Shown: piece after piece, positions 1 through 64,000 of the stretch
Numbering within the stretch: the stretch's first letter is position 1
How the letters are laid out: every line of letters starts with the position of its first letter
NCBI GenBank assembly: GCA_032085455.1
Contig: DAMDKS010000012.1
Location: 31,869 to 95,868 of the forward strand
From: Oceanobacillus sp.
GTDB lineage: Bacteria; Bacillota; Bacilli; Bacillales; Amphibacillaceae
Reading direction: 5' to 3'
DNA: 64,000 nucleotides
Made by a program: the position numbers and the translations under genes
Notes under the pieces: generated by a model
What the model was told of the DNA's origin: nothing
Databases searched by the model: none
Seen by the model: the letters and a program-made list of their open reading frames with translations, nothing else

Positions 1-1
1 A

Positions 2-646
2 GTGGCTGAATTGACTATTGGTTTGGTAATGGACTTGTATCGCCATATCACACAGGGGGATAGTGAAATTCGTGCTGCTCATTATCCAGGAGCTTTCCAG
101 GGCAATGAGGTTAAAGGGAAAACAGCTGGCATAATCGGAACAGGAAAAATCGGCATGGAGGCTGCCCGTTTATTTAAAGCATTTGGTGCAAAATTAGTTG
201 CCTCCAATCAAGCAAGTATTAATCCAAAAGCAGTGAAGCTGGGTGTTCAATATATGGATTTAGATAAAGTATTATCCCAATCAGATATTGTGTCATTACA
301 TGTTCCATTGCTGCCAAGCACAAAAGGTCTCATCTCCAAAGAAAGAATACAGTTGATGAAAGAATCAGCTATTTTAATTAACTGTGCACGTGGACCGATT
401 GTTGATAATGAGGCACTGGCAGATGCACTCAACAATAGGGAAATTGCTGGGGCAGGTATAGATGTATTTGATATGGAGCCACCCATTCCTGAAGAATATA
501 AATTATTACATGCTAAAAATATAATTTTAACACCGCACGTAGGATTTTTAACCGATGAGGCAATGGAATTACGTGCTCAAATTGCATTTGATAACACAAT
601 GGCATTTTTGAGAGGTAAACCACAGAATATTGTTCAGAGAAATTAA
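2..646 (+). CDS. D-isomer-specific 2-hydroxyacid dehydrogenase family protein, C-terminal part (5' end outside window)
   Basis: ORF is open at the window edge. It has the NAD-binding GIIGTGKIGMEAARLF (GxGxxG) motif and the C-terminal LTPHVGF motif typical of the family. Confidence 0.8.
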   Translation: MAELTIGLVMDLYRHITQGDSEIRAAHYPGAFQGNEVKGKTAGIIGTGKIGMEAARLFKAFGAKLVASNQASINPKAVKLGVQYMDLDKVLSQSDIVSLHVPLLPSTKGLISKERIQLMKESAILINCARGPIVDNEALADALNNREIAGAGIDVFDMEPPIPEEYKLLHAKNIILTPHVGFLTDEAMELRAQIAFDNTMAFLRGKPQNIVQRN

Positions 647-985
647 TTTAAATGCGGAATCGAACGACAGTTAAAAATTAAATTTAGCTGGAATCAAAAA
701 CAGAGCATATAATGGAGGACAATTCGCTTGTCCATATTCAATTGCAGCAGGATGAATTTACTGCTTTTGAAACAATGCTCTCACCAAATTGGAATATTGC
801 TAATCAGAGAGAAACGGATTTAAAATTACATTTGATGTTGTACACAAAACACACGCGCCTTCTTAATTGGTGCATGTGCTTTTGTGTATGATTCACCTTA
901 ACTGTTAGCATTGGCAAATTTAGGAGGTGTTCAAGTTTTTCATATTTTGCTAGACTTGCTCCTGAGAGAAAATATGACCATATAG

Positions 986-2173
986 TTAAAACTTCGTTAC
1001 TTTGGTTACAGTAAGAAGCTGTGAAATACCAATGGATGCTGCCCCTAAAACGGTACAGTCTCCGCCAAGCTTGGAATGTTTTAGCTGAAAATGATGTTTA
1101 TAATAAAAATTGGCTCTTTTTTCAACTGTATTTACAATAGGTTCATGAATCCATTCGTGACATTCTGCCATTTTTCCGCCAATTACAATTAAGTCTGGAC
1201 TGAAAATATTCAGCAAATTACTGATGCCAATTCCAATATTTTCTCCAATCTTAGCGAATAACTCAATAACTTCTGTCTCCCCCTGTTCAGCTAGTTGTAT
1301 AAGATAAGCAATATTAGGGTATGAATTAAAATAATCATCTATACAGCTTAATTTTTTTGCTTCTTCAAATAAAGCTGTCACAGACGCATACATCTGCCAG
1401 CAGCCAAAGTTTCCGCAGCTGCATTCGTTACCATGAATATCAATGGACATATGACCAACATTACCAGCAATTCCGTCATGTCCGCTGTAAATTTCTTTAT
1501 TAATAATATGGCTCCCACCAATACCATGGTTAATACTTAAATATAAAAGATTATTACTGTCTTTGCCAGAGCCAAAAGCTTTTTCTGCTTCGGATCCGAC
1601 CTTTGCTTCGTTATTCACGATAATTGGCAGTTGATATTGCTTATGTAGAATCTCTTGAAGAGGAACATTTTCCCATTCAAAAGTTGGGGCAATAAGAATA
1701 TTTCCATTTGAATCAATTGAGCCTGGAAAACCAATACCGATTCCTACTATTCCATACTTACTCTTGGGGGTTTTTGATAGCAGCAGGTCAATAATATTTG
1801 TCAGCTTTTCATAAACATAGTTAAAGTTTTTTGCTTCAAGGATTACTTGTTCTCTTTCGATGACATCACCATTTAAATCAGTAATAATTCCTGTGATTTG
1901 CTTTATTTCAATGTTTATTCCGAGGGCATATCCAGCCAAATTGTTAAACATTAACATGACAGGCTTTCTTCCACCACTAGATTTTCCAGGTCCCGTTTCA
2001 TATACAAAATGCTCGTCTATTAATTGGTTTACAATATTGGAGACAGTTCCCTTATGAAGCCCACAAATACGGTTGACCTCGGCTCGTGAAATTGGAAAAT
2101 GATTTTTTATCGTCTCCAGCACAAGGGATTTATTGATTTCCTTTACTAAATATGTATCCGCTTTAATTACCAT
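986..2173 (-). CDS. ROK-family transcriptional regulator (XylR-like)
   Basis: 395-aa ORF with an N-terminal winged HTH (RAEVNRICGLHKGTVSNIVNQL) and a ROK fold with zinc motif CSCGNFGCW. It is divergent from the sugar-acid operon. Confidence 0.85.
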   Translation of the reverse strand: MVIKADTYLVKEINKSLVLETIKNHFPISRAEVNRICGLHKGTVSNIVNQLIDEHFVYETGPGKSSGGRKPVMLMFNNLAGYALGINIEIKQITGIITDLNGDVIEREQVILEAKNFNYVYEKLTNIIDLLLSKTPKSKYGIVGIGIGFPGSIDSNGNILIAPTFEWENVPLQEILHKQYQLPIIVNNEAKVGSEAEKAFGSGKDSNNLLYLSINHGIGGSHIINKEIYSGHDGIAGNVGHMSIDIHGNECSCGNFGCWQMYASVTALFEEAKKLSCIDDYFNSYPNIAYLIQLAEQGETEVIELFAKIGENIGIGISNLLNIFSPDLIVIGGKMAECHEWIHEPIVNTVEKRANFYYKHHFQLKHSKLGGDCTVLGAASIGISQLLTVTKVTKF

Positions 2174-2234
2174 TCTTTATAAACCTCCACGATTCATAAC
2201 TTAAGTCAAGTATATCTATTTTTTAAAAATAAGC

Positions 2235-2263
2235 AAACTTAGTTTTGGGTATAGACAAAGTTT
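2235..2263. promoter_or_regulatory. Candidate operator 1: AAACTTAGTT-N10-ACAAAGTTT imperfect palindrome
   Basis: The half-sites are 8/9 complementary. It lies in the divergent ROK/operon intergenic region and has the same architecture as Bacillus XylR-type operators. Confidence 0.45.
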
Positions 2264-2289
2264 TTAAGATGTGATACTCTTCCATTAAC

Positions 2290-2318
2290 AAACTTAGTTC
2301 GCGACTAGAACAAAGTTT
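2290..2318. promoter_or_regulatory. Candidate operator 2: second copy of AAACTTAGTT-N10-ACAAAGTTT
   Basis: Half-sites are identical to operator 1. It lies 55 bp (about 5 helical turns) downstream of operator 1. Confidence 0.45.
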
Positions 2319-2328
2319 TAATAAAATT

Positions 2329-2342
2329 TGTTAGCGTTGTCA
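2329..2342 (+). promoter_or_regulatory. cre-like catabolite-responsive element (TGTTAGCGTTGTCA)
   Basis: 13/14 match to TGWAANCGNTNWCA, located just upstream of the RBS of the first operon gene. Confidence 0.35.
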
Positions 2343-2370
2343 ATGAAATATAGAGAGGCGGAATGTCAGT

Positions 2371-3192
2371 ATGATTCAATTTGGTTGTCATGGCTCTACT
2401 TGGGAGTTGGATTATGAAAAGGAAACTGACTATTTGGAAGACATTTTAGATGTTATTCAAGAAAGCGGATTCCTAGCAATCGATGCACAAATTTCATTAT
2501 TAGGTAAATTTAAGCATGATCCAGAAAATTTGAAAGCAGAGTTGGAAAAAAGGAATTTACAGTTAGCGGCATTAACCCTACCATTTACTTGGGGGCAGGA
2601 AAAAGAAACAGAAGAAGAACGTGAACTTGCTGATTACTATATTCATTTTCTCAGCAAATTCCCAGATGCAAAAATGAATATTGCTCCAAGAGTAGGGGCT
2701 TCAAGAAGTAACCTATATCAAAGACAAAAAGAGATTGTCAGCTGTGCGAATGCGTTAGCAAAAAGAGCACATGAAAAAGGTGTCATTGCTACATTTCATC
2801 CCAGCTCGCCACCAACCTCTTATTTCCGGGTAAAAGAGGATTATGATGCGCTATTTAATTTATTGGATTCACGATATATCGGCTATACGCCAGATGCTGG
2901 TCACATTGCCTTTGGTGGAATGAATCCAGTGGAAATATTTGAACAAGCCATGCCATTAATTAAGCATGTTCATTTTAAAGATTGTGCGTATCCTGAAAAT
3001 TGGAGAAAGATGGGTACAGGTGATATTGACTTTAAGAAAATAGTACAAATGCTTACTGAATCAGGATATAACGGTTGGATTATGGTTGAAGAAGAGACAA
3101 AAGAATCTGAAGCAAATCCAAGAGAAGCTATCCTCGATATTAGCAGTTATGTGGAAAATAATTTAAAACCGATTACTAGAAAAGAGGTGTAA
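2371..3192 (+). CDS. Sugar phosphate isomerase/epimerase (xylose isomerase-like TIM barrel) family protein
   Basis: 273-aa ORF with an RBS (GAGAGGCGG). The fold-family resemblance covers ...TPDAGH..., ...HVHFKD... and WIMVEEE metal-ligand-type segments. Confidence 0.7.
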   Translation: MIQFGCHGSTWELDYEKETDYLEDILDVIQESGFLAIDAQISLLGKFKHDPENLKAELEKRNLQLAALTLPFTWGQEKETEEERELADYYIHFLSKFPDAKMNIAPRVGASRSNLYQRQKEIVSCANALAKRAHEKGVIATFHPSSPPTSYFRVKEDYDALFNLLDSRYIGYTPDAGHIAFGGMNPVEIFEQAMPLIKHVHFKDCAYPENWRKMGTGDIDFKKIVQMLTESGYNGWIMVEEETKESEANPREAILDISSYVENNLKPITRKEV

Positions 3193-3195
3193 TGG

Positions 3196-4116
3196 ATGTC
3201 TGAAAATGTATTTATCCCATCTCTTCTAGTTACACAAGTTTATTATCCATATTGTGAAGAAAAAGGCGCTACAGCTGAAATTTTGAACAAAGTGGCAAAT
3301 GACGGATTCTACCAGGCCATTGAAATTGATTGTCATTATGAAGCCGAAGAAAGAGAAAAAATCGGAAGTATTAACAAAAAACAAGGATGGACTGTAACAC
3401 AATGGCTAACGTCAAAAATTGATAAAGAAAAATTAGATTTATCAGCGCTCGATGAAACAATGCGCGCACAATCTGCCCAAGCAATTATTCGGATGTTGGA
3501 TAAAGCTGCTGAAATGAATGTTCATAACATTGCTTTCATCAGCGGGCCAAGTCCAGGTGAAGATTTGAGAGAAAAAGCGCTTGACAGCTTTTATCGAAGT
3601 TTGTGTGAAATATGTGCTGCTGCCAGAGCTTACAAAATTGGTGTGCTGGTAGAGCCGTTAGATTACAAAGCACATAAACGAAAAGCATTAGGGAAAACTG
3701 AGGAAACCGTACAGCTGATTCAGAAAGTAAGAGAAGCATACGATAATTTATATTTTGCTTTTGATACAGCCCACGCAGCTTTGAATGAAGAAGATGTACA
3801 AGCAGCAATTTTGAAAGCACTTCCCATTATGGGGCAATTACATTTTTCCAATGCAATACTCGACATCAATGATGCGTTATATGGTGATTATCATTTACCA
3901 ATCGATATTGAAACAGGCTTTTTAAATCAAGCATTTATAGAGGAGCTTCTGCAATACATTTCTAGGCAAAAAGCAGCTTTAAACGATAAGCTTCGGGTTG
4001 CCATTGAAGTTCAGGGAAAAGAAACCCAGAAATTACACGAGAATGAGTCTATTGCTAGAGAACTGTTGCAAAATGGTTTTCAATTTATTGGACAAAGGAG
4101 GGTGGCAAGTGAGTAG
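3196..4116 (+). CDS. Second xylose isomerase-like TIM-barrel family protein
   Basis: 306-aa ORF translationally coupled to the previous gene. The segments ...LVEPL..., ...FDTAHA... and ...LHFSN... are typical of the AP-endonuclease-2/TIM-barrel family. Confidence 0.6.
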   Translation: MSENVFIPSLLVTQVYYPYCEEKGATAEILNKVANDGFYQAIEIDCHYEAEEREKIGSINKKQGWTVTQWLTSKIDKEKLDLSALDETMRAQSAQAIIRMLDKAAEMNVHNIAFISGPSPGEDLREKALDSFYRSLCEICAAARAYKIGVLVEPLDYKAHKRKALGKTEETVQLIQKVREAYDNLYFAFDTAHAALNEEDVQAAILKALPIMGQLHFSNAILDINDALYGDYHLPIDIETGFLNQAFIEELLQYISRQKAALNDKLRVAIEVQGKETQKLHENESIARELLQNGFQFIGQRRVASE

Positions 4117-4741
4117 CATGCTTGAACAATTACATCAAGAGAAGATAGTAGCCATTGTGAGAATGTCCTCATTGGAGGGATTGGAAAAAACAGTCGAAGC
4201 GCTTTACAATAGTGGGATTCACTTCATTGAAATCACAATGAATACTCCGGGGGCTTTACAAGGTATAGAACGAGTAAAGACATTATATCCTAAGATGCAT
4301 GTTGGAGCAGGTACTGTATTAGACAGTGAATCAGCTAGGATGGCAATCTATGCAGGTGCCGATTTCCTATTAACTCCAACATTGAAGAAAGAAACAATTT
4401 TAACAGCAAATCGCTATCAGGTTCCGATTATCCCAGGGGTTTTAACGCCAACAGAAGCATTGACTGCGACAGAATATGGGACAGGGATGATAAAAATATT
4501 TCCAGCGAGACAAGTTGGACCAAGCTACTTCTCCGATTTAAAAGGACCACTTCCGCATATTTCTACGATGGCTGTGGGTGGAATTGATTTAGATAATGCT
4601 GCGATATTCTTGAAGTCTGGAGCAACTACACTTGGGATAGGCAGTTCACTCGTAGATGAAAAGCTTGTGCGCTCTAATGATTTTGAGGAAATTGCAAAAA
4701 GGGCAAAAATGTTTGTTGAAATAGTTCAATCAATAAATTAG
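4109..4741 (+). CDS. eda: 2-dehydro-3-deoxy-6-phosphogluconate/galactonate (KDPG/KDPGal) aldolase, Eda family
   Basis: KIVAIVR...IHFIEITMNTPGAL...GAGTVL...ADFLLTP...IIPGVLTPTE...IKIFPA matches Eda/DgoA. The start was moved to GTG 4109, 7 nt after GGAGG. The 3998 start in the ORF track overlaps the upstream gene. Confidence 0.85.
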   Translation: MSSMLEQLHQEKIVAIVRMSSLEGLEKTVEALYNSGIHFIEITMNTPGALQGIERVKTLYPKMHVGAGTVLDSESARMAIYAGADFLLTPTLKKETILTANRYQVPIIPGVLTPTEALTATEYGTGMIKIFPARQVGPSYFSDLKGPLPHISTMAVGGIDLDNAAIFLKSGATTLGIGSSLVDEKLVRSNDFEEIAKRAKMFVEIVQSIN

Positions 4742-4767
4742 ACAGCTTAGAAGAAGTGGTGTTGAGA

Positions 4768-5790
4768 ATGTATATTATTTTAATTGATTCTGGAACAACC
4801 AATACCAGAATGCGATTATTAGAAAAAAGTAGAAAAAAAATATTAGATATAGAAAAAATTCAAGTCGGTGTCCGTAATACAGCCATTGATGGAGATAATG
4901 AAAAGTTAAAAAGTCACTTACAGGAGGGAATCAAACGATTATTATTAAGAAATCAGCTAGATACAACGGAAATTAGCTATATTGTTGCTTCTGGCATGAT
5001 TACTTCTAATCTGGGGATATATGAGGTGCCACATGTCATTGGACCAGCTCAGATTGAAGATTTTGCTTCTCAATCAAAGGTTGTTAAAATGGAAGACTTT
5101 TTCGATATAACTTGGGTGTTTACTCCTGGCCTAAAAAATAATATTGAAAGTGACGCGCATGAAATATTAGATAGAATTAATGAATTTGATATTATGCGCG
5201 GTGAGGAAGTAGAAACAATCGGCTTATTAGAACAGTTTCAGCTAAAAGGAAGGGGGGTTGTCGTTTTACCTGGATCACATACGAAGTTTATTTTTATTAA
5301 TGAAGAAAAGGGATTGGAATCCTGTTTATCTACACTGGGTGGTGAAACACTTTTTGCCATTCAGAAGGGAACAATTTTAGCCGATTCCCTGCCTGATGGT
5401 TTAGTCGAAACGGCAGATGAAAAATGTTTGATTAAAGGATTTGAAGCAGCGGAAAAATACGGTCTCACAAGAAGCTTTTATCATATCCGCTTATTACAGA
5501 TGTTTTCTAGTTTAACTGAGAATGAAATTGCAAATTACTTTGTTGGCGCTGTCCTATACGATGATTTAAAATCGCTCGAGCACACAATGAATGAAAATGA
5601 AATTAAATGGGCGATTATCGGGGGTTCAAGTCCGCTGCGCAATGCTTTTACACAATTAATAAAAAGAAAATATGCTGCGTGGCATGTTATGGAAGCTGCC
5701 GATGAACAGATGGAACGTGCGCTCATAATAGGTCCACAAAAAATAGCAGCAAATATAAAGGGATTTCAAAATGAACAGATGGAGGAATGA
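4768..5790 (+). CDS. dgoK: 2-dehydro-3-deoxygalactonokinase-like kinase
   Basis: IDSGTTNTR, DIMRGEEVETIG and VLPGSHTKFI parallel E. coli DgoK IDWGSTNLR, VMRGEETQLIG and VMPGTHCKWV. A GTG at 4756 is an alternative start. Confidence 0.75.
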   Translation: MYIILIDSGTTNTRMRLLEKSRKKILDIEKIQVGVRNTAIDGDNEKLKSHLQEGIKRLLLRNQLDTTEISYIVASGMITSNLGIYEVPHVIGPAQIEDFASQSKVVKMEDFFDITWVFTPGLKNNIESDAHEILDRINEFDIMRGEEVETIGLLEQFQLKGRGVVVLPGSHTKFIFINEEKGLESCLSTLGGETLFAIQKGTILADSLPDGLVETADEKCLIKGFEAAEKYGLTRSFYHIRLLQMFSSLTENEIANYFVGAVLYDDLKSLEHTMNENEIKWAIIGGSSPLRNAFTQLIKRKYAAWHVMEAADEQMERALIIGPQKIAANIKGFQNEQMEE

Positions 5791-5792
5791 AA

Positions 5793-6791
5793 ATGAAAAG
5801 TATAAAGAAACAATTTATTTTAGTAGCAGCCGTCATGCTTTTAGCTTTTACTGCCGCATGCAGCAGTAGTGATGATAATAATACTGAAAAGGCGAAAGGG
5901 GATTCTGACTTTCCGTCTAAGCCTATTTCCCTAATTGTCCCAGTTTCTTCAGGGGGAGGTTCTGACACGATTGCAAGAGCAATTGCCGCTGAAGCAGAAA
6001 AATCCCTTGATGAATCAATTGGTATTGTTAATAAAACTGGAGGCAGCGGTTCCGTTGGTATGACAGAAGGTGCTAATGCGAAAGCAGATGGTTATACGGT
6101 TTCGATGGTGTTTGTCGAATTAACGATGTTTGACCATCTTGGTATTTCACCGCTTAAACATACAGATTTTAAACCACTTGGATTAATTAACTTAGATCCT
6201 GCGGCTTTAACTGTTGCAGCAGATGCGCCTTATGACACCCTAGAGGAATTCATTGATTACGCGAAAGAGAATCCAGGAAAAGTAAAAATTGGGAACTCGG
6301 GAACGGGATCTATTTGGCATATTGCTGCAGAGGTTATCGCTGAAGAAGCTGGGATTGATATTGTAAATGTACCATTTGAAGGTGCAACAGAAGCAGTAAC
6401 TGGTGTTGTTGGTGGCCACGTGGATGCAGTTACCGTAAGTCCTGCTGAAGTAAAAGCACAGCTGGATGCTGGAAATGTAAAAACATTAGCCATTATGTCT
6501 GATGAGAAGTCTGATATTATTCCAGATGTGCCTACTTTTAGCGAAGCTGGTTTAGATGTAGAGTCTGTTGGAACATGGAGAGGCTTTGCAGTACCGAAAG
6601 ATACGCCAGATGACGTAGCGAAAAAGCTAGAAGATGCATTTATTGAAGCAGCTAATACGGAAAGCTTTAAAACATTTATGGAAAATAACGGATTTGGTAT
6701 TGATATCAAAAGCTCAGATGAGTTTGAACAACATATGGATGAGAATTACGAGTTTTATGGAGAAGTGCTTGAAGGTCTAGAATTAGAATAA
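5793..6791 (+). CDS. tctC: Tripartite tricarboxylate transporter substrate-binding lipoprotein (TctC/Bug family)
   Basis: Signal peptide with lipobox (FTAAC) and the Bug-family motif VSSGGGSDTIAR. The ATG at 5793 lies 6 nt after GGAGGA. Confidence 0.85.
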   Translation: MKSIKKQFILVAAVMLLAFTAACSSSDDNNTEKAKGDSDFPSKPISLIVPVSSGGGSDTIARAIAAEAEKSLDESIGIVNKTGGSGSVGMTEGANAKADGYTVSMVFVELTMFDHLGISPLKHTDFKPLGLINLDPAALTVAADAPYDTLEEFIDYAKENPGKVKIGNSGTGSIWHIAAEVIAEEAGIDIVNVPFEGATEAVTGVVGGHVDAVTVSPAEVKAQLDAGNVKTLAIMSDEKSDIIPDVPTFSEAGLDVESVGTWRGFAVPKDTPDDVAKKLEDAFIEAANTESFKTFMENNGFGIDIKSSDEFEQHMDENYEFYGEVLEGLELE

Positions 6792-6887
6792 AAAGTGGTA
6801 TGCAGAGATTACCCAGGTAGTCTCTGCTAAATACTCCTATAGAAATACAAACAAACACTATGAATTTGTGTAAGGGTGTGACTCTAA

Positions 6888-7331
6888 ATGAGATTACCGA
6901 ATTTGATTATCGGAATAGTTACTACATTGATTGGGATCTTTTTCATAGCAAATACGTTGGATTTTCCCAATTTAGATCTTGAGCCATTGGGAGCGGCATT
7001 TATGCCTCGTCTATATAGCATATTGTTAATTTTTCTAGGCTTAATTTTAGTTATGCAGGCCATCAGAGATAAAAAGGAGAAAAAAGAAGCCAAAAGCAAT
7101 GTAAAATATGCACTTATTTCGATGTTTATCGTGATCGTGTATGTCCTTTTTATTCCTCCTCTAGGCTTTTATATTTCAACGTTTTTGTTTACGTTTATCT
7201 TTTTACTTTTTTCTAAAGTAAGAAATAAAATTGTTTTAGTATCCGTTCCAGTAGGGACCGTTTTGTTTATATATATTTGCTTTGATAAAATTCTGAAGGT
7301 GGCAATTCCAGCCGGCTCACTTTTTAGCTAA
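6888..7331 (+). CDS. tctB: Tripartite tricarboxylate transporter small membrane subunit (TctB)
   Basis: 147-aa protein with 4 predicted TM segments, positioned between tctC and tctA. Confidence 0.7.
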   Translation: MRLPNLIIGIVTTLIGIFFIANTLDFPNLDLEPLGAAFMPRLYSILLIFLGLILVMQAIRDKKEKKEAKSNVKYALISMFIVIVYVLFIPPLGFYISTFLFTFIFLLFSKVRNKIVLVSVPVGTVLFIYICFDKILKVAIPAGSLFS

Positions 7332-7345
7332 AGGAATGATAAGTT

Positions 7346-8833
7346 ATGGATTTATTTATGGAGGCTTTAATAAATGTGTTTCAGCCAGAGGTTATATTAA
7401 TCCTTTTAGCTGGAATATTTTTAGGCGTATCCATCGGGGTACTGCCAGGTTTAACATCTACAATGGGAGTAGCTTTAATGCTGCCAATTACATTTGGAAT
7501 GGGACAAGTTACTGGTTTGTTATTATTAATTGGTGTATATTTTGGTTCGGTTTATGGTGGTTCGATTACCGCTATTTTGCTTAATACGCCGGGGACACCA
7601 GCCTCTGCAGCGACTGCAATGGATGGCTATGCACTTGCTAAACGTGGTTACGCTAGAAAGGCTTTAACTACTTCAACCATTTCTTCTGCAACAGGCGGGT
7701 TTATAAGTGTCCTTATTTTAATTTTGGTTGCACCACAGTTGGCTAGTTTTGCATTGAAGTTTAGTGCACCAGAATATTTTGCTTTGGCATTTTTCGGTGT
7801 TTCTATTATTTCTAGTCTCGCAGCAAAATCGCTTGTTAAGGGGCTAATTATCGGGGTACTTGGTTTACTTGTTGCTACAATCGGTATGGACCCCATGGGC
7901 GGATTTCCCCGATTTACATTTGGAAATGCTGAATTAACGAGCGGGATAAACTTTATTCCAGTAATGATTGGTTTATTTGCTGCTTCCGAAGCATTTACAT
8001 CGATGGAAGATGTTTTTGCGAAAAATAAAATGCAGATTGTTGTTGAAAAAGCAAAATTAAAATGGGCAGAATTCAAATCCATTATTTTCACTATCTTATA
8101 CTCTGCAGGTTTAGGTTCTTTTATTGGAATGATACCTGGAGCTGGTGCTGATATTGCAGCATTTGTTGGGTATAATGAAGCAAAAAGATTTTCAAGGCAT
8201 AAAGATGAATTTGGTAAGGGGGCTATACAAGGAATCTCTGCACCAGAAGCAGCCGGAAATGCTGTTACGGGAGGTGCGATGATTCCATTATTAACATTAG
8301 GAATTCCTGGTGATGCAGTTACAGCAGTGTTGTTAGGAGCACTTATGGTACAGGGAATTCAACCTGGTCCAATGTTATTCGAAAGTAATGGACCCTTGGT
8401 TTATACCTTATTCTTTGGAATGCTGATTGCAAATATCTTTATCTTAATTGTTGGATTGTCTGGAATTAAGTTATTTACGAAAATATTGCTTATACCGAAG
8501 TCAATTTTGACTCCGCTAATTTTAGTTCTAAGTGTCATCGGCTCCTATGCATTAGGAAATAATTACTTTGATGTTATCGTTATGCTTGCGGCAGGTATAA
8601 TTGGTTATTTCATGAAAAAATATGATTTTCCAGTATCACCATTAATTTTAGGATTAATCTTAGGACCAATGATGGAAAGTAACTTACGACGCTCCTTAGT
8701 TATGTCACAAGGGGATATATCAATTCTCTTTACGAGACCGATTGCTTGCGTGTTAATAATCCTAGCTGTTATTACATTAGTAACACCGATTATTAAAGGA
8801 ATCATGGAGAGCAGAAAGGGTTTAAAACAGTGA
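7346..8833 (+). CDS. tctA: Tripartite tricarboxylate transporter large permease (TctA)
   Basis: 495-aa polytopic protein. GLPGLTSTMGVAL, LLNTPGTPASAATA and IPGAGADIAAF are typical TctA segments. Confidence 0.9.
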   Translation: MDLFMEALINVFQPEVILILLAGIFLGVSIGVLPGLTSTMGVALMLPITFGMGQVTGLLLLIGVYFGSVYGGSITAILLNTPGTPASAATAMDGYALAKRGYARKALTTSTISSATGGFISVLILILVAPQLASFALKFSAPEYFALAFFGVSIISSLAAKSLVKGLIIGVLGLLVATIGMDPMGGFPRFTFGNAELTSGINFIPVMIGLFAASEAFTSMEDVFAKNKMQIVVEKAKLKWAEFKSIIFTILYSAGLGSFIGMIPGAGADIAAFVGYNEAKRFSRHKDEFGKGAIQGISAPEAAGNAVTGGAMIPLLTLGIPGDAVTAVLLGALMVQGIQPGPMLFESNGPLVYTLFFGMLIANIFILIVGLSGIKLFTKILLIPKSILTPLILVLSVIGSYALGNNYFDVIVMLAAGIIGYFMKKYDFPVSPLILGLILGPMMESNLRRSLVMSQGDISILFTRPIACVLIILAVITLVTPIIKGIMESRKGLKQ

Positions 8834-8872
8834 GGACCAAGCTGAATTTCGAAATATGTGGGGGAATATGAT

Positions 8873-10021
8873 ATGAAAATAACCAATTTAGAATGTTTTT
8901 TAGTTCCGCCGCGCTGGTGTTTTTTAAAGATAGAAACAGATGAAGGAATTTCTGGATGGGGTGAACCGGTTATTGAAGGAAGCGCTAGTACGGTAAAGGC
9001 TGCGGTAGAGGAGTTAAGTGCGTATCTTATCGGTTCTAACCCTTTGAAAATTCAAGATACATGGAATAAATTGTATCGTGGCCGCTTTTATCGTGGTGGT
9101 CCGATTTTAATGAGTGCGATTGCTGGTATAGATCAGGCACTTTGGGATATTAAAGGGAAATTTTATCATGCGCCCGTTTATGAATTATTAGGTGGACCGG
9201 TTAGAGAAAATATTCGTGTTTATTCCTGGATTGGTGGCGACCGGCCAGCAGATGTTGGGGAAGCTGCGAAGAATGCTGCGGATAAGGGTTTTTCGGCTAT
9301 AAAAATGAATGCAACGGAAGAGCTGCAATATATTGATTCCTATAAAAAGGTGGATGAAACGATAGAAAGAGTGGCCGCTATTCGTGAAACTGCCGGTCGG
9401 GACGTGGGAATAGGAATTGATTTTCATGGCAGAGTGCATAAACCAATGGCAAAGATTTTGATGAAGGAATTAGAACCTTATCGTCCGATGTTTATCGAAG
9501 AGCCAGTTCTTCCTGAGAATAATGAGGCTTTACATGAGATAGCGAAGTATGCGCAGATCCCAATTGCTACTGGAGAAAGAATGTATTCGAGATGGGATTT
9601 CAAAAAAGTATTACAAGAAGGTATTGTTGATATTATTCAACCTGATTTATCACATGCAGGGGGAATAACCGAGGTCAGTAAAATAGCAGCCATGGCAGAA
9701 GCCTATGATGTTGCGCTTGCGCCACACTGCCCATTGGGACCGATTGCGCTTGCATCTTGCCTTCAGGTGGATGCGATTTCCCATAATGCGGTTATTCAAG
9801 AACAAAGCATGGGAATTCATTATAATCAGGGGAATGATGTCCAGGATTACTTAATTGATAAACATGTATTTCAATTTAAACAGGGATATGCGAATTTGCC
9901 AAAAGGACCAGGCTTAGGCGTTGAAATTGATGAGGACTACGTTAGGGAAAGGTCTCAAATGGGTCATTCATGGAAGAATCCAGTGTGGCGGCATACAGAT
10001 GGCAGTATAGCTGAATGGTAA
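8873..10021 (+). CDS. dgoD: D-galactonate dehydratase (enolase superfamily)
   Basis: It is near-colinear with E. coli DgoD: MKIT...[19 protein letters not shown]..., [49 protein letters not shown] and [13 protein letters not shown]. Confidence 0.92.
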
Positions 10022-10094
10022 TGAATGCAGACGAGATTGCAAGATGTTACAAGGCAATAACATATGCGATAGTGTAGCACGAAGGAGAATGAAG

Positions 10095-11069
10095 ATGGGC
10101 AAACATCATGCAGTAGTCATTGGGAAATTGCAGGACTCTTTAATTGAGAGATTACAAGAACAATGCGAAATAAAAATATGGGATAAATCAAGCAAAATCC
10201 CGCAAAGTTTATTAATAGACTGGTTACAAGATGCAGAGGGATTAATCAGCAGAGGGGATATAGCAGTGAATGAATCGCTGCTATCCCAAGCACCGAATTT
10301 ACGTGTGGTTGCGCAGTCTTCAGTGGGATATGACAATATTGATATCGATGCCTGTACAAACCATTCCATACCTGTTGGAAATACTCCGGGAGTTTTAGTG
10401 GAAGCAACTGCTGATATAGCGTTTGGCTTATTGCTTAATTCTGCCAGGGGGATTCATGAAGGCTGGGAATATGTAAAGACAGGAAAATGGGGCAGCTCCA
10501 GCCAATTTCCATTAAAAGTCGACCTGTATGGAAAGCACTTGGGGATAGTTGGAATGGGGAATATTGGAAAGGCTGTTGCGAAAAGAGCGCAGGCAAGTGG
10601 AATGAATATTTTATATCATAATCGAGCGCCACGAGAAGAAAATGATAAGCTAGGCGCAACGTATGTCTCATTTCATACCTTGTTGGAGAAATCTGACTTT
10701 ATCCTTGTTCTTGTTCCGTTAACAGAGCAAAGCCGTGGACTTTTTGGCAAAGAGCAATTTGCGAAAATGAAGTCAACTTGTCATTTTATAAATACATCAA
10801 GAGGAGCTGTGGTGAATATGGATGCGCTTTGTGAGGCACTTGTAAATAAAAAAATTGCATATGCTGCACTAGACGTGACAGACCCTGAACCTATAAACAT
10901 GGAGCATCCAATAATGAGTCTGGAAAACGTATTAATTACCCCTCATATTGGTAGTGCTACTCATGAGACTAGACTGAGAATGGCCACCTTAACAGTTGAT
11001 AACTTGCTTTCTGGTTTGAATAGAGAGAAACTCCTAACTTGTGTAAACGAAGCAGTTAATAATAACTAA
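10095..11069 (+). CDS. D-2-hydroxyacid dehydrogenase (glyoxylate/hydroxypyruvate/2-ketoaldonate reductase-like)
   Basis: GIVGMGNIGKAVAKRA (GxGxxG), FINTSRG, ALDV and ITPHIGSAT are present. The ATG at 10095 lies 7 nt after GAAGGAG. Confidence 0.85.
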   Translation: MGKHHAVVIGKLQDSLIERLQEQCEIKIWDKSSKIPQSLLIDWLQDAEGLISRGDIAVNESLLSQAPNLRVVAQSSVGYDNIDIDACTNHSIPVGNTPGVLVEATADIAFGLLLNSARGIHEGWEYVKTGKWGSSSQFPLKVDLYGKHLGIVGMGNIGKAVAKRAQASGMNILYHNRAPREENDKLGATYVSFHTLLEKSDFILVLVPLTEQSRGLFGKEQFAKMKSTCHFINTSRGAVVNMDALCEALVNKKIAYAALDVTDPEPINMEHPIMSLENVLITPHIGSATHETRLRMATLTVDNLLSGLNREKLLTCVNEAVNNN

Positions 11070-11324
11070 CTTAATGAACAGACCGAGCATAGATCAAGTA
11101 ATTTAACAGGCTGGAGTCCTTTGGCAAGGCTCCACCCAAGCCTTCAATAGTGAGTTTTAGTAAATATGATTTCTTGGACTGTTCCTTTTTACCTTCATCA
11201 ATAATACGGCAATTTCCCCCCTTTCAATTTCTATTAAATGTGTAAATAAGCGTTTCTTTGTGTTAGAATCAGTCTTAGTTATCGTGAATTCCCTCAGTAT
11301 GTTTTTGTGTTTTAGTCAATCTAA

Positions 11325-11900
11325 ATCAGGATACTTGAAACCCATCTGAATATGCAAGCAAGAAGAGCGGGACATATCATTGGAGCTGTTATGTTTTTTA
11401 TTGAAACGAATGAGGAAAGTCTCCTTGTTACTGGAGACATATCATTTGGCGGTGCACGAACTATTCTAGGAGCCAAAGTTCCACAAAATATTCGTCCTGA
11501 CGTGGTGGTTATGGAATCCACATATGGTAATCGTCTGCATACGGATCGTAATACAGAGGAAAAACGTCTAGCAGGAAATGTTGCTGTTACTGTTGAAAAT
11601 GGCGGATTTGCCTTGATCCCAGCCTTTGCTCTAGGGCGTGCGTAGGAAGTACTCCTGATTTTACAAGATTATATGAATAAAGGATTAATTCCAACCTTTC
11701 CAATATATGTAGACGGTTTGGTAACACCAGTTACAGAAGTTACCTTCATTATCTGAAAAGACCTGTTGCCGATCGGATTCGAACGAGTGGGGATGCATTT
11801 TTAACAGAAGGACGTTGTATTACTGGTTACCAGGATGAGGAAAGGGAGGATTCGCTGCTACAAGCTAATATTCTAAAGAAGATCTGGCATCGATCCACCC
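11325..11900 (+). pseudogene. MBL-fold / beta-CASP metallo-hydrolase remnant
   Basis: AGHIIGAVMF...LLVTGDISF...PDVVVMESTYGNRLH...GGFALIPAFALGRA is followed by an in-frame TAG where GRAQE is expected, then EVLLILQDYMNKG... The HxHxDH N-terminus is missing and further stops and frame changes occur downstream. Confidence 0.55.
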
Positions 11901-12081
11901 GGCTATAGTTCGTGATTGAACAACAATCCATCCTCCTACTGCAGCCCAACCCATACCTATAAAGCCTTGAGTACGTGCTTGTGGATTTCCTTGTGCTGTA
12001 GATAAACGGATACCTGCATGGATTAAACAAACTAAAAAAACGAAAGCAATTATCAGTATTTTTTTGTTGTTTGCTACTCAT
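11865..12081 (-). pseudogene. Small (about 71 aa) two-TM protein readable only across a 1-nt frameshift in an A7 run
   Basis: ATG at 12081 gives MSSKQQK. After the A7 tract (plus-strand T7 at 12059-12065), the reading continues in another frame as ILIIAFVFLVCLIHAGIRLSTAQGNPQARTQGFIGMGWAAVGGWIVVQSRTIAGWIDARSSLEY-stop. The total length is 217 nt (3n+1). Confidence 0.35.
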
Positions 12082-12125
12082 GTGGATTGAGTTACCAACC
12101 ATTCTTCAATAGATACATTTAAAGC

Positions 12126-12485
12126 TTATCCTATATAATCTTTGTATTGATAAAGCATGGAAATAAAAGTAAAAATAGTAAATACAAGAGAAGTGATAAA
12201 AGATGGACCCACTGAAAATTCAAATTTATAGTGTTCCTTCCCTTTAATCCCCGTTGACCCTTGAATGGAACTATCCATATTTCGTGTAGTGAGTCCCCCC
12301 TTTGAAGTGAAAAACCAAATAGTTATCGTACACATTGCTCCAACAAAAAATGCGTAATCGAAGAATCCTGAATTTGTAAAATACGATATTCCCAAGCTTA
12401 AAAGAATTAACACTAGTAAAGTAATTAAAACACTTGAAAAGACTTTCACAATTAAACGACCTTCCTCGTTTGATTTTTTTGACAT
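12126..12485 (-). CDS. Hypothetical small membrane protein (about 3 TM)
   Basis: 119-aa ORF with hydrophobic segments. I did not recognise a family. Confidence 0.55.
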   Translation of the reverse strand: MSKKSNEEGRLIVKVFSSVLITLLVLILLSLGISYFTNSGFFDYAFFVGAMCTITIWFFTSKGGLTTRNMDSSIQGSTGIKGKEHYKFEFSVGPSFITSLVFTIFTFISMLYQYKDYIG

Positions 12486-12629
12486 TTAAATAGTAACAGG
12501 TTTAGCAACTTACAATTTTTACTTAAATAAGAAAACGGAAAAATTAAAGACATAGATCAAGTTTCATATACTTAGCTTTAAAAAATTCATTCTAATTTCT
12601 TGTTTAGAATAAAGCGATTTCCTTTTATT

Positions 12630-13604
12630 TTACTTTTTAATCTTTTTTATTTTTCCGTTTATATACCTGTTCTCAAGAAAAACTTCTTCTATTCCTTTAG
12701 TCATTAACTTGAATGCCAAAATAACAAATGTAAAGGAAATAGCTACACTTAAAAAGATCCAGGACCAACCGCTTAAATGGTTAAACCCGTTACCAATCAT
12801 GCCAGACCATTCACTGGATACAGAAATATATGCATCTTGAGTATCATCCAGTTCGTACACTCTTGTTCCACCAAATAATAAATGAAAAAATCCAAGGTGA
12901 ATCAATAAAACCAATACCCTAGTAGTTTCCTGTGTAAACTGAATGAGTAAAAGTGGAATCATATGTGGTAGCACATGCTTATGAAGGATATGTAAACGAC
13001 TCCCTCCAAGTACTTTTGCCGATGTTATAAATTCTGATTTATAAATTTGGTTGAATTGGTTTCCAATCAACAAAGAGGTCGTTGGTATTGCTACTATAGT
13101 TAATACAAAAAGCTGGAACATCATTTTTTGTAATATACTATATCCATCCACTTCACCATGTGCAGTCCAAAGTACATCATACAAAAGAATAAAACAAATA
13201 AGAGCAGTAGGTATGAAATAAAATCCATTTACTAAACCGCCAATATATCGATTCAATTTGGGCAGGTAATTTTCAAAAAACAAACCAATAATAGCCGAAA
13301 GTAACACCCTCAGACCGGCAACAAGTACAGCAATAGCTATAGTGTATTTTGCTCCTTGTATTAATAATACTAAAATATGCCTTCCTAACTCGTCCGTACC
13401 AAGTGGCGGTACTTCGAGAGGATTAAATGGAGCAATCGATACAATGGTCCCTTCGCGATCTCTTAAGATATCTGTAACTGGAATCTTCCCTTGAAAAAAG
13501 ATGGTGTGAATAAAACTGGCAGTTAGTAATGAAAACAGAAACATAAAACCGGATAAAAACAGTGGATGCTTAAATAGATTCTTTATCATAGCTTTAGTAG
13601 TCAT
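12630..13604 (-). CDS. ABC transporter permease, OppC/DppC-like
   Basis: 324-aa polytopic protein. The EAA-loop-like motif SAKVLGGSRLHILHKHVLPHMIP is present. Confidence 0.72.
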   Translation of the reverse strand: MTTKAMIKNLFKHPLFLSGFMFLFSLLTASFIHTIFFQGKIPVTDILRDREGTIVSIAPFNPLEVPPLGTDELGRHILVLLIQGAKYTIAIAVLVAGLRVLLSAIIGLFFENYLPKLNRYIGGLVNGFYFIPTALICFILLYDVLWTAHGEVDGYSILQKMMFQLFVLTIVAIPTTSLLIGNQFNQIYKSEFITSAKVLGGSRLHILHKHVLPHMIPLLLIQFTQETTRVLVLLIHLGFFHLLFGGTRVYELDDTQDAYISVSSEWSGMIGNGFNHLSGWSWIFLSVAISFTFVILAFKLMTKGIEEVFLENRYINGKIKKIKK

Positions 13605-13607
13605 AAA

Positions 13608-14465
13608 TTAAATCTCCACTTGTTTACCAGTTGTATTTTCTATCACGATCTGCATGGATGCCTGTATCATATAAATAGGAATAAACATGATTAACAATCC
13701 TATTGCTAATATATGTGATGAACTATGTAGTATGAACCGCATTAATCCATCTATATTGAGAGCATATTCAATCATAAGTAGATTAGATAGCATAAACCAG
13801 ATAATAGACTTAGAATGTAGAAAAATATTGATAACTGCATTACGTAATACATGGGAAAATAGTATGGAATAAGTCGACATTCCTTTGGATTTTGCAATAT
13901 CAACATATTGTTGAGACATTTCTGCTTCAAAATCATAAATCATTGTTTGATAGAAAAATATTGTCGGTAGAATGGAAAGAACAATAATTGGTAAGGCAAA
14001 TATTTCGTGATCACCAAAAGATGCAATACTAAAAAATGGTAGATTCGTATGTTTACTGATGAAAATAGCACTCAATATCGAAAGACCAATCACAAGTACA
14101 TCTGGAATGGACTCGCCAACAAAAAGAACTATCCGGATGACTTTACGTATTTTCTTTGAAACAATCATCGTGATAAAAGTTAAACCAAGGGCCAAAAGAA
14201 AAGAGATAATAAAGGAAGCTAAAAGAAGAATCATAGAATATCTCCATTGTGACAAAATTCCCGGAAATAAGGAATAGGTTGTTTGGAAATGTTCATATGT
14301 TATTGCTGTTGGCTGAAGCAAGCTTGAAATAACAGACCCTACTTCGGAGAGATAAGAAGAGAAATCTAATTTTATTCCATTAAACAGCGCTGGGAGAGCC
14401 GAAATTAAGATAATTCCAATAAAAGTTAAAAAGAATTTCGAGGAAATTCGGTAGTATACATTCAT
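13608..14465 (-). CDS. ABC transporter permease, OppB/DppB-like
   Basis: 285-aa polytopic protein. The EAA-loop motif IAKSKGMSTYSILFSHVLRNAVIN is present. It is coupled to the downstream permease. Confidence 0.72.
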   Translation of the reverse strand: MNVYYRISSKFFLTFIGIILISALPALFNGIKLDFSSYLSEVGSVISSLLQPTAITYEHFQTTYSLFPGILSQWRYSMILLLASFIISFLLALGLTFITMIVSKKIRKVIRIVLFVGESIPDVLVIGLSILSAIFISKHTNLPFFSIASFGDHEIFALPIIVLSILPTIFFYQTMIYDFEAEMSQQYVDIAKSKGMSTYSILFSHVLRNAVINIFLHSKSIIWFMLSNLLMIEYALNIDGLMRFILHSSSHILAIGLLIMFIPIYMIQASMQIVIENTTGKQVEI

Positions 14466-14934
14466 TTTTCGTCCTCTCTTTCACACTAATATTTAATAAT
14501 GGACTATAGACTATTAAGAAACATATTAAGCTACATCATTCATTGAAGCAAAGTAAAACCATCTTATATTTTAATAATAAAATATTTAATTGTCTAGTAT
14601 AGATTAAACGAGTACATTCTACATTGTTAAATTATAAAATTCCATTAATACATTCTAAAGATTTGGAAGGGAAAATACCTGGATATCCCTTAATAATGTT
14701 AATAGATACTGAGTTAAAAATAATTAATCACTCTATTGGAGGAAACCTTTACGTCATTAATAAAATGATAAATAATTATCGAAATATGTATAAAGGTAGT
14801 TAGGAATTGTTAATGTAAAAAAAGAATGGGTAGCAACATTTAATGCTTCGTAGTTTAGCGAACTAAGCGCTGTTGAATGAGGACTTACCTAAAACTTCAT
14901 AAAGCACATCAAATATAATATTAAAATCTAAAAT

Positions 14935-15160
14935 TTAAATAGACAGTCCTCTCTTCGCAGTTGGATGGTCTTCCTGATAAACAGAAGGAGCAAAAACATC
15001 TTCTTCCATATACGGCTGAATAAGTGGAAGATGTCCAAGCACTTTTGTTTTCAGTACTTCTGCGAGCTTCTTGCTGCCGCCTTGACCGAAAACATACTCT
15101 TTTTCACCAGTAACTTTAACTTTAAAAGTATGACATGTTTTCTATAATTTCATGATCTGT
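14935..15160 (-). pseudogene. Mrp/ApbC-type Fe-S cluster carrier ATPase, C-terminal remnant
   Basis: The minus-strand reading IIENMSYF, then a frameshift, then KVKVTGEKEYVFGQGGSKKLAEVLKTKVLGHLPLIQP... matches the Mrp/SalA C-terminus. The ATPase core is absent. Confidence 0.55.
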
Positions 15161-15231
15161 TTTCAATGCCATTTGCCCCGAACGGCTACAGCAGCAAATG
15201 CTGCTGTTGGATATGGTGTCGTTGCACATAG

Positions 15232-15917
15232 GGGGAAGAATTAGCACTCCATGCTAAGAGGATGTTAAAGGAGCAAGAAAAGGTTGCCGAAAAAATCAGT
15301 AACATGAAAAATGAAGTTGCTGGTACGATAAGTGTTGGGGTTTCCAACTTTTTTGCTTTAAATAAAATGCCTAAATTATTGCGTCTTTTCCAGGAAAAAT
15401 ACCCTAATGTTGAATGTCAAGTCATCACAGGATGGAGCAGTGAGATACACCGTTTGATTTTAAATCACGAGGTACATATTAGTGTTGTTAAAGGGGATTA
15501 CCCTTGGAAGGAAGAAAAGGAATTACTTTATGAAGAAGAAATTTGTGTCTTCGCCTTGGGATTTTACTTGGGAAGAGCTACCGACACTTCGACGAATTGA
15601 TTATTTAACAGATGAATTGATGAAATATTGTTGATAATTGGTGGTATCATCATTACAGTCAAAACCCTTATATTAATATTCAAGTGAACCAAGTTGAAAC
15701 ATGTAAGGAAATGGTAATAAATGGACTTGGCTATGCCATTTTAGCAAAATTAGTTGTCCGTCCTTATCCAGAATTATTTGTAAAACCCATCCATGACGCG
15801 TTTAATAAGCCGATTACACGAAATACATGGATGTATTATCACGCTGACTCTTTGCAGCTAAATATCGTTAGCGCTTTTATCAATTTTATTCAAACTTTGG
15901 ATGTAAAGACATTATAG
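15232..15917 (+). pseudogene. LysR-family regulator remnant (HTH lost, at least 2 frameshifts)
   Basis: GEELALHAKRMLKEQEKV...GTISVGVSNFFA... is the co-inducer domain. The reading jumps frame near 15560 (DFTWEELPTLRRIDYLTDELMKY) and near 15625 (DNWWYHHYSQNPYINIQVNQVETCKEMVINGLGYAIL). There is no N-terminal HTH. Confidence 0.7.
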
Positions 15918-16113
15918 TATTTGTTTAAAAACGTAAGGAATTTAAACAATCCTTAACCATAAGTCCCTTAAACACCCATAATCCATTAAAATGACAGAAA
16001 ATCACATTTTTAGAGCTTTGCTATAAAATTTCATCTAATTTATGATACTTCTTATCGGTCGTAAAAATATGTCTGATAATAATTTAAATATGGAAAAGGA
16101 GTTTTTAGGATTT

Positions 16114-17025
16114 ATGGAATCACTATGGAAAAAAGGGCTTATTTATATAAGTATGAGTATTCTTGTATTCTTAGGCGCATGTCAGGGAGAAGCTGACAGC
16201 AGCAATACTGAAACAAAAGAGGAAGAAAATAATGCAGCTGCTGATCTAAAAGAAATTGTAGGGATTGAGCCTGGATCCGGGACAATGAATATTGCAGCTG
16301 AAACAGTTGAAGCATATAACTTGGACTTAGAGTTATTACCAAGCTCCGAACCAGCAATGCTGACAGAATTGCTAGGAGCACTTGAAAAGGAAGAACCAAT
16401 TGTTGTTACATTGTGGCAGCCGCATTGGATGTTTAGTGAGTATGATTTAAAATTCCTGGAGGATCCGCAAGGCACATTAGGTGAAGCGGAAAACATTCAT
16501 ACCATGGTAAGACATGGCCTTGAGGATGACCAGCCATCTGCATACCAGTTTTTAGATAACTTTTACTGGGAAGTAGACGATATGAATGAAGTAATGGCGA
16601 AATTTGGACAAAGTGAGGATGTTGAGCCAGGCGAAGCAGCAGAAGAGTGGGTTGCTGATAACCGTGATAAAGTGGAAGCTTGGATAGAAGGCGTTGAGCC
16701 CGTTGAAAATGAGACATTTGAATTGGGTTATGTGAACTGGGAAACAGAACTTTCCTCAGCAAACGTAATTACCTTAATGCTTGAAGAATTAGGTTATACA
16801 GTAAAAATGACACCATTAGATATGGGAATTGCATTTGAAAGTCTGTCATTAGGAGAAATCGATGGAATGGCTATTGCCTGGCTACCTGTAGGTGCGGCTT
16901 CCTATGCTGAGCAATATAAAGATGATATCGTTGATTTAGGACCAAACTTAGAAGGCGCGCAACAAGGATTTGTTGTACCAAGCTATATGGACATTGATAG
17001 TATTGAAGAGCTGCCAACCAAATAA
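16114..17025 (+). CDS. Glycine betaine/compatible-solute ABC substrate-binding lipoprotein (OpuAC-like), orphan
   Basis: Lipobox VFLGAC. IVGIEPGSGTM, TLWQPHWMFSEYDLKFLEDP and GEAENIHT parallel B. subtilis OpuAC. The start at MESLWKK was chosen because it gives a proper signal peptide. Confidence 0.8.
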   Translation: MESLWKKGLIYISMSILVFLGACQGEADSSNTETKEEENNAAADLKEIVGIEPGSGTMNIAAETVEAYNLDLELLPSSEPAMLTELLGALEKEEPIVVTLWQPHWMFSEYDLKFLEDPQGTLGEAENIHTMVRHGLEDDQPSAYQFLDNFYWEVDDMNEVMAKFGQSEDVEPGEAAEEWVADNRDKVEAWIEGVEPVENETFELGYVNWETELSSANVITLMLEELGYTVKMTPLDMGIAFESLSLGEIDGMAIAWLPVGAASYAEQYKDDIVDLGPNLEGAQQGFVVPSYMDIDSIEELPTK

Positions 17026-17043
17026 TAAATGATTATAGAAGTG

Positions 17044-17087
17044 CCACAGGAATAGGGTTTGCAGCCAGTGTTCCTGTGGTTTTTTTA
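17044..17087 (+). terminator. Rho-independent terminator
   Basis: CCACAGGAA ... TTCCTGTGG stem followed by T7. Confidence 0.75.
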
Positions 17088-17231
17088 TGACTTTCGTTAC
17101 GCTCAATTTATCTTTCCATTTGAAATAATAAAAAGGTTTTGGAATAATGTAATTCAATAACTAGTGATGCTAGATTGGGGAATGCCGCTGCAATAGAATT
17201 AAAAAGCGTCTTTTCAAAAAAATGATGAAAG

Positions 17232-19160
17232 GTGTGTGACGTATTGAAGATTCAAATAAAAGGAGATATTTCACCAATTATAGAAGGATTAAGTGAGCTG
17301 CAAGCGGAATATCATTTTAACTTATCCGATAAAGCTGATATTGTGCTCACCTGCAAGCAGCAAACAAGCAATGAAAAATTGCATATTATGTACAAAAATG
17401 GTGAAGGGACTATAGGCTATCGTCAAGCCAATCACTTTTTTAGGGCGTTTGGCATTTTTTTGGAACAGCTGCAAAAAGGGGAAAGTCATTTTATCATAGA
17501 GGAGACACCGCAATTTAAAACAATTGGTCCAATGCTTGACCTTTCCCGAAATACTGTAATGAAATTAGAAACATTCAGTGAGCTAATTCGAAAGCTGGCG
17601 ATAATGGGTTTTAATTCTGCAATGCTTTATATGGAAGATACGTATGAAATAAAGAATGAACCTTACTTTGGGTATTTGCGGGGCAGGTATTCTCAGGGAG
17701 AGTTAAAAGCAATGGATGATTATGCGCATCAATTTGGCATTGAACTGATTCCTTGTATTCAGACTTTGGCACATTTGGAGGAGTTTTTAAAATGGGATGC
17801 AGCATCCGATTATAAAGATACAAAAGGCGCATTGCTGCTGGAAAGCGAGCGGACGTATGAACTGTTGGAGAATATGATTGGTTCGGTTACAGGTCCTTTT
17901 CGGAGTATGCAGATTCATATTGGAATGGATGAAGCGGAAGAAGTGGGGCGTGGGCGATTTTTAAATCAACACGGTTATCAATCGCGTTTTGAATTAATGG
18001 TCAATCATCTGAAAAAAGTATTGCAAATCACAGATCAATTCGGACTTGAAGCAATGATGTGGAGTGATATGTTTTTAAAACTGGCATCTGAGACAGGAGA
18101 TAACTATAGTAAGGAAACGAAATTACCGGATTATATTCTCGAACAGGTCCCGAATAATATTCAATTGATGTATTGGCAATACAATTCTGCTGATATAAAG
18201 CATTACGATCAAATGTTTAAACAGCATAAAAAATTTGAAAAGATGCCTGCATTTGCAGGAGGAATGTGGATTTGGAACAGTTTTGCACCAAATTATCATC
18301 TTTCATTGACAGCGAGTCAGGCAGCATTAACTGCTTGTAAAGCAAATGATGTGGAGGATATTTTTATAACACTTTGGGGTGACGATGGGGCAGAGAATAA
18401 CGTCTATAGAGCCTTGCTCGGTTTACAATTTTATGCAGAGCATGCTTACTGCAATGATGTTGCTCAAGAAAAGCTAAAGGAAAGGGCAATGTTTTGTACA
18501 GGAGTGGATGCAGAATTATCGCTTTTACTCAATGAATTGGATACACCTCCAGGCGTAGAGCAGGGTAATTTGGAGCAAACAAATCCCTCAAAGTTTCTGC
18601 TTTGGCAGGATGTGCTGCTTGGTGTATTTGATAAGCATGTAGAAGGACACGACTTACAAACACACTATGAAGCTCTCGGAGAGAAAATAAGAAAACAGAG
18701 GAAAATGCATCCTTCGAAATGGGATTTTATTTTTGAAGTGCCAGAAAAGCTTTGTCATGTATTGGCAATCAAAGCTACTATCGGTGTGGAATTAAAGCAG
18801 GCATATGACAGTGGAAATCATAAAGCACTTGAAATGCTCGCAAACACACAGCTTCCAGAGCTTATCACTCGAGTGAAGAAACTTCGAGAAGCCCATCGCG
18901 ATGAGTGGCTGCATATGAATAAACCGTTTGGCTGGGAAGTTATTGATATTCGCTACGGAGGACTTGTGAATCGCCTGGAAACGGCAATGAAAAGAATCAA
19001 TGATTATTTACAGCATCGCATTGAATCTATTGATGAATTAGCACAGGAACGCTTGTATTATTCTGCACGTGCTGCAGCTTCCAGTGGCTTAGGGTGGTGC
19101 AGTTATTATTACCGGATGGCTACACCAAACGCGTTCTTCCATATCCTTCCAATACATTAA
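17232..19160 (+). CDS. Glycoside hydrolase family 20 (beta-N-acetylhexosaminidase-type), cytoplasmic
   Basis: 642 aa with no signal peptide. LDLSRN...MLYMEDTY...YFGYLRGRYSQ.E...CIQTLAHL and the catalytic-type motif HIGMDEA (HxGxDE) are present. The exact start is uncertain (a TTG at 17244 is possible). Confidence 0.78.
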   Translation: MCDVLKIQIKGDISPIIEGLSELQAEYHFNLSDKADIVLTCKQQTSNEKLHIMYKNGEGTIGYRQANHFFRAFGIFLEQLQKGESHFIIEETPQFKTIGPMLDLSRNTVMKLETFSELIRKLAIMGFNSAMLYMEDTYEIKNEPYFGYLRGRYSQGELKAMDDYAHQFGIELIPCIQTLAHLEEFLKWDAASDYKDTKGALLLESERTYELLENMIGSVTGPFRSMQIHIGMDEAEEVGRGRFLNQHGYQSRFELMVNHLKKVLQITDQFGLEAMMWSDMFLKLASETGDNYSKETKLPDYILEQVPNNIQLMYWQYNSADIKHYDQMFKQHKKFEKMPAFAGGMWIWNSFAPNYHLSLTASQAALTACKANDVEDIFITLWGDDGAENNVYRALLGLQFYAEHAYCNDVAQEKLKERAMFCTGVDAELSLLLNELDTPPGVEQGNLEQTNPSKFLLWQDVLLGVFDKHVEGHDLQTHYEALGEKIRKQRKMHPSKWDFIFEVPEKLCHVLAIKATIGVELKQAYDSGNHKALEMLANTQLPELITRVKKLREAHRDEWLHMNKPFGWEVIDIRYGGLVNRLETAMKRINDYLQHRIESIDELAQERLYYSARAAASSGLGWCSYYYRMATPNAFFHILPIH

Positions 19161-19181
19161 ATGAAAGGAACTTATAAAAAT

Positions 19182-20198
19182 ATGACAAAAAAAACTTATG
19201 ATATTTTCGTTGGCTGCTATGGAAAGGAATGTGAAGAAACAATCCATTGGCTTGAGTTTAATGCTTTCAATGGAAAGATTCACCATGCTGCCTCATTTTC
19301 AGGAGTGGAAAATCCGTCCTATTTAACGATTGACCCTAAGCGGAATGGTTTGTATGTCATTAGTGAAAAAGAACAGGGAGAGGTGTTAAGCTTTGAAATC
19401 AATCGCCAGCTGAAAACGATTAATCCGAGGAATCGATTTCCCGCGAAAGGCGGACCGTGTTATATAGAACTAGGGGAAAAAGGTAATTATTTATTTACTG
19501 CAAATTACGGTGGTGGCAGCGTGATTGTTCATCAATTAAATCAACAAGGAGAAATAATAAAAGAAACAGATTTTAAAACGTATCATTCTGAAATCTCCAA
19601 ATTGCATACCATTAGAAGGATTCCAGAAACATCTTTTTACGTCGCAACAGATTTGGGACGTAATAAATTATATTTCTATCGATTTCATGAAGCATCGGGC
19701 AAATTACAGCAAATACAGGAAGTAGACACACCAAGTTGTTCTGGTCCAAGACATATTGCATTTCATCCGTTTTTAAATATGTTTTATGTTGTGAATGAAT
19801 TTGATTCTGCGGTTCTTGTTTACGCTTATGATGCGTCATTGGAGCACATAAAGCTGGAACAAATGATTCCAGCATTGCCAGACTATTTTAAAGGAGAAAA
19901 TTTTGGAGCGGAAATAACCTTTTTGGATTACTGCGTTTATGTATCCAATCGCGGTCATCACTCGATTGCTGTATTTAAGGTTTTACAAGATGGAAAGCTG
20001 GAAGCACTTTCCCATATTGATACTACTGGAAAGTGGCCGCGCCATTTTATTTGCATACCAAATAGTAATTATATAATAGTCGCATATGAGCATACAAATG
20101 AATTAGTTGTTATGGAAAGGGAAGAAGGAGGAAACATGAAAATAAATGAAAATCGTTTTTCGGTCGAAAGGCCGGTATGTATACAGTTTCTGGCTTAA
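19182..20198 (+). CDS. 7-bladed beta-propeller lactonase (YkgB/6-phosphogluconolactonase family)
   Basis: It is colinear with B. subtilis YkgB: GPCY, TANYGGGSV, ATDLGRNKLYFY, GPRHIAFHP, VSNRGHHSIAVF and WPRHF. Confidence 0.82.
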   Translation: MTKKTYDIFVGCYGKECEETIHWLEFNAFNGKIHHAASFSGVENPSYLTIDPKRNGLYVISEKEQGEVLSFEINRQLKTINPRNRFPAKGGPCYIELGEKGNYLFTANYGGGSVIVHQLNQQGEIIKETDFKTYHSEISKLHTIRRIPETSFYVATDLGRNKLYFYRFHEASGKLQQIQEVDTPSCSGPRHIAFHPFLNMFYVVNEFDSAVLVYAYDASLEHIKLEQMIPALPDYFKGENFGAEITFLDYCVYVSNRGHHSIAVFKVLQDGKLEALSHIDTTGKWPRHFICIPNSNYIIVAYEHTNELVVMEREEGGNMKINENRFSVERPVCIQFLA

Positions 20199-20256
20199 TA
20201 GTGGTTGGGAATTGGTATCTACAAAATATTTTTGTTATAAACATTATAATGTTATG

Positions 20257-20285
20257 TTGACTTAAGTTTTGAATAGTGCTATTAT
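20257..20285 (+). promoter_or_regulatory. SigA-type promoter TTGACT-17-TATTAT
   Basis: Good -35 and -10 hexamers with 17-nt spacing, about 225 nt upstream of the SBP gene. Confidence 0.55.
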
Positions 20286-20295
20286 TTTGGATAAG

Positions 20296-20310
20296 TTGAA
20301 AACGCTTACT
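20296..20310 (+). promoter_or_regulatory. cre site TTGAAAACGCTTACT
   Basis: It fits WTGNAANCGNWNNCW at every constrained position. It lies just downstream of the predicted -10. Confidence 0.5.
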
Positions 20311-20510
20311 AAAAAGTATCAGAAACAGCTTTTGTTTTCTGTTTCTGAAAAGGGGTGATACATAGAAGATTATTGATAGAAAAATAGATTTGTTAAGGGT
20401 GGCTCATTGGTTCTTCTTATTTCTATTAGGAGGCTGTTTAAAAGGTCAGGTAAAAATAATACCTTGAATTTCTTGGATCTTTTGAACACAAATTACAAGG
20501 AGGGTAAGTT

Positions 20511-22127
20511 GTGAAGCTAAGAAAATCGTTATTATTCATGATCGTTATTTTATTTGTAAGCGTTTTAGCTGCTTGTAATTCAGATAGCTCAGCACAGGAT
20601 GATGAAGCAAATTCTTCCGGCGATGTAAACGAATCAGGAATGCCAATTGTTGATGAAGAAATGGAATTAACTTTTTTTGCGAATAAACCTGCTCAGAATG
20701 AAAATAATGATTGGAATGACATTCTCATCTGGAACCATTATAAGGACTTATCAAATATCAATGTGAAATGGGATTTGGTTAGTCCCGATGCAATTGAGGA
20801 AAAGAGAAATCTGGCTCTTGGTAGTGGAGATTTGCCCGATGCATTTTTCCTTTCTCAACTAACAAACACGGATCTATTAAGATATGGTGGTCAAGAGGTT
20901 TTCCTGTCATTAAATGATTTAATTGAAAAGCATGCTCCCAACCTAACGGCTTTAATGGAAAATGACCCAAGCATTCGAAAAGCAATCACGTTTCCAGATG
21001 GAAATATTTATTCCATGCCTTCCCTTATTGAGGAGGATTTCCTTTCCTTGCGCCTAAGTGCAAGACCGTGGATTAATGAGGACTGGCTGAATGAATTAAA
21101 TATGGATATCCCAGAAACAACAGGAGATTTTTACGAATATTTAAAAGCAGTGAAGGAACTGGATCCAGTTGGCGGCGGAAAAACAATACCATACGGTGGA
21201 ACAGATATTATAGAGCTAGTGCAGTGGTTATCCGGCTCATTCGGTGTAATGAATCATGGACCGGCTAATACAAATTTTGATTTAGATCCGCAAGATGATT
21301 CGAAATTACGGTTCTATGTGACAACTGATGAATATAGAGAACTGATGGAATACATTCACAAGCTGTATGACGAAGGATTAATCGACCAAAGTATCTTTAC
21401 GATTGATTGGGGTCAATTCCTTGCAAATGCATCAGATAATTTATATGGAAGTATGACTTTCTACGATCCAATTGAATTATTTGGTGAAGAAATCGGCTCA
21501 CAATATAATAATTTAGCAGCATTAGAGGGACCAGATGGTCATCAGCATTACAACAAACTTTCTCCATCTGTTTGGGATACTTCTAATTTAGTCATTACAA
21601 ATGAAAACCCGAATCCAGCAGCGACGGTAAGATGGATGGATCACTTCTACAGTGAAGAAGGGGCAAAGCTTTATTACATGGGTGTTGAAAACGAAACCTT
21701 TGAAGAAAAAGATGGGGAAATTGTTTATATGGATCATATTTTAAACCCGGAAGGCGATATGACGTTTGAACAAGCGATAGCAAAACAGTTAACGTGGTTA
21801 GGTTCCATTAACGGAATTATTAAAGCGGATTATTTCCAGGGTGGGGAATCTGCACCACAATCAATGAAAGCTGCAGAGGCTGCAGCGCCATTTGTACCAG
21901 ATGAGATTTGGGCAAGATTCACATTTACTGACGAAGAAAATAGAATTCTTCAGTCAGTTGGACAAGACGTCAACAGCTATGTAGAGGAAATGACTGATAA
22001 ATTTATTACTGGGGATGAAGATCTGGATGGCTGGGATAATTATGTCACAACATTGGAGCAAATGGGGCTCGAAGATGTAATTGAAGTCTATCAAAATGCT
22101 TATGAGAGATATGTAGAAAATAATTAG
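20511..22127 (+). CDS. ABC transporter extracellular solute-binding lipoprotein (large LplA-type)
   Basis: 538 aa with lipobox LAAC. Size and organisation match LplA/YtcQ-type polysaccharide-fragment binding proteins. Confidence 0.82.
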   Translation: MKLRKSLLFMIVILFVSVLAACNSDSSAQDDEANSSGDVNESGMPIVDEEMELTFFANKPAQNENNDWNDILIWNHYKDLSNINVKWDLVSPDAIEEKRNLALGSGDLPDAFFLSQLTNTDLLRYGGQEVFLSLNDLIEKHAPNLTALMENDPSIRKAITFPDGNIYSMPSLIEEDFLSLRLSARPWINEDWLNELNMDIPETTGDFYEYLKAVKELDPVGGGKTIPYGGTDIIELVQWLSGSFGVMNHGPANTNFDLDPQDDSKLRFYVTTDEYRELMEYIHKLYDEGLIDQSIFTIDWGQFLANASDNLYGSMTFYDPIELFGEEIGSQYNNLAALEGPDGHQHYNKLSPSVWDTSNLVITNENPNPAATVRWMDHFYSEEGAKLYYMGVENETFEEKDGEIVYMDHILNPEGDMTFEQAIAKQLTWLGSINGIIKADYFQGGESAPQSMKAAEAAAPFVPDEIWARFTFTDEENRILQSVGQDVNSYVEEMTDKFITGDEDLDGWDNYVTTLEQMGLEDVIEVYQNAYERYVENN

Positions 22128-22134
22128 CAGAGCT

Positions 22135-22180
22135 TTCGAGGGGCGGGAGGGGGATGCCCCCCTGTCCTCCTCCCTTTTTA
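22135..22180 (+). terminator. GC-rich intercistronic stem-loop / partial terminator
   Basis: AGGGGG-ATG-CCCCCT core with a flanking GC-rich extension and a T5 tail, located between the SBP and permease genes. Confidence 0.4.
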
Positions 22181-22232
22181 ATAAATCAAAGTAAGCAGTG
22201 ACATACGCTTTAAAAAGGAGGTTCATTCGTAT

Positions 22233-23168
22233 ATGGAAATACAGCCACCGTCAAGTCGAAGCAGAGGCTATAGAGTAAAGAAAAACTTGCTGGCAAATTG
22301 GCAATTATACTTATTTCTTTTACCAGTTATGACTTATTTTTTTATATTTCATTATATCCCGATGTACGGCATTCAAATCGCTTTTAAAGATTATTTCGCA
22401 AACCTTGGTATTAATGGGAGTCCGTGGATTGGGTTTGAGCATTTTGAGAGGTTTTTCAACTCTTATTACTTTTGGAGACTTTTAAAGAATACTATTATCC
22501 TGAATCTCTATATGCTGCTGCTTTTTCCATTACCGATTATTTTTGCCTTAGCTTTAAACGAACTGCGAAATGGACCGTTTAAAAAATGGACGCAAACACT
22601 TACATACGCACCTCATTTTATCTCCGTTGTGGTTGTTGTCGGAATGCTTGTGGCTTTTTTAGATCCAAACACCGGTCTTGTAAACCATGTTGTCCGTTTG
22701 TTAGGTATGGATGCCATTCCTTTCTTGACAAGTCCCGAATGGTTTAGGCATATATTTGTCTGGTCGGGGCAATGGCAATCATTGGGATGGGGAACGATTA
22801 TATATTTAGCAGCTTTAGCTGGGGTTAACCCAGAATTGCATGAAGCAGCGAAAGTAGACGGAGCAACTAGAATGCAGCGGATTTTGAGGATTAATATACC
22901 AAGTATTATGCCAACCATTGTGATTTTATTTATTTTGAATATCGGTAACTTTATGCAGATAGGCTTTGAAAAAGTTTTATTAATGCAAAATAACTTAAAC
23001 TCAGGAACTTCAGATATCATTCAGACCTATGTTTATGAGACAGGTATTTTGCAAGGGCAATATAGCTTTGCAGCTGCAATTGGTTTATTTGAGTCTGTTA
23101 TTAATATTATTCTGCTGATTACAGTAAACCAGATTGCAAGAAAAGTAAGTGATAACAGTCTATGGTAG
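22233..23168 (+). CDS. Sugar ABC transporter permease (LplB-type)
   Basis: 311-aa polytopic protein. The EAA loop AAKVDGATRMQRILRINIPSI is present. Confidence 0.85.
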   Translation: MEIQPPSSRSRGYRVKKNLLANWQLYLFLLPVMTYFFIFHYIPMYGIQIAFKDYFANLGINGSPWIGFEHFERFFNSYYFWRLLKNTIILNLYMLLLFPLPIIFALALNELRNGPFKKWTQTLTYAPHFISVVVVVGMLVAFLDPNTGLVNHVVRLLGMDAIPFLTSPEWFRHIFVWSGQWQSLGWGTIIYLAALAGVNPELHEAAKVDGATRMQRILRINIPSIMPTIVILFILNIGNFMQIGFEKVLLMQNNLNSGTSDIIQTYVYETGILQGQYSFAAAIGLFESVINIILLITVNQIARKVSDNSLW

Positions 23169-23183
23169 AGAGGGGATGAAACG

Positions 23184-24080
23184 ATGGCGAAGTTTAGTCT
23201 GTCAGATAAGGCATTTGATAGGATCAATACTATCTTTGTGCTGCTCATTACACTCATTATTATTTATCCGCTTATTTTTGTGATTAGTGCATCAATCAGT
23301 GATCCACAGGCTGTTAATACCGGAAAGATGTGGCTATGGCCAGTTGATGTGACATTTAATGGTTTTGTTCGCGTGTTTCAAAATGCGGCGATCTGGACCG
23401 GGTACAAAAATACGCTTATTTATACAGGTGTTGGAATTTGCATTCATTTATTTATTTTGCTTCCTGCAGCATATGCATTATCAAGGAAGGAATTAATGGC
23501 GAAGAAGCTGATTCTATGGTTTATCTTGTTTACAATGCTATTTAATGGGGGATTGGTTCCGACTTATTTAGTTGTTAAGGGTCTTGGAATGCTAGATACG
23601 ATGTGGGCGATTGTTATTCCAGGTGTTATTGGTGCCTGGTCCATCCTTGTTGCGCGTACCTTTTTTCAGCAAACCATTCCAGATCAGCTCGTTGAAGCAG
23701 CGAAGATTGATGGTGCAAGCGATATCTATTTATTCTTAAAGATTGTCTTGCCACTTTCTCTTCCAATCATTGCAGTCATGGCTCTCTTTCATGGAGTAGC
23801 CCTGTGGAATCAATATTTCAATGCGTTAATCTATTTGTCAGATAAGAGTAAGTATCCACTGCAATTAATACTTAGGCAAATATTAATTTTAAATGAGGTG
23901 AGCACAGATAGTGCTGCAAATGCGGCAGGCTCTGCACAATCATTTGCAGATCAGGTGAAAACTGCATCACTTGTAAAGTATGCTGTAATCATTGTGTCTG
24001 CACTGCCATTATTAATTGTCTATCCATTTTTACAACGATACTTTGTCAAAGGGGTATTAATTGGCTCTGTCAAGGAATAA
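23184..24080 (+). CDS. Carbohydrate ABC transporter permease (LplC-type)
   Basis: 298-aa polytopic protein. The EAA loop AAKIDGASDIYLFLKIVLPLS is present. Confidence 0.85.
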   Translation: MAKFSLSDKAFDRINTIFVLLITLIIIYPLIFVISASISDPQAVNTGKMWLWPVDVTFNGFVRVFQNAAIWTGYKNTLIYTGVGICIHLFILLPAAYALSRKELMAKKLILWFILFTMLFNGGLVPTYLVVKGLGMLDTMWAIVIPGVIGAWSILVARTFFQQTIPDQLVEAAKIDGASDIYLFLKIVLPLSLPIIAVMALFHGVALWNQYFNALIYLSDKSKYPLQLILRQILILNEVSTDSAANAAGSAQSFADQVKTASLVKYAVIIVSALPLLIVYPFLQRYFVKGVLIGSVKE

Positions 24081-24095
24081 AAATATCGTTGGGTC

Positions 24096-24740
24096 ATGAT
24101 ACGATTAATAAAGGAGGCGGCAGACTTGTCCGGGTTCATTAAAGGCTATTATCAATTTTCAGTTTGGGTAACACGACTTGCGTATTTAAACGTATTATGG
24201 ATTTTGTTTTCATTGCTCGGTTTCATATTATTTGGGTTGATGCCTGCAACTGCAGCAATGTTTGCCGTTGTTCGGAAATGGAATATGGGGGAAAAAGATA
24301 TTGCTATTTTACCGCTGTTTTGGAAGACGTATAAAGAAGCGTTTATAAAGACAAATGGATTAGGACTTATTTTGTTTGTTGCTGGATATCTGTTAACAGT
24401 AGAATTCCAAATTATAAGTACACAAACCAGTCTTGTTTATCTTATTGGCCGCTTTACTATATTGGCTATTGGGCTGTTATATATTATGATTCTACTTTAT
24501 TTTTTCCCGATTTTTGTTCATTTTGAGTTAAAGACCATTCATTATCTGAAATGGCCGTTTATTATAGGGATTGTTCACCCCATTCTAACCTTATTTTTAT
24601 TTGCTTGTATTGGTTTGTTGCTTTATATCACGTTTATTACGGTTCCTGCTTTACTCTTCTTTTTTGGGGCAAGTATTTCGGCATTCATTATTATGTGGGG
24701 GGTGTCGCTAACTTTTTCAAAGTATGAAGTGAGTACTTAA
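24096..24740 (+). CDS. YesL-family (DUF624) membrane protein
   Basis: 214-aa membrane protein. The motif GLMPATAAMFAVVRKW and its position after LplBC-type permeases are typical of YesL. Confidence 0.7.
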   Translation: MIRLIKEAADLSGFIKGYYQFSVWVTRLAYLNVLWILFSLLGFILFGLMPATAAMFAVVRKWNMGEKDIAILPLFWKTYKEAFIKTNGLGLILFVAGYLLTVEFQIISTQTSLVYLIGRFTILAIGLLYIMILLYFFPIFVHFELKTIHYLKWPFIIGIVHPILTLFLFACIGLLLYITFITVPALLFFFGASISAFIIMWGVSLTFSKYEVST

Positions 24741-24764
24741 TGTAAGTGAAGGGAGTTTTCTGAA

Positions 24765-26336
24765 ATGGAAAAGATAATTGGCGAATTATTTGTGATTGGT
24801 TTTCATGGTAAAAAGGTGCCAAAGGAAATAAAAGAATTGATTCATCGCTATCATATTGGTGGCATTATTTTGTTTACCCGGAATATCGGAACTCCTGAAG
24901 AAGTCCTTTCATTAACTGCAGCACTTCAGAGTGAGGCTAAAGCGGCAGGATATACGCAGCCGCTCCTCATTTGTATTGATCAGGAAAACGGGGCAGTGCG
25001 CCGTTTAGGAGAAGGGACGACAATTTTTCCAGGATCGATGGCTCTTGGGGCAAGTGACAGTCCGGAAAATGCGTATAATGTAGGTTTTGCAACAGGAAAG
25101 GAATTATTGGCACTGGGAATTAACTGGAACTTAGCACCTGTTGTTGATGTGAATAATAATCCTGAAAATCCAGTAATTGGCGTTCGTTCTTTTGGTGAAT
25201 CACCTAAGAAAGTTGCAAAGCTTGGGAAAGCAATGATGAAGGGAATGCAGGATGCGGGAGTTGTAACAACGCTGAAGCATTTTCCTGGGCATGGGGACAC
25301 AAATACAGACTCTCATTTATCTCTGCCAACGATTCAGCATCAGATGGAACGCTTGGAAGCTGTGGAACTCTTTCCATTTAAAGAAGGTATCAAAGCTGGA
25401 GCCGATCTAATTATGACGGCACATATTCATTTTTCAGCTATCGAACAAGAAAAAGATAAACCAGCAACACTATCAAAAGCTGTAATTACCGGGCTGCTCA
25501 GAGAGCGATTAGCTTATTCTGGTGTTGTTACAACAGATTGTATGGAAATGAAGGCAATATCGGAGACGATTGGGACAGAAAAAGGAGCGGTTGCTGCATT
25601 GGAGGCTGGAGCGGATATGGTAATGATTTCGCATACACTTGAGCGCCAAAAAGGAGCATTGCAGGAAGTCATGCAAGCAGTGAAATCCGGAAAGCTTGAT
25701 CAGGCAGCTCTTAGGACCTCTTCCGAGCGTATCAGAAGTTTAAAAAACACCTATTTACACTGGGATCATCTATTTAGCACTCCAAAAGCGCTTGAGGCTG
25801 TTGGAACGAAGGAACATGAGGAGCTAAGCTATAACGTGTATCGGGAATGTGTCACACTTGTAAAAAATGAAGGCATTGTTCCATTGACAAGTAAAAATGT
25901 CCTTGTTCTGACGCCAGAAGATCATTCTGGAACACCTGCAGAGGATAAAAAATACAGCGGAATCAGATTAGTTGAAGCTATGCGAGCATATTGTCCAGAA
26001 GCTGATGAAAAGTATATTTCGGAGCAAATGCCGGAAAGTGAAAGCAGTTCTTTATTAGCAGTTGCAGATTTATACACATGTATAATTGTCGGCACATTAA
26101 ACCTGGCAGAAAACCCAAAACAGCAGAAGCTCATTCATAAAATAGTGGCAAAGGGGATTCCAGTAATTGCTGTTGCAATGAGAAGCCCTTATGATGTGTC
26201 TTATTTATCAGTGGTTCAAGCGTGCATTTGCACTTATGACTATACGTATCCAGCTTTAAAAATTGCTGCAGGTGCTATCTTCGGGAAGGAACAAGTCTCA
26301 GGGAAATTGCCTGTTATGATTGAAACACATAGCTGA
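24765..26336 (+). CDS. nagZ: Glycoside hydrolase family 3 beta-N-acetylhexosaminidase (NagZ-like), cytoplasmic
   Basis: IGGIILF, DQENG.V.R, NLAPVVDV and KHFPGHGDTNTDSH are GH3 motifs. No signal peptide was seen. Confidence 0.82.
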   Translation: MEKIIGELFVIGFHGKKVPKEIKELIHRYHIGGIILFTRNIGTPEEVLSLTAALQSEAKAAGYTQPLLICIDQENGAVRRLGEGTTIFPGSMALGASDSPENAYNVGFATGKELLALGINWNLAPVVDVNNNPENPVIGVRSFGESPKKVAKLGKAMMKGMQDAGVVTTLKHFPGHGDTNTDSHLSLPTIQHQMERLEAVELFPFKEGIKAGADLIMTAHIHFSAIEQEKDKPATLSKAVITGLLRERLAYSGVVTTDCMEMKAISETIGTEKGAVAALEAGADMVMISHTLERQKGALQEVMQAVKSGKLDQAALRTSSERIRSLKNTYLHWDHLFSTPKALEAVGTKEHEELSYNVYRECVTLVKNEGIVPLTSKNVLVLTPEDHSGTPAEDKKYSGIRLVEAMRAYCPEADEKYISEQMPESESSSLLAVADLYTCIIVGTLNLAENPKQQKLIHKIVAKGIPVIAVAMRSPYDVSYLSVVQACICTYDYTYPALKIAAGAIFGKEQVSGKLPVMIETHS

Positions 26337-26380
26337 TAGAAAATGAAGTTGTTGTCGGGGTAAAGAAGGAGATTAAAAAC

Positions 26381-27496
26381 ATGAGGCAAATTGTAAGAAA
26401 TGCCAAATTAGTAAGTGGAGACATCATCGATATTATTATAAAGGATAAAGAGATTGAATCAGTCACTAAATCATTCCGAGGTGAAGCTGATATTTTATTT
26501 GATGCAGCTGGCATGTATGTTTCACCAGGCTGGATTGATCTTCATACACATGCATTTCCAAAATATGAACCATATTGTGCAATACCAGATGATATTGGCT
26601 ATAAAACAGGTGTAACGACCGTTGTTGATGCCGGCAGCAGTGGTGCAGATACAATAGATGAACTTTATTCTATTGCCAATCAAGCAAAAACAAGGATATT
26701 TTCCCTGTTGAATATATCGCGAATTGGTTTAAAAGAACAAAATGAATTATCTGATATGACCTCTATTTCATTTGAGGCAATTGAAGAAGCAATAGCGAAA
26801 TATCCTGATTTTATTGTTGGCTTGAAAGCAAGAATGAGTGGGAGTGTAGTATCCTCTAACGGGATAAAGCCGCTACAGCTTGCGAAGCAGTTCAGTAAAA
26901 AGTTAAGCTTGCCAATTATGGTTCATGTAGGCAGCTCTCCCCCTGTGCTGGAAGAAATACTGTCATATCTAGAAAAAGGGGATATATTAACGCATTGCTT
27001 CCATGAGAAAGACAGAAATCATATATTTCGTGATGACTGGACAATTGAGCCAGCCCTTTTACAAGCAATGAAGCGCGGTATCTATTTAGATATTGGTCAC
27101 GGGACATCCAGCTTTTCCTTTCAAATAGCAAAAAAGGCAAAAGCGATGGGAATTCACTTTAATAGTATTGGGACAGATATTTATAAGAAAAATCAGCAAT
27201 TTGGACCTGTTTATGATATGGCAACAACATTAACAAAATTCCTTGTGTTAGGCCATACATTAGAAGAAGTCATTCGGGCTGTCACGGAAACACCTGCAAG
27301 GATAATAAAAAGGCCAGAGTTAGGTAAATTGGAAAAAGGCACGCCTGCTGAACTGACCTTTTTTACCGTTGAGAAAGCACAAAAAGAACTCAAAGATGCA
27401 TTAGGAAATACACTAACTGCAGATGTCGTCATCTGTGAGCAAGCAGTACTTTTAGGTGGTGAGCTAATTGAACTTAAAAAGAGTCATCAATGCTAG
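26381..27496 (+). CDS. Amidohydrolase/deacetylase-family metallohydrolase (EF_0837-type)
   Basis: GWIDLHTHAF metal-binding start and a dihydroorotase-like fold. It is always paired with SelA-related and KDGP-aldolase genes in the conserved EF_0837-0840-type cluster. Confidence 0.75.
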   Translation: MRQIVRNAKLVSGDIIDIIIKDKEIESVTKSFRGEADILFDAAGMYVSPGWIDLHTHAFPKYEPYCAIPDDIGYKTGVTTVVDAGSSGADTIDELYSIANQAKTRIFSLLNISRIGLKEQNELSDMTSISFEAIEEAIAKYPDFIVGLKARMSGSVVSSNGIKPLQLAKQFSKKLSLPIMVHVGSSPPVLEEILSYLEKGDILTHCFHEKDRNHIFRDDWTIEPALLQAMKRGIYLDIGHGTSSFSFQIAKKAKAMGIHFNSIGTDIYKKNQQFGPVYDMATTLTKFLVLGHTLEEVIRAVTETPARIIKRPELGKLEKGTPAELTFFTVEKAQKELKDALGNTLTADVVICEQAVLLGGELIELKKSHQC

Positions 27497-28547
27497 CGGC
27501 AGGATGAGCAAATTGGGTGTTTCTACTCTTTCCGATAACGTGCTGGATGGAATGAAATATGGTGGCCAGCATTATTTTGATATGGATGAGCTGATGGAGG
27601 AATCCGGAAAGCTAGTCGCGCAATATATAAAAACGGAACATGCGCTTATCACAAATTCGGCATCTGCAGCAATTGTGCTAGCAATCGCTGGGATTATTAC
27701 CAAAGCCAATCCTTCCTTCGTTGAGTATTTGCATGAAGCAGGGGTGACACAGCCTAACGATTTTTTAATGATGAAGGGGCATAATGTCGATTATGGAGCA
27801 CCAATTGAAGTGATGATGCGACTGGGCGGAGCATTCCCGAAAGAAGCAGGCTATGCTAATGGATGTACCATCATGCAGTTGGAACAGGCAATAACAGATC
27901 TAACTGCTGGAATATTATTTGTAAAATCACATCACTGTGTACAAAAGAATATGCCTTCCTTACAAGAAGTAAAACAGCTTTGCGAAAAGCATCAATTGCC
28001 GCTCGTATTAGATGCAGCAGCCGAAGAAGACATTCAAGCGTATGCTGATGAAGCGGATTTAATTATTTTCAGCGGCTCGAAAGCAATTCAAGGTCCGACA
28101 TCCGGAATTTTGGCTGGTAAAAAGGAGTATGTTGCATATGCTTCAGGACACCTGAAAGGGATTGGCAGAGCAATGAAAGTCGGCAAAGAAGCTATCTTCG
28201 GCTTATTGAATGCATTGGAGCAATATCATTTTGAAAAGTCAGGGAGCAAAAAGCAGCTAAGGGAACTTGAGAAGCTGAAACAGCTGGAGCTTTTAGAAGG
28301 TGTTCGCATTGCAATAAGGAAAGATGAGGCTGGCAGGGATATATATCGAGGGTGTATCTGCATTGCTGAAGATAAAGCAAAGTTAAATGCTGCAGCACTT
28401 GTTCAACAATTAAAAGCTGGTAGTACAGCTATTTTTACACGTGATTATCATGCGAACAATGGGAGCTTTGATATAGACCCAAGACCATTACGGACAGGAG
28501 ATATGGAAGTAATTATTGAAAAAATAAAACATCTATTAGGAGGCTGA
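27468..28547 (+). CDS. dgaE: SelA-related PLP enzyme, DgaE-like D-glucosaminate-6-phosphate ammonia-lyase
   Basis: It is colinear with Salmonella DgaE: LKRVINA.G.M..LGVS, GHNVDYGAP, VKSHHCVQK, LPL..DAAAEED, SG.KA...PTSG and GI.RAMK.GKE. It has a TTG start that overlaps the upstream gene. Confidence 0.82.
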   Translation: MNLKRVINASGRMSKLGVSTLSDNVLDGMKYGGQHYFDMDELMEESGKLVAQYIKTEHALITNSASAAIVLAIAGIITKANPSFVEYLHEAGVTQPNDFLMMKGHNVDYGAPIEVMMRLGGAFPKEAGYANGCTIMQLEQAITDLTAGILFVKSHHCVQKNMPSLQEVKQLCEKHQLPLVLDAAAEEDIQAYADEADLIIFSGSKAIQGPTSGILAGKKEYVAYASGHLKGIGRAMKVGKEAIFGLLNALEQYHFEKSGSKKQLRELEKLKQLELLEGVRIAIRKDEAGRDIYRGCICIAEDKAKLNAAALVQQLKAGSTAIFTRDYHANNGSFDIDPRPLRTGDMEVIIEKIKHLLGG

Positions 28548-28551
28548 TGTT

Positions 28552-29295
28552 TTGCTGGATTCTCACTTTTACCAAGATCGTATCTGTTTGAATGTATTAG
28601 CTAAGGATATTGAAAATGCAAAACAAATCTATGAGATAATGAATGGAAATGTGCTGATTGGCATAATATCCAGCCGCTATGAAACAGTGGAGCAGGCACT
28701 TGCGGAAATAGAAGACTTTGATAAAGCGGTAGACGCAGCAATTTCAATTGGTTTGGGTAATGGCGATCCTAATCAATGGCGGATGGTTGCCGCTATTTGC
28801 CGAGAATACAAACCAAGGCATGTAAATCAAGTATTTTCTAAAGTAGGTTATACGAGGGCTTGTGTGAATAATGATATAAGTTTTATTAATGGACTTGTCA
28901 GCCTTGCCGCGAAACCAGGATTTGTCAACATTGCCACGGGACTACTCCATCAACAGCCAATCATCGTTGAAGCAAGAGCAGCGATTCATTTAATCAGAGA
29001 GATGGGCGGGAATTCTATTAAAATATTCCCATTGCAAGGTTTAAAAAGGATGGAAGCATATCAGGAATTAATGAAGGTTTGTGCGGAAGAAGCATTTACT
29101 GTTGAACCAACAGGCGGGATTAACCTGACTAATTTTAAACAAATAGTGGAAACCGCCTTGCAAGCAGGTGTAAAAAGAGTTATCCCCCATGTTTATTCTT
29201 CCATCATTGATTCCTCGTCATGTTTAACAAATGTAAAGGACATAGCCGAATTGTATAAGATGACGAAGGAGCTGGGAGATGCGTATGAAACATAA
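28552..29295 (+). CDS. KDGP aldolase family protein (DUF1341/EF_0839-type oxo-acid lyase)
   Basis: 247 aa, recognised by family resemblance and conserved cluster context. Confidence 0.65.
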   Translation: MLDSHFYQDRICLNVLAKDIENAKQIYEIMNGNVLIGIISSRYETVEQALAEIEDFDKAVDAAISIGLGNGDPNQWRMVAAICREYKPRHVNQVFSKVGYTRACVNNDISFINGLVSLAAKPGFVNIATGLLHQQPIIVEARAAIHLIREMGGNSIKIFPLQGLKRMEAYQELMKVCAEEAFTVEPTGGINLTNFKQIVETALQAGVKRVIPHVYSSIIDSSSCLTNVKDIAELYKMTKELGDAYET

Positions 29296-30298
29296 AATCA
29301 AGGCATTTGGTGAAGTCATGATGCGCTTGGATGTTCCAGGGAATCGCAAGCTTGAGCAAACACGTACATTGGACATCTTCTTTTCCGGGACGGGAGTAAA
29401 TGTATTGAGTGCGTTAAGTAAATATGGGCATGAAACAGCTATGGTGACAACCTTGCCAGCAAATTCAATAGGTGATGCAGCCGTTTCCTTTATACGGTCT
29501 TTAGGAATATCAACCACGGATATCAATCGAGACGGGGAATATATTGGGATGTATTTTATGGAAAATGGTTTCGGTTTTCGTCCATCTGTTGTTACATATA
29601 CCAATAGGGAATCAAGTTCATTTTGTATGTCAACATTATCTGATTATGATTTGGATAATTTGTTAGAAGACACAGGTATGATTCACTTTTGTGGAATTGG
29701 ATTAGCTATTTCAAAAAATGGACGTGAGCTTATGATTGCTGTTGCCGAAAGGGCAAAGGAAATGGGAATTACCATTGTTTTTGATTGTAATTTTCGGCCG
29801 AAGCTCTGGAAAGGCCAACTAGATAGAGCGAAACACTGCTATGAACAAATGCTGGAGCTGGCTGATGTCTGCTTCATGACAGAGAGGGATGCAAAGGCAT
29901 TGCTTGGAATGAAAACAGATAAAATAAATCGAAAAGAACAAATTGTTGAATTGATTCCCCAGATAGCAAAACGGTATCATATTAAAATAATAGCTGGTAC
30001 AATCAGAAAAAATACAAAAAACAATGAGAATCAGATTGAGGGATTTTTATTTCAGGATTCCATTTTTTCATTTTCCAGGGCATATACATTTCAAATACTA
30101 GATCGTGTTGGTGGAGGAGATGGATTTGCCAGTGGAATAATGCACGGGCTGGTACAGGACCTTTCTATGAATGATATAATAGAATTTTCCATGGCTGCCG
30201 GGGTTTTAGCTCAAACGATTCCTGGGGACTCACCATTGTGCACGGACAGTGAGGTTTGGGCATTGGCCAACAACTATAGAACAGATCTGGAAAGGTAG
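29285..30298 (+). CDS. PfkB-family sugar(-acid) kinase, KDG-kinase-like
   Basis: It has N-terminal FGEVMMRL and the PfkB signature DRVGGGDGFASG. Confidence 0.8.
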   Translation: MKHKIKAFGEVMMRLDVPGNRKLEQTRTLDIFFSGTGVNVLSALSKYGHETAMVTTLPANSIGDAAVSFIRSLGISTTDINRDGEYIGMYFMENGFGFRPSVVTYTNRESSSFCMSTLSDYDLDNLLEDTGMIHFCGIGLAISKNGRELMIAVAERAKEMGITIVFDCNFRPKLWKGQLDRAKHCYEQMLELADVCFMTERDAKALLGMKTDKINRKEQIVELIPQIAKRYHIKIIAGTIRKNTKNNENQIEGFLFQDSIFSFSRAYTFQILDRVGGGDGFASGIMHGLVQDLSMNDIIEFSMAAGVLAQTIPGDSPLCTDSEVWALANNYRTDLER

Positions 30299-30305
30299 AT
30301 TACAG

Positions 30306-31013
30306 ATGAAATTAAGTCTAAGACACGGCTCTTTATATCTGCAAGTGAAGGACATTTTAAAGGAACGGATTATCACTGGGAAGTATAAGAAAGATGCATT
30401 TATTCCCTCAGAGCCAGAGCTGGAGCAAGAATTTGGGGTAAGTAAAATTACCATTCGAAATGCAGTAGAACAATTGGCGCAGGAAGGGTATGTGGAAAAG
30501 AGAAGTGGTATTGGAACAAAGGTATTAGCAAATCAGGTTGTTTCCAAGCTGTCAAAAGGACAGCGGTTTTCTGAGTACTTAGTTGGCGAAGGTCATCAAT
30601 TGAGTAAGCAGCTAATTCAAGTATCGGTAGTGGATAATCCGGCTTTTCCAATCAGTGAGCTTGGAGGGGATAAAACGCATTGTGTTGAACGGCTTTATAC
30701 TTTAAATGGAAAGCCCTATATTCATTTTTGCCACTATATCCCAATTCATATTCCTTTGCCTGAGGATACGGAGGAATTTTCCAATTCATTATATGATATA
30801 CTTTATCATCAAGGAGTCCACCTCTACCGATTTAAAGATGAATTTGGTGTTGCTGTGCCGGAACAGAATATTGCTCATATGTTAGGGGTGGAAGAAAAGG
30901 CACTGCTTATGCGCGAGCGTTTTTCGTATGATATAAATGATAAGCTTATTGAGTACTCCGTGGCTTATTATAATACGGATATGCAAAAATATATCGTTAA
31001 TTTTGACGTGTAA
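30306..31013 (+). CDS. GntR/HutC-family transcriptional regulator (UTRA effector domain)
   Basis: HTH segment PSEPELEQEFGVSKITIRNAVEQLAQEGYV and a C-terminal UTRA-like domain. The start was chosen at MKLSLRHG. Confidence 0.85.
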   Translation: MKLSLRHGSLYLQVKDILKERIITGKYKKDAFIPSEPELEQEFGVSKITIRNAVEQLAQEGYVEKRSGIGTKVLANQVVSKLSKGQRFSEYLVGEGHQLSKQLIQVSVVDNPAFPISELGGDKTHCVERLYTLNGKPYIHFCHYIPIHIPLPEDTEEFSNSLYDILYHQGVHLYRFKDEFGVAVPEQNIAHMLGVEEKALLMRERFSYDINDKLIEYSVAYYNTDMQKYIVNFDV

Positions 31014-31020
31014 TAGGAAA

Positions 31021-31060
31021 AAAGCTGTTTTACTCTGAATGAGAGAAACAGCTTTTTCTT
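31021..31060. terminator. Bidirectional rho-independent terminator between convergent genes
   Basis: AAAGCTGTTT ... AAACAGCTTT stem flanked by an A-run on one side and a T-run on the other. Confidence 0.75.
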
Positions 31061-31067
31061 ATTGTAT

Positions 31068-32591
31068 TCACAAGTTATGTTCAGTAAGTATTGTTACAAT
31101 CTCGTTTTCGATTGCTTGTATGGTTTCATTTGAATCTAAATAATTATTAATGAGGATGGAAAAAATGAATTCCCTTCCATTCGAGGCTGTCGCATAACCT
31201 GATAATGCAGACACACCTGTGATTGAGCCTGTTTTTGCCATCACATTATTTTTAACAGGCTCTGCTGTCAACCGATTGCGTAACGTACCACCAACAAGTT
31301 TTTCCGTTGCGCCAGCTATTGGGAGGGAGCGCTTAAATGCTTGAAACCAGCTTTTATCCTGAGCTTTATAAAGAAGCTGTGTTAGTTCATTTGATGGAAT
31401 AAGCGTTTTATGTGACATTCCTGAGCCATCACGAAACAGGACGGTATCCCGATTTATCCCAAAATCCTCTATTACATCATTAATTACTTCAATTCCTTTT
31501 TCCCAGCTTCCTTCGCTGTGAACAGCCATGCCCATTTCCTTGGTGAGAACTTCGGCAATGCCATTATTACTTAGTTTCATAAACGGAAGGAGCAATTCTG
31601 AAAGTGGGATTGATTCCTTGGCTGTTAGCACATGTGCCTGTGTTGGAGTCACTTTTTCCTTGGTATCTCCAGTAATTTCGATTCCCTGTTCATTTAAGGA
31701 TTTCTGAAACATTTTTAGCACATATTCAGTTGGATTCCACACCGCGGTCCAAGAACGAGACAGCTCTCCATCTGCCGGCATTGTTCCTTTCACGATAATT
31801 TGATTTGTTCCATGTTCCCGTTCTATCTCAATCTGCTGGGACTCTCCCGCTGGTACCATCTTTGTCTGGTTATCGATTGTTACATAATCTGTCTCCGGAC
31901 TTATCTGGACTTGTGCTTTCTCTTCCGCGGTGCTGGAGGGAGTAACTTCAACGATTACTGTACCTGCATCATAATCCTCATCTGGGGAAAGGGTTAAAGC
32001 AGAAATTTGCGCTCCCGTATAAAAAGATTCATCTGACCAGTTTAAATCCTCTGATAATCGAATATCATCATACCATGTGTCATCCCCAATTACATTTCCC
32101 TCAATCGTATGGATTCCCAGCGCTTTAATTTCCTTTGCAAAGTGATCCAAATCAGATTTTAATAATGTCGGATCTCCTTTTCCTTTCAAATATAAATCAC
32201 CATGAAGGGTTGTGCCAATTTGCTTTCCATCTGTTAAAATTTCTGTACGGAAGCGATAATCTGCACCTAGCGTTTCGAGAGCAGCAATACTAGTAACTAA
32301 TTTCATGTTGGACGCAGGACGAAGGCGAATATCTCCATTGTGAGAATATAGGACTTCACCATCCGCAGCATGCATCACAGTCACCCCAAGAACGGCCCCA
32401 GCAAGTTCCTCCTTTTCTAGGATATTGTCCACTTTTTCTGATAGTGATTTATCTTCAGCAAATACCATTGTCGTTTTCTTGGCGGAATCTTGCGGATTCG
32501 ATAATTCCTCGTGAATTTCTGATGGATAGATAGCTGCAATCACCATTAAAGTTGTCAGCAAAAGGCCCATAAATAAGTATTTTCCTTTCAT
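31068..32591 (-). CDS. D-alanyl-D-alanine carboxypeptidase/endopeptidase, PBP4 (peptidase S13) family
   Basis: Signal anchor, SxxK (ASNMKL), SxN (LSNNG) and KTG (AKTGSITG) motifs are all present. Confidence 0.85.
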   Translation of the reverse strand: MKGKYLFMGLLLTTLMVIAAIYPSEIHEELSNPQDSAKKTTMVFAEDKSLSEKVDNILEKEELAGAVLGVTVMHAADGEVLYSHNGDIRLRPASNMKLVTSIAALETLGADYRFRTEILTDGKQIGTTLHGDLYLKGKGDPTLLKSDLDHFAKEIKALGIHTIEGNVIGDDTWYDDIRLSEDLNWSDESFYTGAQISALTLSPDEDYDAGTVIVEVTPSSTAEEKAQVQISPETDYVTIDNQTKMVPAGESQQIEIEREHGTNQIIVKGTMPADGELSRSWTAVWNPTEYVLKMFQKSLNEQGIEITGDTKEKVTPTQAHVLTAKESIPLSELLLPFMKLSNNGIAEVLTKEMGMAVHSEGSWEKGIEVINDVIEDFGINRDTVLFRDGSGMSHKTLIPSNELTQLLYKAQDKSWFQAFKRSLPIAGATEKLVGGTLRNRLTAEPVKNNVMAKTGSITGVSALSGYATASNGREFIFSILINNYLDSNETIQAIENEIVTILTEHNL

Positions 32592-32766
32592 TTATTCACA
32601 TCCTTCATCATGGTATTTTGAAAAAAGTAATAGTGCGAAATAAAAGAGGGGAACGGCAAGATATTCATTATTGAATTATATCCATGCCCAGCACTATTTA
32701 TGAGGGATTAAATAGTGAAACTTGGAGGTCGCGCAGTAGGGAAGTATAAGTGGATTCAATTCTGAT

Positions 32767-32795
32767 TTGACAAAGACTAATGGTTGTGATAGTAT
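32767..32795 (+). promoter_or_regulatory. Orphan SigA-type promoter TTGACA-17-TAGTAT (with TG at the extended -10 position)
   Basis: Consensus -35, 17-nt spacer and a good -10. No protein gene follows for about 450 nt. Confidence 0.4.
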
Positions 32796-33060
32796 TTAAA
32801 TTCTAGTAACAAATAGATCATTCTGGCATTCTGCAATGTTTTTGAAGATGCTTATTCAAACTGGAGCGACTAAGGGGTCGCAAGGATACAAGAGCAGGTA
32901 GGGCTTGTGTTGCTTAAGTTAGAGAACATCCAGTGGGATATGTACCGCGGTTAAAGTGAAATGAAAGATTGTGATTCGTTAAGTAATCTAACAACAATAG
33001 AATTTCCCACCCGAGATAATCGGGATAAAATTAAATATTTATATGTTACTGAAAATCAAA

Positions 33061-33086
33061 GGGGCACTCTGTACATTGAGTGTCCC
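33061..33086. terminator. Hairpin GGGGCACTC-N8-GAGTGTCCC, terminator-like (better U-tail on minus strand)
   Basis: 9-bp stem with one mismatch. The plus-strand tail is TTTACC and the minus-strand tail is TTTGATTTTC. Confidence 0.35.
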
Positions 33087-33184
33087 TTTACCAATATATA
33101 TGATAAAAATGTTCCTCCATTCCCCCGCTTCAGCAGTGGCTGAAAAGTAAATAAAAATTCACTTATATATTACATTGTGAAATA

Positions 33185-33213
33185 TTGAACAATCTTTTAT
33201 TTGATGGTATAAT
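33185..33213 (+). promoter_or_regulatory. SigA-type promoter TTGAAC-17-TATAAT (TGn extended -10)
   Basis: Near-consensus hexamers about 35 nt upstream of the SDR start. Confidence 0.6.
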
Positions 33214-33248
33214 GAAGTTGTTAGAAAATACGTTTGGAGGCGATTTTA

Positions 33249-34007
33249 ATGAAGTTGAAAAATAAAGTAGCAGTCGTAACTGGTGCAGGCGCAGGAATGG
33301 GAAGAGCTATTGCTTTGCTTTATGCAAAAGAAGGCGCCAAAGTGGTTGCAACTGATATTAATGAAGAAAGTATTAAAAAGGTTACCGAGGAAATTATTAA
33401 AGCTGGTGGAGAAGCAACACCACTTGTTGCAAATATTGCTAAAGAAGAAGACGTACAAAGCATGATTGATACAGCTGTTGAAAAATATGGCACCTTGGAC
33501 ATTCTCGTAAATAATGCTGGTATTATGGATAATTTTACTCCTGCTAAGGAAGTGACAGACGATTTATGGGAAAAGATTATGGCAGTAAATACTACCGGAA
33601 CAATGCGTGCGATTCGTAAGGCATTGCCAATCTTTTTAGAAAAGAAAAGTGGCATCATTATTAATAATGCATCTGTAGGTGGTCTGTATGGTTCTCGTGC
33701 TGGTGCAGCTTATACAGCATCAAAACACGCGGTCATTGGATTAACTAAAAATGTTGGTTTCCAGTATGCAATGGAAGGTATTCGCTGTAATGCGATTGCA
33801 CCGGGTGGAGTAAATACAGAAATAGGAACAACGATTGATAATCCAAGTAAATTTGGTATGGAGCGTGCCACAAGTGGTGCGCAAAATAACCCTCGCAGTG
33901 GTGAATCTGAAGAAATCGCAACGGTTGCTTTATTTCTAGGATCTGACGACTCCAGCTTTGTAAATGGACAAGTGATTACAGCCGATGGTGGCTGGACAGC
34001 TTATTAG
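33249..34007 (+). CDS. Short-chain dehydrogenase/reductase (classical SDR)
   Basis: TGAGAGMGRA (TGxxxGxG), NNAG and the catalytic YTASK (YxxxK). An RBS (GGAGG) precedes MKLKNK. Confidence 0.88.
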   Translation: MKLKNKVAVVTGAGAGMGRAIALLYAKEGAKVVATDINEESIKKVTEEIIKAGGEATPLVANIAKEEDVQSMIDTAVEKYGTLDILVNNAGIMDNFTPAKEVTDDLWEKIMAVNTTGTMRAIRKALPIFLEKKSGIIINNASVGGLYGSRAGAAYTASKHAVIGLTKNVGFQYAMEGIRCNAIAPGGVNTEIGTTIDNPSKFGMERATSGAQNNPRSGESEEIATVALFLGSDDSSFVNGQVITADGGWTAY

Positions 34008-34027
34008 AAAATAGTTCAAGATATTAA

Positions 34028-34079
34028 CCCCGCTGCGATTACGAAACATTCTTTCGTAATCGCAGCGGGGTTTTATTTT
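34028..34079 (+). terminator. Strong rho-independent terminator
   Basis: Perfect 19-bp stem CCCCGCTGCGATTACGAAA / TTTCGTAATCGCAGCGGGG followed by TTTTATTTT. Confidence 0.9.
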
Positions 34080-34143
34080 AAAAGCGGAAATAAATTTACA
34101 TATCAAAATAATGTCATGGGAAGTTGCTTTGCTTGCGATATTT

Positions 34144-34217
34144 GATTTATCCCCGATTGGTTCAACTAACGTTCAGTAGGGGATGAAAAGAAATCCCCAC
34201 TGAACGCATTTTCACTT
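34144..34217 (+). repeat. Intergenic hairpin repeat, copy A (short form)
   Basis: GATTTATCCCCGATTGGTTCAACTAACGTTCAGTAGGGGATGAAAAGAAATCCCCACTGAACGCATTTTCAC. The core folds as ACGTTCAGT(A)GGGGA / TCCCCACTGAACG with an A-rich loop. It is related to copies at 41080, 47707, 51423 and 53324. Confidence 0.8.
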
Positions 34218-34435
34218 TATATAAAAATTAAAATTAATTGACTTTTAAAAATCGTTAAAATATAATGCGGATAATAGAATGAAATGCTGGGTTTGCGTCC
34301 ATAGAATAATTTAGAGAAATCTGCATTAGTACTGGTAGTAGCATTTGACACAGAGAGGATGAAAAAAGAGGAAACACTTGTCTTTCTGGAAAAGAGACAA
34401 GCAACATTCAAAGATAGATAAGAGGAGAGGTCGTT

Positions 34436-35602
34436 ATGGACTTTAGTTTTTCAGAGGATATTGAATTTCTAAGACGAAATATAAAAAGATTTGTACGGGA
34501 AGAAGTAGAACCGGAAGCCATGGAAATTGAGGAAAAAAATGAAATTCCAAAGAAGATTATAGAGCAGTCCAAAGCAATGGGACTTTTCAGCTTAGGAATT
34601 CCAGAAGAATATGGTGGACTTGGACTAGATATGGTGGGAAAATGTGCAATCTATGAAGAACTTGGTAAAACGCATAATGGCTATACCACGCTAATTGGAG
34701 CTCATACTGGGATCGGCTCGGTCGGGATTGTGGAGCTGGGGACAGAGGCACAAAAACAAAAGTATTTGCCCAAAATGGCAACTGGTGAATGGATTGCAGC
34801 TTTCGCACTTACGGAGCCCGGTGCTGGCTCAAATGCTGCAAATATGAAAACCACTGCAGTAAAAAAAGGGGATAAGTATATTGTTAATGGGTCCAAACAT
34901 TATATAACCAATGCTGTGGATGGTCACGTATTCACTGTAATGGCAGTTACAGATCCTTCCAAAGGTGCGAAAGGGATTACTTCTTTCATTGTAGAGAAGG
35001 ACTTTCCTGGATTTACTCTTGGGAATGTAGAAGATAAAATGGGACTTCGCGGTTCCCACTCTGCAGAGCTATTCTTTGAGAATATGGAGGTTCCTGCAGA
35101 AAACGTGCTAGGTGAAGAAGGACGTGGCTATGTGAACGCCTTGAAAATTCTTGCTAATGGTCGTGCAGGACTTGCAGCACGCAACCTAGGCTCATGTAAG
35201 CGTCTGCTGGAACATTGTTTGGAATATGCAGAGAACCGTGAACAATTCGATCAACCGATTATCGAAATACAAGCAGTTCAGCATATGCTTGCAGAAATCA
35301 GTAAAGAAATTGCAGCGCTGGAAGCTTTAACATATAAAGTAGCTTGGATGACTGATCAAAAACAACGTGTCGTAAAAGAGGCAGCTATTGCTAAATTATA
35401 TGGTTCTGAGGTATATAACAAAGTGGCTGATCTGGCTGTTCAAATCCACGGTGGTATTGGTTATATGAGAGATTACCCGATTGAGCGCTATTACCGTGAT
35501 GCACGAATCACTAAAATTTATGAAGGAACATCAGAAATACAAAAAAATATTATTGCTGGTGAATTAAAGCGTGAACAGCAAAGAGGGGCGGCAGTAAAAT
35601 GA
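34436..35602 (+). CDS. Acyl-CoA dehydrogenase
   Basis: 388 aa. The segments [12 protein letters not shown], the GxxG region and the C-terminal IYEGTSEIQ are typical of ACADs. Confidence 0.9.
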
Positions 35603-36789
35603 ATGAATCATACATCATAGGTTCAGTAAGAACTGCTGTCGGTAAAATGGGCGGGACATTAAAAGATGTTACCGTCGATTTATTGGCAGAAAAAGTGATT
35701 CGTGAACTGCTGGGGCGATATGGTTCTAATTTACAAATAGATGAAGTCATTCTTGGTCAGGCAAAGCAAAGTGCGGATACGTCAAACCTTGCACGTCTAG
35801 CTGCATTACGAGCTGATTTGTCTGTAAATGTTAGCGGCTATACGGTGCACCGCCAATGTGGTTCTGGTTTACAGGCAATCAACAATGCAGATATGCAAAT
35901 TAGGCTTGGTTTATCCGATGTCGTTATTGCTGGCGGAGCAGAAAGCATGAGTACTGCCCCTTACTATTTAAGACATGCACGTTTTGGCTATCGAGCGGGA
36001 AATGGTGTACTACTTGATCCGAATACGGAAAGTCAACCCTGCTCTCAGCCAACTGAGAAGTATGGGAATCTTACCATGGGGCTTACTGCTGAAAACCTTG
36101 CAGAAAAATATTATATCTCCCGAGAGGAACAAGATGCGTTTGCCCACCGGAGTCAGCTGCTCGCAGATGATGCTATTAAATCTGGCCGGTTTGCAAAGGA
36201 AATTGTGCCATATGAGATAAAAGATAGGAAAAAGACGGTTATATTCGACACAGATGAACATCCTTTTCTAACATCTCCGGAAAAACTGTCAACATTGCCT
36301 GCGGTATTTAAAGTGGATGGCACAGTTACACCAGGGAATGCAAGTGGAAGAAATGATGGCGCCTCTGTTGTACTCATGATGAACAAAGAAAAGGTGGAAG
36401 AATATGGCCTAAAGCCAAAGGCAAAAATTATTGGGCAGGCAACGAGCGGTGTATCTCCAGAAATTATGGGAATTGGTCCTGTAGAATCCACGTATAGAGC
36501 ACTGAAGCAAGCTGGTCTAAATATGAGCGATATCGGACTGATCGAACTAAACGAAGCATTCGCAGCTCAGTCCCTAGCAGTAATTAGAGAAGCTGAAATG
36601 GAACGGGATAAAGTAAATGTAAACGGAGGTGCTATTGCCCTAGGTCATCCTATAGGTGCAACTGGTGCTATTCTGATGACGAAGCTGTTACATGAAATGG
36701 AACGCAGGCAAGAAAAGTATGGACTTGTTACGCTTTGTATTGGTGGGGGACAGGGTATTTCGACGATTATTGAATACCTGGACAGATAG
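35599..36789 (+). CDS. Acetyl-CoA C-acyltransferase (thiolase)
   Basis: Active-site RQCGSGLQA, plus [21 protein letters not shown] and CIGGGQG. It overlaps the ACAD stop (ATGA). Confidence 0.92.
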
Positions 36790-36852
36790 AACTCCCATCA
36801 TGGGGATTTTTCTAATGATAATCGAATACTGTTATAATTAAACCCACCAGTT

Positions 36853-38013
36853 TTACCATGCAATTTTTCCCATAACTACTTCCTTGTTTGCTCCTGTTGC
36901 AGATGGGAGATTGTTTGGTTTATTGTGGTAACATAGGTAGCCTAGGCATGCGAAAGCGATTGCTTCTTTCGCATCTGCCTGCATTCCAATTTTATCCGAG
37001 CTCACAACAATTACTTTATCAGGAAGATTGGCTTTTATTCGTTGCATTAATGTCTTATTATAGCTTCCGCCTCCACTTATTATTATTTCATGTATTTCAC
37101 CTATATTAATATATTTTTCCATTTCCATAGTGAGTGTTTTTGCTGTTAGCTCTGTAATGGTTGCAAGCTTATCAATATTGCTTAATGTATTTGCCTGATT
37201 CCATAATCTCTTAGCATATTCTATTCCAAATAATTCACGACCCGTACTTTTCGGTGCTGGGTACTTATAATAGTCGTGTTGTAAAAGTTCTTCCAACCAC
37301 TTTTTATTTACTTTCCCTTTTGCAGCTAAAAATCCATCTTTATCATATGATTGCTTGTTTTCTGTTATGAAACTTGTAAATGCATCAATCATCATATTTC
37401 CTGGACCAGTATCATAGGCAATAACTTCTGATCCCTTACAATTTTTCGGTAGAACCGTTATATTTGAAATACCACCGATATTTACCATAATTCTTCCAAA
37501 CTCTTTTTCTTTGAAAAGCATAAAGTCAGTGAAAGGGACTAATGGGGCGCCTTGTCCACCGGCAGCCATATCGCGAGTTCGAAAATCGCCGACTGTCATT
37601 ATTCCTGTTCGTTCGGCAATGACGCTAATATCACCAATTTGCAGCGTAGAAGTAATTTCTTTCCCATCTATTGTAGTTGGCTCGGGCTGATGGAAAATGG
37701 TTTGCCCATGCGAGCTTATTAATCGTATATCTTCCTTAGTAAGTCCAGCTTCCTTCATCACTTTTAGCGATGCTGCAGCAAATAATTCCCCCAGCAACAT
37801 ATTCATGGAGGAAATGTCTTCAATTTTAGCTTTTTGTGGATTACATAAATGAAGAATCTTTGCTTTTATCTCATTCGAAAAAGGAAAAGTGCTAAAATGA
37901 ACAGACTCTACCTGAATTTCATCATTAATGTCGATTATTCTTACGATGGAAGCGTCAATACCATCCAAGGAAGTGCCAGACATTAATCCAATAACAAGAT
38001 TATCACTAGACAT
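36853..38013 (-). CDS. anmK: Anhydro-N-acetylmuramic acid kinase
   Basis: N-terminal GLMSGTSLDGIDASIV, plus ...DFR..D.A.GGQGAPLVP... and NIGGISN are characteristic AnmK segments. Confidence 0.88.
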   Translation of the reverse strand: MSSDNLVIGLMSGTSLDGIDASIVRIIDINDEIQVESVHFSTFPFSNEIKAKILHLCNPQKAKIEDISSMNMLLGELFAAASLKVMKEAGLTKEDIRLISSHGQTIFHQPEPTTIDGKEITSTLQIGDISVIAERTGIMTVGDFRTRDMAAGGQGAPLVPFTDFMLFKEKEFGRIMVNIGGISNITVLPKNCKGSEVIAYDTGPGNMMIDAFTSFITENKQSYDKDGFLAAKGKVNKKWLEELLQHDYYKYPAPKSTGRELFGIEYAKRLWNQANTLSNIDKLATITELTAKTLTMEMEKYINIGEIHEIIISGGGSYNKTLMQRIKANLPDKVIVVSSDKIGMQADAKEAIAFACLGYLCYHNKPNNLPSATGANKEVVMGKIAW

Positions 38014-38032
38014 TGTATCGTTTTCCTTTCTT

Positions 38033-39079
38033 TTAAATTTGTGAACGAATGATGTTATGCAGTCTTGGTCTTAACCTTAAAATATGTGGGTGTCGTCCGA
38101 AATGTACTCGATTTGTTAAGAGAATGACATGCAGGTTAATGGTTGGATCAAACCAAATACTTGTACCTGTAAATCCTGTATGACCATAAGATTTATCAGA
38201 GAATAAATCACCACAGGAAGATAATGCTGGACTATTTAGAACCCAGCCTAGCCCCCTATATTCTTGGTCAAAAGGCGTATAATTTTTTTTAGATAACTCG
38301 ATGACCGCTTCTGAAAGAATTCTTTTTCCTTTATATATCCCGTTACTTTCAATCATACTTGCATAGTTTTTTAAATCTTGAATGGTTGAAAATAGACCAG
38401 CATGACCACTAATGCCGCCCATTGACTCCGTATTCTCATCATGAACAATACCTAGTTTATGTGCATTTATTTTCTTATCAAATTCTGTCGCAGCATAGCG
38501 TTCATTTGAAAAGTCCGGTTTGAATCCTGTTTCGGACATTTCGAGTGGACGGAAAAACGTCCTGTTGAGAAAGTCTGCATAATTTTCTTTCGTGACCGTT
38601 TCGATAACTTTATAGAGTATAATTAATCCTAGATCGCAGTAAATGACTTTACTCCCTGTCTTATACGCCAACTTTTGTTGATAAATACTTTTTAATATCT
38701 CTTCTGTTGACAGGTTATCTTTGTAAAACTGTATATGTGCGGGAAGACCAGATGTGTGTGTCAACAAATGGCGTAGTGTGACATGTTCTTTTCCGTTTTG
38801 CGAGAAGTCTGGCAGGAAATATGCGACAGTGTCATCTAAGCGTATTTCTCCTTCCTCTAAAAGCTTTAATATGGATGGAAGTGTAGCTGCAACTTTGGTT
38901 AAAGAAGCCAAGTCAAATACGGTGTCTAGCTTCATTGGCATTTTTTCAGGGAATACAGTGCGACTTCCAATGGCTTCCTCCAATATTATTTCGCCTTGAT
39001 AAGAGACACTTAATACGGCTCCGGGAATATGTTCCAAATCAATTTCCTTTTGGAGAAAGCTTCGAACTTTATCTTTCAT
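38033..39079 (-). CDS. Beta-lactamase-fold serine hydrolase, AmiE (MurNAc-L-Ala amidase)-like, cytoplasmic
   Basis: SxxK (ASLTK) and HTG (GHTGFTGTS) motifs with no signal peptide. The start MKDK overlaps the upstream stop (ATGA). It is the same family as B. subtilis AmiE/YbbE. Confidence 0.7.
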   Translation of the reverse strand: MKDKVRSFLQKEIDLEHIPGAVLSVSYQGEIILEEAIGSRTVFPEKMPMKLDTVFDLASLTKVAATLPSILKLLEEGEIRLDDTVAYFLPDFSQNGKEHVTLRHLLTHTSGLPAHIQFYKDNLSTEEILKSIYQQKLAYKTGSKVIYCDLGLIILYKVIETVTKENYADFLNRTFFRPLEMSETGFKPDFSNERYAATEFDKKINAHKLGIVHDENTESMGGISGHAGLFSTIQDLKNYASMIESNGIYKGKRILSEAVIELSKKNYTPFDQEYRGLGWVLNSPALSSCGDLFSDKSYGHTGFTGTSIWFDPTINLHVILLTNRVHFGRHPHILRLRPRLHNIIRSQI

Positions 39080-40035
39080 TTCACAGTTTCCTTTCGTAAT
39101 GAAATGTAACTCTTCCAAACGTCAAAGCCTAATTTTTTATAAAAATCAACGAGTCCCGTCCAATCGATAACAATGGAATGGATGTTTCTTTCCCTTAGAA
39201 AGTAGATTCCTGCTTCCACAATTGCTAAACCATAACCATTTCCACGCTCTTTTGGGTCAACTCCTAAAGGTCCCAGTCCTCCTAATTCCTCTTTAAATAG
39301 TGGTGCCCAATAAACATTCTGTGCTATGAAGGGAGAATTGGCATCATTTATTCTGCAAAAACCAATGATTTGCTCATTTTTTTTGATAACGGCAAATTCT
39401 CGTCCTGTTCCGCCTTTTTCAAAATAATGAATTGCTTCATATTCCCATCTTCCAGGAAAGCAACGGTGTAAAAATGCGATTAAATCATCCTTTTCACTTT
39501 CTTTTAATATTGAAAAGGTGACATTTTCATAAAGTGGAAGAGGCGACTTCGTTGAAGGAACATAATGATGAATAAGATCAAATTCTTTGCTGAATGATTT
39601 ATAACCTCTTTTTTCAAACCACTTAGCTGTGTTTCCGGATTGTGTTGGGATGCCAGGAAAATAATGCCATGGATCTCGGCCTAGTAGAATATTTTCTATC
39701 CCACTAGTTTTAAATTTTGTTTCAGCATGATGTAATAGTCTTGAGCCAATTCCTTGATTACGATAGCGATGATCAACTAATAATACCTGGATCCAGCCTG
39801 TATCTTTAGCCATATCTATATCTAAATTTTCCTGCCAGCGCTTAACTGCAATAAAGCCAATTACATTATCATCTTCATCAACAACGATTTGCGCCCCTTC
39901 ATCATAAACATTTTCATCATAAAAGCTATTTTGTTTGAATAATTCTTTTCGCATCGGAAAGTCATTTGCTAATTCTTGATTCCAAAGGGTTACAATCTCT
40001 GGTAATCTACTACTATTCCAGTGGATATATTTCAT
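39076..40035 (-). CDS. Tandem-domain GNAT-family N-acetyltransferase
   Basis: Two acetyl-CoA-binding segments are present: RYRNQGIGSRLL and KERGNGYGLAIV. An RBS (GAGGGGGAA) precedes MKYIHW. Confidence 0.75.
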   Translation of the reverse strand: MKYIHWNSSRLPEIVTLWNQELANDFPMRKELFKQNSFYDENVYDEGAQIVVDEDDNVIGFIAVKRWQENLDIDMAKDTGWIQVLLVDHRYRNQGIGSRLLHHAETKFKTSGIENILLGRDPWHYFPGIPTQSGNTAKWFEKRGYKSFSKEFDLIHHYVPSTKSPLPLYENVTFSILKESEKDDLIAFLHRCFPGRWEYEAIHYFEKGGTGREFAVIKKNEQIIGFCRINDANSPFIAQNVYWAPLFKEELGGLGPLGVDPKERGNGYGLAIVEAGIYFLRERNIHSIVIDWTGLVDFYKKLGFDVWKSYISLRKETVK

Positions 40036-40036
40036 A

Positions 40037-41008
40037 TTAATATTCCCCCTCACTTACCTCAAAGTACTGTAAAAAGTTATTAGAGATTTCCATGTTTTCT
40101 TCCTTAAATGCTGCAATAACAGCGCCGCCGACAGGTTTTATTTTCGGTATAGAAAGCTTAGCCTCCATATCCTGATTTCTTAACATTTCTTCAATTGTTC
40201 CGATAAATAAATCAGCACGATTAAATAATCCACCAGTAAGTACAACAGGAATAGCATCATTTTCTGTGAACATTCGTTTCATTAAACAAGAAATAGATTC
40301 CCCCATATACTGTGCGTGTTCTTTAATAATATTTCTAGCAACATGATCACCTTGGTCTGCAGCATTTACAACAATTTTACTTAATGATGCAATCCATTCC
40401 TTTGTGTTTTCCGTGTGATAAACTGCAGGAATTATGTCTGGAAGGGATTGCATTTGTAAATGTTCTAGTATCAAGTCATTTAATGCAGTTGCCTCTCCCA
40501 GTCCATCATGGGCAATGAATGCTGCTTTTAAGCCATCGCTTCCCAGCGCATAACCACTTCCTTTTTCGCCTAGCAAATACCCCCATCCGCCAGCACGATC
40601 GAACGTACCTTTTTTATTGATTCCATAAGTTATCGATCCAGTTCCGGCAATTTGAACAATACCTGGCTTTCCCAATGTACCTGAATAAAGTGCTGTAATT
40701 GCATCATTATGAATGGTTATACTCGTATGGGGCAGTAGAGATAGAATGATATCATTTAGTTTGCTTCGTACAGATAGATGGTCTCCTCCTGACATTCCAG
40801 CAAAAACATGTTTAATTTGTAAAAATACTTTTTCATTTTGACTGTGTAAGTCATTAAATAATTTTGTGAGTTCTTTTTCAATAGTAATGAGGTTAACACT
40901 ATTTGGATTTGAAGGACCTACTGTTGCTTTAGCAGCAACTTTACCATTTATGTCAGCAATTACTCCTGCAGTTTTTGTTCCACCGCCATCTATTCCAAGT
41001 ACATACAC
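40037..41008 (-). CDS. BadF/BadG/BcrA/BcrD-type ATPase, N-acetyl-amino-sugar kinase-like (MurK/GlcNAc kinase candidate)
   Basis: N-terminal LGIDGGGTKT and an ASKHA fold. Confidence 0.75.
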   Translation of the reverse strand: MYVLGIDGGGTKTAGVIADINGKVAAKATVGPSNPNSVNLITIEKELTKLFNDLHSQNEKVFLQIKHVFAGMSGGDHLSVRSKLNDIILSLLPHTSITIHNDAITALYSGTLGKPGIVQIAGTGSITYGINKKGTFDRAGGWGYLLGEKGSGYALGSDGLKAAFIAHDGLGEATALNDLILEHLQMQSLPDIIPAVYHTENTKEWIASLSKIVVNAADQGDHVARNIIKEHAQYMGESISCLMKRMFTENDAIPVVLTGGLFNRADLFIGTIEEMLRNQDMEAKLSIPKIKPVGGAVIAAFKEENMEISNNFLQYFEVSEGEY

Positions 41009-41079
41009 GCTGATTATCCCCCTTCTCTTAGGAAATAGTTGATAAAAGAAGCCAACTCAATGTGAGTCAGCTTTTGTTC

Positions 41080-41230
41080 GATTTATCCCGAATTAACTAG
41101 AAGTAAGACCCCTATTTCAAGAATTTGAGGGGAAAACGAGAATTGTAAGTAAGGGACTTGCCAGTAAATCCCCGATTGGTTCAACTAACATTCAGGGGAT
41201 GAAAAAAACCCCCACTGAATAAAGTTCACT
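41080..41230 (+). repeat. Intergenic hairpin repeat, copy B (long composite form)
   Basis: It is the same as copy C plus a 61-nt internal module (41099-41159) containing GAAAACGAGAATTGTAA. It ends at the murR stop codon. Confidence 0.8.
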
Positions 41231-42079
41231 TTATTTAGTATTCCTTTTCCCATTCTTTGTAAGGAAATCTACAGCTTCTCTTGTAGCATTTAAATGTTTA
41301 ACCGTTGCATCATACTGTAAAGATGCAACTCCCATAAATACGATATCAATTACTTGTAATTGAGCAATCCGCGATGAGGTGGCACCACTTCTGAAAGTAG
41401 GTTCTCTTGTCGCAGAAGTATATAGCTTAATATTTGCTTGCTCCGGTACAATAGAGTTCCCATATTTTGACAAGCTAATCGTTTGTGCTTTTTTTTGATT
41501 GGCTAATTTAAGAACCTTTGCAACTTCTGCTGTTTCACCAGAAAAGGAAATTCCAATTACGACATCATCCTCAGAAGCGTTTGCAACTTGTGTTGCCGCC
41601 ATATGCATATCAGTAAAGGCGAAAGCATTTTTACCAATTCTCAGGAACTTTTGCTGGGCATCTTGAGCAATGATACTGGATGCACCTACACCGATAAAGT
41701 GAATTCTTCTTGCCTTTCTTAAAACATTCACTGCTTTTTCCAATTCTTCTATATTTAATATTTCCGATGTCTCGCGGATGGTGTAAATGCTATTATTCAT
41801 CATTTTTTCGATAATAGATATCAGAGGCTCATTTGCCTTAATATCATGGAAGCCCTGCTTATTCTCTTTTTGGAGGTCTCCGGCAATCCGCAATTTTAAA
41901 TCCTGAAAACCATTTAAATTCAACGACTTGCATAACCGTATGACAGCTGCACTGCTTGTTAAACTTCGCTTACCTAATTCGCTGGCAGTAAGTGAAATAG
42001 CTTCCTGAGGATGAGCAATAATATAAGAAGCAATCTTTTTTTCGGAAGGTGGAAGCAATGGTAGCATTTCATTTAGCAT
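41231..42079 (-). CDS. murR: MurR/RpiR-family transcriptional regulator (HTH + SIS)
   Basis: It has an N-terminal HTH_6-type segment (SEKKIASYII...SELGKRSLTSSAAVIRLCKSL) and a C-terminal SIS domain. It is adjacent to murQ. Confidence 0.85.
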   Translation of the reverse strand: MLNEMLPLLPPSEKKIASYIIAHPQEAISLTASELGKRSLTSSAAVIRLCKSLNLNGFQDLKLRIAGDLQKENKQGFHDIKANEPLISIIEKMMNNSIYTIRETSEILNIEELEKAVNVLRKARRIHFIGVGASSIIAQDAQQKFLRIGKNAFAFTDMHMAATQVANASEDDVVIGISFSGETAEVAKVLKLANQKKAQTISLSKYGNSIVPEQANIKLYTSATREPTFRSGATSSRIAQLQVIDIVFMGVASLQYDATVKHLNATREAVDFLTKNGKRNTK

Positions 42080-42205
42080 TACAATTCCGCCTGTTGTTGA
42101 TACCACATGATCAACTCTTTTCTATTAGTTTATTTATTGATATGGGATGTTCAAAAAGTCTGGTGAAAATGACACTTCGAACTTCCCGTTTTTGAATACA
42201 CTTTA

Positions 42206-43120
42206 CTATCTTCTTTTTGCAGTAGATAGTTCAATTGCTTTGCGAACAAAACCATCTGCTTCTTTGATATATTTTTTTGCATTTTCAAATGATGTATCTG
42301 CTTTAATCATAACAATTGCTGGTTTCACTTCAAAATTCGTTGTTTCTAAAACTTCTTGTGCCTTTTGGTACGATACATTAGTTATCGTCGAAACGATATT
42401 CTTTGCCCGTTCCGCCAGTTTTTTATTGCTTACTTTTAAATCTACCATCAAATTTTCATATACTTTTCCAATTTTAATCATTGATGTTGTTGTAATCATA
42501 TTTAATATTAATTTATGCGCAGTGGCAGCTTTCATTCTGGTTGAACCAGTAATTACTTCGGGACCGGTAATTACTTCTATTTTTGTATCAGCATATTGGC
42601 TGATAGCAGCACCCTTATTACTGGATAAACTAATCGTACTAGCTCCAGCTTCTTTTGCATACTTTAAAGCACCAATAACATATGGTGTTCTGCCGCTTGC
42701 TGCTATTCCAATTACAACATCTAAATTCGTTAGATTTCGCTCTTGCAAATCTTGAGCACCTAATCTTTCATCATCTTCTACACCTTCTGCAGCTTTTTCA
42801 AAAGCCTGAACACCACCAGCCATCACTGCCTGCACTAAGTCTGGTGGTGTACTATATGTAGGAGGACATTCTACAGCATCCAAAATTCCAATTCGTCCAC
42901 TTGTACCTGCACCTACATAGAAAAGCTTGCCGCCTCTTTTTAATGAATGATAGACAATCTCGACTGTTTCATTTATTTGGGGTAACACTTCTTGTACACA
43001 CTTTGCCACAGTCATATCTTCATTATTTATTGTTGTTAGAATCTCCAATGTCGACATATTATCAATATTGGTCGATGTTTCGTTTCTCTTTTCTGTTGTT
43101 AAAGTTGTGAATTTGTTCAT
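42206..43120 (-). CDS. murQ: N-acetylmuramic acid 6-phosphate etherase
   Basis: SIS-domain protein with [22 protein letters not shown] and [10 protein letters not shown] segments typical of MurQ. Confidence 0.9.
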
Positions 43121-43224
43121 TTTTACCATCCTATTTGTACAAGTGATATGTTTCTTTATTTGATTCGTACCTCTACGCTTAAATAATTTCTCACCAAAAA
43201 TGAATTTTCACATTCAAAATTGTA

Positions 43225-44376
43225 TTAGTAGAGTAAATAATCCTTCCGCAATTTTTTAAATTTGCTTATGGCTTCTGGTACTTGTTTAAAGAATTCAACG
43301 GTATTCCTACTCGTGATATATTCCCTTAACTGATTTGTACCTGCCAGTAAATCAAGAAAATAATGCTTATTAAATTCTTCATTTCTTATAAATTTTATTT
43401 TATTTGGATAAAGTTTATACATAGCATCTAATAAAAAAATACCTATTTCAAAAGCATTCATCTTCGAGCGATCCGCAATATGGAGTTGAATACCTTCACA
43501 AACATTTCCTGCATGTTTTTGGTACATTGGTCTAAATACAGTTGGTCTAAATAAAACACCATCTAAATGGCAGGTTTTCAGTTCTTCTGCAAGCTTTTTC
43601 CCATTAATAAAAGGAGCACCTATAACTTCGAATGGTTTCGTTGTCCCTCGTCCTTCTGAAATATTTGTCCCTTCTATTAAACATGTTCCGGGATATAATA
43701 AACACATATCCAATGTTGTCGTATTCGGTGTAGGTGAAACCCAGTATAGATCCGTTTGGTCAAAATACATATTCCTTGACCAGTCTTCCATTTTTATTAC
43801 TTCTACATCACATTCGATGTTAAATTCATATTTAAACAAAATTGCTAGTTCACCAATCGTCAAACCGTGCCTAACCGGAATAGGGAACTGACCAACAAAT
43901 GATTGAAAGGCAGGGTCAACTAAATTGCCCTCTAGATCATTGCCATTTATAGGGTTTGGACGATCAAGAATAACTATTTTTTTATCTTGTTCCCCACATA
44001 TTTTCATCATATTTGCCATGGAGTAAATAAATGTATAGTAACGCACTCCAATATCTTGTAAATCACAGAATATCACGTCCGCATCTTTTAACATGGTTTT
44101 ATCAGGCTTCTTTTCCTGATTGTATAAACTGTAAATGGGTATTCCTGTAGCAGGGTCACTAGTGGAGTCGACCCACTCCCCCTCACAAACTTCTCCCCGT
44201 AATCCATGTTCCGGACCAAATAGTGTTGTTAAATTTATATCCTTATGTGCATGCATTAAGTCAATCGTTGATTCCAGGTGATGATTTACACCAGTCAAAT
44301 TTGTTAGTAGACCAATTCTTTCTCCTTTAAACTTTTCAGTATACTTTTCAAGAAATACTTCGATACCAAGCTTCAT
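43225..44376 (-). CDS. namZ: DUF1343 exo-beta-N-acetylmuramidase (NamZ/YbbC-like), cytoplasmic
   Basis: IGLLTNLTGVN..., LFGPEHGLRGE and DLQDIGVRYYT are typical of YbbC/NamZ. No signal peptide was seen. Confidence 0.8.
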   Translation of the reverse strand: MKLGIEVFLEKYTEKFKGERIGLLTNLTGVNHHLESTIDLMHAHKDINLTTLFGPEHGLRGEVCEGEWVDSTSDPATGIPIYSLYNQEKKPDKTMLKDADVIFCDLQDIGVRYYTFIYSMANMMKICGEQDKKIVILDRPNPINGNDLEGNLVDPAFQSFVGQFPIPVRHGLTIGELAILFKYEFNIECDVEVIKMEDWSRNMYFDQTDLYWVSPTPNTTTLDMCLLYPGTCLIEGTNISEGRGTTKPFEVIGAPFINGKKLAEELKTCHLDGVLFRPTVFRPMYQKHAGNVCEGIQLHIADRSKMNAFEIGIFLLDAMYKLYPNKIKFIRNEEFNKHYFLDLLAGTNQLREYITSRNTVEFFKQVPEAISKFKKLRKDYLLY

Positions 44377-44389
44377 ATTAAAGAACCTC

Positions 44390-45238
44390 CTACCCTTTAA
44401 TAGCACCTTTCATTGTACCCCCAATAAAGAATCTTTGGAGGGAAAAGAAAACAATTAGAATTGGTATCATTGATATAATTGCACCTGCAGCAATCAGACG
44501 CCAATCGGAAGTAAATGTGCCTGATAGCATATTTAATCCCAGTGGCAATGTATACATGCTCTGCTCATTTACAATAATTAGTGGCCAAAGAAAATCCCCC
44601 CATGCTGATACAAACGTAAATATTGTTAATGTCACAATTGATGGTTTTACAAGCGGCATTAATACTCGCAGCCAAATTTGAAAGCTGTTTGCACCATCTA
44701 TTCTCGCTGACTCATCCAATTCCATCGGAAGGGTAATAAAGGATTGCCGCATTAAAAACACACCAAATGCAGTTGTCACATGTGGTAATACCATACCTAA
44801 GTAGGTGTTTTGCAGTCCCAAATTCAGCGATAAAATATATACTGGAATCATTAATAACTGAAATGGTATCATCATTGTTGTGATGATTAACAGAAAAATT
44901 ATGTTTTTTCCTTTGAAATTCATTCTAGCTAATGGATATGCTGCCAATGAGCAGAATAAAACATTGAGTACAACTGTTAATACAGAGACAATAATACTAT
45001 TAAATAAATATCTCCAAAACGGGAAGACTTCCATCACTTTTGTAAAGTTTGTTAAAGTGGGCTCTTCTGGTATAAGTTTTGGAGGATATTGGAATATGTT
45101 TTCACTTCCAGATTTCAAAGCCGTGGATAAAAGCCATAAAAATGGTCCAATCATAAAGAGTGTGATTGCGATTAAGAGAGCATATAAAGCTATCTTTCTT
45201 ATTATCTTCCGGCCAACAGATCCAGTTTGCTTCTTCAT
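44390..45238 (-). CDS. Carbohydrate ABC transporter permease
   Basis: 282-aa polytopic protein. The EAA loop SARIDGANSFQIWLRVLMP is present. Confidence 0.88.
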   Translation of the reverse strand: MKKQTGSVGRKIIRKIALYALLIAITLFMIGPFLWLLSTALKSGSENIFQYPPKLIPEEPTLTNFTKVMEVFPFWRYLFNSIIVSVLTVVLNVLFCSLAAYPLARMNFKGKNIIFLLIITTMMIPFQLLMIPVYILSLNLGLQNTYLGMVLPHVTTAFGVFLMRQSFITLPMELDESARIDGANSFQIWLRVLMPLVKPSIVTLTIFTFVSAWGDFLWPLIIVNEQSMYTLPLGLNMLSGTFTSDWRLIAAGAIISMIPILIVFFSLQRFFIGGTMKGAIKG

Positions 45239-45249
45239 TCGTTACCCTC

Positions 45250-46116
45250 CTATACCGTTTTATCTTTATTCATTACTTTTAAGTTAATTAGTGAGAAAAT
45301 TAATGTTAACAGGAAAAGGATTACAGCTGCGGCACTTGCATATCCCATGTTAAGTCTGTCAAATGCTTGTGTGTATATATAGAAAACCAATGTTTCCGAG
45401 CTGTGAAGTGGACCTCCGCCTGTCATAATATAAATCTCTTCAAAAACCTTCATTGCCGCTATTGATGACATAATCGTAACAATCAAGACGAAAGGCATTA
45501 ACATGGGAATTGTTATTCTTGTTACTTGCTGCCACCAATTAGCACCATCGATCTGTGCCGCTTCGTATAAGCCAGAAGGTATGGACTGCAATCCAGCTAA
45601 ATAAATAATCATATAATAACCTAAGCCTTTCCATATTGTGACGATGATTACTGCAAATAACGCAGTATTAGTTGAAGTCAGCCATGGTATAGGCTCAGTA
45701 ATAATTCTCAATAAATCTAACATATAATTCAATAAACCGTTTTCTTTGTAGACCCAATCCCATGCGATACCAGCTACAACAAGCGATGTAACAACTGGAA
45801 TATAATAAATGGATCGAAAGAAGGCTATACCTCTTAATTGCTGGTTTACTAATACTGCTAAAAATATTGGAATAATTACAAGCGAGGGGACAGCAATTAT
45901 TAAATAGAGAAGTGTATTCTTAAGGGTTTTCCAAAATAATTCATCCTGAAACAGTTCTTTATAATTACTTACACCAACAAATTGCGGATCGCTTATCATA
46001 TTATAATCTGTAAAACTCATCCCTATCGCCTGAAGCATAGGATAAAATATGAATGCGCCTAGAATAATACATCCAGGTAGTAAAAATAAATATGGTGTTA
46101 GCTTATTTGTTCTCAA
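45250..46116 (-). CDS. Sugar ABC transporter permease
   Basis: 288-aa polytopic protein. The EAA loop AAQIDGANWWQQVTRITIP is present. Confidence 0.88.
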   Translation of the reverse strand: MRTNKLTPYLFLLPGCIILGAFIFYPMLQAIGMSFTDYNMISDPQFVGVSNYKELFQDELFWKTLKNTLLYLIIAVPSLVIIPIFLAVLVNQQLRGIAFFRSIYYIPVVTSLVVAGIAWDWVYKENGLLNYMLDLLRIITEPIPWLTSTNTALFAVIIVTIWKGLGYYMIIYLAGLQSIPSGLYEAAQIDGANWWQQVTRITIPMLMPFVLIVTIMSSIAAMKVFEEIYIMTGGGPLHSSETLVFYIYTQAFDRLNMGYASAAAVILFLLTLIFSLINLKVMNKDKTV

Positions 46117-46203
46117 TCATTCCACCCCATTCCCTTTGGAAACGTTATATTCAGTGAATCTATTTAATTGAAAAGAGGGATGGGTCTCCCTCTTTTCATC
46201 CAA

Positions 46204-47514
46204 TTATTTTGCTAAGATTTCGTTCCATTCTTGCTCTGCTTGATTAAGTGCCTCTTGAGCTGTCATTTCACCCAGCATTGCAGCAGATATTGCATCATAC
46301 ATTGCAGTTCTTAATTCATCATAGTTTTCCATTGGTGGTACTAATAATTCTGCTTCATCCAATTGTTCTGCTGATACGATGCGCACGAAGTCAATCGGTT
46401 CTGCGTCATCACCAGCATCTGTAAAATAAGGATCTTCCAGTGCCTTTGTAACAGAAGGTAATATTGGTGTTAACTTTGAGAATTCAAGTTGATTCTCAGC
46501 GTTTGTTAAAAACAATGCGAACTGAACTGCTGCTTTTTCATGTTCAGTTTGTGATGGTACAACGATGTTTTGAACAGACATTGTTTTCTTTCCGGTATCC
46601 CCGGCAATTGCTTTTGATGGTAAGGTATTCTCATAGATTTCTGGAGCATTTTCTTGTACTTGTGTAATAAATTGTGAACCATCAAAGAACGCAACCTGAC
46701 CAGCTTGATACATATCAATTGTAGCTCGTTGATCACCTGTTAGTGCTTCCCTAGGGATGAGTTCGTCCTCGAATAATTCTGTGAAATATTCAAAGGCATA
46801 TAAACCTTCTTCTGTATTAAATGCTGCCTTTGTCCCATCTTCATTCGTTAAATCTGCTCCCATTGAGACCATATGCTGCAATACTAAAGATAGGTCAAGA
46901 GAAGGAAAGTAACCATATTTGCCTGTTTCCTCTTTAATAATTTTTGCGAGCTCTTTAGCTTCTTCATATGTTTCAGGAGGATCTTCTGGATCTAGCCCTG
47001 CTTCCTCAAAAATCAGTTTGTTATTTAATGTAACAGTTGTAGATAGATACCAAGGAATCGCAAAAGTAATGTCATTGATTCTATTTGCTTCCCATGCTCC
47101 TTGAACGTATCCGTTTTTGACTTCTTCTGGTACAGCTTCTTCCATATTAATAAGTGCATCCAGTTGAGCCAGTTCAGAAGCAAACGTTGGATTAAGGTTT
47201 ACAACATCGGGTGCGGTATTGGAGCTAACAGCAGTTAAGATTTTTTGTGAAAGATCTGCTGCTGGGACATCCAGCCATTTAATTTTAATATTCTTATTTT
47301 CTTCTTCAAAATCTGCAATGATGCCATTAATATAATCTGTGAAAGTTGGTTGCAATTGCATTGTCCAAAATTCCAATTCAATTTCCTCATTTGAATCACC
47401 ACTATCATCAGAGTTGCCGTCTCCTTTTGAATTGGAATCTCCATTACTGCATGCAGTGATAAATACGATAACGAGAATTAACAACAAAGCAAGTAAACTA
47501 CTTTTTCTTTTCAT
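46204..47514 (-). CDS. ABC transporter extracellular solute-binding lipoprotein (family 1)
   Basis: 436 aa with lipobox ITAC followed by an acidic linker. It is the first gene of the minus-strand operon. Confidence 0.85.
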   Translation of the reverse strand: MKRKSSLLALLLILVIVFITACSNGDSNSKGDGNSDDSGDSNEEIELEFWTMQLQPTFTDYINGIIADFEEENKNIKIKWLDVPAADLSQKILTAVSSNTAPDVVNLNPTFASELAQLDALINMEEAVPEEVKNGYVQGAWEANRINDITFAIPWYLSTTVTLNNKLIFEEAGLDPEDPPETYEEAKELAKIIKEETGKYGYFPSLDLSLVLQHMVSMGADLTNEDGTKAAFNTEEGLYAFEYFTELFEDELIPREALTGDQRATIDMYQAGQVAFFDGSQFITQVQENAPEIYENTLPSKAIAGDTGKKTMSVQNIVVPSQTEHEKAAVQFALFLTNAENQLEFSKLTPILPSVTKALEDPYFTDAGDDAEPIDFVRIVSAEQLDEAELLVPPMENYDELRTAMYDAISAAMLGEMTAQEALNQAEQEWNEILAK

Positions 47515-47706
47515 CCTACTTCATCCCCTTTTAGATTATAAAATGATACGTAAAATGTGTTTCTTACATTCCTATGCTTGTATACAACACCTCCCCAAAA
47601 TATAATATTTGTTTAACTTTGATGCAGAGTTTATAAACTTATCTCTCTATCAAATATTAAACTAGCTGTTGCTTTTAGAGCAGGATATGTGTCTTGCTTT
47701 TATGTA

Positions 47707-47800
47707 TTTTATCCCGAATTAACTGCCAGTAAATACTCGATTGGTTCAACTAACATTCAGTAGGGGATGAAAAGAAAAACCATACTGAACGCAGTTACAC
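47707..47800 (+). repeat. Intergenic hairpin repeat, copy C (intermediate form)
   Basis: TTTATCCCGAATTAACTGCCAGTAAATACTCGATTGGTTCAACTAACATTCAGTAGGGGATGAAAAGAAAAACCATACTGAACGCAGTTACAC. Confidence 0.8.
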
Positions 47801-47998
47801 ATTATAGTTAAAAGCGATATAACGCGATTCAAACAAAATGATAACCCTTTCAAGTAACAATATAGCACAGATAATTAAAAGATGAAATATAATATCAATT
47901 TTATATTAAAAAATATGTAACCATATTTCATAATTTGTACTTATTTAAAATCTGCTAATGGTATTTTCTATTGCGATTAGAACTATAAAATATCCGCC

Positions 47999-48029
47999 CA
48001 AAAAGAAAACATTGCATAAAAGCAATGTT
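47999..48029 (-). terminator. Rho-independent terminator of the zinc-ribbon gene
   Basis: Minus strand: AACATTGC-TTTTAT-GCAATGTT followed by TTTCTTTTT. Confidence 0.6.
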
Positions 48030-48066
48030 GGAAAGATCAATATCGTCTTATTTAATTGAGACGATG

Positions 48067-48318
48067 TTAGTTATTTGTATTGTAATTAGCAAATTGAATG
48101 AAGGTATTTTCATCTTCAATTAATCCGCATGTACCGCATTGGATTCTGTATTTTGGTCCATTGTACAGGTTGTGATAGACTTCCACGGGTTCGTTTGTAT
48201 AGTCTTTCAATACTTCACCTGATTCCGCGTCAAGCATTACTGGTTTTGCTGTTTGCTCGATTATATTAAAACGTGAACGATTTGTTTTGCAATTCGGGCA
48301 CCGATATGGGTGACTCAT
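48067..48318 (-). CDS. Small zinc-ribbon protein (CxxC...CxxC), function unknown
   Basis: 83 aa from [12 protein letters not shown]... to ...[17 protein letters not shown] lies 10 nt upstream. Confidence 0.7.
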
Positions 48319-48572
48319 TTGGCTACACCTCCTCACTTTATTATTCCAGATTTATGCTTTCTTATTAATATTTATTGGCATTGGTCAATTTTCTATACAA
48401 ATGCTTATCAGCTTCAAAAAAACTGTATGTTCTTTTCTTCTAAAATAGCGAGTCTTGAAATACTATAGAATAAGGGAAAGTGAAGAAAAGGGGCAATTGT
48501 CTGAAATGGAGAGACTAATCCATCGTCCGTTAATTAAAATAAGGCAAGGATGTCCCGAATCAGGAGGTAAAA

Positions 48573-49751
48573 ATGATAAACGTTTCTAATAGAGTGAAAA
48601 ACCTTCCGCCGTATATATTTTCTGAATTCCAGCGTAAAAAGGCTGAGCTTGAGCGAAAAGGAGTGGATGTGATTGATTTAGGAATAGGTGCTCCTGATTT
48701 ACCTACACCTGATTTTATTTATGACAGACTGGTGAAGGAGGCAAGGAACCCTGCGAATCATCGTTATTCTCCGTACAGTGGCTGTTCTGAATTTAAAGAA
48801 GCAGTAGCAGCATTTTATCAAAAACAGTATGGTGTCAAGCTCGATCCCGAAACAGAGATTTTAACATTAATTGGCTCTAAGGAAGGTATTGCTAATCTTA
48901 TGCAGGCATTGATTAATCCGGGAGATGCAGTGCTGGTCCCTAACCCAGGCTATCCCGTATACCAGAAAGCTGTACTTTTGGCTGGAGGAGAAACACTGTT
49001 ATTGCCTTTGGATGAGAAAAAGGGCTACGTGCCGGACTTTGGACAGGTTTCTAAGAAGGAGGGGAAACGAGCCAAGTTAATGCTTCTAAACTATCCAAGC
49101 AATCCGACTGGTGCAACTGTTGAATTAGATACGCTTCAGGAAGCAGCTGCATTTGCTGAGAATAACAATATCTGTGTTGTAAATGATGCAGCTTATGACC
49201 TTGTAACATTCGATGACTATAAATCTCCAAGTGTACTGCAAGTGCCAAATGCGAGGAATTATGCTGTGGAGCTTGGTTCTTTATCGAAAAGTTTTAATAT
49301 GACGGGGTGGCGAATTGGCTATATTGCTGGTAATAAACAGGTGATTAAAGCATTAGCTACATTGAAAAGTAATATTGATTCCTCACAGTTTTTGCCTGTA
49401 CAATTGGCAGCTGCGACTGCGCTTCAGAGTGATTTATCAGCGGTTAGAGAAAATAATGAAATTTATAAAGAACGGATGGAAATTGTTTATAACGCACTAA
49501 ATGAATTGGGGATTGCTACTAAAAAGGTGAGAGGAACCATTTTTCTATGGGCTAAAGTGCCAGCAGGATTTTCCTCAAGCAGTTTTGCGGAAAAACTGCT
49601 TGAAGAGGCGGGGGTAATTGTTACACCAGGAACAGCATTTGGTTCATCTGGAGAAGGGTATATCCGAATTGCCCTAACTGTAAGCAAAGCACGATTAGAA
49701 GAAGTGATTAATCGCTTGAGAAAACTTCATTTGAAGGAGGAAAACTGCTAG
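48573..49751 (+). CDS. Class I/II PLP aminotransferase, LL-diaminopimelate aminotransferase-like
   Basis: N-terminal NLPPYIFSEF..KK, NYPSNPTG and the PLP-lysine motif SLSKSFNMTGWRIGY. Confidence 0.82.
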   Translation: MINVSNRVKNLPPYIFSEFQRKKAELERKGVDVIDLGIGAPDLPTPDFIYDRLVKEARNPANHRYSPYSGCSEFKEAVAAFYQKQYGVKLDPETEILTLIGSKEGIANLMQALINPGDAVLVPNPGYPVYQKAVLLAGGETLLLPLDEKKGYVPDFGQVSKKEGKRAKLMLLNYPSNPTGATVELDTLQEAAAFAENNNICVVNDAAYDLVTFDDYKSPSVLQVPNARNYAVELGSLSKSFNMTGWRIGYIAGNKQVIKALATLKSNIDSSQFLPVQLAAATALQSDLSAVRENNEIYKERMEIVYNALNELGIATKKVRGTIFLWAKVPAGFSSSSFAEKLLEEAGVIVTPGTAFGSSGEGYIRIALTVSKARLEEVINRLRKLHLKEENC

Positions 49752-51412
49752 TGTCTGTTGTAAATATTAAAAAAATGTCTGCAGCACATGCAATTGTCGA
49801 ATGTATGAATCGAGCATCCGTTCAAAAGGTGTTTTGTGTACCAGGGGAAAGCTATTTACCTGTACTAGATGCTTTATATGATAACAGGTGTATTGATGTC
49901 ATTTCTGCAAGACACGAAAGTGGAGCAGCTTTCATGGCGGAGGGATACGCAAAAGCTGCAAACAAGCCGGGGATTGTTTTTGCAACGAGAGGAGTAGGCG
50001 GTGCAAATTTGTCAATCGGGGTACACACTGCCTTTCAAGATTCTACACCAATGATTGTTTTTCTCGGACAGGTTCATCGTAAATTCAGGGGCAGGGAAGG
50101 CTTTCAAGAGGTTGACTTTGCGCATTTCTTTGGAAAAGTTGCAAAGTGGACAGCTGAAATAAATGATCCAGAAAGAATACCTGAAATCGTCGAGCGTGCG
50201 TTTCGAATTGCGCAAACAGGTCGGCCAGGACCAGTAGTCATTTCGCTCCCAGAGGATATCTTATCATTGGAAGCGGAAATGCAATTTGGTCCTCTTTTGC
50301 AAATTCCGAGACCAGCACCTTCAGCTCAGGATATTTTGCTGATTGAAAAGATGCTTAGGACTGCGGAAAAGCCCATTATCCTTGCTGGTGGTGGTGTGAA
50401 AAGTGCCAATGCGGAAGCTATTTTACGAACGGTTGCTGAAAAGTTCAATCTTCCGGTTCTTGCCGCATTTCGAAGGCATGATGTTTTTCCTAATAATCAC
50501 CCACTGTACGTTGGGCATTTAGGACTTGGGACGGATAAGAAAATTCTGCAGACAGTATCAGATGCAGATGTGGTGATTGCATTGGGCACAAGACTTTCAG
50601 AAGTAACGACACAGGATTACTCTATTCTTACTCCAGACAAAAAGCTGGTTCATATTGATATTGATTTTGAGACCTTAGGAAAAGTGTATGCTCCGGAAGT
50701 GGGGATTGTGGCAGATGCAAAAGAAGCATTGAAAGCGATGGAGAAAATTTCTGTGAATGCTTCCTGGTCAGCATGGGGGAAAGAGAGAAGGAAAGCATAT
50801 ACGGAAGTTAGTAATTTAGATATAAAAGAGGGGGACCCGATAAATAAACAAATCATTGATGTGCTGGCAAAGAAACTCCCGGATGAAGCAATTTTGACAA
50901 CGGATGCAGGTAATTTTGCGGGCTGGCTTCATGCTTTTTACTCATTTAAAGAAAAAGGGACGTTTGTGGGGCCGACTTCTGGAGCGATGGGATATGGCAT
51001 GCCAGCAGCACTTGGCGTAAAGCAGGCATTTCCAGATAAGACAGTTGTCTCCTTATCAGGTGATGGTGGCTTTATGATGACAATTCAGGAGCTCGAAACA
51101 GCAGGGAGGTACAACATTCCGGTAATTTGTCTCGTATTTAATAATAACATGTATGGTACGATTCGGATGCATCAGGAATTGCATTATCCGGGAAGAGTGA
51201 TAGCGACTGATTTGGAAGAAATATCTTTTTCAGACTTTGCAAAAAGCTTAGGCGTGGATGGGTATCAGGTTGCTTCTGCTGAAGCGTTTGAGCATGCTCT
51301 CAGTGAGGCTTTAAACAAAAAGAGTGCCGCCGTAATTGAAATTTTAACAGATAAAGAACAGATTTCCGTTTCAACAACGATTACGGAAATACGTAAAAAG
51401 GGGCGGGAATAG
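49751..51412 (+). CDS. Thiamine-diphosphate enzyme, acetolactate synthase large-subunit-like
   Basis: 553 aa. It has an N-terminal PYR domain (VFCVPGESYLP) and the TPP-binding GDGGFMM...NN motif. The GTG start overlaps the upstream stop, and GAAGGAGG lies upstream. Confidence 0.85.
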   Translation: MSVVNIKKMSAAHAIVECMNRASVQKVFCVPGESYLPVLDALYDNRCIDVISARHESGAAFMAEGYAKAANKPGIVFATRGVGGANLSIGVHTAFQDSTPMIVFLGQVHRKFRGREGFQEVDFAHFFGKVAKWTAEINDPERIPEIVERAFRIAQTGRPGPVVISLPEDILSLEAEMQFGPLLQIPRPAPSAQDILLIEKMLRTAEKPIILAGGGVKSANAEAILRTVAEKFNLPVLAAFRRHDVFPNNHPLYVGHLGLGTDKKILQTVSDADVVIALGTRLSEVTTQDYSILTPDKKLVHIDIDFETLGKVYAPEVGIVADAKEALKAMEKISVNASWSAWGKERRKAYTEVSNLDIKEGDPINKQIIDVLAKKLPDEAILTTDAGNFAGWLHAFYSFKEKGTFVGPTSGAMGYGMPAALGVKQAFPDKTVVSLSGDGGFMMTIQELETAGRYNIPVICLVFNNNMYGTIRMHQELHYPGRVIATDLEEISFSDFAKSLGVDGYQVASAEAFEHALSEALNKKSAAVIEILTDKEQISVSTTITEIRKKGRE

Positions 51413-51422
51413 TTATAGAGTG

Positions 51423-51467
51423 AAACTGCGATCAGCGGGTTTTTTACTATCCCACTGAACGCAGTTT
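51423..51467 (+). repeat. Intergenic hairpin repeat, copy E (truncated; 17-bp hairpin between convergent genes)
   Basis: AAACTGCGATCAGCGGG-TTTTTTACTAT-CCCACTGAACGCAGTTT. The 3' arm is identical to the CCCACTGAACGCAGTT end of the other copies. Confidence 0.65.
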
Positions 51468-51492
51468 ATTCATGTTGTTTGTGTACCTATAT

Positions 51493-52938
51493 TTACTCTA
51501 TCCCTATGGATACAAACTTTTGCTCGATATATTCTTCCATCCCATGGTGCCCGCCTTCTTTGCCGATGCCGGATTGTTTGATTCCGCCGAATGGGGCTTC
51601 TGGTGTTGCAGGGAATACATCATTCACACCAACAATGCCGTAATCAAGCTTTTCAGAGGCACGGATTGCACGACTGGTATTCTCAGTGAAGATATATGCA
51701 GCCAATCCGTATTCCGAATCATTTGCAGCGCGTATAGCGTCGTCCTCTTTGTTGAATGTTTGAATAGGAATAATAGGACCAAATGTTTCTTCACTCATAA
51801 TTACCATGTCATTGGTGACATTTGTTAGAATCGTTGGCTCGTAGAAGTATCCTTCTAAATCTCCGTTCCAAGGAGAACCGCCACAAATGACTTCTGCTCC
51901 TTTTTTAACCGCGTCTTCCAGTTGAGCATGCACCTTCTCAGATGATTTTTTATTAATCAATGGACCAATCTCTGTGTCTTTTTCCGTACCTGAGCCGATT
52001 TTTAATTGCTGCACTTTTTCAGAAAGCTTGGCAGTAAACGCTTCTGCAATTGATTCGTGTACATATAAACGATTTGTACAAATACATGTTTGCCCATTAT
52101 TTCTAAATTTACTTCCTAAAACGAGAGGCACAGCTTTTTCAATATCAGCATCTTCAAATACAATACTTGGAGCATGTCCGCCGAGCTCAAGAGACAGCTT
52201 TTTCACATGTTTTGCACTTTCTTTCATCAAGTATTTTCCTACATGCGTTGATCCTGTGAACGTGATAAGTCGAACATCTTTGCTTTCGAGCAGAGTTTTG
52301 CCAATTGTATCTGCATCTCCAGTTACCAAATTAACGACGCCATCTGGAATACCTGCCTTTTGGAAAATCTTCATGATTTCAATGGCGGAAAGGGGAGTCT
52401 CCGAAGCAGGCTTTAATACGACGGTACAGCCAGCTGCCAAGGCAGGAGCAATTTTGCGTGTAATCATGGATGATGGAAAATTCCATGGGGTAATTGCCCC
52501 AACAACTCCAACGGGTTTTGGAATAACAAGCAAGCGTTTGGAATGATTGGAAGAAGGAATCCATTCTCCATACCCTCTGCTTGCTTCCTCTGCATACCAA
52601 AGTAAAAATGCTGCAGCACCCATCACTTCACCGATTCCTTCTGCTAAAGGCTTTCCTTGTTCCAGTGTTAAAATTTCACCGAGGTGTTCCGCATTTTCCT
52701 GCATTAATTCCGCAGCTTTATATAGGATATAGGAACGTTCACGTCCTGTTGTTTCACTCCAGGAAGAGAAGGCACTTGATGCGGCTTGAATGGCTGCTTC
52801 AGTTTCTTCTCGTCCGCCATAGGCGACCTCTGTAATTGGTTCCAATGTAGCGGGATTATAAATGATTTCCGTTTTTCCCTTTACATCCTTCCAAACGCCA
52901 TTAATCCATATACTTTTCGTTATCTTTTCAAAATTCAT
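51493..52938 (-). CDS. gabD: NAD(P)-dependent succinate-semialdehyde dehydrogenase-like aldehyde dehydrogenase
   Basis: ELGGHAP, the catalytic Cys context FRNNGQTCICTNRLYV (SSADH-type) and EETFGP are present. Confidence 0.82.
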   Translation of the reverse strand: MNFEKITKSIWINGVWKDVKGKTEIIYNPATLEPITEVAYGGREETEAAIQAASSAFSSWSETTGRERSYILYKAAELMQENAEHLGEILTLEQGKPLAEGIGEVMGAAAFLLWYAEEASRGYGEWIPSSNHSKRLLVIPKPVGVVGAITPWNFPSSMITRKIAPALAAGCTVVLKPASETPLSAIEIMKIFQKAGIPDGVVNLVTGDADTIGKTLLESKDVRLITFTGSTHVGKYLMKESAKHVKKLSLELGGHAPSIVFEDADIEKAVPLVLGSKFRNNGQTCICTNRLYVHESIAEAFTAKLSEKVQQLKIGSGTEKDTEIGPLINKKSSEKVHAQLEDAVKKGAEVICGGSPWNGDLEGYFYEPTILTNVTNDMVIMSEETFGPIIPIQTFNKEDDAIRAANDSEYGLAAYIFTENTSRAIRASEKLDYGIVGVNDVFPATPEAPFGGIKQSGIGKEGGHHGMEEYIEQKFVSIGIE

Positions 52939-53041
52939 CCTTAGACCTCCTATAAATAAAGTAGATTAGGAAGCAGGTATCTTTGGGTAGTGCCCAGGTA
53001 CCTGTCCTTTGTTTCAATGCTAAATGCTCCTTTCATATATT

Positions 53042-53095
53042 AAAAAAAGCCAGCTCAAATGATATACAGCAGAGTATAAATCATTTTGCACTGGC
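53042..53095 (-). terminator. Intrinsic terminator inside the 5' leader of the SSADH-like gene
   Basis: Minus strand: GCCAGTGCAAAATGAT ... ATCATTTGAGCTGGC imperfect 15-bp stem followed by T7. It lies about 100 nt upstream of the start codon. Confidence 0.55.
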
Positions 53096-53184
53096 TTTTA
53101 ACTGTTGGATCAACCCTGGCATGGGGCTGTAAACAGATTAGGCAGCTGCTAATTTTAAGCAGTAATTAAGAATATATTAATGCT

Positions 53185-53213
53185 ATTATAGTATATTCCT
53201 AATTATTAGTAAA
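53185..53213 (-). promoter_or_regulatory. SigA-type promoter TTTACT-17-TATAAT (minus strand)
   Basis: Hexamers with 17-nt spacing. The predicted TSS is near 53178, giving a leader of about 240 nt. Confidence 0.45.
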
Positions 53214-53323
53214 CATGCTGCTGGGTGCTTTTCTAATTTTTGCTATACAGTTTTTTATCTGAATAGGGTATGTGTTGTAGAAAAGTGTCTTTTATGATAA
53301 TATAGTTTTTAATTTATTTTGAA

Positions 53324-53465
53324 TTTACTGGCAGCAAGATCCCCACTTCAAGAATTCGGGATGAAAACGAGAATTGTAAATGGAGGACAACTGCCAGTAA
53401 ATCCCCGATTGGATCAACTAACAATCAGGGGAATGAAAAAAACCCCTGCTGCATGAAGTTTCATC
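53324..53465 (+). repeat. Intergenic hairpin repeat, copy D (long composite, degenerate core)
   Basis: It contains the GAAAACGAGAATTGTAA module and the CTGCCAGTAAATCCCCGATTGGATCAACTAACAATCAGGGGAATGAAAAAAACCCCTG core. It begins with TTTACTGGCAG, the inverted complement of the internal CTGCCAGTAAA. Confidence 0.75.
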
Positions 53466-53616
53466 TTATCTAAATTATCCTTTTAAATGAAAGCGTATTC
53501 AACTTAATCTGATTATATGCTTCTAATCTTCTAACCACTAATGATGTCACATATACTTTTTAAAGAAGTTTTATGTTTTTATTTGTAAAAAATATATAGA
53601 AGAGAGGTACAGTTAT

Positions 53617-54606
53617 ATGTTGAAAGGGAAGTCGTTTTTATCTTTTATTGTAATGGCTGGTTTGCTGATTCTTGTGGCTTGCAGCGGTGGTGGGAAAAAT
53701 ATTGCGATTGGACCACCGGCGAGTGAAACAAATGGTGCATCACAACTGATTCTTGAGGCATATGGTCTATCAGAAGATGATTATACGGCATATCAAGAAG
53801 GTTTTGGTGATGCAGCTGATGGTGTACAGGATGGGAACATTGATATATCTATTGGCATATTAGGATTGCCAGCTGGAAGTATTGAGAGTTTACAAGCTTC
53901 TGCTGGTGATGTAAGACTGTTGGAACTTTCGGATGAAGCAATCAAGCATATTGAAGAAAATAGTGGTTACAGACGTTATAGCATACCAGAGGATACGTAT
54001 GATTTCATGGACTCAAGCGTTGAAACTGTGACTGCATATGCCATTCTTATGGCAAATACAGATACGATTTCAGAAGAGTTAGGTTATGAGCTTACAAAAA
54101 TTATGGTAGAAAATGCAGACGAAAATACACATGCGCAATCTGATCATATGACGATAGAAAATGCCTTGAATGGGGCGGAAGGACTGCCAATTCATCCAGG
54201 TGCAAAGCGTTATTATGAAGAACAAGGAATAGAGATTGATAATCCAGTAGCTGAGTTAAATGCTTCTGAAGAAAAATCTCAGATTGTTCTAGGTACAGGA
54301 AGTCAAGGCGGCACTTATTATCCGCTAGGTGGGGAAATGGCCAATATATGGAACAATCATATTGATGGGCTAAATATTACAAATACAGAAACAGGAGCGT
54401 CTATCGAGAATATGGTGAGCATTCGAGAGGGAGATATGGATTTAGGGATGACTGTTCACGTGCCTGCCAATGCTGCAATAAATGGGGAAGCTGATTTTGA
54501 AGGAGCAGCAGTGGAGAATGCAGCATTTATCGGTCATATCTACCCAGAAGTTGTTCAAATTATAACTCGTGAAAATACAGGAATTGAGAGCTTAGATGAT
54601 TTATAA
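53617..54606 (+). CDS. TAXI-family TRAP transporter solute-binding lipoprotein, apparently circularly permuted
   Basis: Lipobox LVAC, then the usual C-terminal half (KNIAIGPPASETNGASQLILEAYGL...LPIHPGAKRYYEEQGI). Next comes a linker, then the usual N-terminal half (IVLGTGSQGGTYYPLGGEMA...ETGASIENM...IYPEVVQIITRENTGIESLDDL-stop). Confidence 0.8.
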   Translation: MLKGKSFLSFIVMAGLLILVACSGGGKNIAIGPPASETNGASQLILEAYGLSEDDYTAYQEGFGDAADGVQDGNIDISIGILGLPAGSIESLQASAGDVRLLELSDEAIKHIEENSGYRRYSIPEDTYDFMDSSVETVTAYAILMANTDTISEELGYELTKIMVENADENTHAQSDHMTIENALNGAEGLPIHPGAKRYYEEQGIEIDNPVAELNASEEKSQIVLGTGSQGGTYYPLGGEMANIWNNHIDGLNITNTETGASIENMVSIREGDMDLGMTVHVPANAAINGEADFEGAAVENAAFIGHIYPEVVQIITRENTGIESLDDL

Positions 54607-54704
54607 AGTGACAGAAAATGAACAAAGGCAATAGAGCAGAGGTGATTACTCCTACTTGTAAAATAATTGGAAATCAATTCTATACTTTCTTATAGACCAG
54701 AAGC

Positions 54705-54756
54705 AGTAAAGGGATTCTGAAAGGGTTATCAAATCCCTTTACTATCAATTTTTTTC
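54705..54756 (+). terminator. Intercistronic rho-independent terminator/attenuator between SBP and permease
   Basis: AGTAAAGGGAT ... ATCCCTTTACT 11-bp stem followed by ATCAATTTTTTT. Confidence 0.7.
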
Positions 54757-54822
54757 TTGTGCAATCAGCAAGTTTATTATTTTGATCTATTTCTCTATAC
54801 TTAAAAAAAAGGAAGTGTTGAA

Positions 54823-56781
54823 ATGAAAGAAAACAAGGAGATGAATACTACTGAAATTCTTGAAAAATACAATAAAGAAAGTAATTACAGGAAAAATATT
54901 GGCCGCTGGGCATGGGTCGTTACTCTATTAGGAGTATCTTTAACGATTTTCCATCTCTATACCGGCTACTTTGGTACACTTCCTTCACAAATGCAAGGTG
55001 CTTTTCACTTGGGGACAGCTTTAGGTATTATCTTTATTTTATTTCCTGCTAAAAAAGGATGGCATAAAAAACAAAAAACAGTACCTTGGTATGATGTCGT
55101 CTTGGCTTTTACCGCTATGTATGTGACCTACCATAAAATAATATTTTTTGATTCAATTTTACAAAGCAGAATTACGGGCTACAGTACACTTGATGTGATT
55201 ATCTCAATATTAGGGATTCTTCTACTGTTAGAAGCAACACGGCGAACTGTGGGAGTACCAATTGTAATTGTTGCCTCTGTTACACTTCTTTATGCTCTAT
55301 TTGGCAATATTATTCCTACACAAATTTTATCGCATCCCGGCTTTGCTTTTGAGCGGCTTGCGACGGATATATGGTATAAGGAAAGTGGTGTTTTTGGCAC
55401 ACCGATTCAAATATCAGCCAAGTTCATCTTCCTCTTTTTATTTTTTGGGGTTATTCTTGTAAATACGAAAATAGGTGAATTCTTTAATAATTTAGCATTT
55501 GCACTCACAGGACGATTCACTGGTGGCACAGCTAAAGCTGCAGTAACTGCAAGTGCATTACAAGGAATGGTTTCAGGCAGTTCTGTAGGAAATACAGTTG
55601 CATCCGGTTCCTTTACAATACCTATGATGAAAAAGTCAGGATTTAAACCAGAGTTTGCGGCCGCTACAGAAGCCTCGGCATCGACTGGTGGTCAAATTAT
55701 GCCACCTTTAATGGGGGCTGCGGCGTTTATCATGATGGAATATTTAGGTGTATCCTATGCAACGATTATGTTGGCAGCGATTATCCCGGCAATTTTATAC
55801 TTTACCGGTATTTTCATAGGTACCCATTTTGAAGCTAAGAAGCTCAAAATATATGGCTTGCCAAAAGCAGACTTACCGAGTTTTCGAAAGCTGATGGCTA
55901 AAAATTGGTACATGCTTTTACCAGTAGTCGTTATTATTGGTACGATTATGATTGGTTTTACTCCGCAAAGAGCTGCAATTATGGGGATTGTTACATCATT
56001 TGTTATAAGTTTTATTCATAAAGAGTCGCGAATGGGCTTTAAAAAAATCATTTATGTACTCGAGCAAGGAGCACGTGTTGCTTTACCGGTAATTGCTGCA
56101 GTAGGTACAGCCGGCATTATTGCTGGAGTTGTCAGTATCACAGGACTTGGAGCAAAGTTCGCTTCTGGCATCATTGCACTTTCTGGTGGAATATTAATCT
56201 TCGCACTTTTTTTCACAATGATTGCTTGTCTCGTTCTTGGAATGGGGCTGCCAACGACAGCAAACTATGTGGTTACGGCGACTGTTGCAGCGCCAGTGCT
56301 AATTAATGAATTTGGTGTTGCTCCAATTGCTGCACATATGTTTGTATTCTATTTCGGAATAGCAGCTGATATTACTCCACCGGTATGTCTTGCAGCATAT
56401 GCCGGAGCTGGAATAGCGCGGGCTAACCCTTTCACTTCAGGGATGATAGCTGTTAAGCTCGCCATTGCTGCATTTATTGTGCCATATATATTTGTTTATA
56501 ATGAAATTCTCGTACTCGTGAATGTACAAGTATTTCCGCTTATTTTGGGACTAATAACGGCGCTAATCGGAATGATGGCTGTAAGCAGCGCGGTAATCGG
56601 ACATTTTATGCGAGATTCCTATATGTGGGAAAGAATGATTTTATTTGCTGCTGGAATCATCCTGATTATCCCGAATATAATCAGCAGTTCCATCGGATTA
56701 ATATTAGTTCTTGGCATTTATTTCATACAGAAAAAGCGAAAGGATGATTCGGGTAATATGGAAGTGAGGGCATTCTTATAA
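54823..56781 (+). CDS. TRAP transporter fused permease (TAXI-associated 4TM/12TM DctQ-DctM fusion)
   Basis: 652-aa polytopic protein immediately downstream of the TAXI SBP. RBS is AAGGAAG. Confidence 0.88.
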   Translation: MKENKEMNTTEILEKYNKESNYRKNIGRWAWVVTLLGVSLTIFHLYTGYFGTLPSQMQGAFHLGTALGIIFILFPAKKGWHKKQKTVPWYDVVLAFTAMYVTYHKIIFFDSILQSRITGYSTLDVIISILGILLLLEATRRTVGVPIVIVASVTLLYALFGNIIPTQILSHPGFAFERLATDIWYKESGVFGTPIQISAKFIFLFLFFGVILVNTKIGEFFNNLAFALTGRFTGGTAKAAVTASALQGMVSGSSVGNTVASGSFTIPMMKKSGFKPEFAAATEASASTGGQIMPPLMGAAAFIMMEYLGVSYATIMLAAIIPAILYFTGIFIGTHFEAKKLKIYGLPKADLPSFRKLMAKNWYMLLPVVVIIGTIMIGFTPQRAAIMGIVTSFVISFIHKESRMGFKKIIYVLEQGARVALPVIAAVGTAGIIAGVVSITGLGAKFASGIIALSGGILIFALFFTMIACLVLGMGLPTTANYVVTATVAAPVLINEFGVAPIAAHMFVFYFGIAADITPPVCLAAYAGAGIARANPFTSGMIAVKLAIAAFIVPYIFVYNEILVLVNVQVFPLILGLITALIGMMAVSSAVIGHFMRDSYMWERMILFAAGIILIIPNIISSSIGLILVLGIYFIQKKRKDDSGNMEVRAFL

Positions 56782-56907
56782 AACGCTGATTCTTTAATCC
56801 TATATGGTTTTCTCGTGCTTTTAGTGTTACGATATTTTTGGGAATTAGGATTCTTGCATTTATTTTTATAGAGCCTATAATGTGAGATAACAAATGAATA
56901 TTTTAAT

Positions 56908-57067
56908 AATCGACTAGGGGAGCATGTAGATGCTGAGAGATATAAATATCGACCCTTTGAACCTGATCTGGTTAATACTAGCGTAGGGAAGTGGATATAG
57001 AACTTTTGGTGAAATTTATTCCAATTGCTAAAACCCATTTCTAGTAAGCTAGTGATGGGTATTTTTT
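56908..57067 (+). promoter_or_regulatory. TPP (THI-box) riboswitch with terminator expression platform
   Basis: ACTAGGGGAGC...GCTGAGAGA...ACCCTTTGAACCTGATCTGGTTAATACTAGCGTAGGGAAG matches the TPP aptamer consensus. A terminator ACCCAT..ATGGGT followed by ATTTTTT lies at 57033-57067. Confidence 0.9.
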
Positions 57068-57164
57068 GTATTTGTATGCTTTCCGTTGTCAGAAGAGGTG
57101 AGCCTATTCTAAAAGAAGTTTTATTGAATCACACCATTAGAATAATATGAAAGGCGGGTTAAAA

Positions 57165-57860
57165 ATGAGCAAACTTTTTACAGATCAACTATGGGAAAGA
57201 GTAGAGCCAATCTGGCAATCTTATTTGGAGCATCCTTTTGTTAAAGGACTTGGTGAAGGCTGGTTAGAGCAAGATAAATTCCGGCATTGGCTAAAGCAGG
57301 ACTATGTTTATCTAATAGAGTACTCTCGATTATTTGCTTTAGGCAGTGCAAAAGCACCTGATTTAAAAACGATGATGATGTTTGCAAAGCTGTTGCATGG
57401 AACACTTGATATGGAAATGGATTTACATCGCCAGTATGCAAGTAAGTTTGGTATTACAAGTGATGAACTTGAATCTACTAAAGCGGCAGCAACTACGACA
57501 GCTTATACAAGCTATATGCTGAATGTCTCACAACTGGGAGGGGTTGAAAATGTAGTAGCCTCAGTACTTGCCTGTGCCTGGAGTTATAATTTTATCGGCA
57601 AAGAACTTGCAACCTGGTCAGGTGCATTGGAACATGAATTTTATGGGAATTGGGTACAGATGTACTCCTCTGATGAATTTACCGAACTTGCCGCGGACTG
57701 CAAAAACTTAATCAATGAGATTGCGAAGGATAAACCAGTGCGTGATTTAAAAGAGCTAGAAGAAATTATCGTGAAGACGAGTTTATTTGAGTATATGTTT
57801 TGGGAGATGGCCGAGAAGAGGGAAGAGTGGCCGGTTGGACTGGATGTTACCCAGGGCTAG
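57165..57860 (+). CDS. tenA: Thiaminase II / aminopyrimidine aminohydrolase
   Basis: HPFVKGLGEG.L....F..WL.QDY.YL, TenA-family helices and the upstream TPP riboswitch. Confidence 0.88.
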   Translation: MSKLFTDQLWERVEPIWQSYLEHPFVKGLGEGWLEQDKFRHWLKQDYVYLIEYSRLFALGSAKAPDLKTMMMFAKLLHGTLDMEMDLHRQYASKFGITSDELESTKAAATTTAYTSYMLNVSQLGGVENVVASVLACAWSYNFIGKELATWSGALEHEFYGNWVQMYSSDEFTELAADCKNLINEIAKDKPVRDLKELEEIIVKTSLFEYMFWEMAEKREEWPVGLDVTQG

Positions 57861-57883
57861 GGAGATGTATGCTTTAAATTATG

Positions 57884-57927
57884 CCAAGAACACCCTTGAC
57901 CACAGTCATTGGTGTTCTTGGCTTTCT
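57884..57927 (+). terminator. Rho-independent terminator
   Basis: GCCAAGAACACC ... GGTGTTCTTGGC 12-bp stem followed by TTTCT. Confidence 0.75.
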
Positions 57928-58350
57928 ATTCTATAAAACCAACCAAAATTACCATATTATATGTAAAATTAAACTATCCCACTTTCCTGTAAGGCGCAAC
58001 TTGAACGTTACTGAATAAGTTCTTGCACTTTACTTGAGCTATTCATTGTAAAAAAATCAGTACTTTTAAATCATTTTAACCTTTCATGTCAGGAATACTT
58101 TCATTAATGTGCATATTATACTTTGATAATATGCACTATTCTACCTTTTCCAGTACTGAGAAAACCAGGACTTATTAATCAATTTCGATTATTTTAATAT
58201 TAACGACAAATTTCGACAAAATACTATCCTATTTTCCATTATAGTAAAACTACCATCGAAACTAGGATGAGAGATTATCTTTGTTGAAAATTGGGGTTAA
58301 AAGGGGGGATATTCTTGATTTAGATGGTAAAATTGAAGGGAGAATAGAGT

Positions 58351-61300
58351 GTGAACAGAAAAAAGAGACAAGTTCGGGTATTTAGTATTTTGACAATGGT
58401 TGCGATGATTTTTTCATTGCTTGCTTCAGAAGGAATAACTTTTGCTGAATCCGATGAGAATGTAAGTTATTCTCTTAATGATACAGATGTAAATGTTTTA
58501 GATAAAGTGAGTAGTCAATTACAAGAAGAATTAGAGAACGAGGACGAAGTAACTTTTTTAATCAAGTTTATGGAAACAACAGATGCAAGGACAATTGCTC
58601 AGGAAGCAAAGAGTAAAGCACAAAAGGCAAAATATTCACCGCTAGCACAGGAACATGCACAGCGTTCTGCTGTAATTTCGGGTTTAAAGACAACAGCAAT
58701 GGAATCACAGCAAAAGGTAAAGCAATTCCTTGAGGAGCAAGTGAAGGAAGGGAACGCAGAAGATATTCGCCCTTACTACATTGTTAATGGAATGGCAGTT
58801 ACAGCTACAAAAGAGGTTGCTGAAAAGCTGGCTACTTTTTCAAATGTAGAAAAACTTTTGCCAAACGAACAGCGCGAATTGTATAGAGCTGTAGATACAG
58901 ATGATGAAATTCCCGAAAATGAAATAGCAGGTATTGAGTGGAATGTTGATCGTATTGGTGCACCGGCTGTTTGGAATATGGGAATTGACGGTCAGGGAAC
59001 GGTTGTTGCGAGTATCGATACGGGGGCTGATTGGGAGCATCCCGCACTGAAAGATAAATATCGTGGTTATGATCCTGTAACCGGCGAAGTTGATCATACG
59101 TATAGTTTCTATGATCCAGTTAATGGAGAAGAAGCGCCATATGATGATGATAGCCATGGTACCCACGTAACAGGAACCATGGTCGGAAGTGAAGCAGATG
59201 GCTCCAATCAGATTGGAGTAGCACCAGGTGCTGAGTGGATTTCTGTTCAGGCCTTTACGGAAGAGGGAGCCTACGACAGTGATTTACTTGCTGCAGCTGA
59301 ATGGATTTTAGCGCCCGGCGGAGATATAACGAAAGCTCCAGATGTGGTAAATAACTCCTGGGGTGGTGGATCAGGCCTTGATGAATGGTATCGTGATGTA
59401 GTTATTGCTTGGCGTGCAGCAGATATTTTTCCTGCATTTGCAGCAGGAAATACAACACTGCTGAATCCAGGTGGTCCTGAATCAATTGCAGTACCAGCAA
59501 ATTATCCGGAATCATTTGCGACTGGTGCTACGAACGACAGAGATAATTTGTCCAGTTTTTCATTACAGGGACCATCACCATATGACGAGATTAAACCAGA
59601 TATTGCTGCACCGGGTGAAGGGATTCGTTCTGCTATACCAGGTGGTGGGTACGGAGGGAAAAATGGTACCTCTATGGCGTCTCCCGCAGTCGCTGGGGTA
59701 GTGGCCTTGCTAAAGTCTGCAGATGCAGGAATGGATGTAGATACAATGGAAGAACTATTAATGGAAATGGCAGATTCGGAAGCAGGAACAGATGAATCTT
59801 TTCCTGATTCCCCGAATAATGGTTATGGATCAGGAATTATTGATGCCTATGAAACCGTTTCCTCTGTAATTTCCGGTGTTGGAACGATTGAAGGTAAGGT
59901 AATGAAGAAAGGGGAAGATAATGAGCCCCCAACATATGTTCATGAAGCACCCGCTGAAACTTATGAGGGAATGAATTTGGATTTAACAATTGAAGTGGGT
60001 GATAATGTTGGTGTTACTTCTGTAGAATTACATTATAATGATAAAATTGTTGAGGTACCAAGAGTTTCGGGGGATTTTCGTTCTGGTGAGTATGCTGTAA
60101 CCGTCCCTGGAACAGATATTACCGGAGATACGTTTACTTATTATTTTGTGATTAACGACTTTGGTAATAATCAGGTTAATACGGAAAATTATGTAATAGC
60201 TTTAGAGCCAGGTATCACAGTAGGCTATGAAGAGGATTTCGAATCCGATCCTGTAGGATGGACTTCTTCTGGTTTAAACAATACTTGGGAGTGGGGGAAA
60301 CCTTCCTCTGGACCAGAAAATGCAGCTTCAGGGGAAAAATTATATGCAACGACTCTAGATGGTCCCTATCCTAAACCTTTTGTCGTTGCGGATCTGATGA
60401 TGCCACCAATTGATCTCCCAGAGGGAGAAACATATCTTCAATTTAAGCAGTGGTACAACTTTTATACGTATAAAGGTTTTACAGCCACACGCGGATATGT
60501 AAATATTTCGACAGACCAGGAAAATTGGACTAGAATAGGAGAGTTCGATAGTGAAAATAGTGATGGATGGGAAGATGGTGAATTTAATTTAGGAGAATAT
60601 GCTGGTCAGCGAGTCTATATTGTTTTCCAGCTTGCGAGTCTTGAGAATGATGACTATTTAGGTTGGTACATTGACGATGTTAAGTTGTCTGATGAGTCAT
60701 TAAACCTTGATGTTGAAAATACAAGTGAAAATCAGTCCACGAATGAATTATTTGAAGAAAAAATAAATGCCCTGGAAATGAATAGTATTTCAGTTTCTGA
60801 AGATGCCAATAATGAGACTGTAGAAGAAGTAGTATTAGGTAAAGAGAGTGGATTACCATTAAATGCACAGATAAATGTTCTTGAAAGCGGGCGTTCCACA
60901 AATACAGACCCGCAGAATGGGTCATATACTTTAAGGAATGCTGTTGGCACATTTACTATTGAGGCTGAAGCGTATGGATTTTATCCTGAAGAAAAATCTA
61001 TAACTGTAGAAGAAGATCGTATAGTAGAAGCAAACTTTACATTGACAGAACTGCCAGAGGGAACTATTGGCGGAACGGTGACGAATGAAAACTCTGGTGC
61101 TCCAATTGAAAAAGCAAGGGTTCTACTTGTAGAAGATGCTAATGTTGAACCTGTACAAACGGATGCAAATGGAAATTACGAAATTACCGGATATGAAGGA
61201 GAATACACACTAAGAGTTATTGCTGAGGATTTCCACACCAAGGATATTGCAGTTACGATTGATGGATCTGAAATGCAGGATATCGAGCTGGAACCATTAT

Positions 61301-62640
61301 TTACGGTGCCCGGTGAAGAAATCTATTATGATGATGGTACATCAGAAAATGCTCGTGCATTTTATGATGCTGGAAGCAAATGGGCTGTAAAAATGTCTCT
61401 CCCTAAAGAGAAGGATACCGCACTAGTGACAGACGGGGTGTTCCAGTTCCACGGTACGGATTTTCCATATCCAGGCGACACATCATTTGCGATTGAAGTT
61501 TGGTCAGCTGGCGATGATGGTCTGCCTGACGATAGGCTTGCAGGTCCGATTGAAGCGGAAGCAATCAGGGATTTAAATGAATGGACAGTTGTCGATCTTC
61601 GTAGTGAAAGTATTCTTGTAGATGGAGACTTTTTTATGGTTTATGTTCAGACAGCAGATAATCCAGATGTACCTGGACTTGCTACAGACGAAGATGGTCT
61701 ATATGCTGAAAGAAGCTATCAAGAAGTAGGTGGAACTTGGTCTCCATCCCCTGCTGCGGAAGGGAATTACATGATTCGTGCTAGGGTAGCATATGAAGTG
61801 GAAACACCTGTTATTACTTCACCGGTAGATGGACTGAATACAAATGAAGCCGGGGTCACGGTAGAAGGGTCTGCTTCTCCTGAAACAACAATCGAAGTGT
61901 TGCAAAACGGTGAGGCAGTTGAAAAAGTTGAAATTGGGCAAGATGGAGGCTTCGCAGTGGATACAGAATTGACTGAAGGTGAAAATGAATTTACTGCAGT
62001 GGCTTATGTTAATGGTGAACAAGCTATCGAATCTGAAAAGGTTACTGTGGTTTTAGATAGAGAAGCACCGGAGCTGGATATTAAAAGTCCAGAAGATGGT
62101 GCGTATACAAATCATGAAACGGCTACTGTCGAGGGTACGGTAAGTGATGATTACCTTGATACAGTGACCGTTAACGGTCAGGAAACTGCTGTCAAAGATG
62201 GTGCCTTTTCACAGCGCATCTTGCTTGATGAAGGTGAAAATGTAATTGAGATTGTGGCTACAGATAAAGCGGGTAACGTAACAACAGAAACAATTACTAT
62301 ATTTTCAAAGTACACTATACCGGAAGTCCTAAATCTAACACCGGCCGAAGATACAGAGCTTGAAACAGGTCAATCCGTATTGATAGAGTTTGAAAGTGAA
62401 GCGGAATTAGATGCTCATTTTGTAGTGCATATGCCATTGACTGACATTGGTATACGAATAACTAATGCTACCAAATTGCCGATGATGGAAACAATGGAAG
62501 GTAAATATGTAGGCTATTGGACTGTACCAAGCAATGTGTATGCTAAAGGAGCGGTAATCGAAGTAATCGCAAAGGATAGATTCGGCAATGAGGCTCGGGA
62601 ACGGGCAGATGGAAAGCTTTTTATCAATCTTGAAGAGTAA
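58351..62640 (+). CDS. bpr: Bacillopeptidase F-like secreted subtilisin-family (S8) serine protease, 1429 aa
   Basis: It is colinear with B. subtilis Bpr (1433 aa). It has a signal peptide, an I9-type propeptide, the catalytic D (SIDTGADWEHP), H (HGTHVTGT) and S (GTSMASPAVAG), VVNNSWGGGSGLDEWYRD, and C-terminal CarboxypepD_reg-like and Ig-like repeats. Confidence 0.92.
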   Translation: MNRKKRQVRVFSILTMVAMIFSLLASEGITFAESDENVSYSLNDTDVNVLDKVSSQLQEELENEDEVTFLIKFMETTDARTIAQEAKSKAQKAKYSPLAQEHAQRSAVISGLKTTAMESQQKVKQFLEEQVKEGNAEDIRPYYIVNGMAVTATKEVAEKLATFSNVEKLLPNEQRELYRAVDTDDEIPENEIAGIEWNVDRIGAPAVWNMGIDGQGTVVASIDTGADWEHPALKDKYRGYDPVTGEVDHTYSFYDPVNGEEAPYDDDSHGTHVTGTMVGSEADGSNQIGVAPGAEWISVQAFTEEGAYDSDLLAAAEWILAPGGDITKAPDVVNNSWGGGSGLDEWYRDVVIAWRAADIFPAFAAGNTTLLNPGGPESIAVPANYPESFATGATNDRDNLSSFSLQGPSPYDEIKPDIAAPGEGIRSAIPGGGYGGKNGTSMASPAVAGVVALLKSADAGMDVDTMEELLMEMADSEAGTDESFPDSPNNGYGSGIIDAYETVSSVISGVGTIEGKVMKKGEDNEPPTYVHEAPAETYEGMNLDLTIEVGDNVGVTSVELHYNDKIVEVPRVSGDFRSGEYAVTVPGTDITGDTFTYYFVINDFGNNQVNTENYVIALEPGITVGYEEDFESDPVGWTSSGLNNTWEWGKPSSGPENAASGEKLYATTLDGPYPKPFVVADLMMPPIDLPEGETYLQFKQWYNFYTYKGFTATRGYVNISTDQENWTRIGEFDSENSDGWEDGEFNLGEYAGQRVYIVFQLASLENDDYLGWYIDDVKLSDESLNLDVENTSENQSTNELFEEKINALEMNSISVSEDANNETVEEVVLGKESGLPLNAQINVLESGRSTNTDPQNGSYTLRNAVGTFTIEAEAYGFYPEEKSITVEEDRIVEANFTLTELPEGTIGGTVTNENSGAPIEKARVLLVEDANVEPVQTDANGNYEITGYEGEYTLRVIAEDFHTKDIAVTIDGSEMQDIELEPLFTVPGEEIYYDDGTSENARAFYDAGSKWAVKMSLPKEKDTALVTDGVFQFHGTDFPYPGDTSFAIEVWSAGDDGLPDDRLAGPIEAEAIRDLNEWTVVDLRSESILVDGDFFMVYVQTADNPDVPGLATDEDGLYAERSYQEVGGTWSPSPAAEGNYMIRARVAYEVETPVITSPVDGLNTNEAGVTVEGSASPETTIEVLQNGEAVEKVEIGQDGGFAVDTELTEGENEFTAVAYVNGEQAIESEKVTVVLDREAPELDIKSPEDGAYTNHETATVEGTVSDDYLDTVTVNGQETAVKDGAFSQRILLDEGENVIEIVATDKAGNVTTETITIFSKYTIPEVLNLTPAEDTELETGQSVLIEFESEAELDAHFVVHMPLTDIGIRITNATKLPMMETMEGKYVGYWTVPSNVYAKGAVIEVIAKDRFGNEARERADGKLFINLEE

Positions 62641-62751
62641 TCATAAGGGTCTTATAGAAGTGAAAAGCTGCAAAAATATAAAAGTGGATTAGTGCATCCG
62701 AAGCATTCCTTGTTACTATTCACAGTCAAAATTCTATAGTACACTTTTTCA

Positions 62752-62796
62752 AGGTCAACACTTATTCACAAGTGGATAAGTGTTGACCTTTTTTTG
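62752..62796 (+). terminator. Rho-independent terminator of bpr
   Basis: AGGTCAACACTTAT ... ATAAGTGTTGACCT 14-bp stem followed by T7. Confidence 0.88.
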
Positions 62797-62898
62797 CTAT
62801 CCACAGATTTCAATCTGTGGATGCATATGGTTTGAAAATGTGATAAGGTAGCCTTTGAAGAAACATCGAACGGATTTTTTTGAAGAGGAGTACGACTC

Positions 62899-63183
62899 AT
62901 GGCTGGTGGGAATTATCACAATCAACTATACAACGACTATGTAAATTTAACAGAAAGATATGAAGCGCTTGTTGTCGAACTAAAGAAACAAACTGCTCAG
63001 CATAGAGTGGATTGGGAAGAGATGCAACGATTAACCAAGGCTTTCTTTATCAAGCTAGACGAGTGCTGGCTTTTAGGTGATGAAGAAAACAAAAAAGACG
63101 ATCATTTCTACTATGCTAAGAAAGAGCGCGCTTTGCTTCATCGTCTCATGAAATACCGGTTGGAGTACTTTACTCCAGATTAA
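62899..63183 (+). pseudogene. DDE transposase remnant, left part (IS66-family/ISBst12-group-like), interrupted by an IS200-type element
   Basis: The 94-aa ORF ends ...ALLHRLMKYRLEYFT, exactly at the IS200 left hairpin. The reading resumes after the insertion as (V)LDFNIPFSNNTSERSLRGVKSKMKVAGQF. No catalytic core lies upstream. Confidence 0.4.
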
Positions 63184-63830
63184 GCCCCACGCTATGCGTG
63201 GGAGAACAGAAATGGAAGTGCCTTTACTTATGATAAAAAAGTCCTCCTCTGCTATAATGACAAAGGTTTCGCAGCCAATGTCGCGCAGAGGGGGACATCC
63301 ACAATGGATAAATCAAGTTTAGCACATACAAAATGGAATTGCATGTACCATATTGTGTTCATTCCTAAGTGTAGACGGAGAACAATGTATGGAAAATCAA
63401 GAGAAGATATTCGGGAAATCATTAGAAAACTCTGTGAGTACAAAGGAATTGAAATAGTAGAAGGAAGTGTATCGGCTGACCATATCCATTTATGTATCAA
63501 AATACCACTAAAGCTTAGTGTATCAACTTTTATGGGATATTTAAAAGGGAAAATTGCGTTAATGATATTCGATCGACATCCCGAATTCAGAAAAAAGGAA
63601 ATAGACACTTTTGGGCAAGGGGGGGATATTATGTCGATACTGTAGGTAGAAACAAAGAGATTATTAAACAGTATATAAAAAATCAAACGAATGCAGACAT
63701 GATAGAAGATAAATTTAACAATTAGAGTTGTGACCGGCTTGCGAAACCACGCCTTTAAGGCGTTGCAAGTACCATGCCCTTATAGGGCTAAGTCAAACCA
63801 CCCGTTGAACGAGTGGTTTGTGATTTGGGT
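63180..63830 (+). mobile_element. IS200/IS605-family insertion sequence (tnpA only)
   Basis: Left-end hairpin CCCACGC-TAT-GCGTGGG (63186-63202) and an internal TATAAT. The right end has hairpins ACGCCT-TTA-AGGCGT, GCCCT-TAT-AGGGC and CAAACCAC..GTGGTTTG. The boundaries are approximate. Confidence 0.75.
63304..63725 (+). pseudogene. tnpA: IS200-type Y1 (HUH) transposase TnpA with a frameshift in an A6 run
   Basis: HTKWNCMYHIVFIPKCRRR...ADHIHLCIKIP...FMGYLKGK is present. After A6 at 63591-63596 the conserved C-terminus (GNRHFWARGGYYVDTVGRNKEIIKQYIKNQ...) is only read if one A is added. Confidence 0.8.
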
Positions 63831-64000
63831 CTTAGACTTCAACATCCCCTTTTCAAACAATACGAGTGAGCGTAGTTTACGTGGGGTAAAGTCAAAGATG
63901 AAAGTCGCCGGACAATTCCATTCGATTACATCTGCAAAAAATTATGCGGTCATTCGAACGTATGCAGAAACCTAAGCGACATGGTATAAATATTGTAGAT
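63815..64000 (+). pseudogene. DDE transposase remnant, right part (continues beyond window)
   Basis: LDFNIPFSNNTSERSLRGVKSKMKVAGQFHSITSAKNYAVIRTYAET-stop, then RHGINIVD in another frame. This is the NNxxER...K.K..G.F...IR.Y C-terminal signature of the transposase, with a further frameshift near 63970. Confidence 0.45.

Follow-up and report, generated by a model that had tools for sequence, protein, structure and literature searches.

The window, a 64,000-nt stretch of Oceanobacillus sp. DNA, contains a cluster of 12 genes which probably forms a regulon for taking up and degrading C1-oxidised chito-oligosaccharides, (GlcNAc)n-GlcNAc1A, which chitin-active AA10 LPMOs produce in soluble form. 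If this is true, the cluster would represent a Bacillus-family route for acid-ended chitin fragments, with enzymes that have no relation to those in the sole such pathway described so far. A first-pass annotation had suggested a reading of this kind, and all of its elements that can be tested in silico are supported. The combination of genes is not due to chance, because the gene order recurs across genera.

In the proposed pathway, the oligomer would be imported by a solute-binding lipoprotein (SBP), two permeases and a DUF624 protein, powered by an unlinked ATPase. The cytoplasmic GH20C enzyme, aided here by a GH3 NagZ-type enzyme, would free GlcNAc from the non-reducing end and lastly split GlcNAc-GlcNAc1A, and a lactonase co-transcribed with GH20C would open lactone-form ends or products of the GlcNAc-1,5-lactone type. 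The PfkB kinase is proposed to phosphorylate the amino-aldonate (GlcNAc1A or GlcN1A) at O6, and the EF_0837-family amidohydrolase to take off the acetyl group as an N-acetylglucosaminate(-6-P) deacetylase; the DgaE-like PLP lyase would then convert D-glucosaminate-6-P to KDPG and ammonia, and DagF would cleave KDPG to pyruvate and glyceraldehyde-3-P. The GntR/HutC protein would repress the SBP-to-GntR operon, and in relatives also the LPMO gene, via the palindrome AACATTATAATGTT, with CcpA acting at the adjoining cre site.

Gene content and protein families

All 12 ORFs, spanning positions 17232-31013, lie on the + strand (Table 1). Family profile matches bore out the inventory given by the first-pass annotation (GH20, lactonase, importer, GH3, deacetylase, lyase, aldolase, kinase and regulator, the last confirmed by its two domains), and the motifs it had quoted for GH20 and GH3 are found in the translations (...MQIHIGMDEAEEV... 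and ...LKHFPGHGDTNTDSH...). No ABC ATPase gene was found within the cluster.

Table 1. Coordinates of the genes and candidate regulatory elements of the cluster
Feature	Position	Strand	Evidence or remark
Promoter-like element TTGAAA-17-AATAAT, extended TG	17120..17148	+	ahead of GH20C-lactonase
GH20C/GcnA-type cytoplasmic beta-N-acetylhexosaminidase	17232..19160 (likely start TTG 17244)	+	PF00728 + PF18088
7-bladed beta-propeller lactonase	19161..20198 (likely start M8, 19182)	+	PF10282, 264 bits
14-bp palindrome AACATTATAATGTT, candidate GntR/HutC operator	20240..20253		perfect copy; abuts -35 of SBP promoter
Promoter-like element TTGACT-17-TATTAT, extended TG	20257..20285	+	for SBP-to-GntR transcription unit
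cre-like site TGAAAACGCTTACT (CcpA catabolite-repression box)	20297..20310	+	1 mismatch to TGWAANCGNTNWCA
LplA/AlgQ-type solute-binding lipoprotein, 538 aa	20511..22127	+	PF01547 (SBP_bac_1) weak; signal/lipobox ...VLAAC
GC-rich hairpin then T-run	22145..22174	+	3' of SBP gene; probable partial terminator or mRNA stabiliser
ABC permease, LplB-like	22233..23168	+	PF00528 (BPD_transp_1); 82-85% identity in orthologous loci
ABC permease, LplC-like	23184..24080	+	PF00528 (BPD_transp_1); 85-87% identity in orthologous loci
DUF624 (YesL-like) membrane protein	24096..24740	+	PF04854; accompanies LplA-type ABC importers
Two-domain GH3 NagZ-type beta-N-acetylglucosaminidase, cytoplasmic	24765..26336	+	NF003740, 222 vs cutoff 207
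EF_0837-family metal amidohydrolase	26381..27496	+	TIGR03583, 511 vs 432
DgaE-family PLP ammonia-lyase	27468..28547	+	TIGR01437, 444 vs 385
DagF/DgaF-type KDPG aldolase	28552..29295	+	PF07071, 292 bits; NF047796 equivalog, 325 vs 300
PfkB kinase, KDG-kinase branch	29279..30298	+	PF00294
GntR/HutC-family regulator, UTRA effector domain	30249..31013 (likely start 30306)	+	PF00392 + PF07702

Besides its catalytic domain, GH20C carries the C-terminal domain PF18088 (236 bits); it matched GcnA (PDB 2epk, E=9e-122) and the S. pneumoniae GH20C (5a6b, E=2e-115), with the catalytic GMDEA aligned. The GH3 protein, with the motif KHFPGHGDTNTDSH, matched 6k5j and 4zm6 (both E=1e-116) and B. subtilis YbbD/NagZ (E-90). 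Among the loci compared its gene occurs only in the window and in O. iheyensis, and we propose an accessory trimming role for it. No signal peptide was found in the GH20C, lactonase or GH3 translations.

The lactonase ORF begins one base past the GH20C stop, so that the two genes are tightly coupled. It did not reach the equivalog cutoffs for 6-phosphogluconolactonase (169 vs 500 and 123 vs 370), and its PDB matches were uncharacterised propellers (E-29) and the gluconolactonase PpgL (E-24). All 13 orthologs with at least 37% identity adjoin GH20C and/or the amidohydrolase-DgaE-DagF-PfkB-GntR unit, whereas none of 73 more distant lactonases adjoins GH20C or the DgaE unit; by these counts, the two modules which the earlier reading had regarded as joined form one conserved unit. 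GH20C-like hexosaminidases are classically inhibited by GlcNAc-1,5-lactone.

The PDB relatives of the SBP (FusA, AlgQ1/2 and Smon0123) bind oligosaccharides, acidic ones among them, and an oligosaccharide is the predicted ligand here. Every LplA-type version of the cluster has kept the DUF624 gene.

Among PDB structures, EF_0837 itself (2ics, E=5e-98) came nearest to the amidohydrolase, and the search with this protein gave no D-aminoacylase/OngB-type match. The lyase scored below the strict DgaE equivalog NF047797 (357 vs 600). Its claimed colinearity with Salmonella DgaE stood up: it aligned over its full length with the Salmonella enzyme DGL (7lc0, E=6e-81, 40% identity), with the catalytic Lys and His residues kept. 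K213, H162, H163, R297, R301, R332 and R346 are all conserved between the two proteins, and in the window lyase and 12 orthologs each of these residues is retained, except that H163 is present in 12 of the 13. DgaE is established to require a 2-amino-2-deoxy-aldonate-6-P, and Arg-301/332/346 of DGL have been proposed, from manual docking, to bind the 6-phosphate (PMC9529869).

The best NCBIfam matches of the kinase were KDG-kinase-like, all below cutoff, and its PDB matches included 3ktn (E-69) and the KDG kinase 2afb (E-52). Since its nearest relatives are KDG kinases, deamination before phosphorylation would fit, and a KDG kinase is the alternative to the proposed 6-kinase. A kinase gene is found in every ABC-, GntP- or disaccharide-PTS-linked Bacillales copy of the unit. 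It is absent from a PTS-like-linked copy (L093) that has the amidohydrolase, DgaE and aldolase genes, and the PTS-linked Salmonella dga operon is also without one (PMC9529869). Together with the retained Arg-301/332/346, this pattern fits the suggestion that the kinase supplies the phosphate. The accompanying statement that the catabolic set is usually PTS-linked proved wrong for Bacillales, in which the kinase almost always accompanies the unit.

Conservation, operator and LPMO linkage

Synteny of the cluster extends over at least 10 Bacillaceae lineages. An identical 12-gene cluster is present in Oceanobacillus iheyensis HTE831 (L089), and the gene order recurs in two species of Pseudogracilibacillus, in Virgibacillus, Lentibacillus, Oceanobacillus, a Bacillota MAG and others. 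The five-gene catabolic unit was also found with other uptake systems. In the B. cereus group it is paired, together with the AACATTATAATGTT operator, with a GntP (gluconate-type acid) permease, which suggests that the substrate is an acid; in Niallia it stands with a PTS EIIC and a MupG-like 6-phospho-glycosidase, the kinase nonetheless being kept, which points to a disaccharide with the acid as its reducing-end unit.

The window contains one match to AACATTATAATGTT at up to one mismatch (0.04 expected), and none was found in 2.17 Mb of unrelated loci at the same threshold. The palindrome occurs at the equivalent SBP-promoter position in eight other loci (L001, L002, L004, L005, L008, L009, L089 and L096) and upstream of the catabolic unit in seven (L006, L010, L014, L088, L090, L091 and L092), and thus marks promoters across the whole gene set. 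As every locus with this operator has a GntR ortholog, the GntR/HutC protein is probably the repressor that binds the palindrome at 20240.

The architecture of the SBP promoter is kept across orthologous loci, and the cre-like site lies 12 nt past its -10 element. The window has 9 cre-like sites against 5.1 expected, a count not significant by itself; of the 7 SBP promoters in the comparison, 5 have a site at the same offset (the window, L001, L002, L004 and L008), and L009 has a sixth, weaker copy. The promoter-proximal cre site that had been noted earlier is thus present and conserved in position, but it belongs to the internal SBP promoter and not to the GH20C upstream promoter. The latter comes after the OpuAC terminator hairpin (about 17045-17087), and its region shares the motif TTTGAAATAATAAA with the O. 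iheyensis locus.

A search for LPMO (AA10) genes had been recommended, and while the window itself has none, three relatives (L007, L009 and L094) carry an AA10 LPMO gene with CBM5/12 inside the cluster. It lies between the GntR and GH20C genes in V. halodenitrificans (L007) and in L094, and directly upstream of GH20C in L009, where a perfect copy of AACATTATAATGTT precedes it. The unlinked LPMO gene of O. iheyensis has two 1-mismatch copies upstream (0.02 expected). The closest relatives of these LPMOs are the chitin-active C1 oxidisers BtLPMO10A, BlLPMO10A and CBP21.

Points against the main reading and competing explanations

Several observations speak against the assignment to C1-oxidised chito-oligosaccharides. 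Neither an LPMO nor a chitinase was found in the window, and no GH18 chitinase in any cluster locus examined; the operator was not found at the GH20C-lactonase promoter, nor at the LPMO genes of L007 and L094. The KDG-kinase-like character of the kinase, the derivation of the DGL phosphate site from manual docking and the score of the lyase below the strict DgaE cutoff count in the same direction. Moreover, LPMO-made lactone ends hydrolyse spontaneously, so the need for a cytoplasmic lactonase is not obvious.

Another amino-aldonate-ended glycoside, such as oxidised peptidoglycan (GlcNAc/MurNAc), a GalNAc/galactosaminate glycan or a microbial exopolysaccharide fragment, could be processed by the same enzyme logic, and we consider this unlikely. 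GH20C enzymes accept both GlcNAc and GalNAc, genes of the MupG-like (6-phospho-N-acetylmuramidase) family stand beside the catabolic unit in three loci (L011, L090 and L092), a PBP4 gene and a MurNAc-recycling locus are nearby in the window, and a GH101 gene lies near the Cytobacillus locus. However, peptidoglycan genes are not conserved beside the cluster in other genomes, we know of no natural source of galactosaminate-ended glycans, and no secreted enzyme other than the CBM5/12-bearing AA10 of the chitin-active clade shows a repeated link to the regulon.

It is quite improbable that the acid is made inside the cell. Ordinary chito-oligosaccharides or HexNAc glycans would then be imported, GH20C and GH3 would free GlcNAc, and an unlinked cytoplasmic sugar 1-dehydrogenase would turn GlcNAc (or GlcN) into the 1,5-lactone by oxidation; once the lactonase had opened this, the amidohydrolase, kinase, DgaE and DagF would take the acid to pyruvate and GAP, an Entner-Doudoroff-like alternative to NagA/NagB. 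Such a route gives the cytoplasmic lactonase an obvious role, and a similar one (GlcN to glucosaminate by glucose dehydrogenase, then a kinase and a DgaE homolog) has been predicted in chitinotrophic natronoarchaea (PMC12343721). Some loci do have SDR genes only a few kb away, but these are not mutually orthologous (at most 37% identity), and no dehydrogenase is conserved across 17 cluster loci. The lactonase goes with GH20C rather than with the catabolic unit, and the GntP, PTS/MupG and Paenibacillus versions lack it; the GntP version brings in acid from outside; and a secreted LPMO is in the same regulon.

A mere juxtaposition of a chitobiose/N-glycan importer having GH20/GH3 with a separate operon for free D-glucosaminate (or N-acyl-glucosaminate) is very hard to credit: the catabolic unit does occur alone in Paenibacillus (L091) and the B. 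cereus group (L088), GH20C-lactonase stands apart from it in Sporosarcina and GH20C has its own promoter, but one promoter, operator and cre site serve a gap-free SBP-to-GntR string holding both importer and catabolic unit, synteny is maintained across many genera, and the lactonase subfamily is found only with GH20C and/or DgaE-unit partners.

Comparison with described systems

The literature searched gave no published Firmicute equivalent, and the first-pass annotation had likewise been aware of no Firmicute route built on DgaE. The ong pathway, described for Pseudoalteromonas prydzensis along with further marine Gammaproteobacteria (Jiang et al. 2022, PMC9537276) and published as confined to Gamma/Betaproteobacteria, has the same logic and the same end product as the pathway proposed here. 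In it, LPMOs yield (GlcNAc)n-GlcNAc1A; a dedicated GH20, OngA, is needed to split GlcNAc-GlcNAc1A, the product at which an ordinary GH20 chitobiase halts (PMC13325158); GlcNAc1A loses its acetyl and amino groups and is phosphorylated, giving KDPG for an aldolase to cleave; and a dedicated repressor acts separately from the control of the hydrolytic chitin genes (PMC9537276). The steps are parallel, whereas the protein families are unrelated at every step. The cluster has an oligomer ABC importer with cytoplasmic hydrolysis, an EF_0837-type amidohydrolase, a fold-type-I SelA-like DgaE lyase and a DagF (PF07071) aldolase, where ong has TonB receptors with periplasmic OngA and an SSS monomer transporter, the D-aminoacylase-type OngB, the D-amino-acid-deaminase-type OngC and KdgA/Eda. 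RidA (OngD) is absent from the cluster, and the lactonase is absent from ong (0 mentions in PMC9537276). The intermediates of the cluster pathway are probably phosphorylated, while those of ong are unphosphorylated until KDG.

The natronoarchaeal proposal likewise connects chitin degradation with a DgaE homolog and a kinase, KDPG being the product; it is a prediction, in which intracellular deacetylation is followed by glucose-dehydrogenase oxidation of GlcN, and it lacks an LPMO link, the lactonase, GH20C and the EF_0837 amidohydrolase (PMC12343721).

In the window, the proteins score above the cutoffs of TIGR03583 and TIGR03581 and above the family cutoff of TIGR01437, the profiles of the EF_0837/EF_0838/EF_0839 set, whose function is uncharacterised and which E. 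faecalis papers describe merely as "possibly amino sugar metabolism". Its companions in the cluster are a kinase, GntR, an ABC importer, GH20C and a lactonase, whereas the L093 copy, without the kinase, has a PTS-like context (SFCGS/DUF4310-4312, BglG and ptsP).

The Salmonella dga operon comprises the DgaABCD PTS, DgaE (DGL) and DgaF (Miller 2013; Phillips 2018-2022, PMC9529869). It resembles the cluster in the lyase, whose catalytic Lys, His pair and Arg cluster are shared, in the aldolase, which in the window passes the DagF equivalog cutoff, and in the products, KDPG and then pyruvate and GAP. Its mannose-type PTS and sigma-54 activator are absent from the cluster, which has, beyond the dga set, an ABC importer for an oligosaccharide, glycosidases, a lactonase, a kinase and an amidohydrolase. 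Whereas Salmonella uses free D-glucosaminate, the cluster is predicted to act on an aldonate that is N-acetylated and glycosidically linked.

Gene content and family assignment

ORF analysis of window positions 17232-31013 revealed twelve ORFs, all in one direction and with short or overlapping junctions. The Pfam and NCBIfam assignments showed that the importer genes encode a 538-aa lipoprotein substrate-binding protein (SBP), two permeases and a DUF624 protein, and that the regulator is a GntR/UTRA protein. The gene content and motifs listed in the first-pass annotation were borne out, as HIGMDEA and KHFPGHGDT were both found in the translations; signal peptides were absent from the translations of all three glycan-acting enzymes. 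The flanking genes are unrelated to the cluster: upstream lies an OpuAC SBP gene that has a terminator of its own, and downstream a PBP4 gene in convergent orientation.

The GH20 enzyme combines the catalytic domain PF00728 with the GH20C C-terminal domain PF18088 and belongs to the GH20C/GcnA subfamily; it aligned end to end with Streptococcus gordonii GcnA (2epk, E-122) and S. pneumoniae GH20C (E-115), with GMDEA aligned. The GH3 enzyme is of the NagZ beta-N-acetylglucosaminidase type: it carries KHFPGHGDTNTDSH for the pattern KH(F/I)PG(H/L)GxxxxD(S/T)H and scored 222 against 207 for NF003740, and its closest structures in the PDB search were the two-domain GH3 GlcNAcases 6k5j and 4zm6 and Bacillus subtilis NagZ. 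The lactonase is a seven-bladed PF10282 protein, a member at the Pfam level only. Its PDB matches are propellers without characterised function; weaker ones are to 6-phosphogluconolactonases and to PpgL, a gluconolactonase of P. aeruginosa. Identity as a 6-phosphogluconolactonase (YbhE/Pgl or Staph-type PGL) was not supported, as the scores fell below the cutoffs of the equivalogs NF008258 (123 vs 370) and NF050136 (169 vs 500).

The amidohydrolase belongs to the EF_0837 family (TIGR03583, 511 vs 432), and its nearest structure is EF_0837 itself (2ics). The PLP enzyme scored 444 against 385 for the DgaE family TIGR01437 and 357 against 600 for the strict DgaE equivalog NF047797; it is 40% identical over its whole length to the Salmonella D-glucosaminate-6-P ammonia-lyase. 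The aldolase is a DgaF/DagF KDPG aldolase (NF047796, 325 vs cutoff 300; PF07071, 292 bits). The best matches of the PfkB kinase are KDG kinases at sub-threshold level, and its nearest structures are 3ktn and 2afb, the KDG kinase of T. maritima (E-52); its best scores for KdgK (2-keto-3-deoxygluconate kinase) equivalogs stayed below the cutoffs, at 156 vs 440 (NF041332) and 73 vs 400 (NF052444).

The window also holds a sugar-acid locus. L004 (GCA_017162415.1, JAFJTT010000060.1), the nearest related contig, has this locus as well, upstream of its cluster. L004 is a Bacillaceae-type contig in an assembly labelled Ralstonia pickettii, probably through contamination or mislabelling; its GH20C, lactonase and SBP are 79-93% identical in protein sequence to those of the window. 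The features located in this analysis are collected in the table.

Positions of regulatory elements, MupG-like genes and further features (L004 and L005, closest contigs; L089, Oceanobacillus iheyensis cluster; L011, L090 and L092, loci with MupG-like genes)
Feature	Position	Remark
Candidate operator AACATTATAATGTT	window 20240-20253	perfect, single copy; abuts -35 of SBP promoter
SBP promoter-like element TTGACT-17-TATTAT	window 20257-20285	
cre-like box	window 20297-20310	one mismatch to consensus
Separate promoter-like element of GH20C-lactonase	window 17120-17148	operator absent
Motif TTTGAAATAATAAA	window 17100-17135; L089:330-350	common to GH20C promoter regions
Operator before OpuAC-type SBP gene	L004:6595; L005:75	one mismatch; gene just upstream of GH20C
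Counterpart of OpuAC-SBP operator	window 15908	degenerate, three mismatches
S8 subtilase gene	window 58351-62640	1429 aa, secreted type; CarboxypepD_reg and glucodextranase-B/Ig-like domains
Operator-like sequence in S8 subtilase gene	window 60029	two mismatches; probably chance
MupG-like genes (6-phospho-N-acetylmuramidase family)	L011:19358-20443; L090:8884-9996; L092:5805-6893	beside amidohydrolase-DgaE-DagF-PfkB
Sugar-acid locus	window 2371-11069 (+); L004:1-5959	two xylose-isomerase-like TIM barrels, KDPG/KHG aldolase, DGOK 2-keto-3-deoxygalactonate kinase, TctC/TctA tripartite transporter, MR_MLE dehydratase, 2-hydroxyacid dehydrogenase
ORF with partial LysR substrate-binding domain	window 15262-15600	112 aa; low-GC stretch at 12-16 kb (GC 0.32-0.33); adjoins two orphan ABC permease genes (-); possibly decayed operon
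Peptidoglycan/MurNAc recycling genes	window 36853-47514 (-)	AnmK, beta-lactamase-fold hydrolase, double-GNAT protein, BadF/BadG-type sugar kinase, RpiR/SIS regulator, MurQ-like SIS protein, NamZ exo-beta-N-acetylmuramidase, two ABC permeases, SBP

Conservation and predicted regulon of the cluster

Homologs of the lactonase were searched and their contexts retrieved, one genome per species was then scanned with the subfamily alignment, and each locus was scored for every cluster protein. Where the lactonase is at least 37% identical (13 loci), every locus has an adjoining GH20C gene and/or the catabolic unit (amidohydrolase-DgaE-DagF-PfkB-GntR), whereas neither was present in any of the 73 loci with more distant lactonases. 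The lactonase subfamily is set apart from generic lactonases by identities of at most 35%. A profile scan of metagenome contigs with the lactonase alignment gave one further subfamily locus, L096, and the remaining loci served as the background set. The full gene order is preserved in Pseudogracilibacillus, Virgibacillus, Lentibacillus and a Bacillota MAG, and the cluster of O. iheyensis HTE831 consists of the same twelve genes, GH3 included. From this locus comparison, in which GH3 occurs only in the window and O. iheyensis, we regard GH3 as accessory and GH20C-lactonase as the tightest pair.

The catabolic unit, traced through amidohydrolase homologs, occurs with different uptake systems and glycosidases. 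The five genes are followed in the B. cereus group by a GntP-family permease, predicted to import a gluconate-like acid, and no glycosidase is present there. Sporosarcina couples the unit to a different ABC system, a ROK kinase, GH4 and a MupG-like 6-phospho-glycosidase, and Niallia to a PTS EIIC and a MupG-like enzyme. These MupG-like gene loci bear the same operator as the cluster, which suggests that the same aldonate-ended disaccharide is handled here by a different front end, based on a phospho-glycosidase. On a proteobacterial plasmid the unit lacks the kinase and is accompanied by ptsP, a BglG antiterminator and a PTS-like SFCGS/DUF4310-4312 set.

A search for palindromes in the promoter regions of the loci identified the 14-bp sequence AACATTATAATGTT next to the SBP promoter. 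Orthologous loci have it at the equivalent place, perfect or with one mismatch, and it likewise precedes the catabolic unit in the B. cereus group, Cytobacillus, Paraliobacillus, Sporosarcina, Paenibacillus and Niallia. Dinucleotide shuffling gave an expectation of 0.04 matches per window, and there was no match at up to one mismatch in 2.17 Mb of unrelated loci, a control set that is GC-richer. Since every operator-bearing locus has an orthologous GntR gene, AACATTATAATGTT is very probably the operator of the cluster's GntR protein. The position of the cre-like box is kept in five of the seven SBP promoters compared (that of the window and, at the same offset, those of loci L001, L002, L004 and L008), and a weaker sixth copy occurs in the MAG locus L009. 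These results agree with the GntR/HutC regulator and promoter-proximal cre site proposed earlier, and the cluster is predicted to be a CcpA/cre-controlled catabolic operon.

No operator was detected upstream of GH20C in any locus, even at up to four mismatches. The motif TTTGAAATAATAAA may serve a separately controlled GH20C-lactonase pair as an additional regulatory site, or may be no more than its promoter.

Proposed link to chitin oxidation and probable order of the steps

The first-pass annotation had tentatively connected the cluster with oxidised chitin. Linkage to an LPMO is seen in relatives; among the window ORFs neither LPMO nor chitinase was found. An AA10 LPMO with CBM5/12 lies inside the cluster of V. 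halodenitrificans (L007), between GntR and GH20C, and at the same position on the 51-kb contig L094; in the MAG locus L009 such an LPMO is directly upstream of GH20C and is preceded, about 100 nt upstream, by a perfect operator. The LPMO of O. iheyensis is unlinked; two one-mismatch operators precede its start by about 130 and 257 nt (0.02 matches expected for the locus), the nearer of them adjoining a TTGACG -35-like box, an arrangement also seen in the SBP promoters. The operator in locus L095 was counted with L007, L009 and L094 as LPMO linkage in relatives. No operator was present upstream of the L007 and L094 LPMOs at up to four mismatches. The LPMOs of these relatives most closely resemble BtLPMO10A, BlLPMO10A, CBP21 and the Listeria enzyme, which are chitin-active and oxidise C1.

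Chitin LPMOs that oxidise C1 yield oligomers ending in GlcNAc-lactone/GlcNAc1A. Because GlcNAc-1,5-lactone is an established inhibitor, we propose that the lactonase would clear lactone-form ends or products inhibitory to GH20 and GH3. A standard GH20 chitobiase stops at chitobionic acid, GlcNAc-GlcNAc1A (PMC13325158), and the marine pathway requires a dedicated GH20, OngA, for this bond (PMC9537276).

The Salmonella PTS-linked dga operon has no kinase either (PMC9529869). From its absence there and with the PTS-like copy (L093), it appears that the kinase is present whenever the amino-aldonate enters the cytoplasm unphosphorylated; so the rule would cover a disaccharide PTS, in which only the non-reducing sugar would gain phosphate. 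This distribution across front ends is in line with the earlier suggestion that the kinase supplies the phosphate, and supports the aldonate being the reducing-end unit of a glycoside.

Manual docking of the Salmonella lyase (DGL) placed the 6-phosphate at Arg-301, Arg-332 and Arg-346, with His-162/His-163 near C3/O6 (PMC9529869). In the alignment to this enzyme, K213, H162, R297, R301, R332 and R346 are kept in the window lyase and twelve orthologs, H163 in the window lyase and all orthologs but one, and R226 is usually Lys. This residue conservation favours a phosphorylated substrate for the DgaE-like lyase, and hence phosphorylation before deamination, unlike the marine pathway. The KDG-kinase ancestry of the kinase makes the alternative order, deamination followed by KDG phosphorylation, possible.

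Comparison with known systems and competing explanations

The marine ong pathway comprises an LPMO, TonB receptors, periplasmic OngA, an SSS transporter, OngB, OngC with RidA, KdgK and an aldolase, and has been reported in Gamma- and Betaproteobacteria only (PMC9537276). The route predicted for the cluster follows the same logic, but none of the ong protein families matches those of the cluster. OngB is a D-aminoacylase-type (subtype V, Cys/His/His) GlcNAc1A deacetylase, whereas the cluster amidohydrolase is of the EF_0837 family; its PDB matches at E<=1e-3 were 2ics, 'dihydroorotase' and amidase entries only, with no D-aminoacylase (1m7j, 3gip) or OngB. OngC is a D-amino-acid-deaminase-type PLP enzyme acting on unphosphorylated GlcN1A, whereas the cluster lyase is of the SelA/DgaE family, and the cluster contains no RidA (OngD) gene. 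A lactonase is present in the cluster but absent from ong. Of the LPMO linkage and dedicated GH20 of ong, the first is seen in relatives, and the second may have a counterpart in GH20C, for which chitobionate activity is predicted.

The cluster has its lyase and aldolase families in common with Salmonella dga but differs from it in transport, regulation, deacetylation and the handling of glycosides; transport in the cluster is ABC-type, and neither a mannose-family PTS DgaABCD nor the sigma-54 activator DgaR was found in the cluster or the annotated window ORFs. In papers on E. faecalis the EF_0837-0839 set is still given as unknown or 'possibly amino sugar'. In the literature covered, open-access papers and bioRxiv, no account of such a route in a Firmicute was found, so earlier work is possible.

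Oxidative chitin utilisation, in a non-orthologous variant with a defined regulon, is the best-supported explanation of the sequence data and is probably correct. More tentatively, Bacillota may have a complete, undescribed oxidative-chitin regulon working via phosphorylated amino-aldonates (GlcNAc1A -> GlcNAc1A-6-P -> GlcN1A-6-P -> KDPG). If so, there would be four new activities: chitobionate cleavage by GH20C, opening of GlcNAc-lactone by a lactonase that shields the hexosaminidases against lactone inhibition, 6-phosphorylation of GlcNAc1A by a kinase, and deacetylation of GlcNAc1A-6-P, which would give the long-unassigned EF_0837 family its function. AACATTATAATGTT would be a new GntR operator with a secreted LPMO co-regulated, and three interchangeable front ends (ABC+GH20C, PTS/ABC+MupG-like, GntP) would explain the fate of Gram-positive LPMO products.

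LPMOs are widespread in Gram-positives, including Bacillus, Enterococcus, Listeria and Lactiplantibacillus, and to our knowledge what becomes of their aldonic-acid products has been established for marine Gammaproteobacteria only. With its unrelated enzymes, the cluster would answer this question for Gram-positives and would exemplify convergent pathway evolution. Conserved 'hypothetical' families with orphan crystal structures (EF_0837 2ics, the EF_0839-type aldolase, the SelA-like lyase) would gain functions, and a defined operator/regulon would couple LPMO expression to product catabolism. A chitobionate hydrolase, GlcNAc-lactonase, GlcNAc1A kinase and deacetylase would become candidates for chitin valorisation, and the same genes occur in two culturable models, O. 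iheyensis HTE831 and strains of the B. cereus group.

The most serious rival is that GlcNAc or GlcN is oxidised inside the cell, because this would account for a cytoplasmic lactonase and because a DgaE-homolog route through intracellular glucose-dehydrogenase oxidation of glucosamine was predicted in 2025 for chitinotrophic natronoarchaea (PMC12343721). Against it, no dehydrogenase is conserved across the 17 loci, the lactonase travels with GH20C and not with the catabolic unit, the GntP version would import an external acid, and the predicted regulon includes a secreted LPMO. The nearby SDR genes were rejected as a conserved GlcNAc dehydrogenase, being non-orthologous, unrelated paralogs.

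The MupG-like genes and the cell-wall recycling genes neighbouring the cluster in the window hint at a substrate other than chitin, an amino-aldonate glycoside derived, for example, from oxidised peptidoglycan, but these neighbours are not conserved. The single promoter/operator unit and the conserved synteny contradict the idea that two modules came to lie together by chance and, together with the split between close and distant lactonase loci, uphold the first-pass view of the two modules as one unit.
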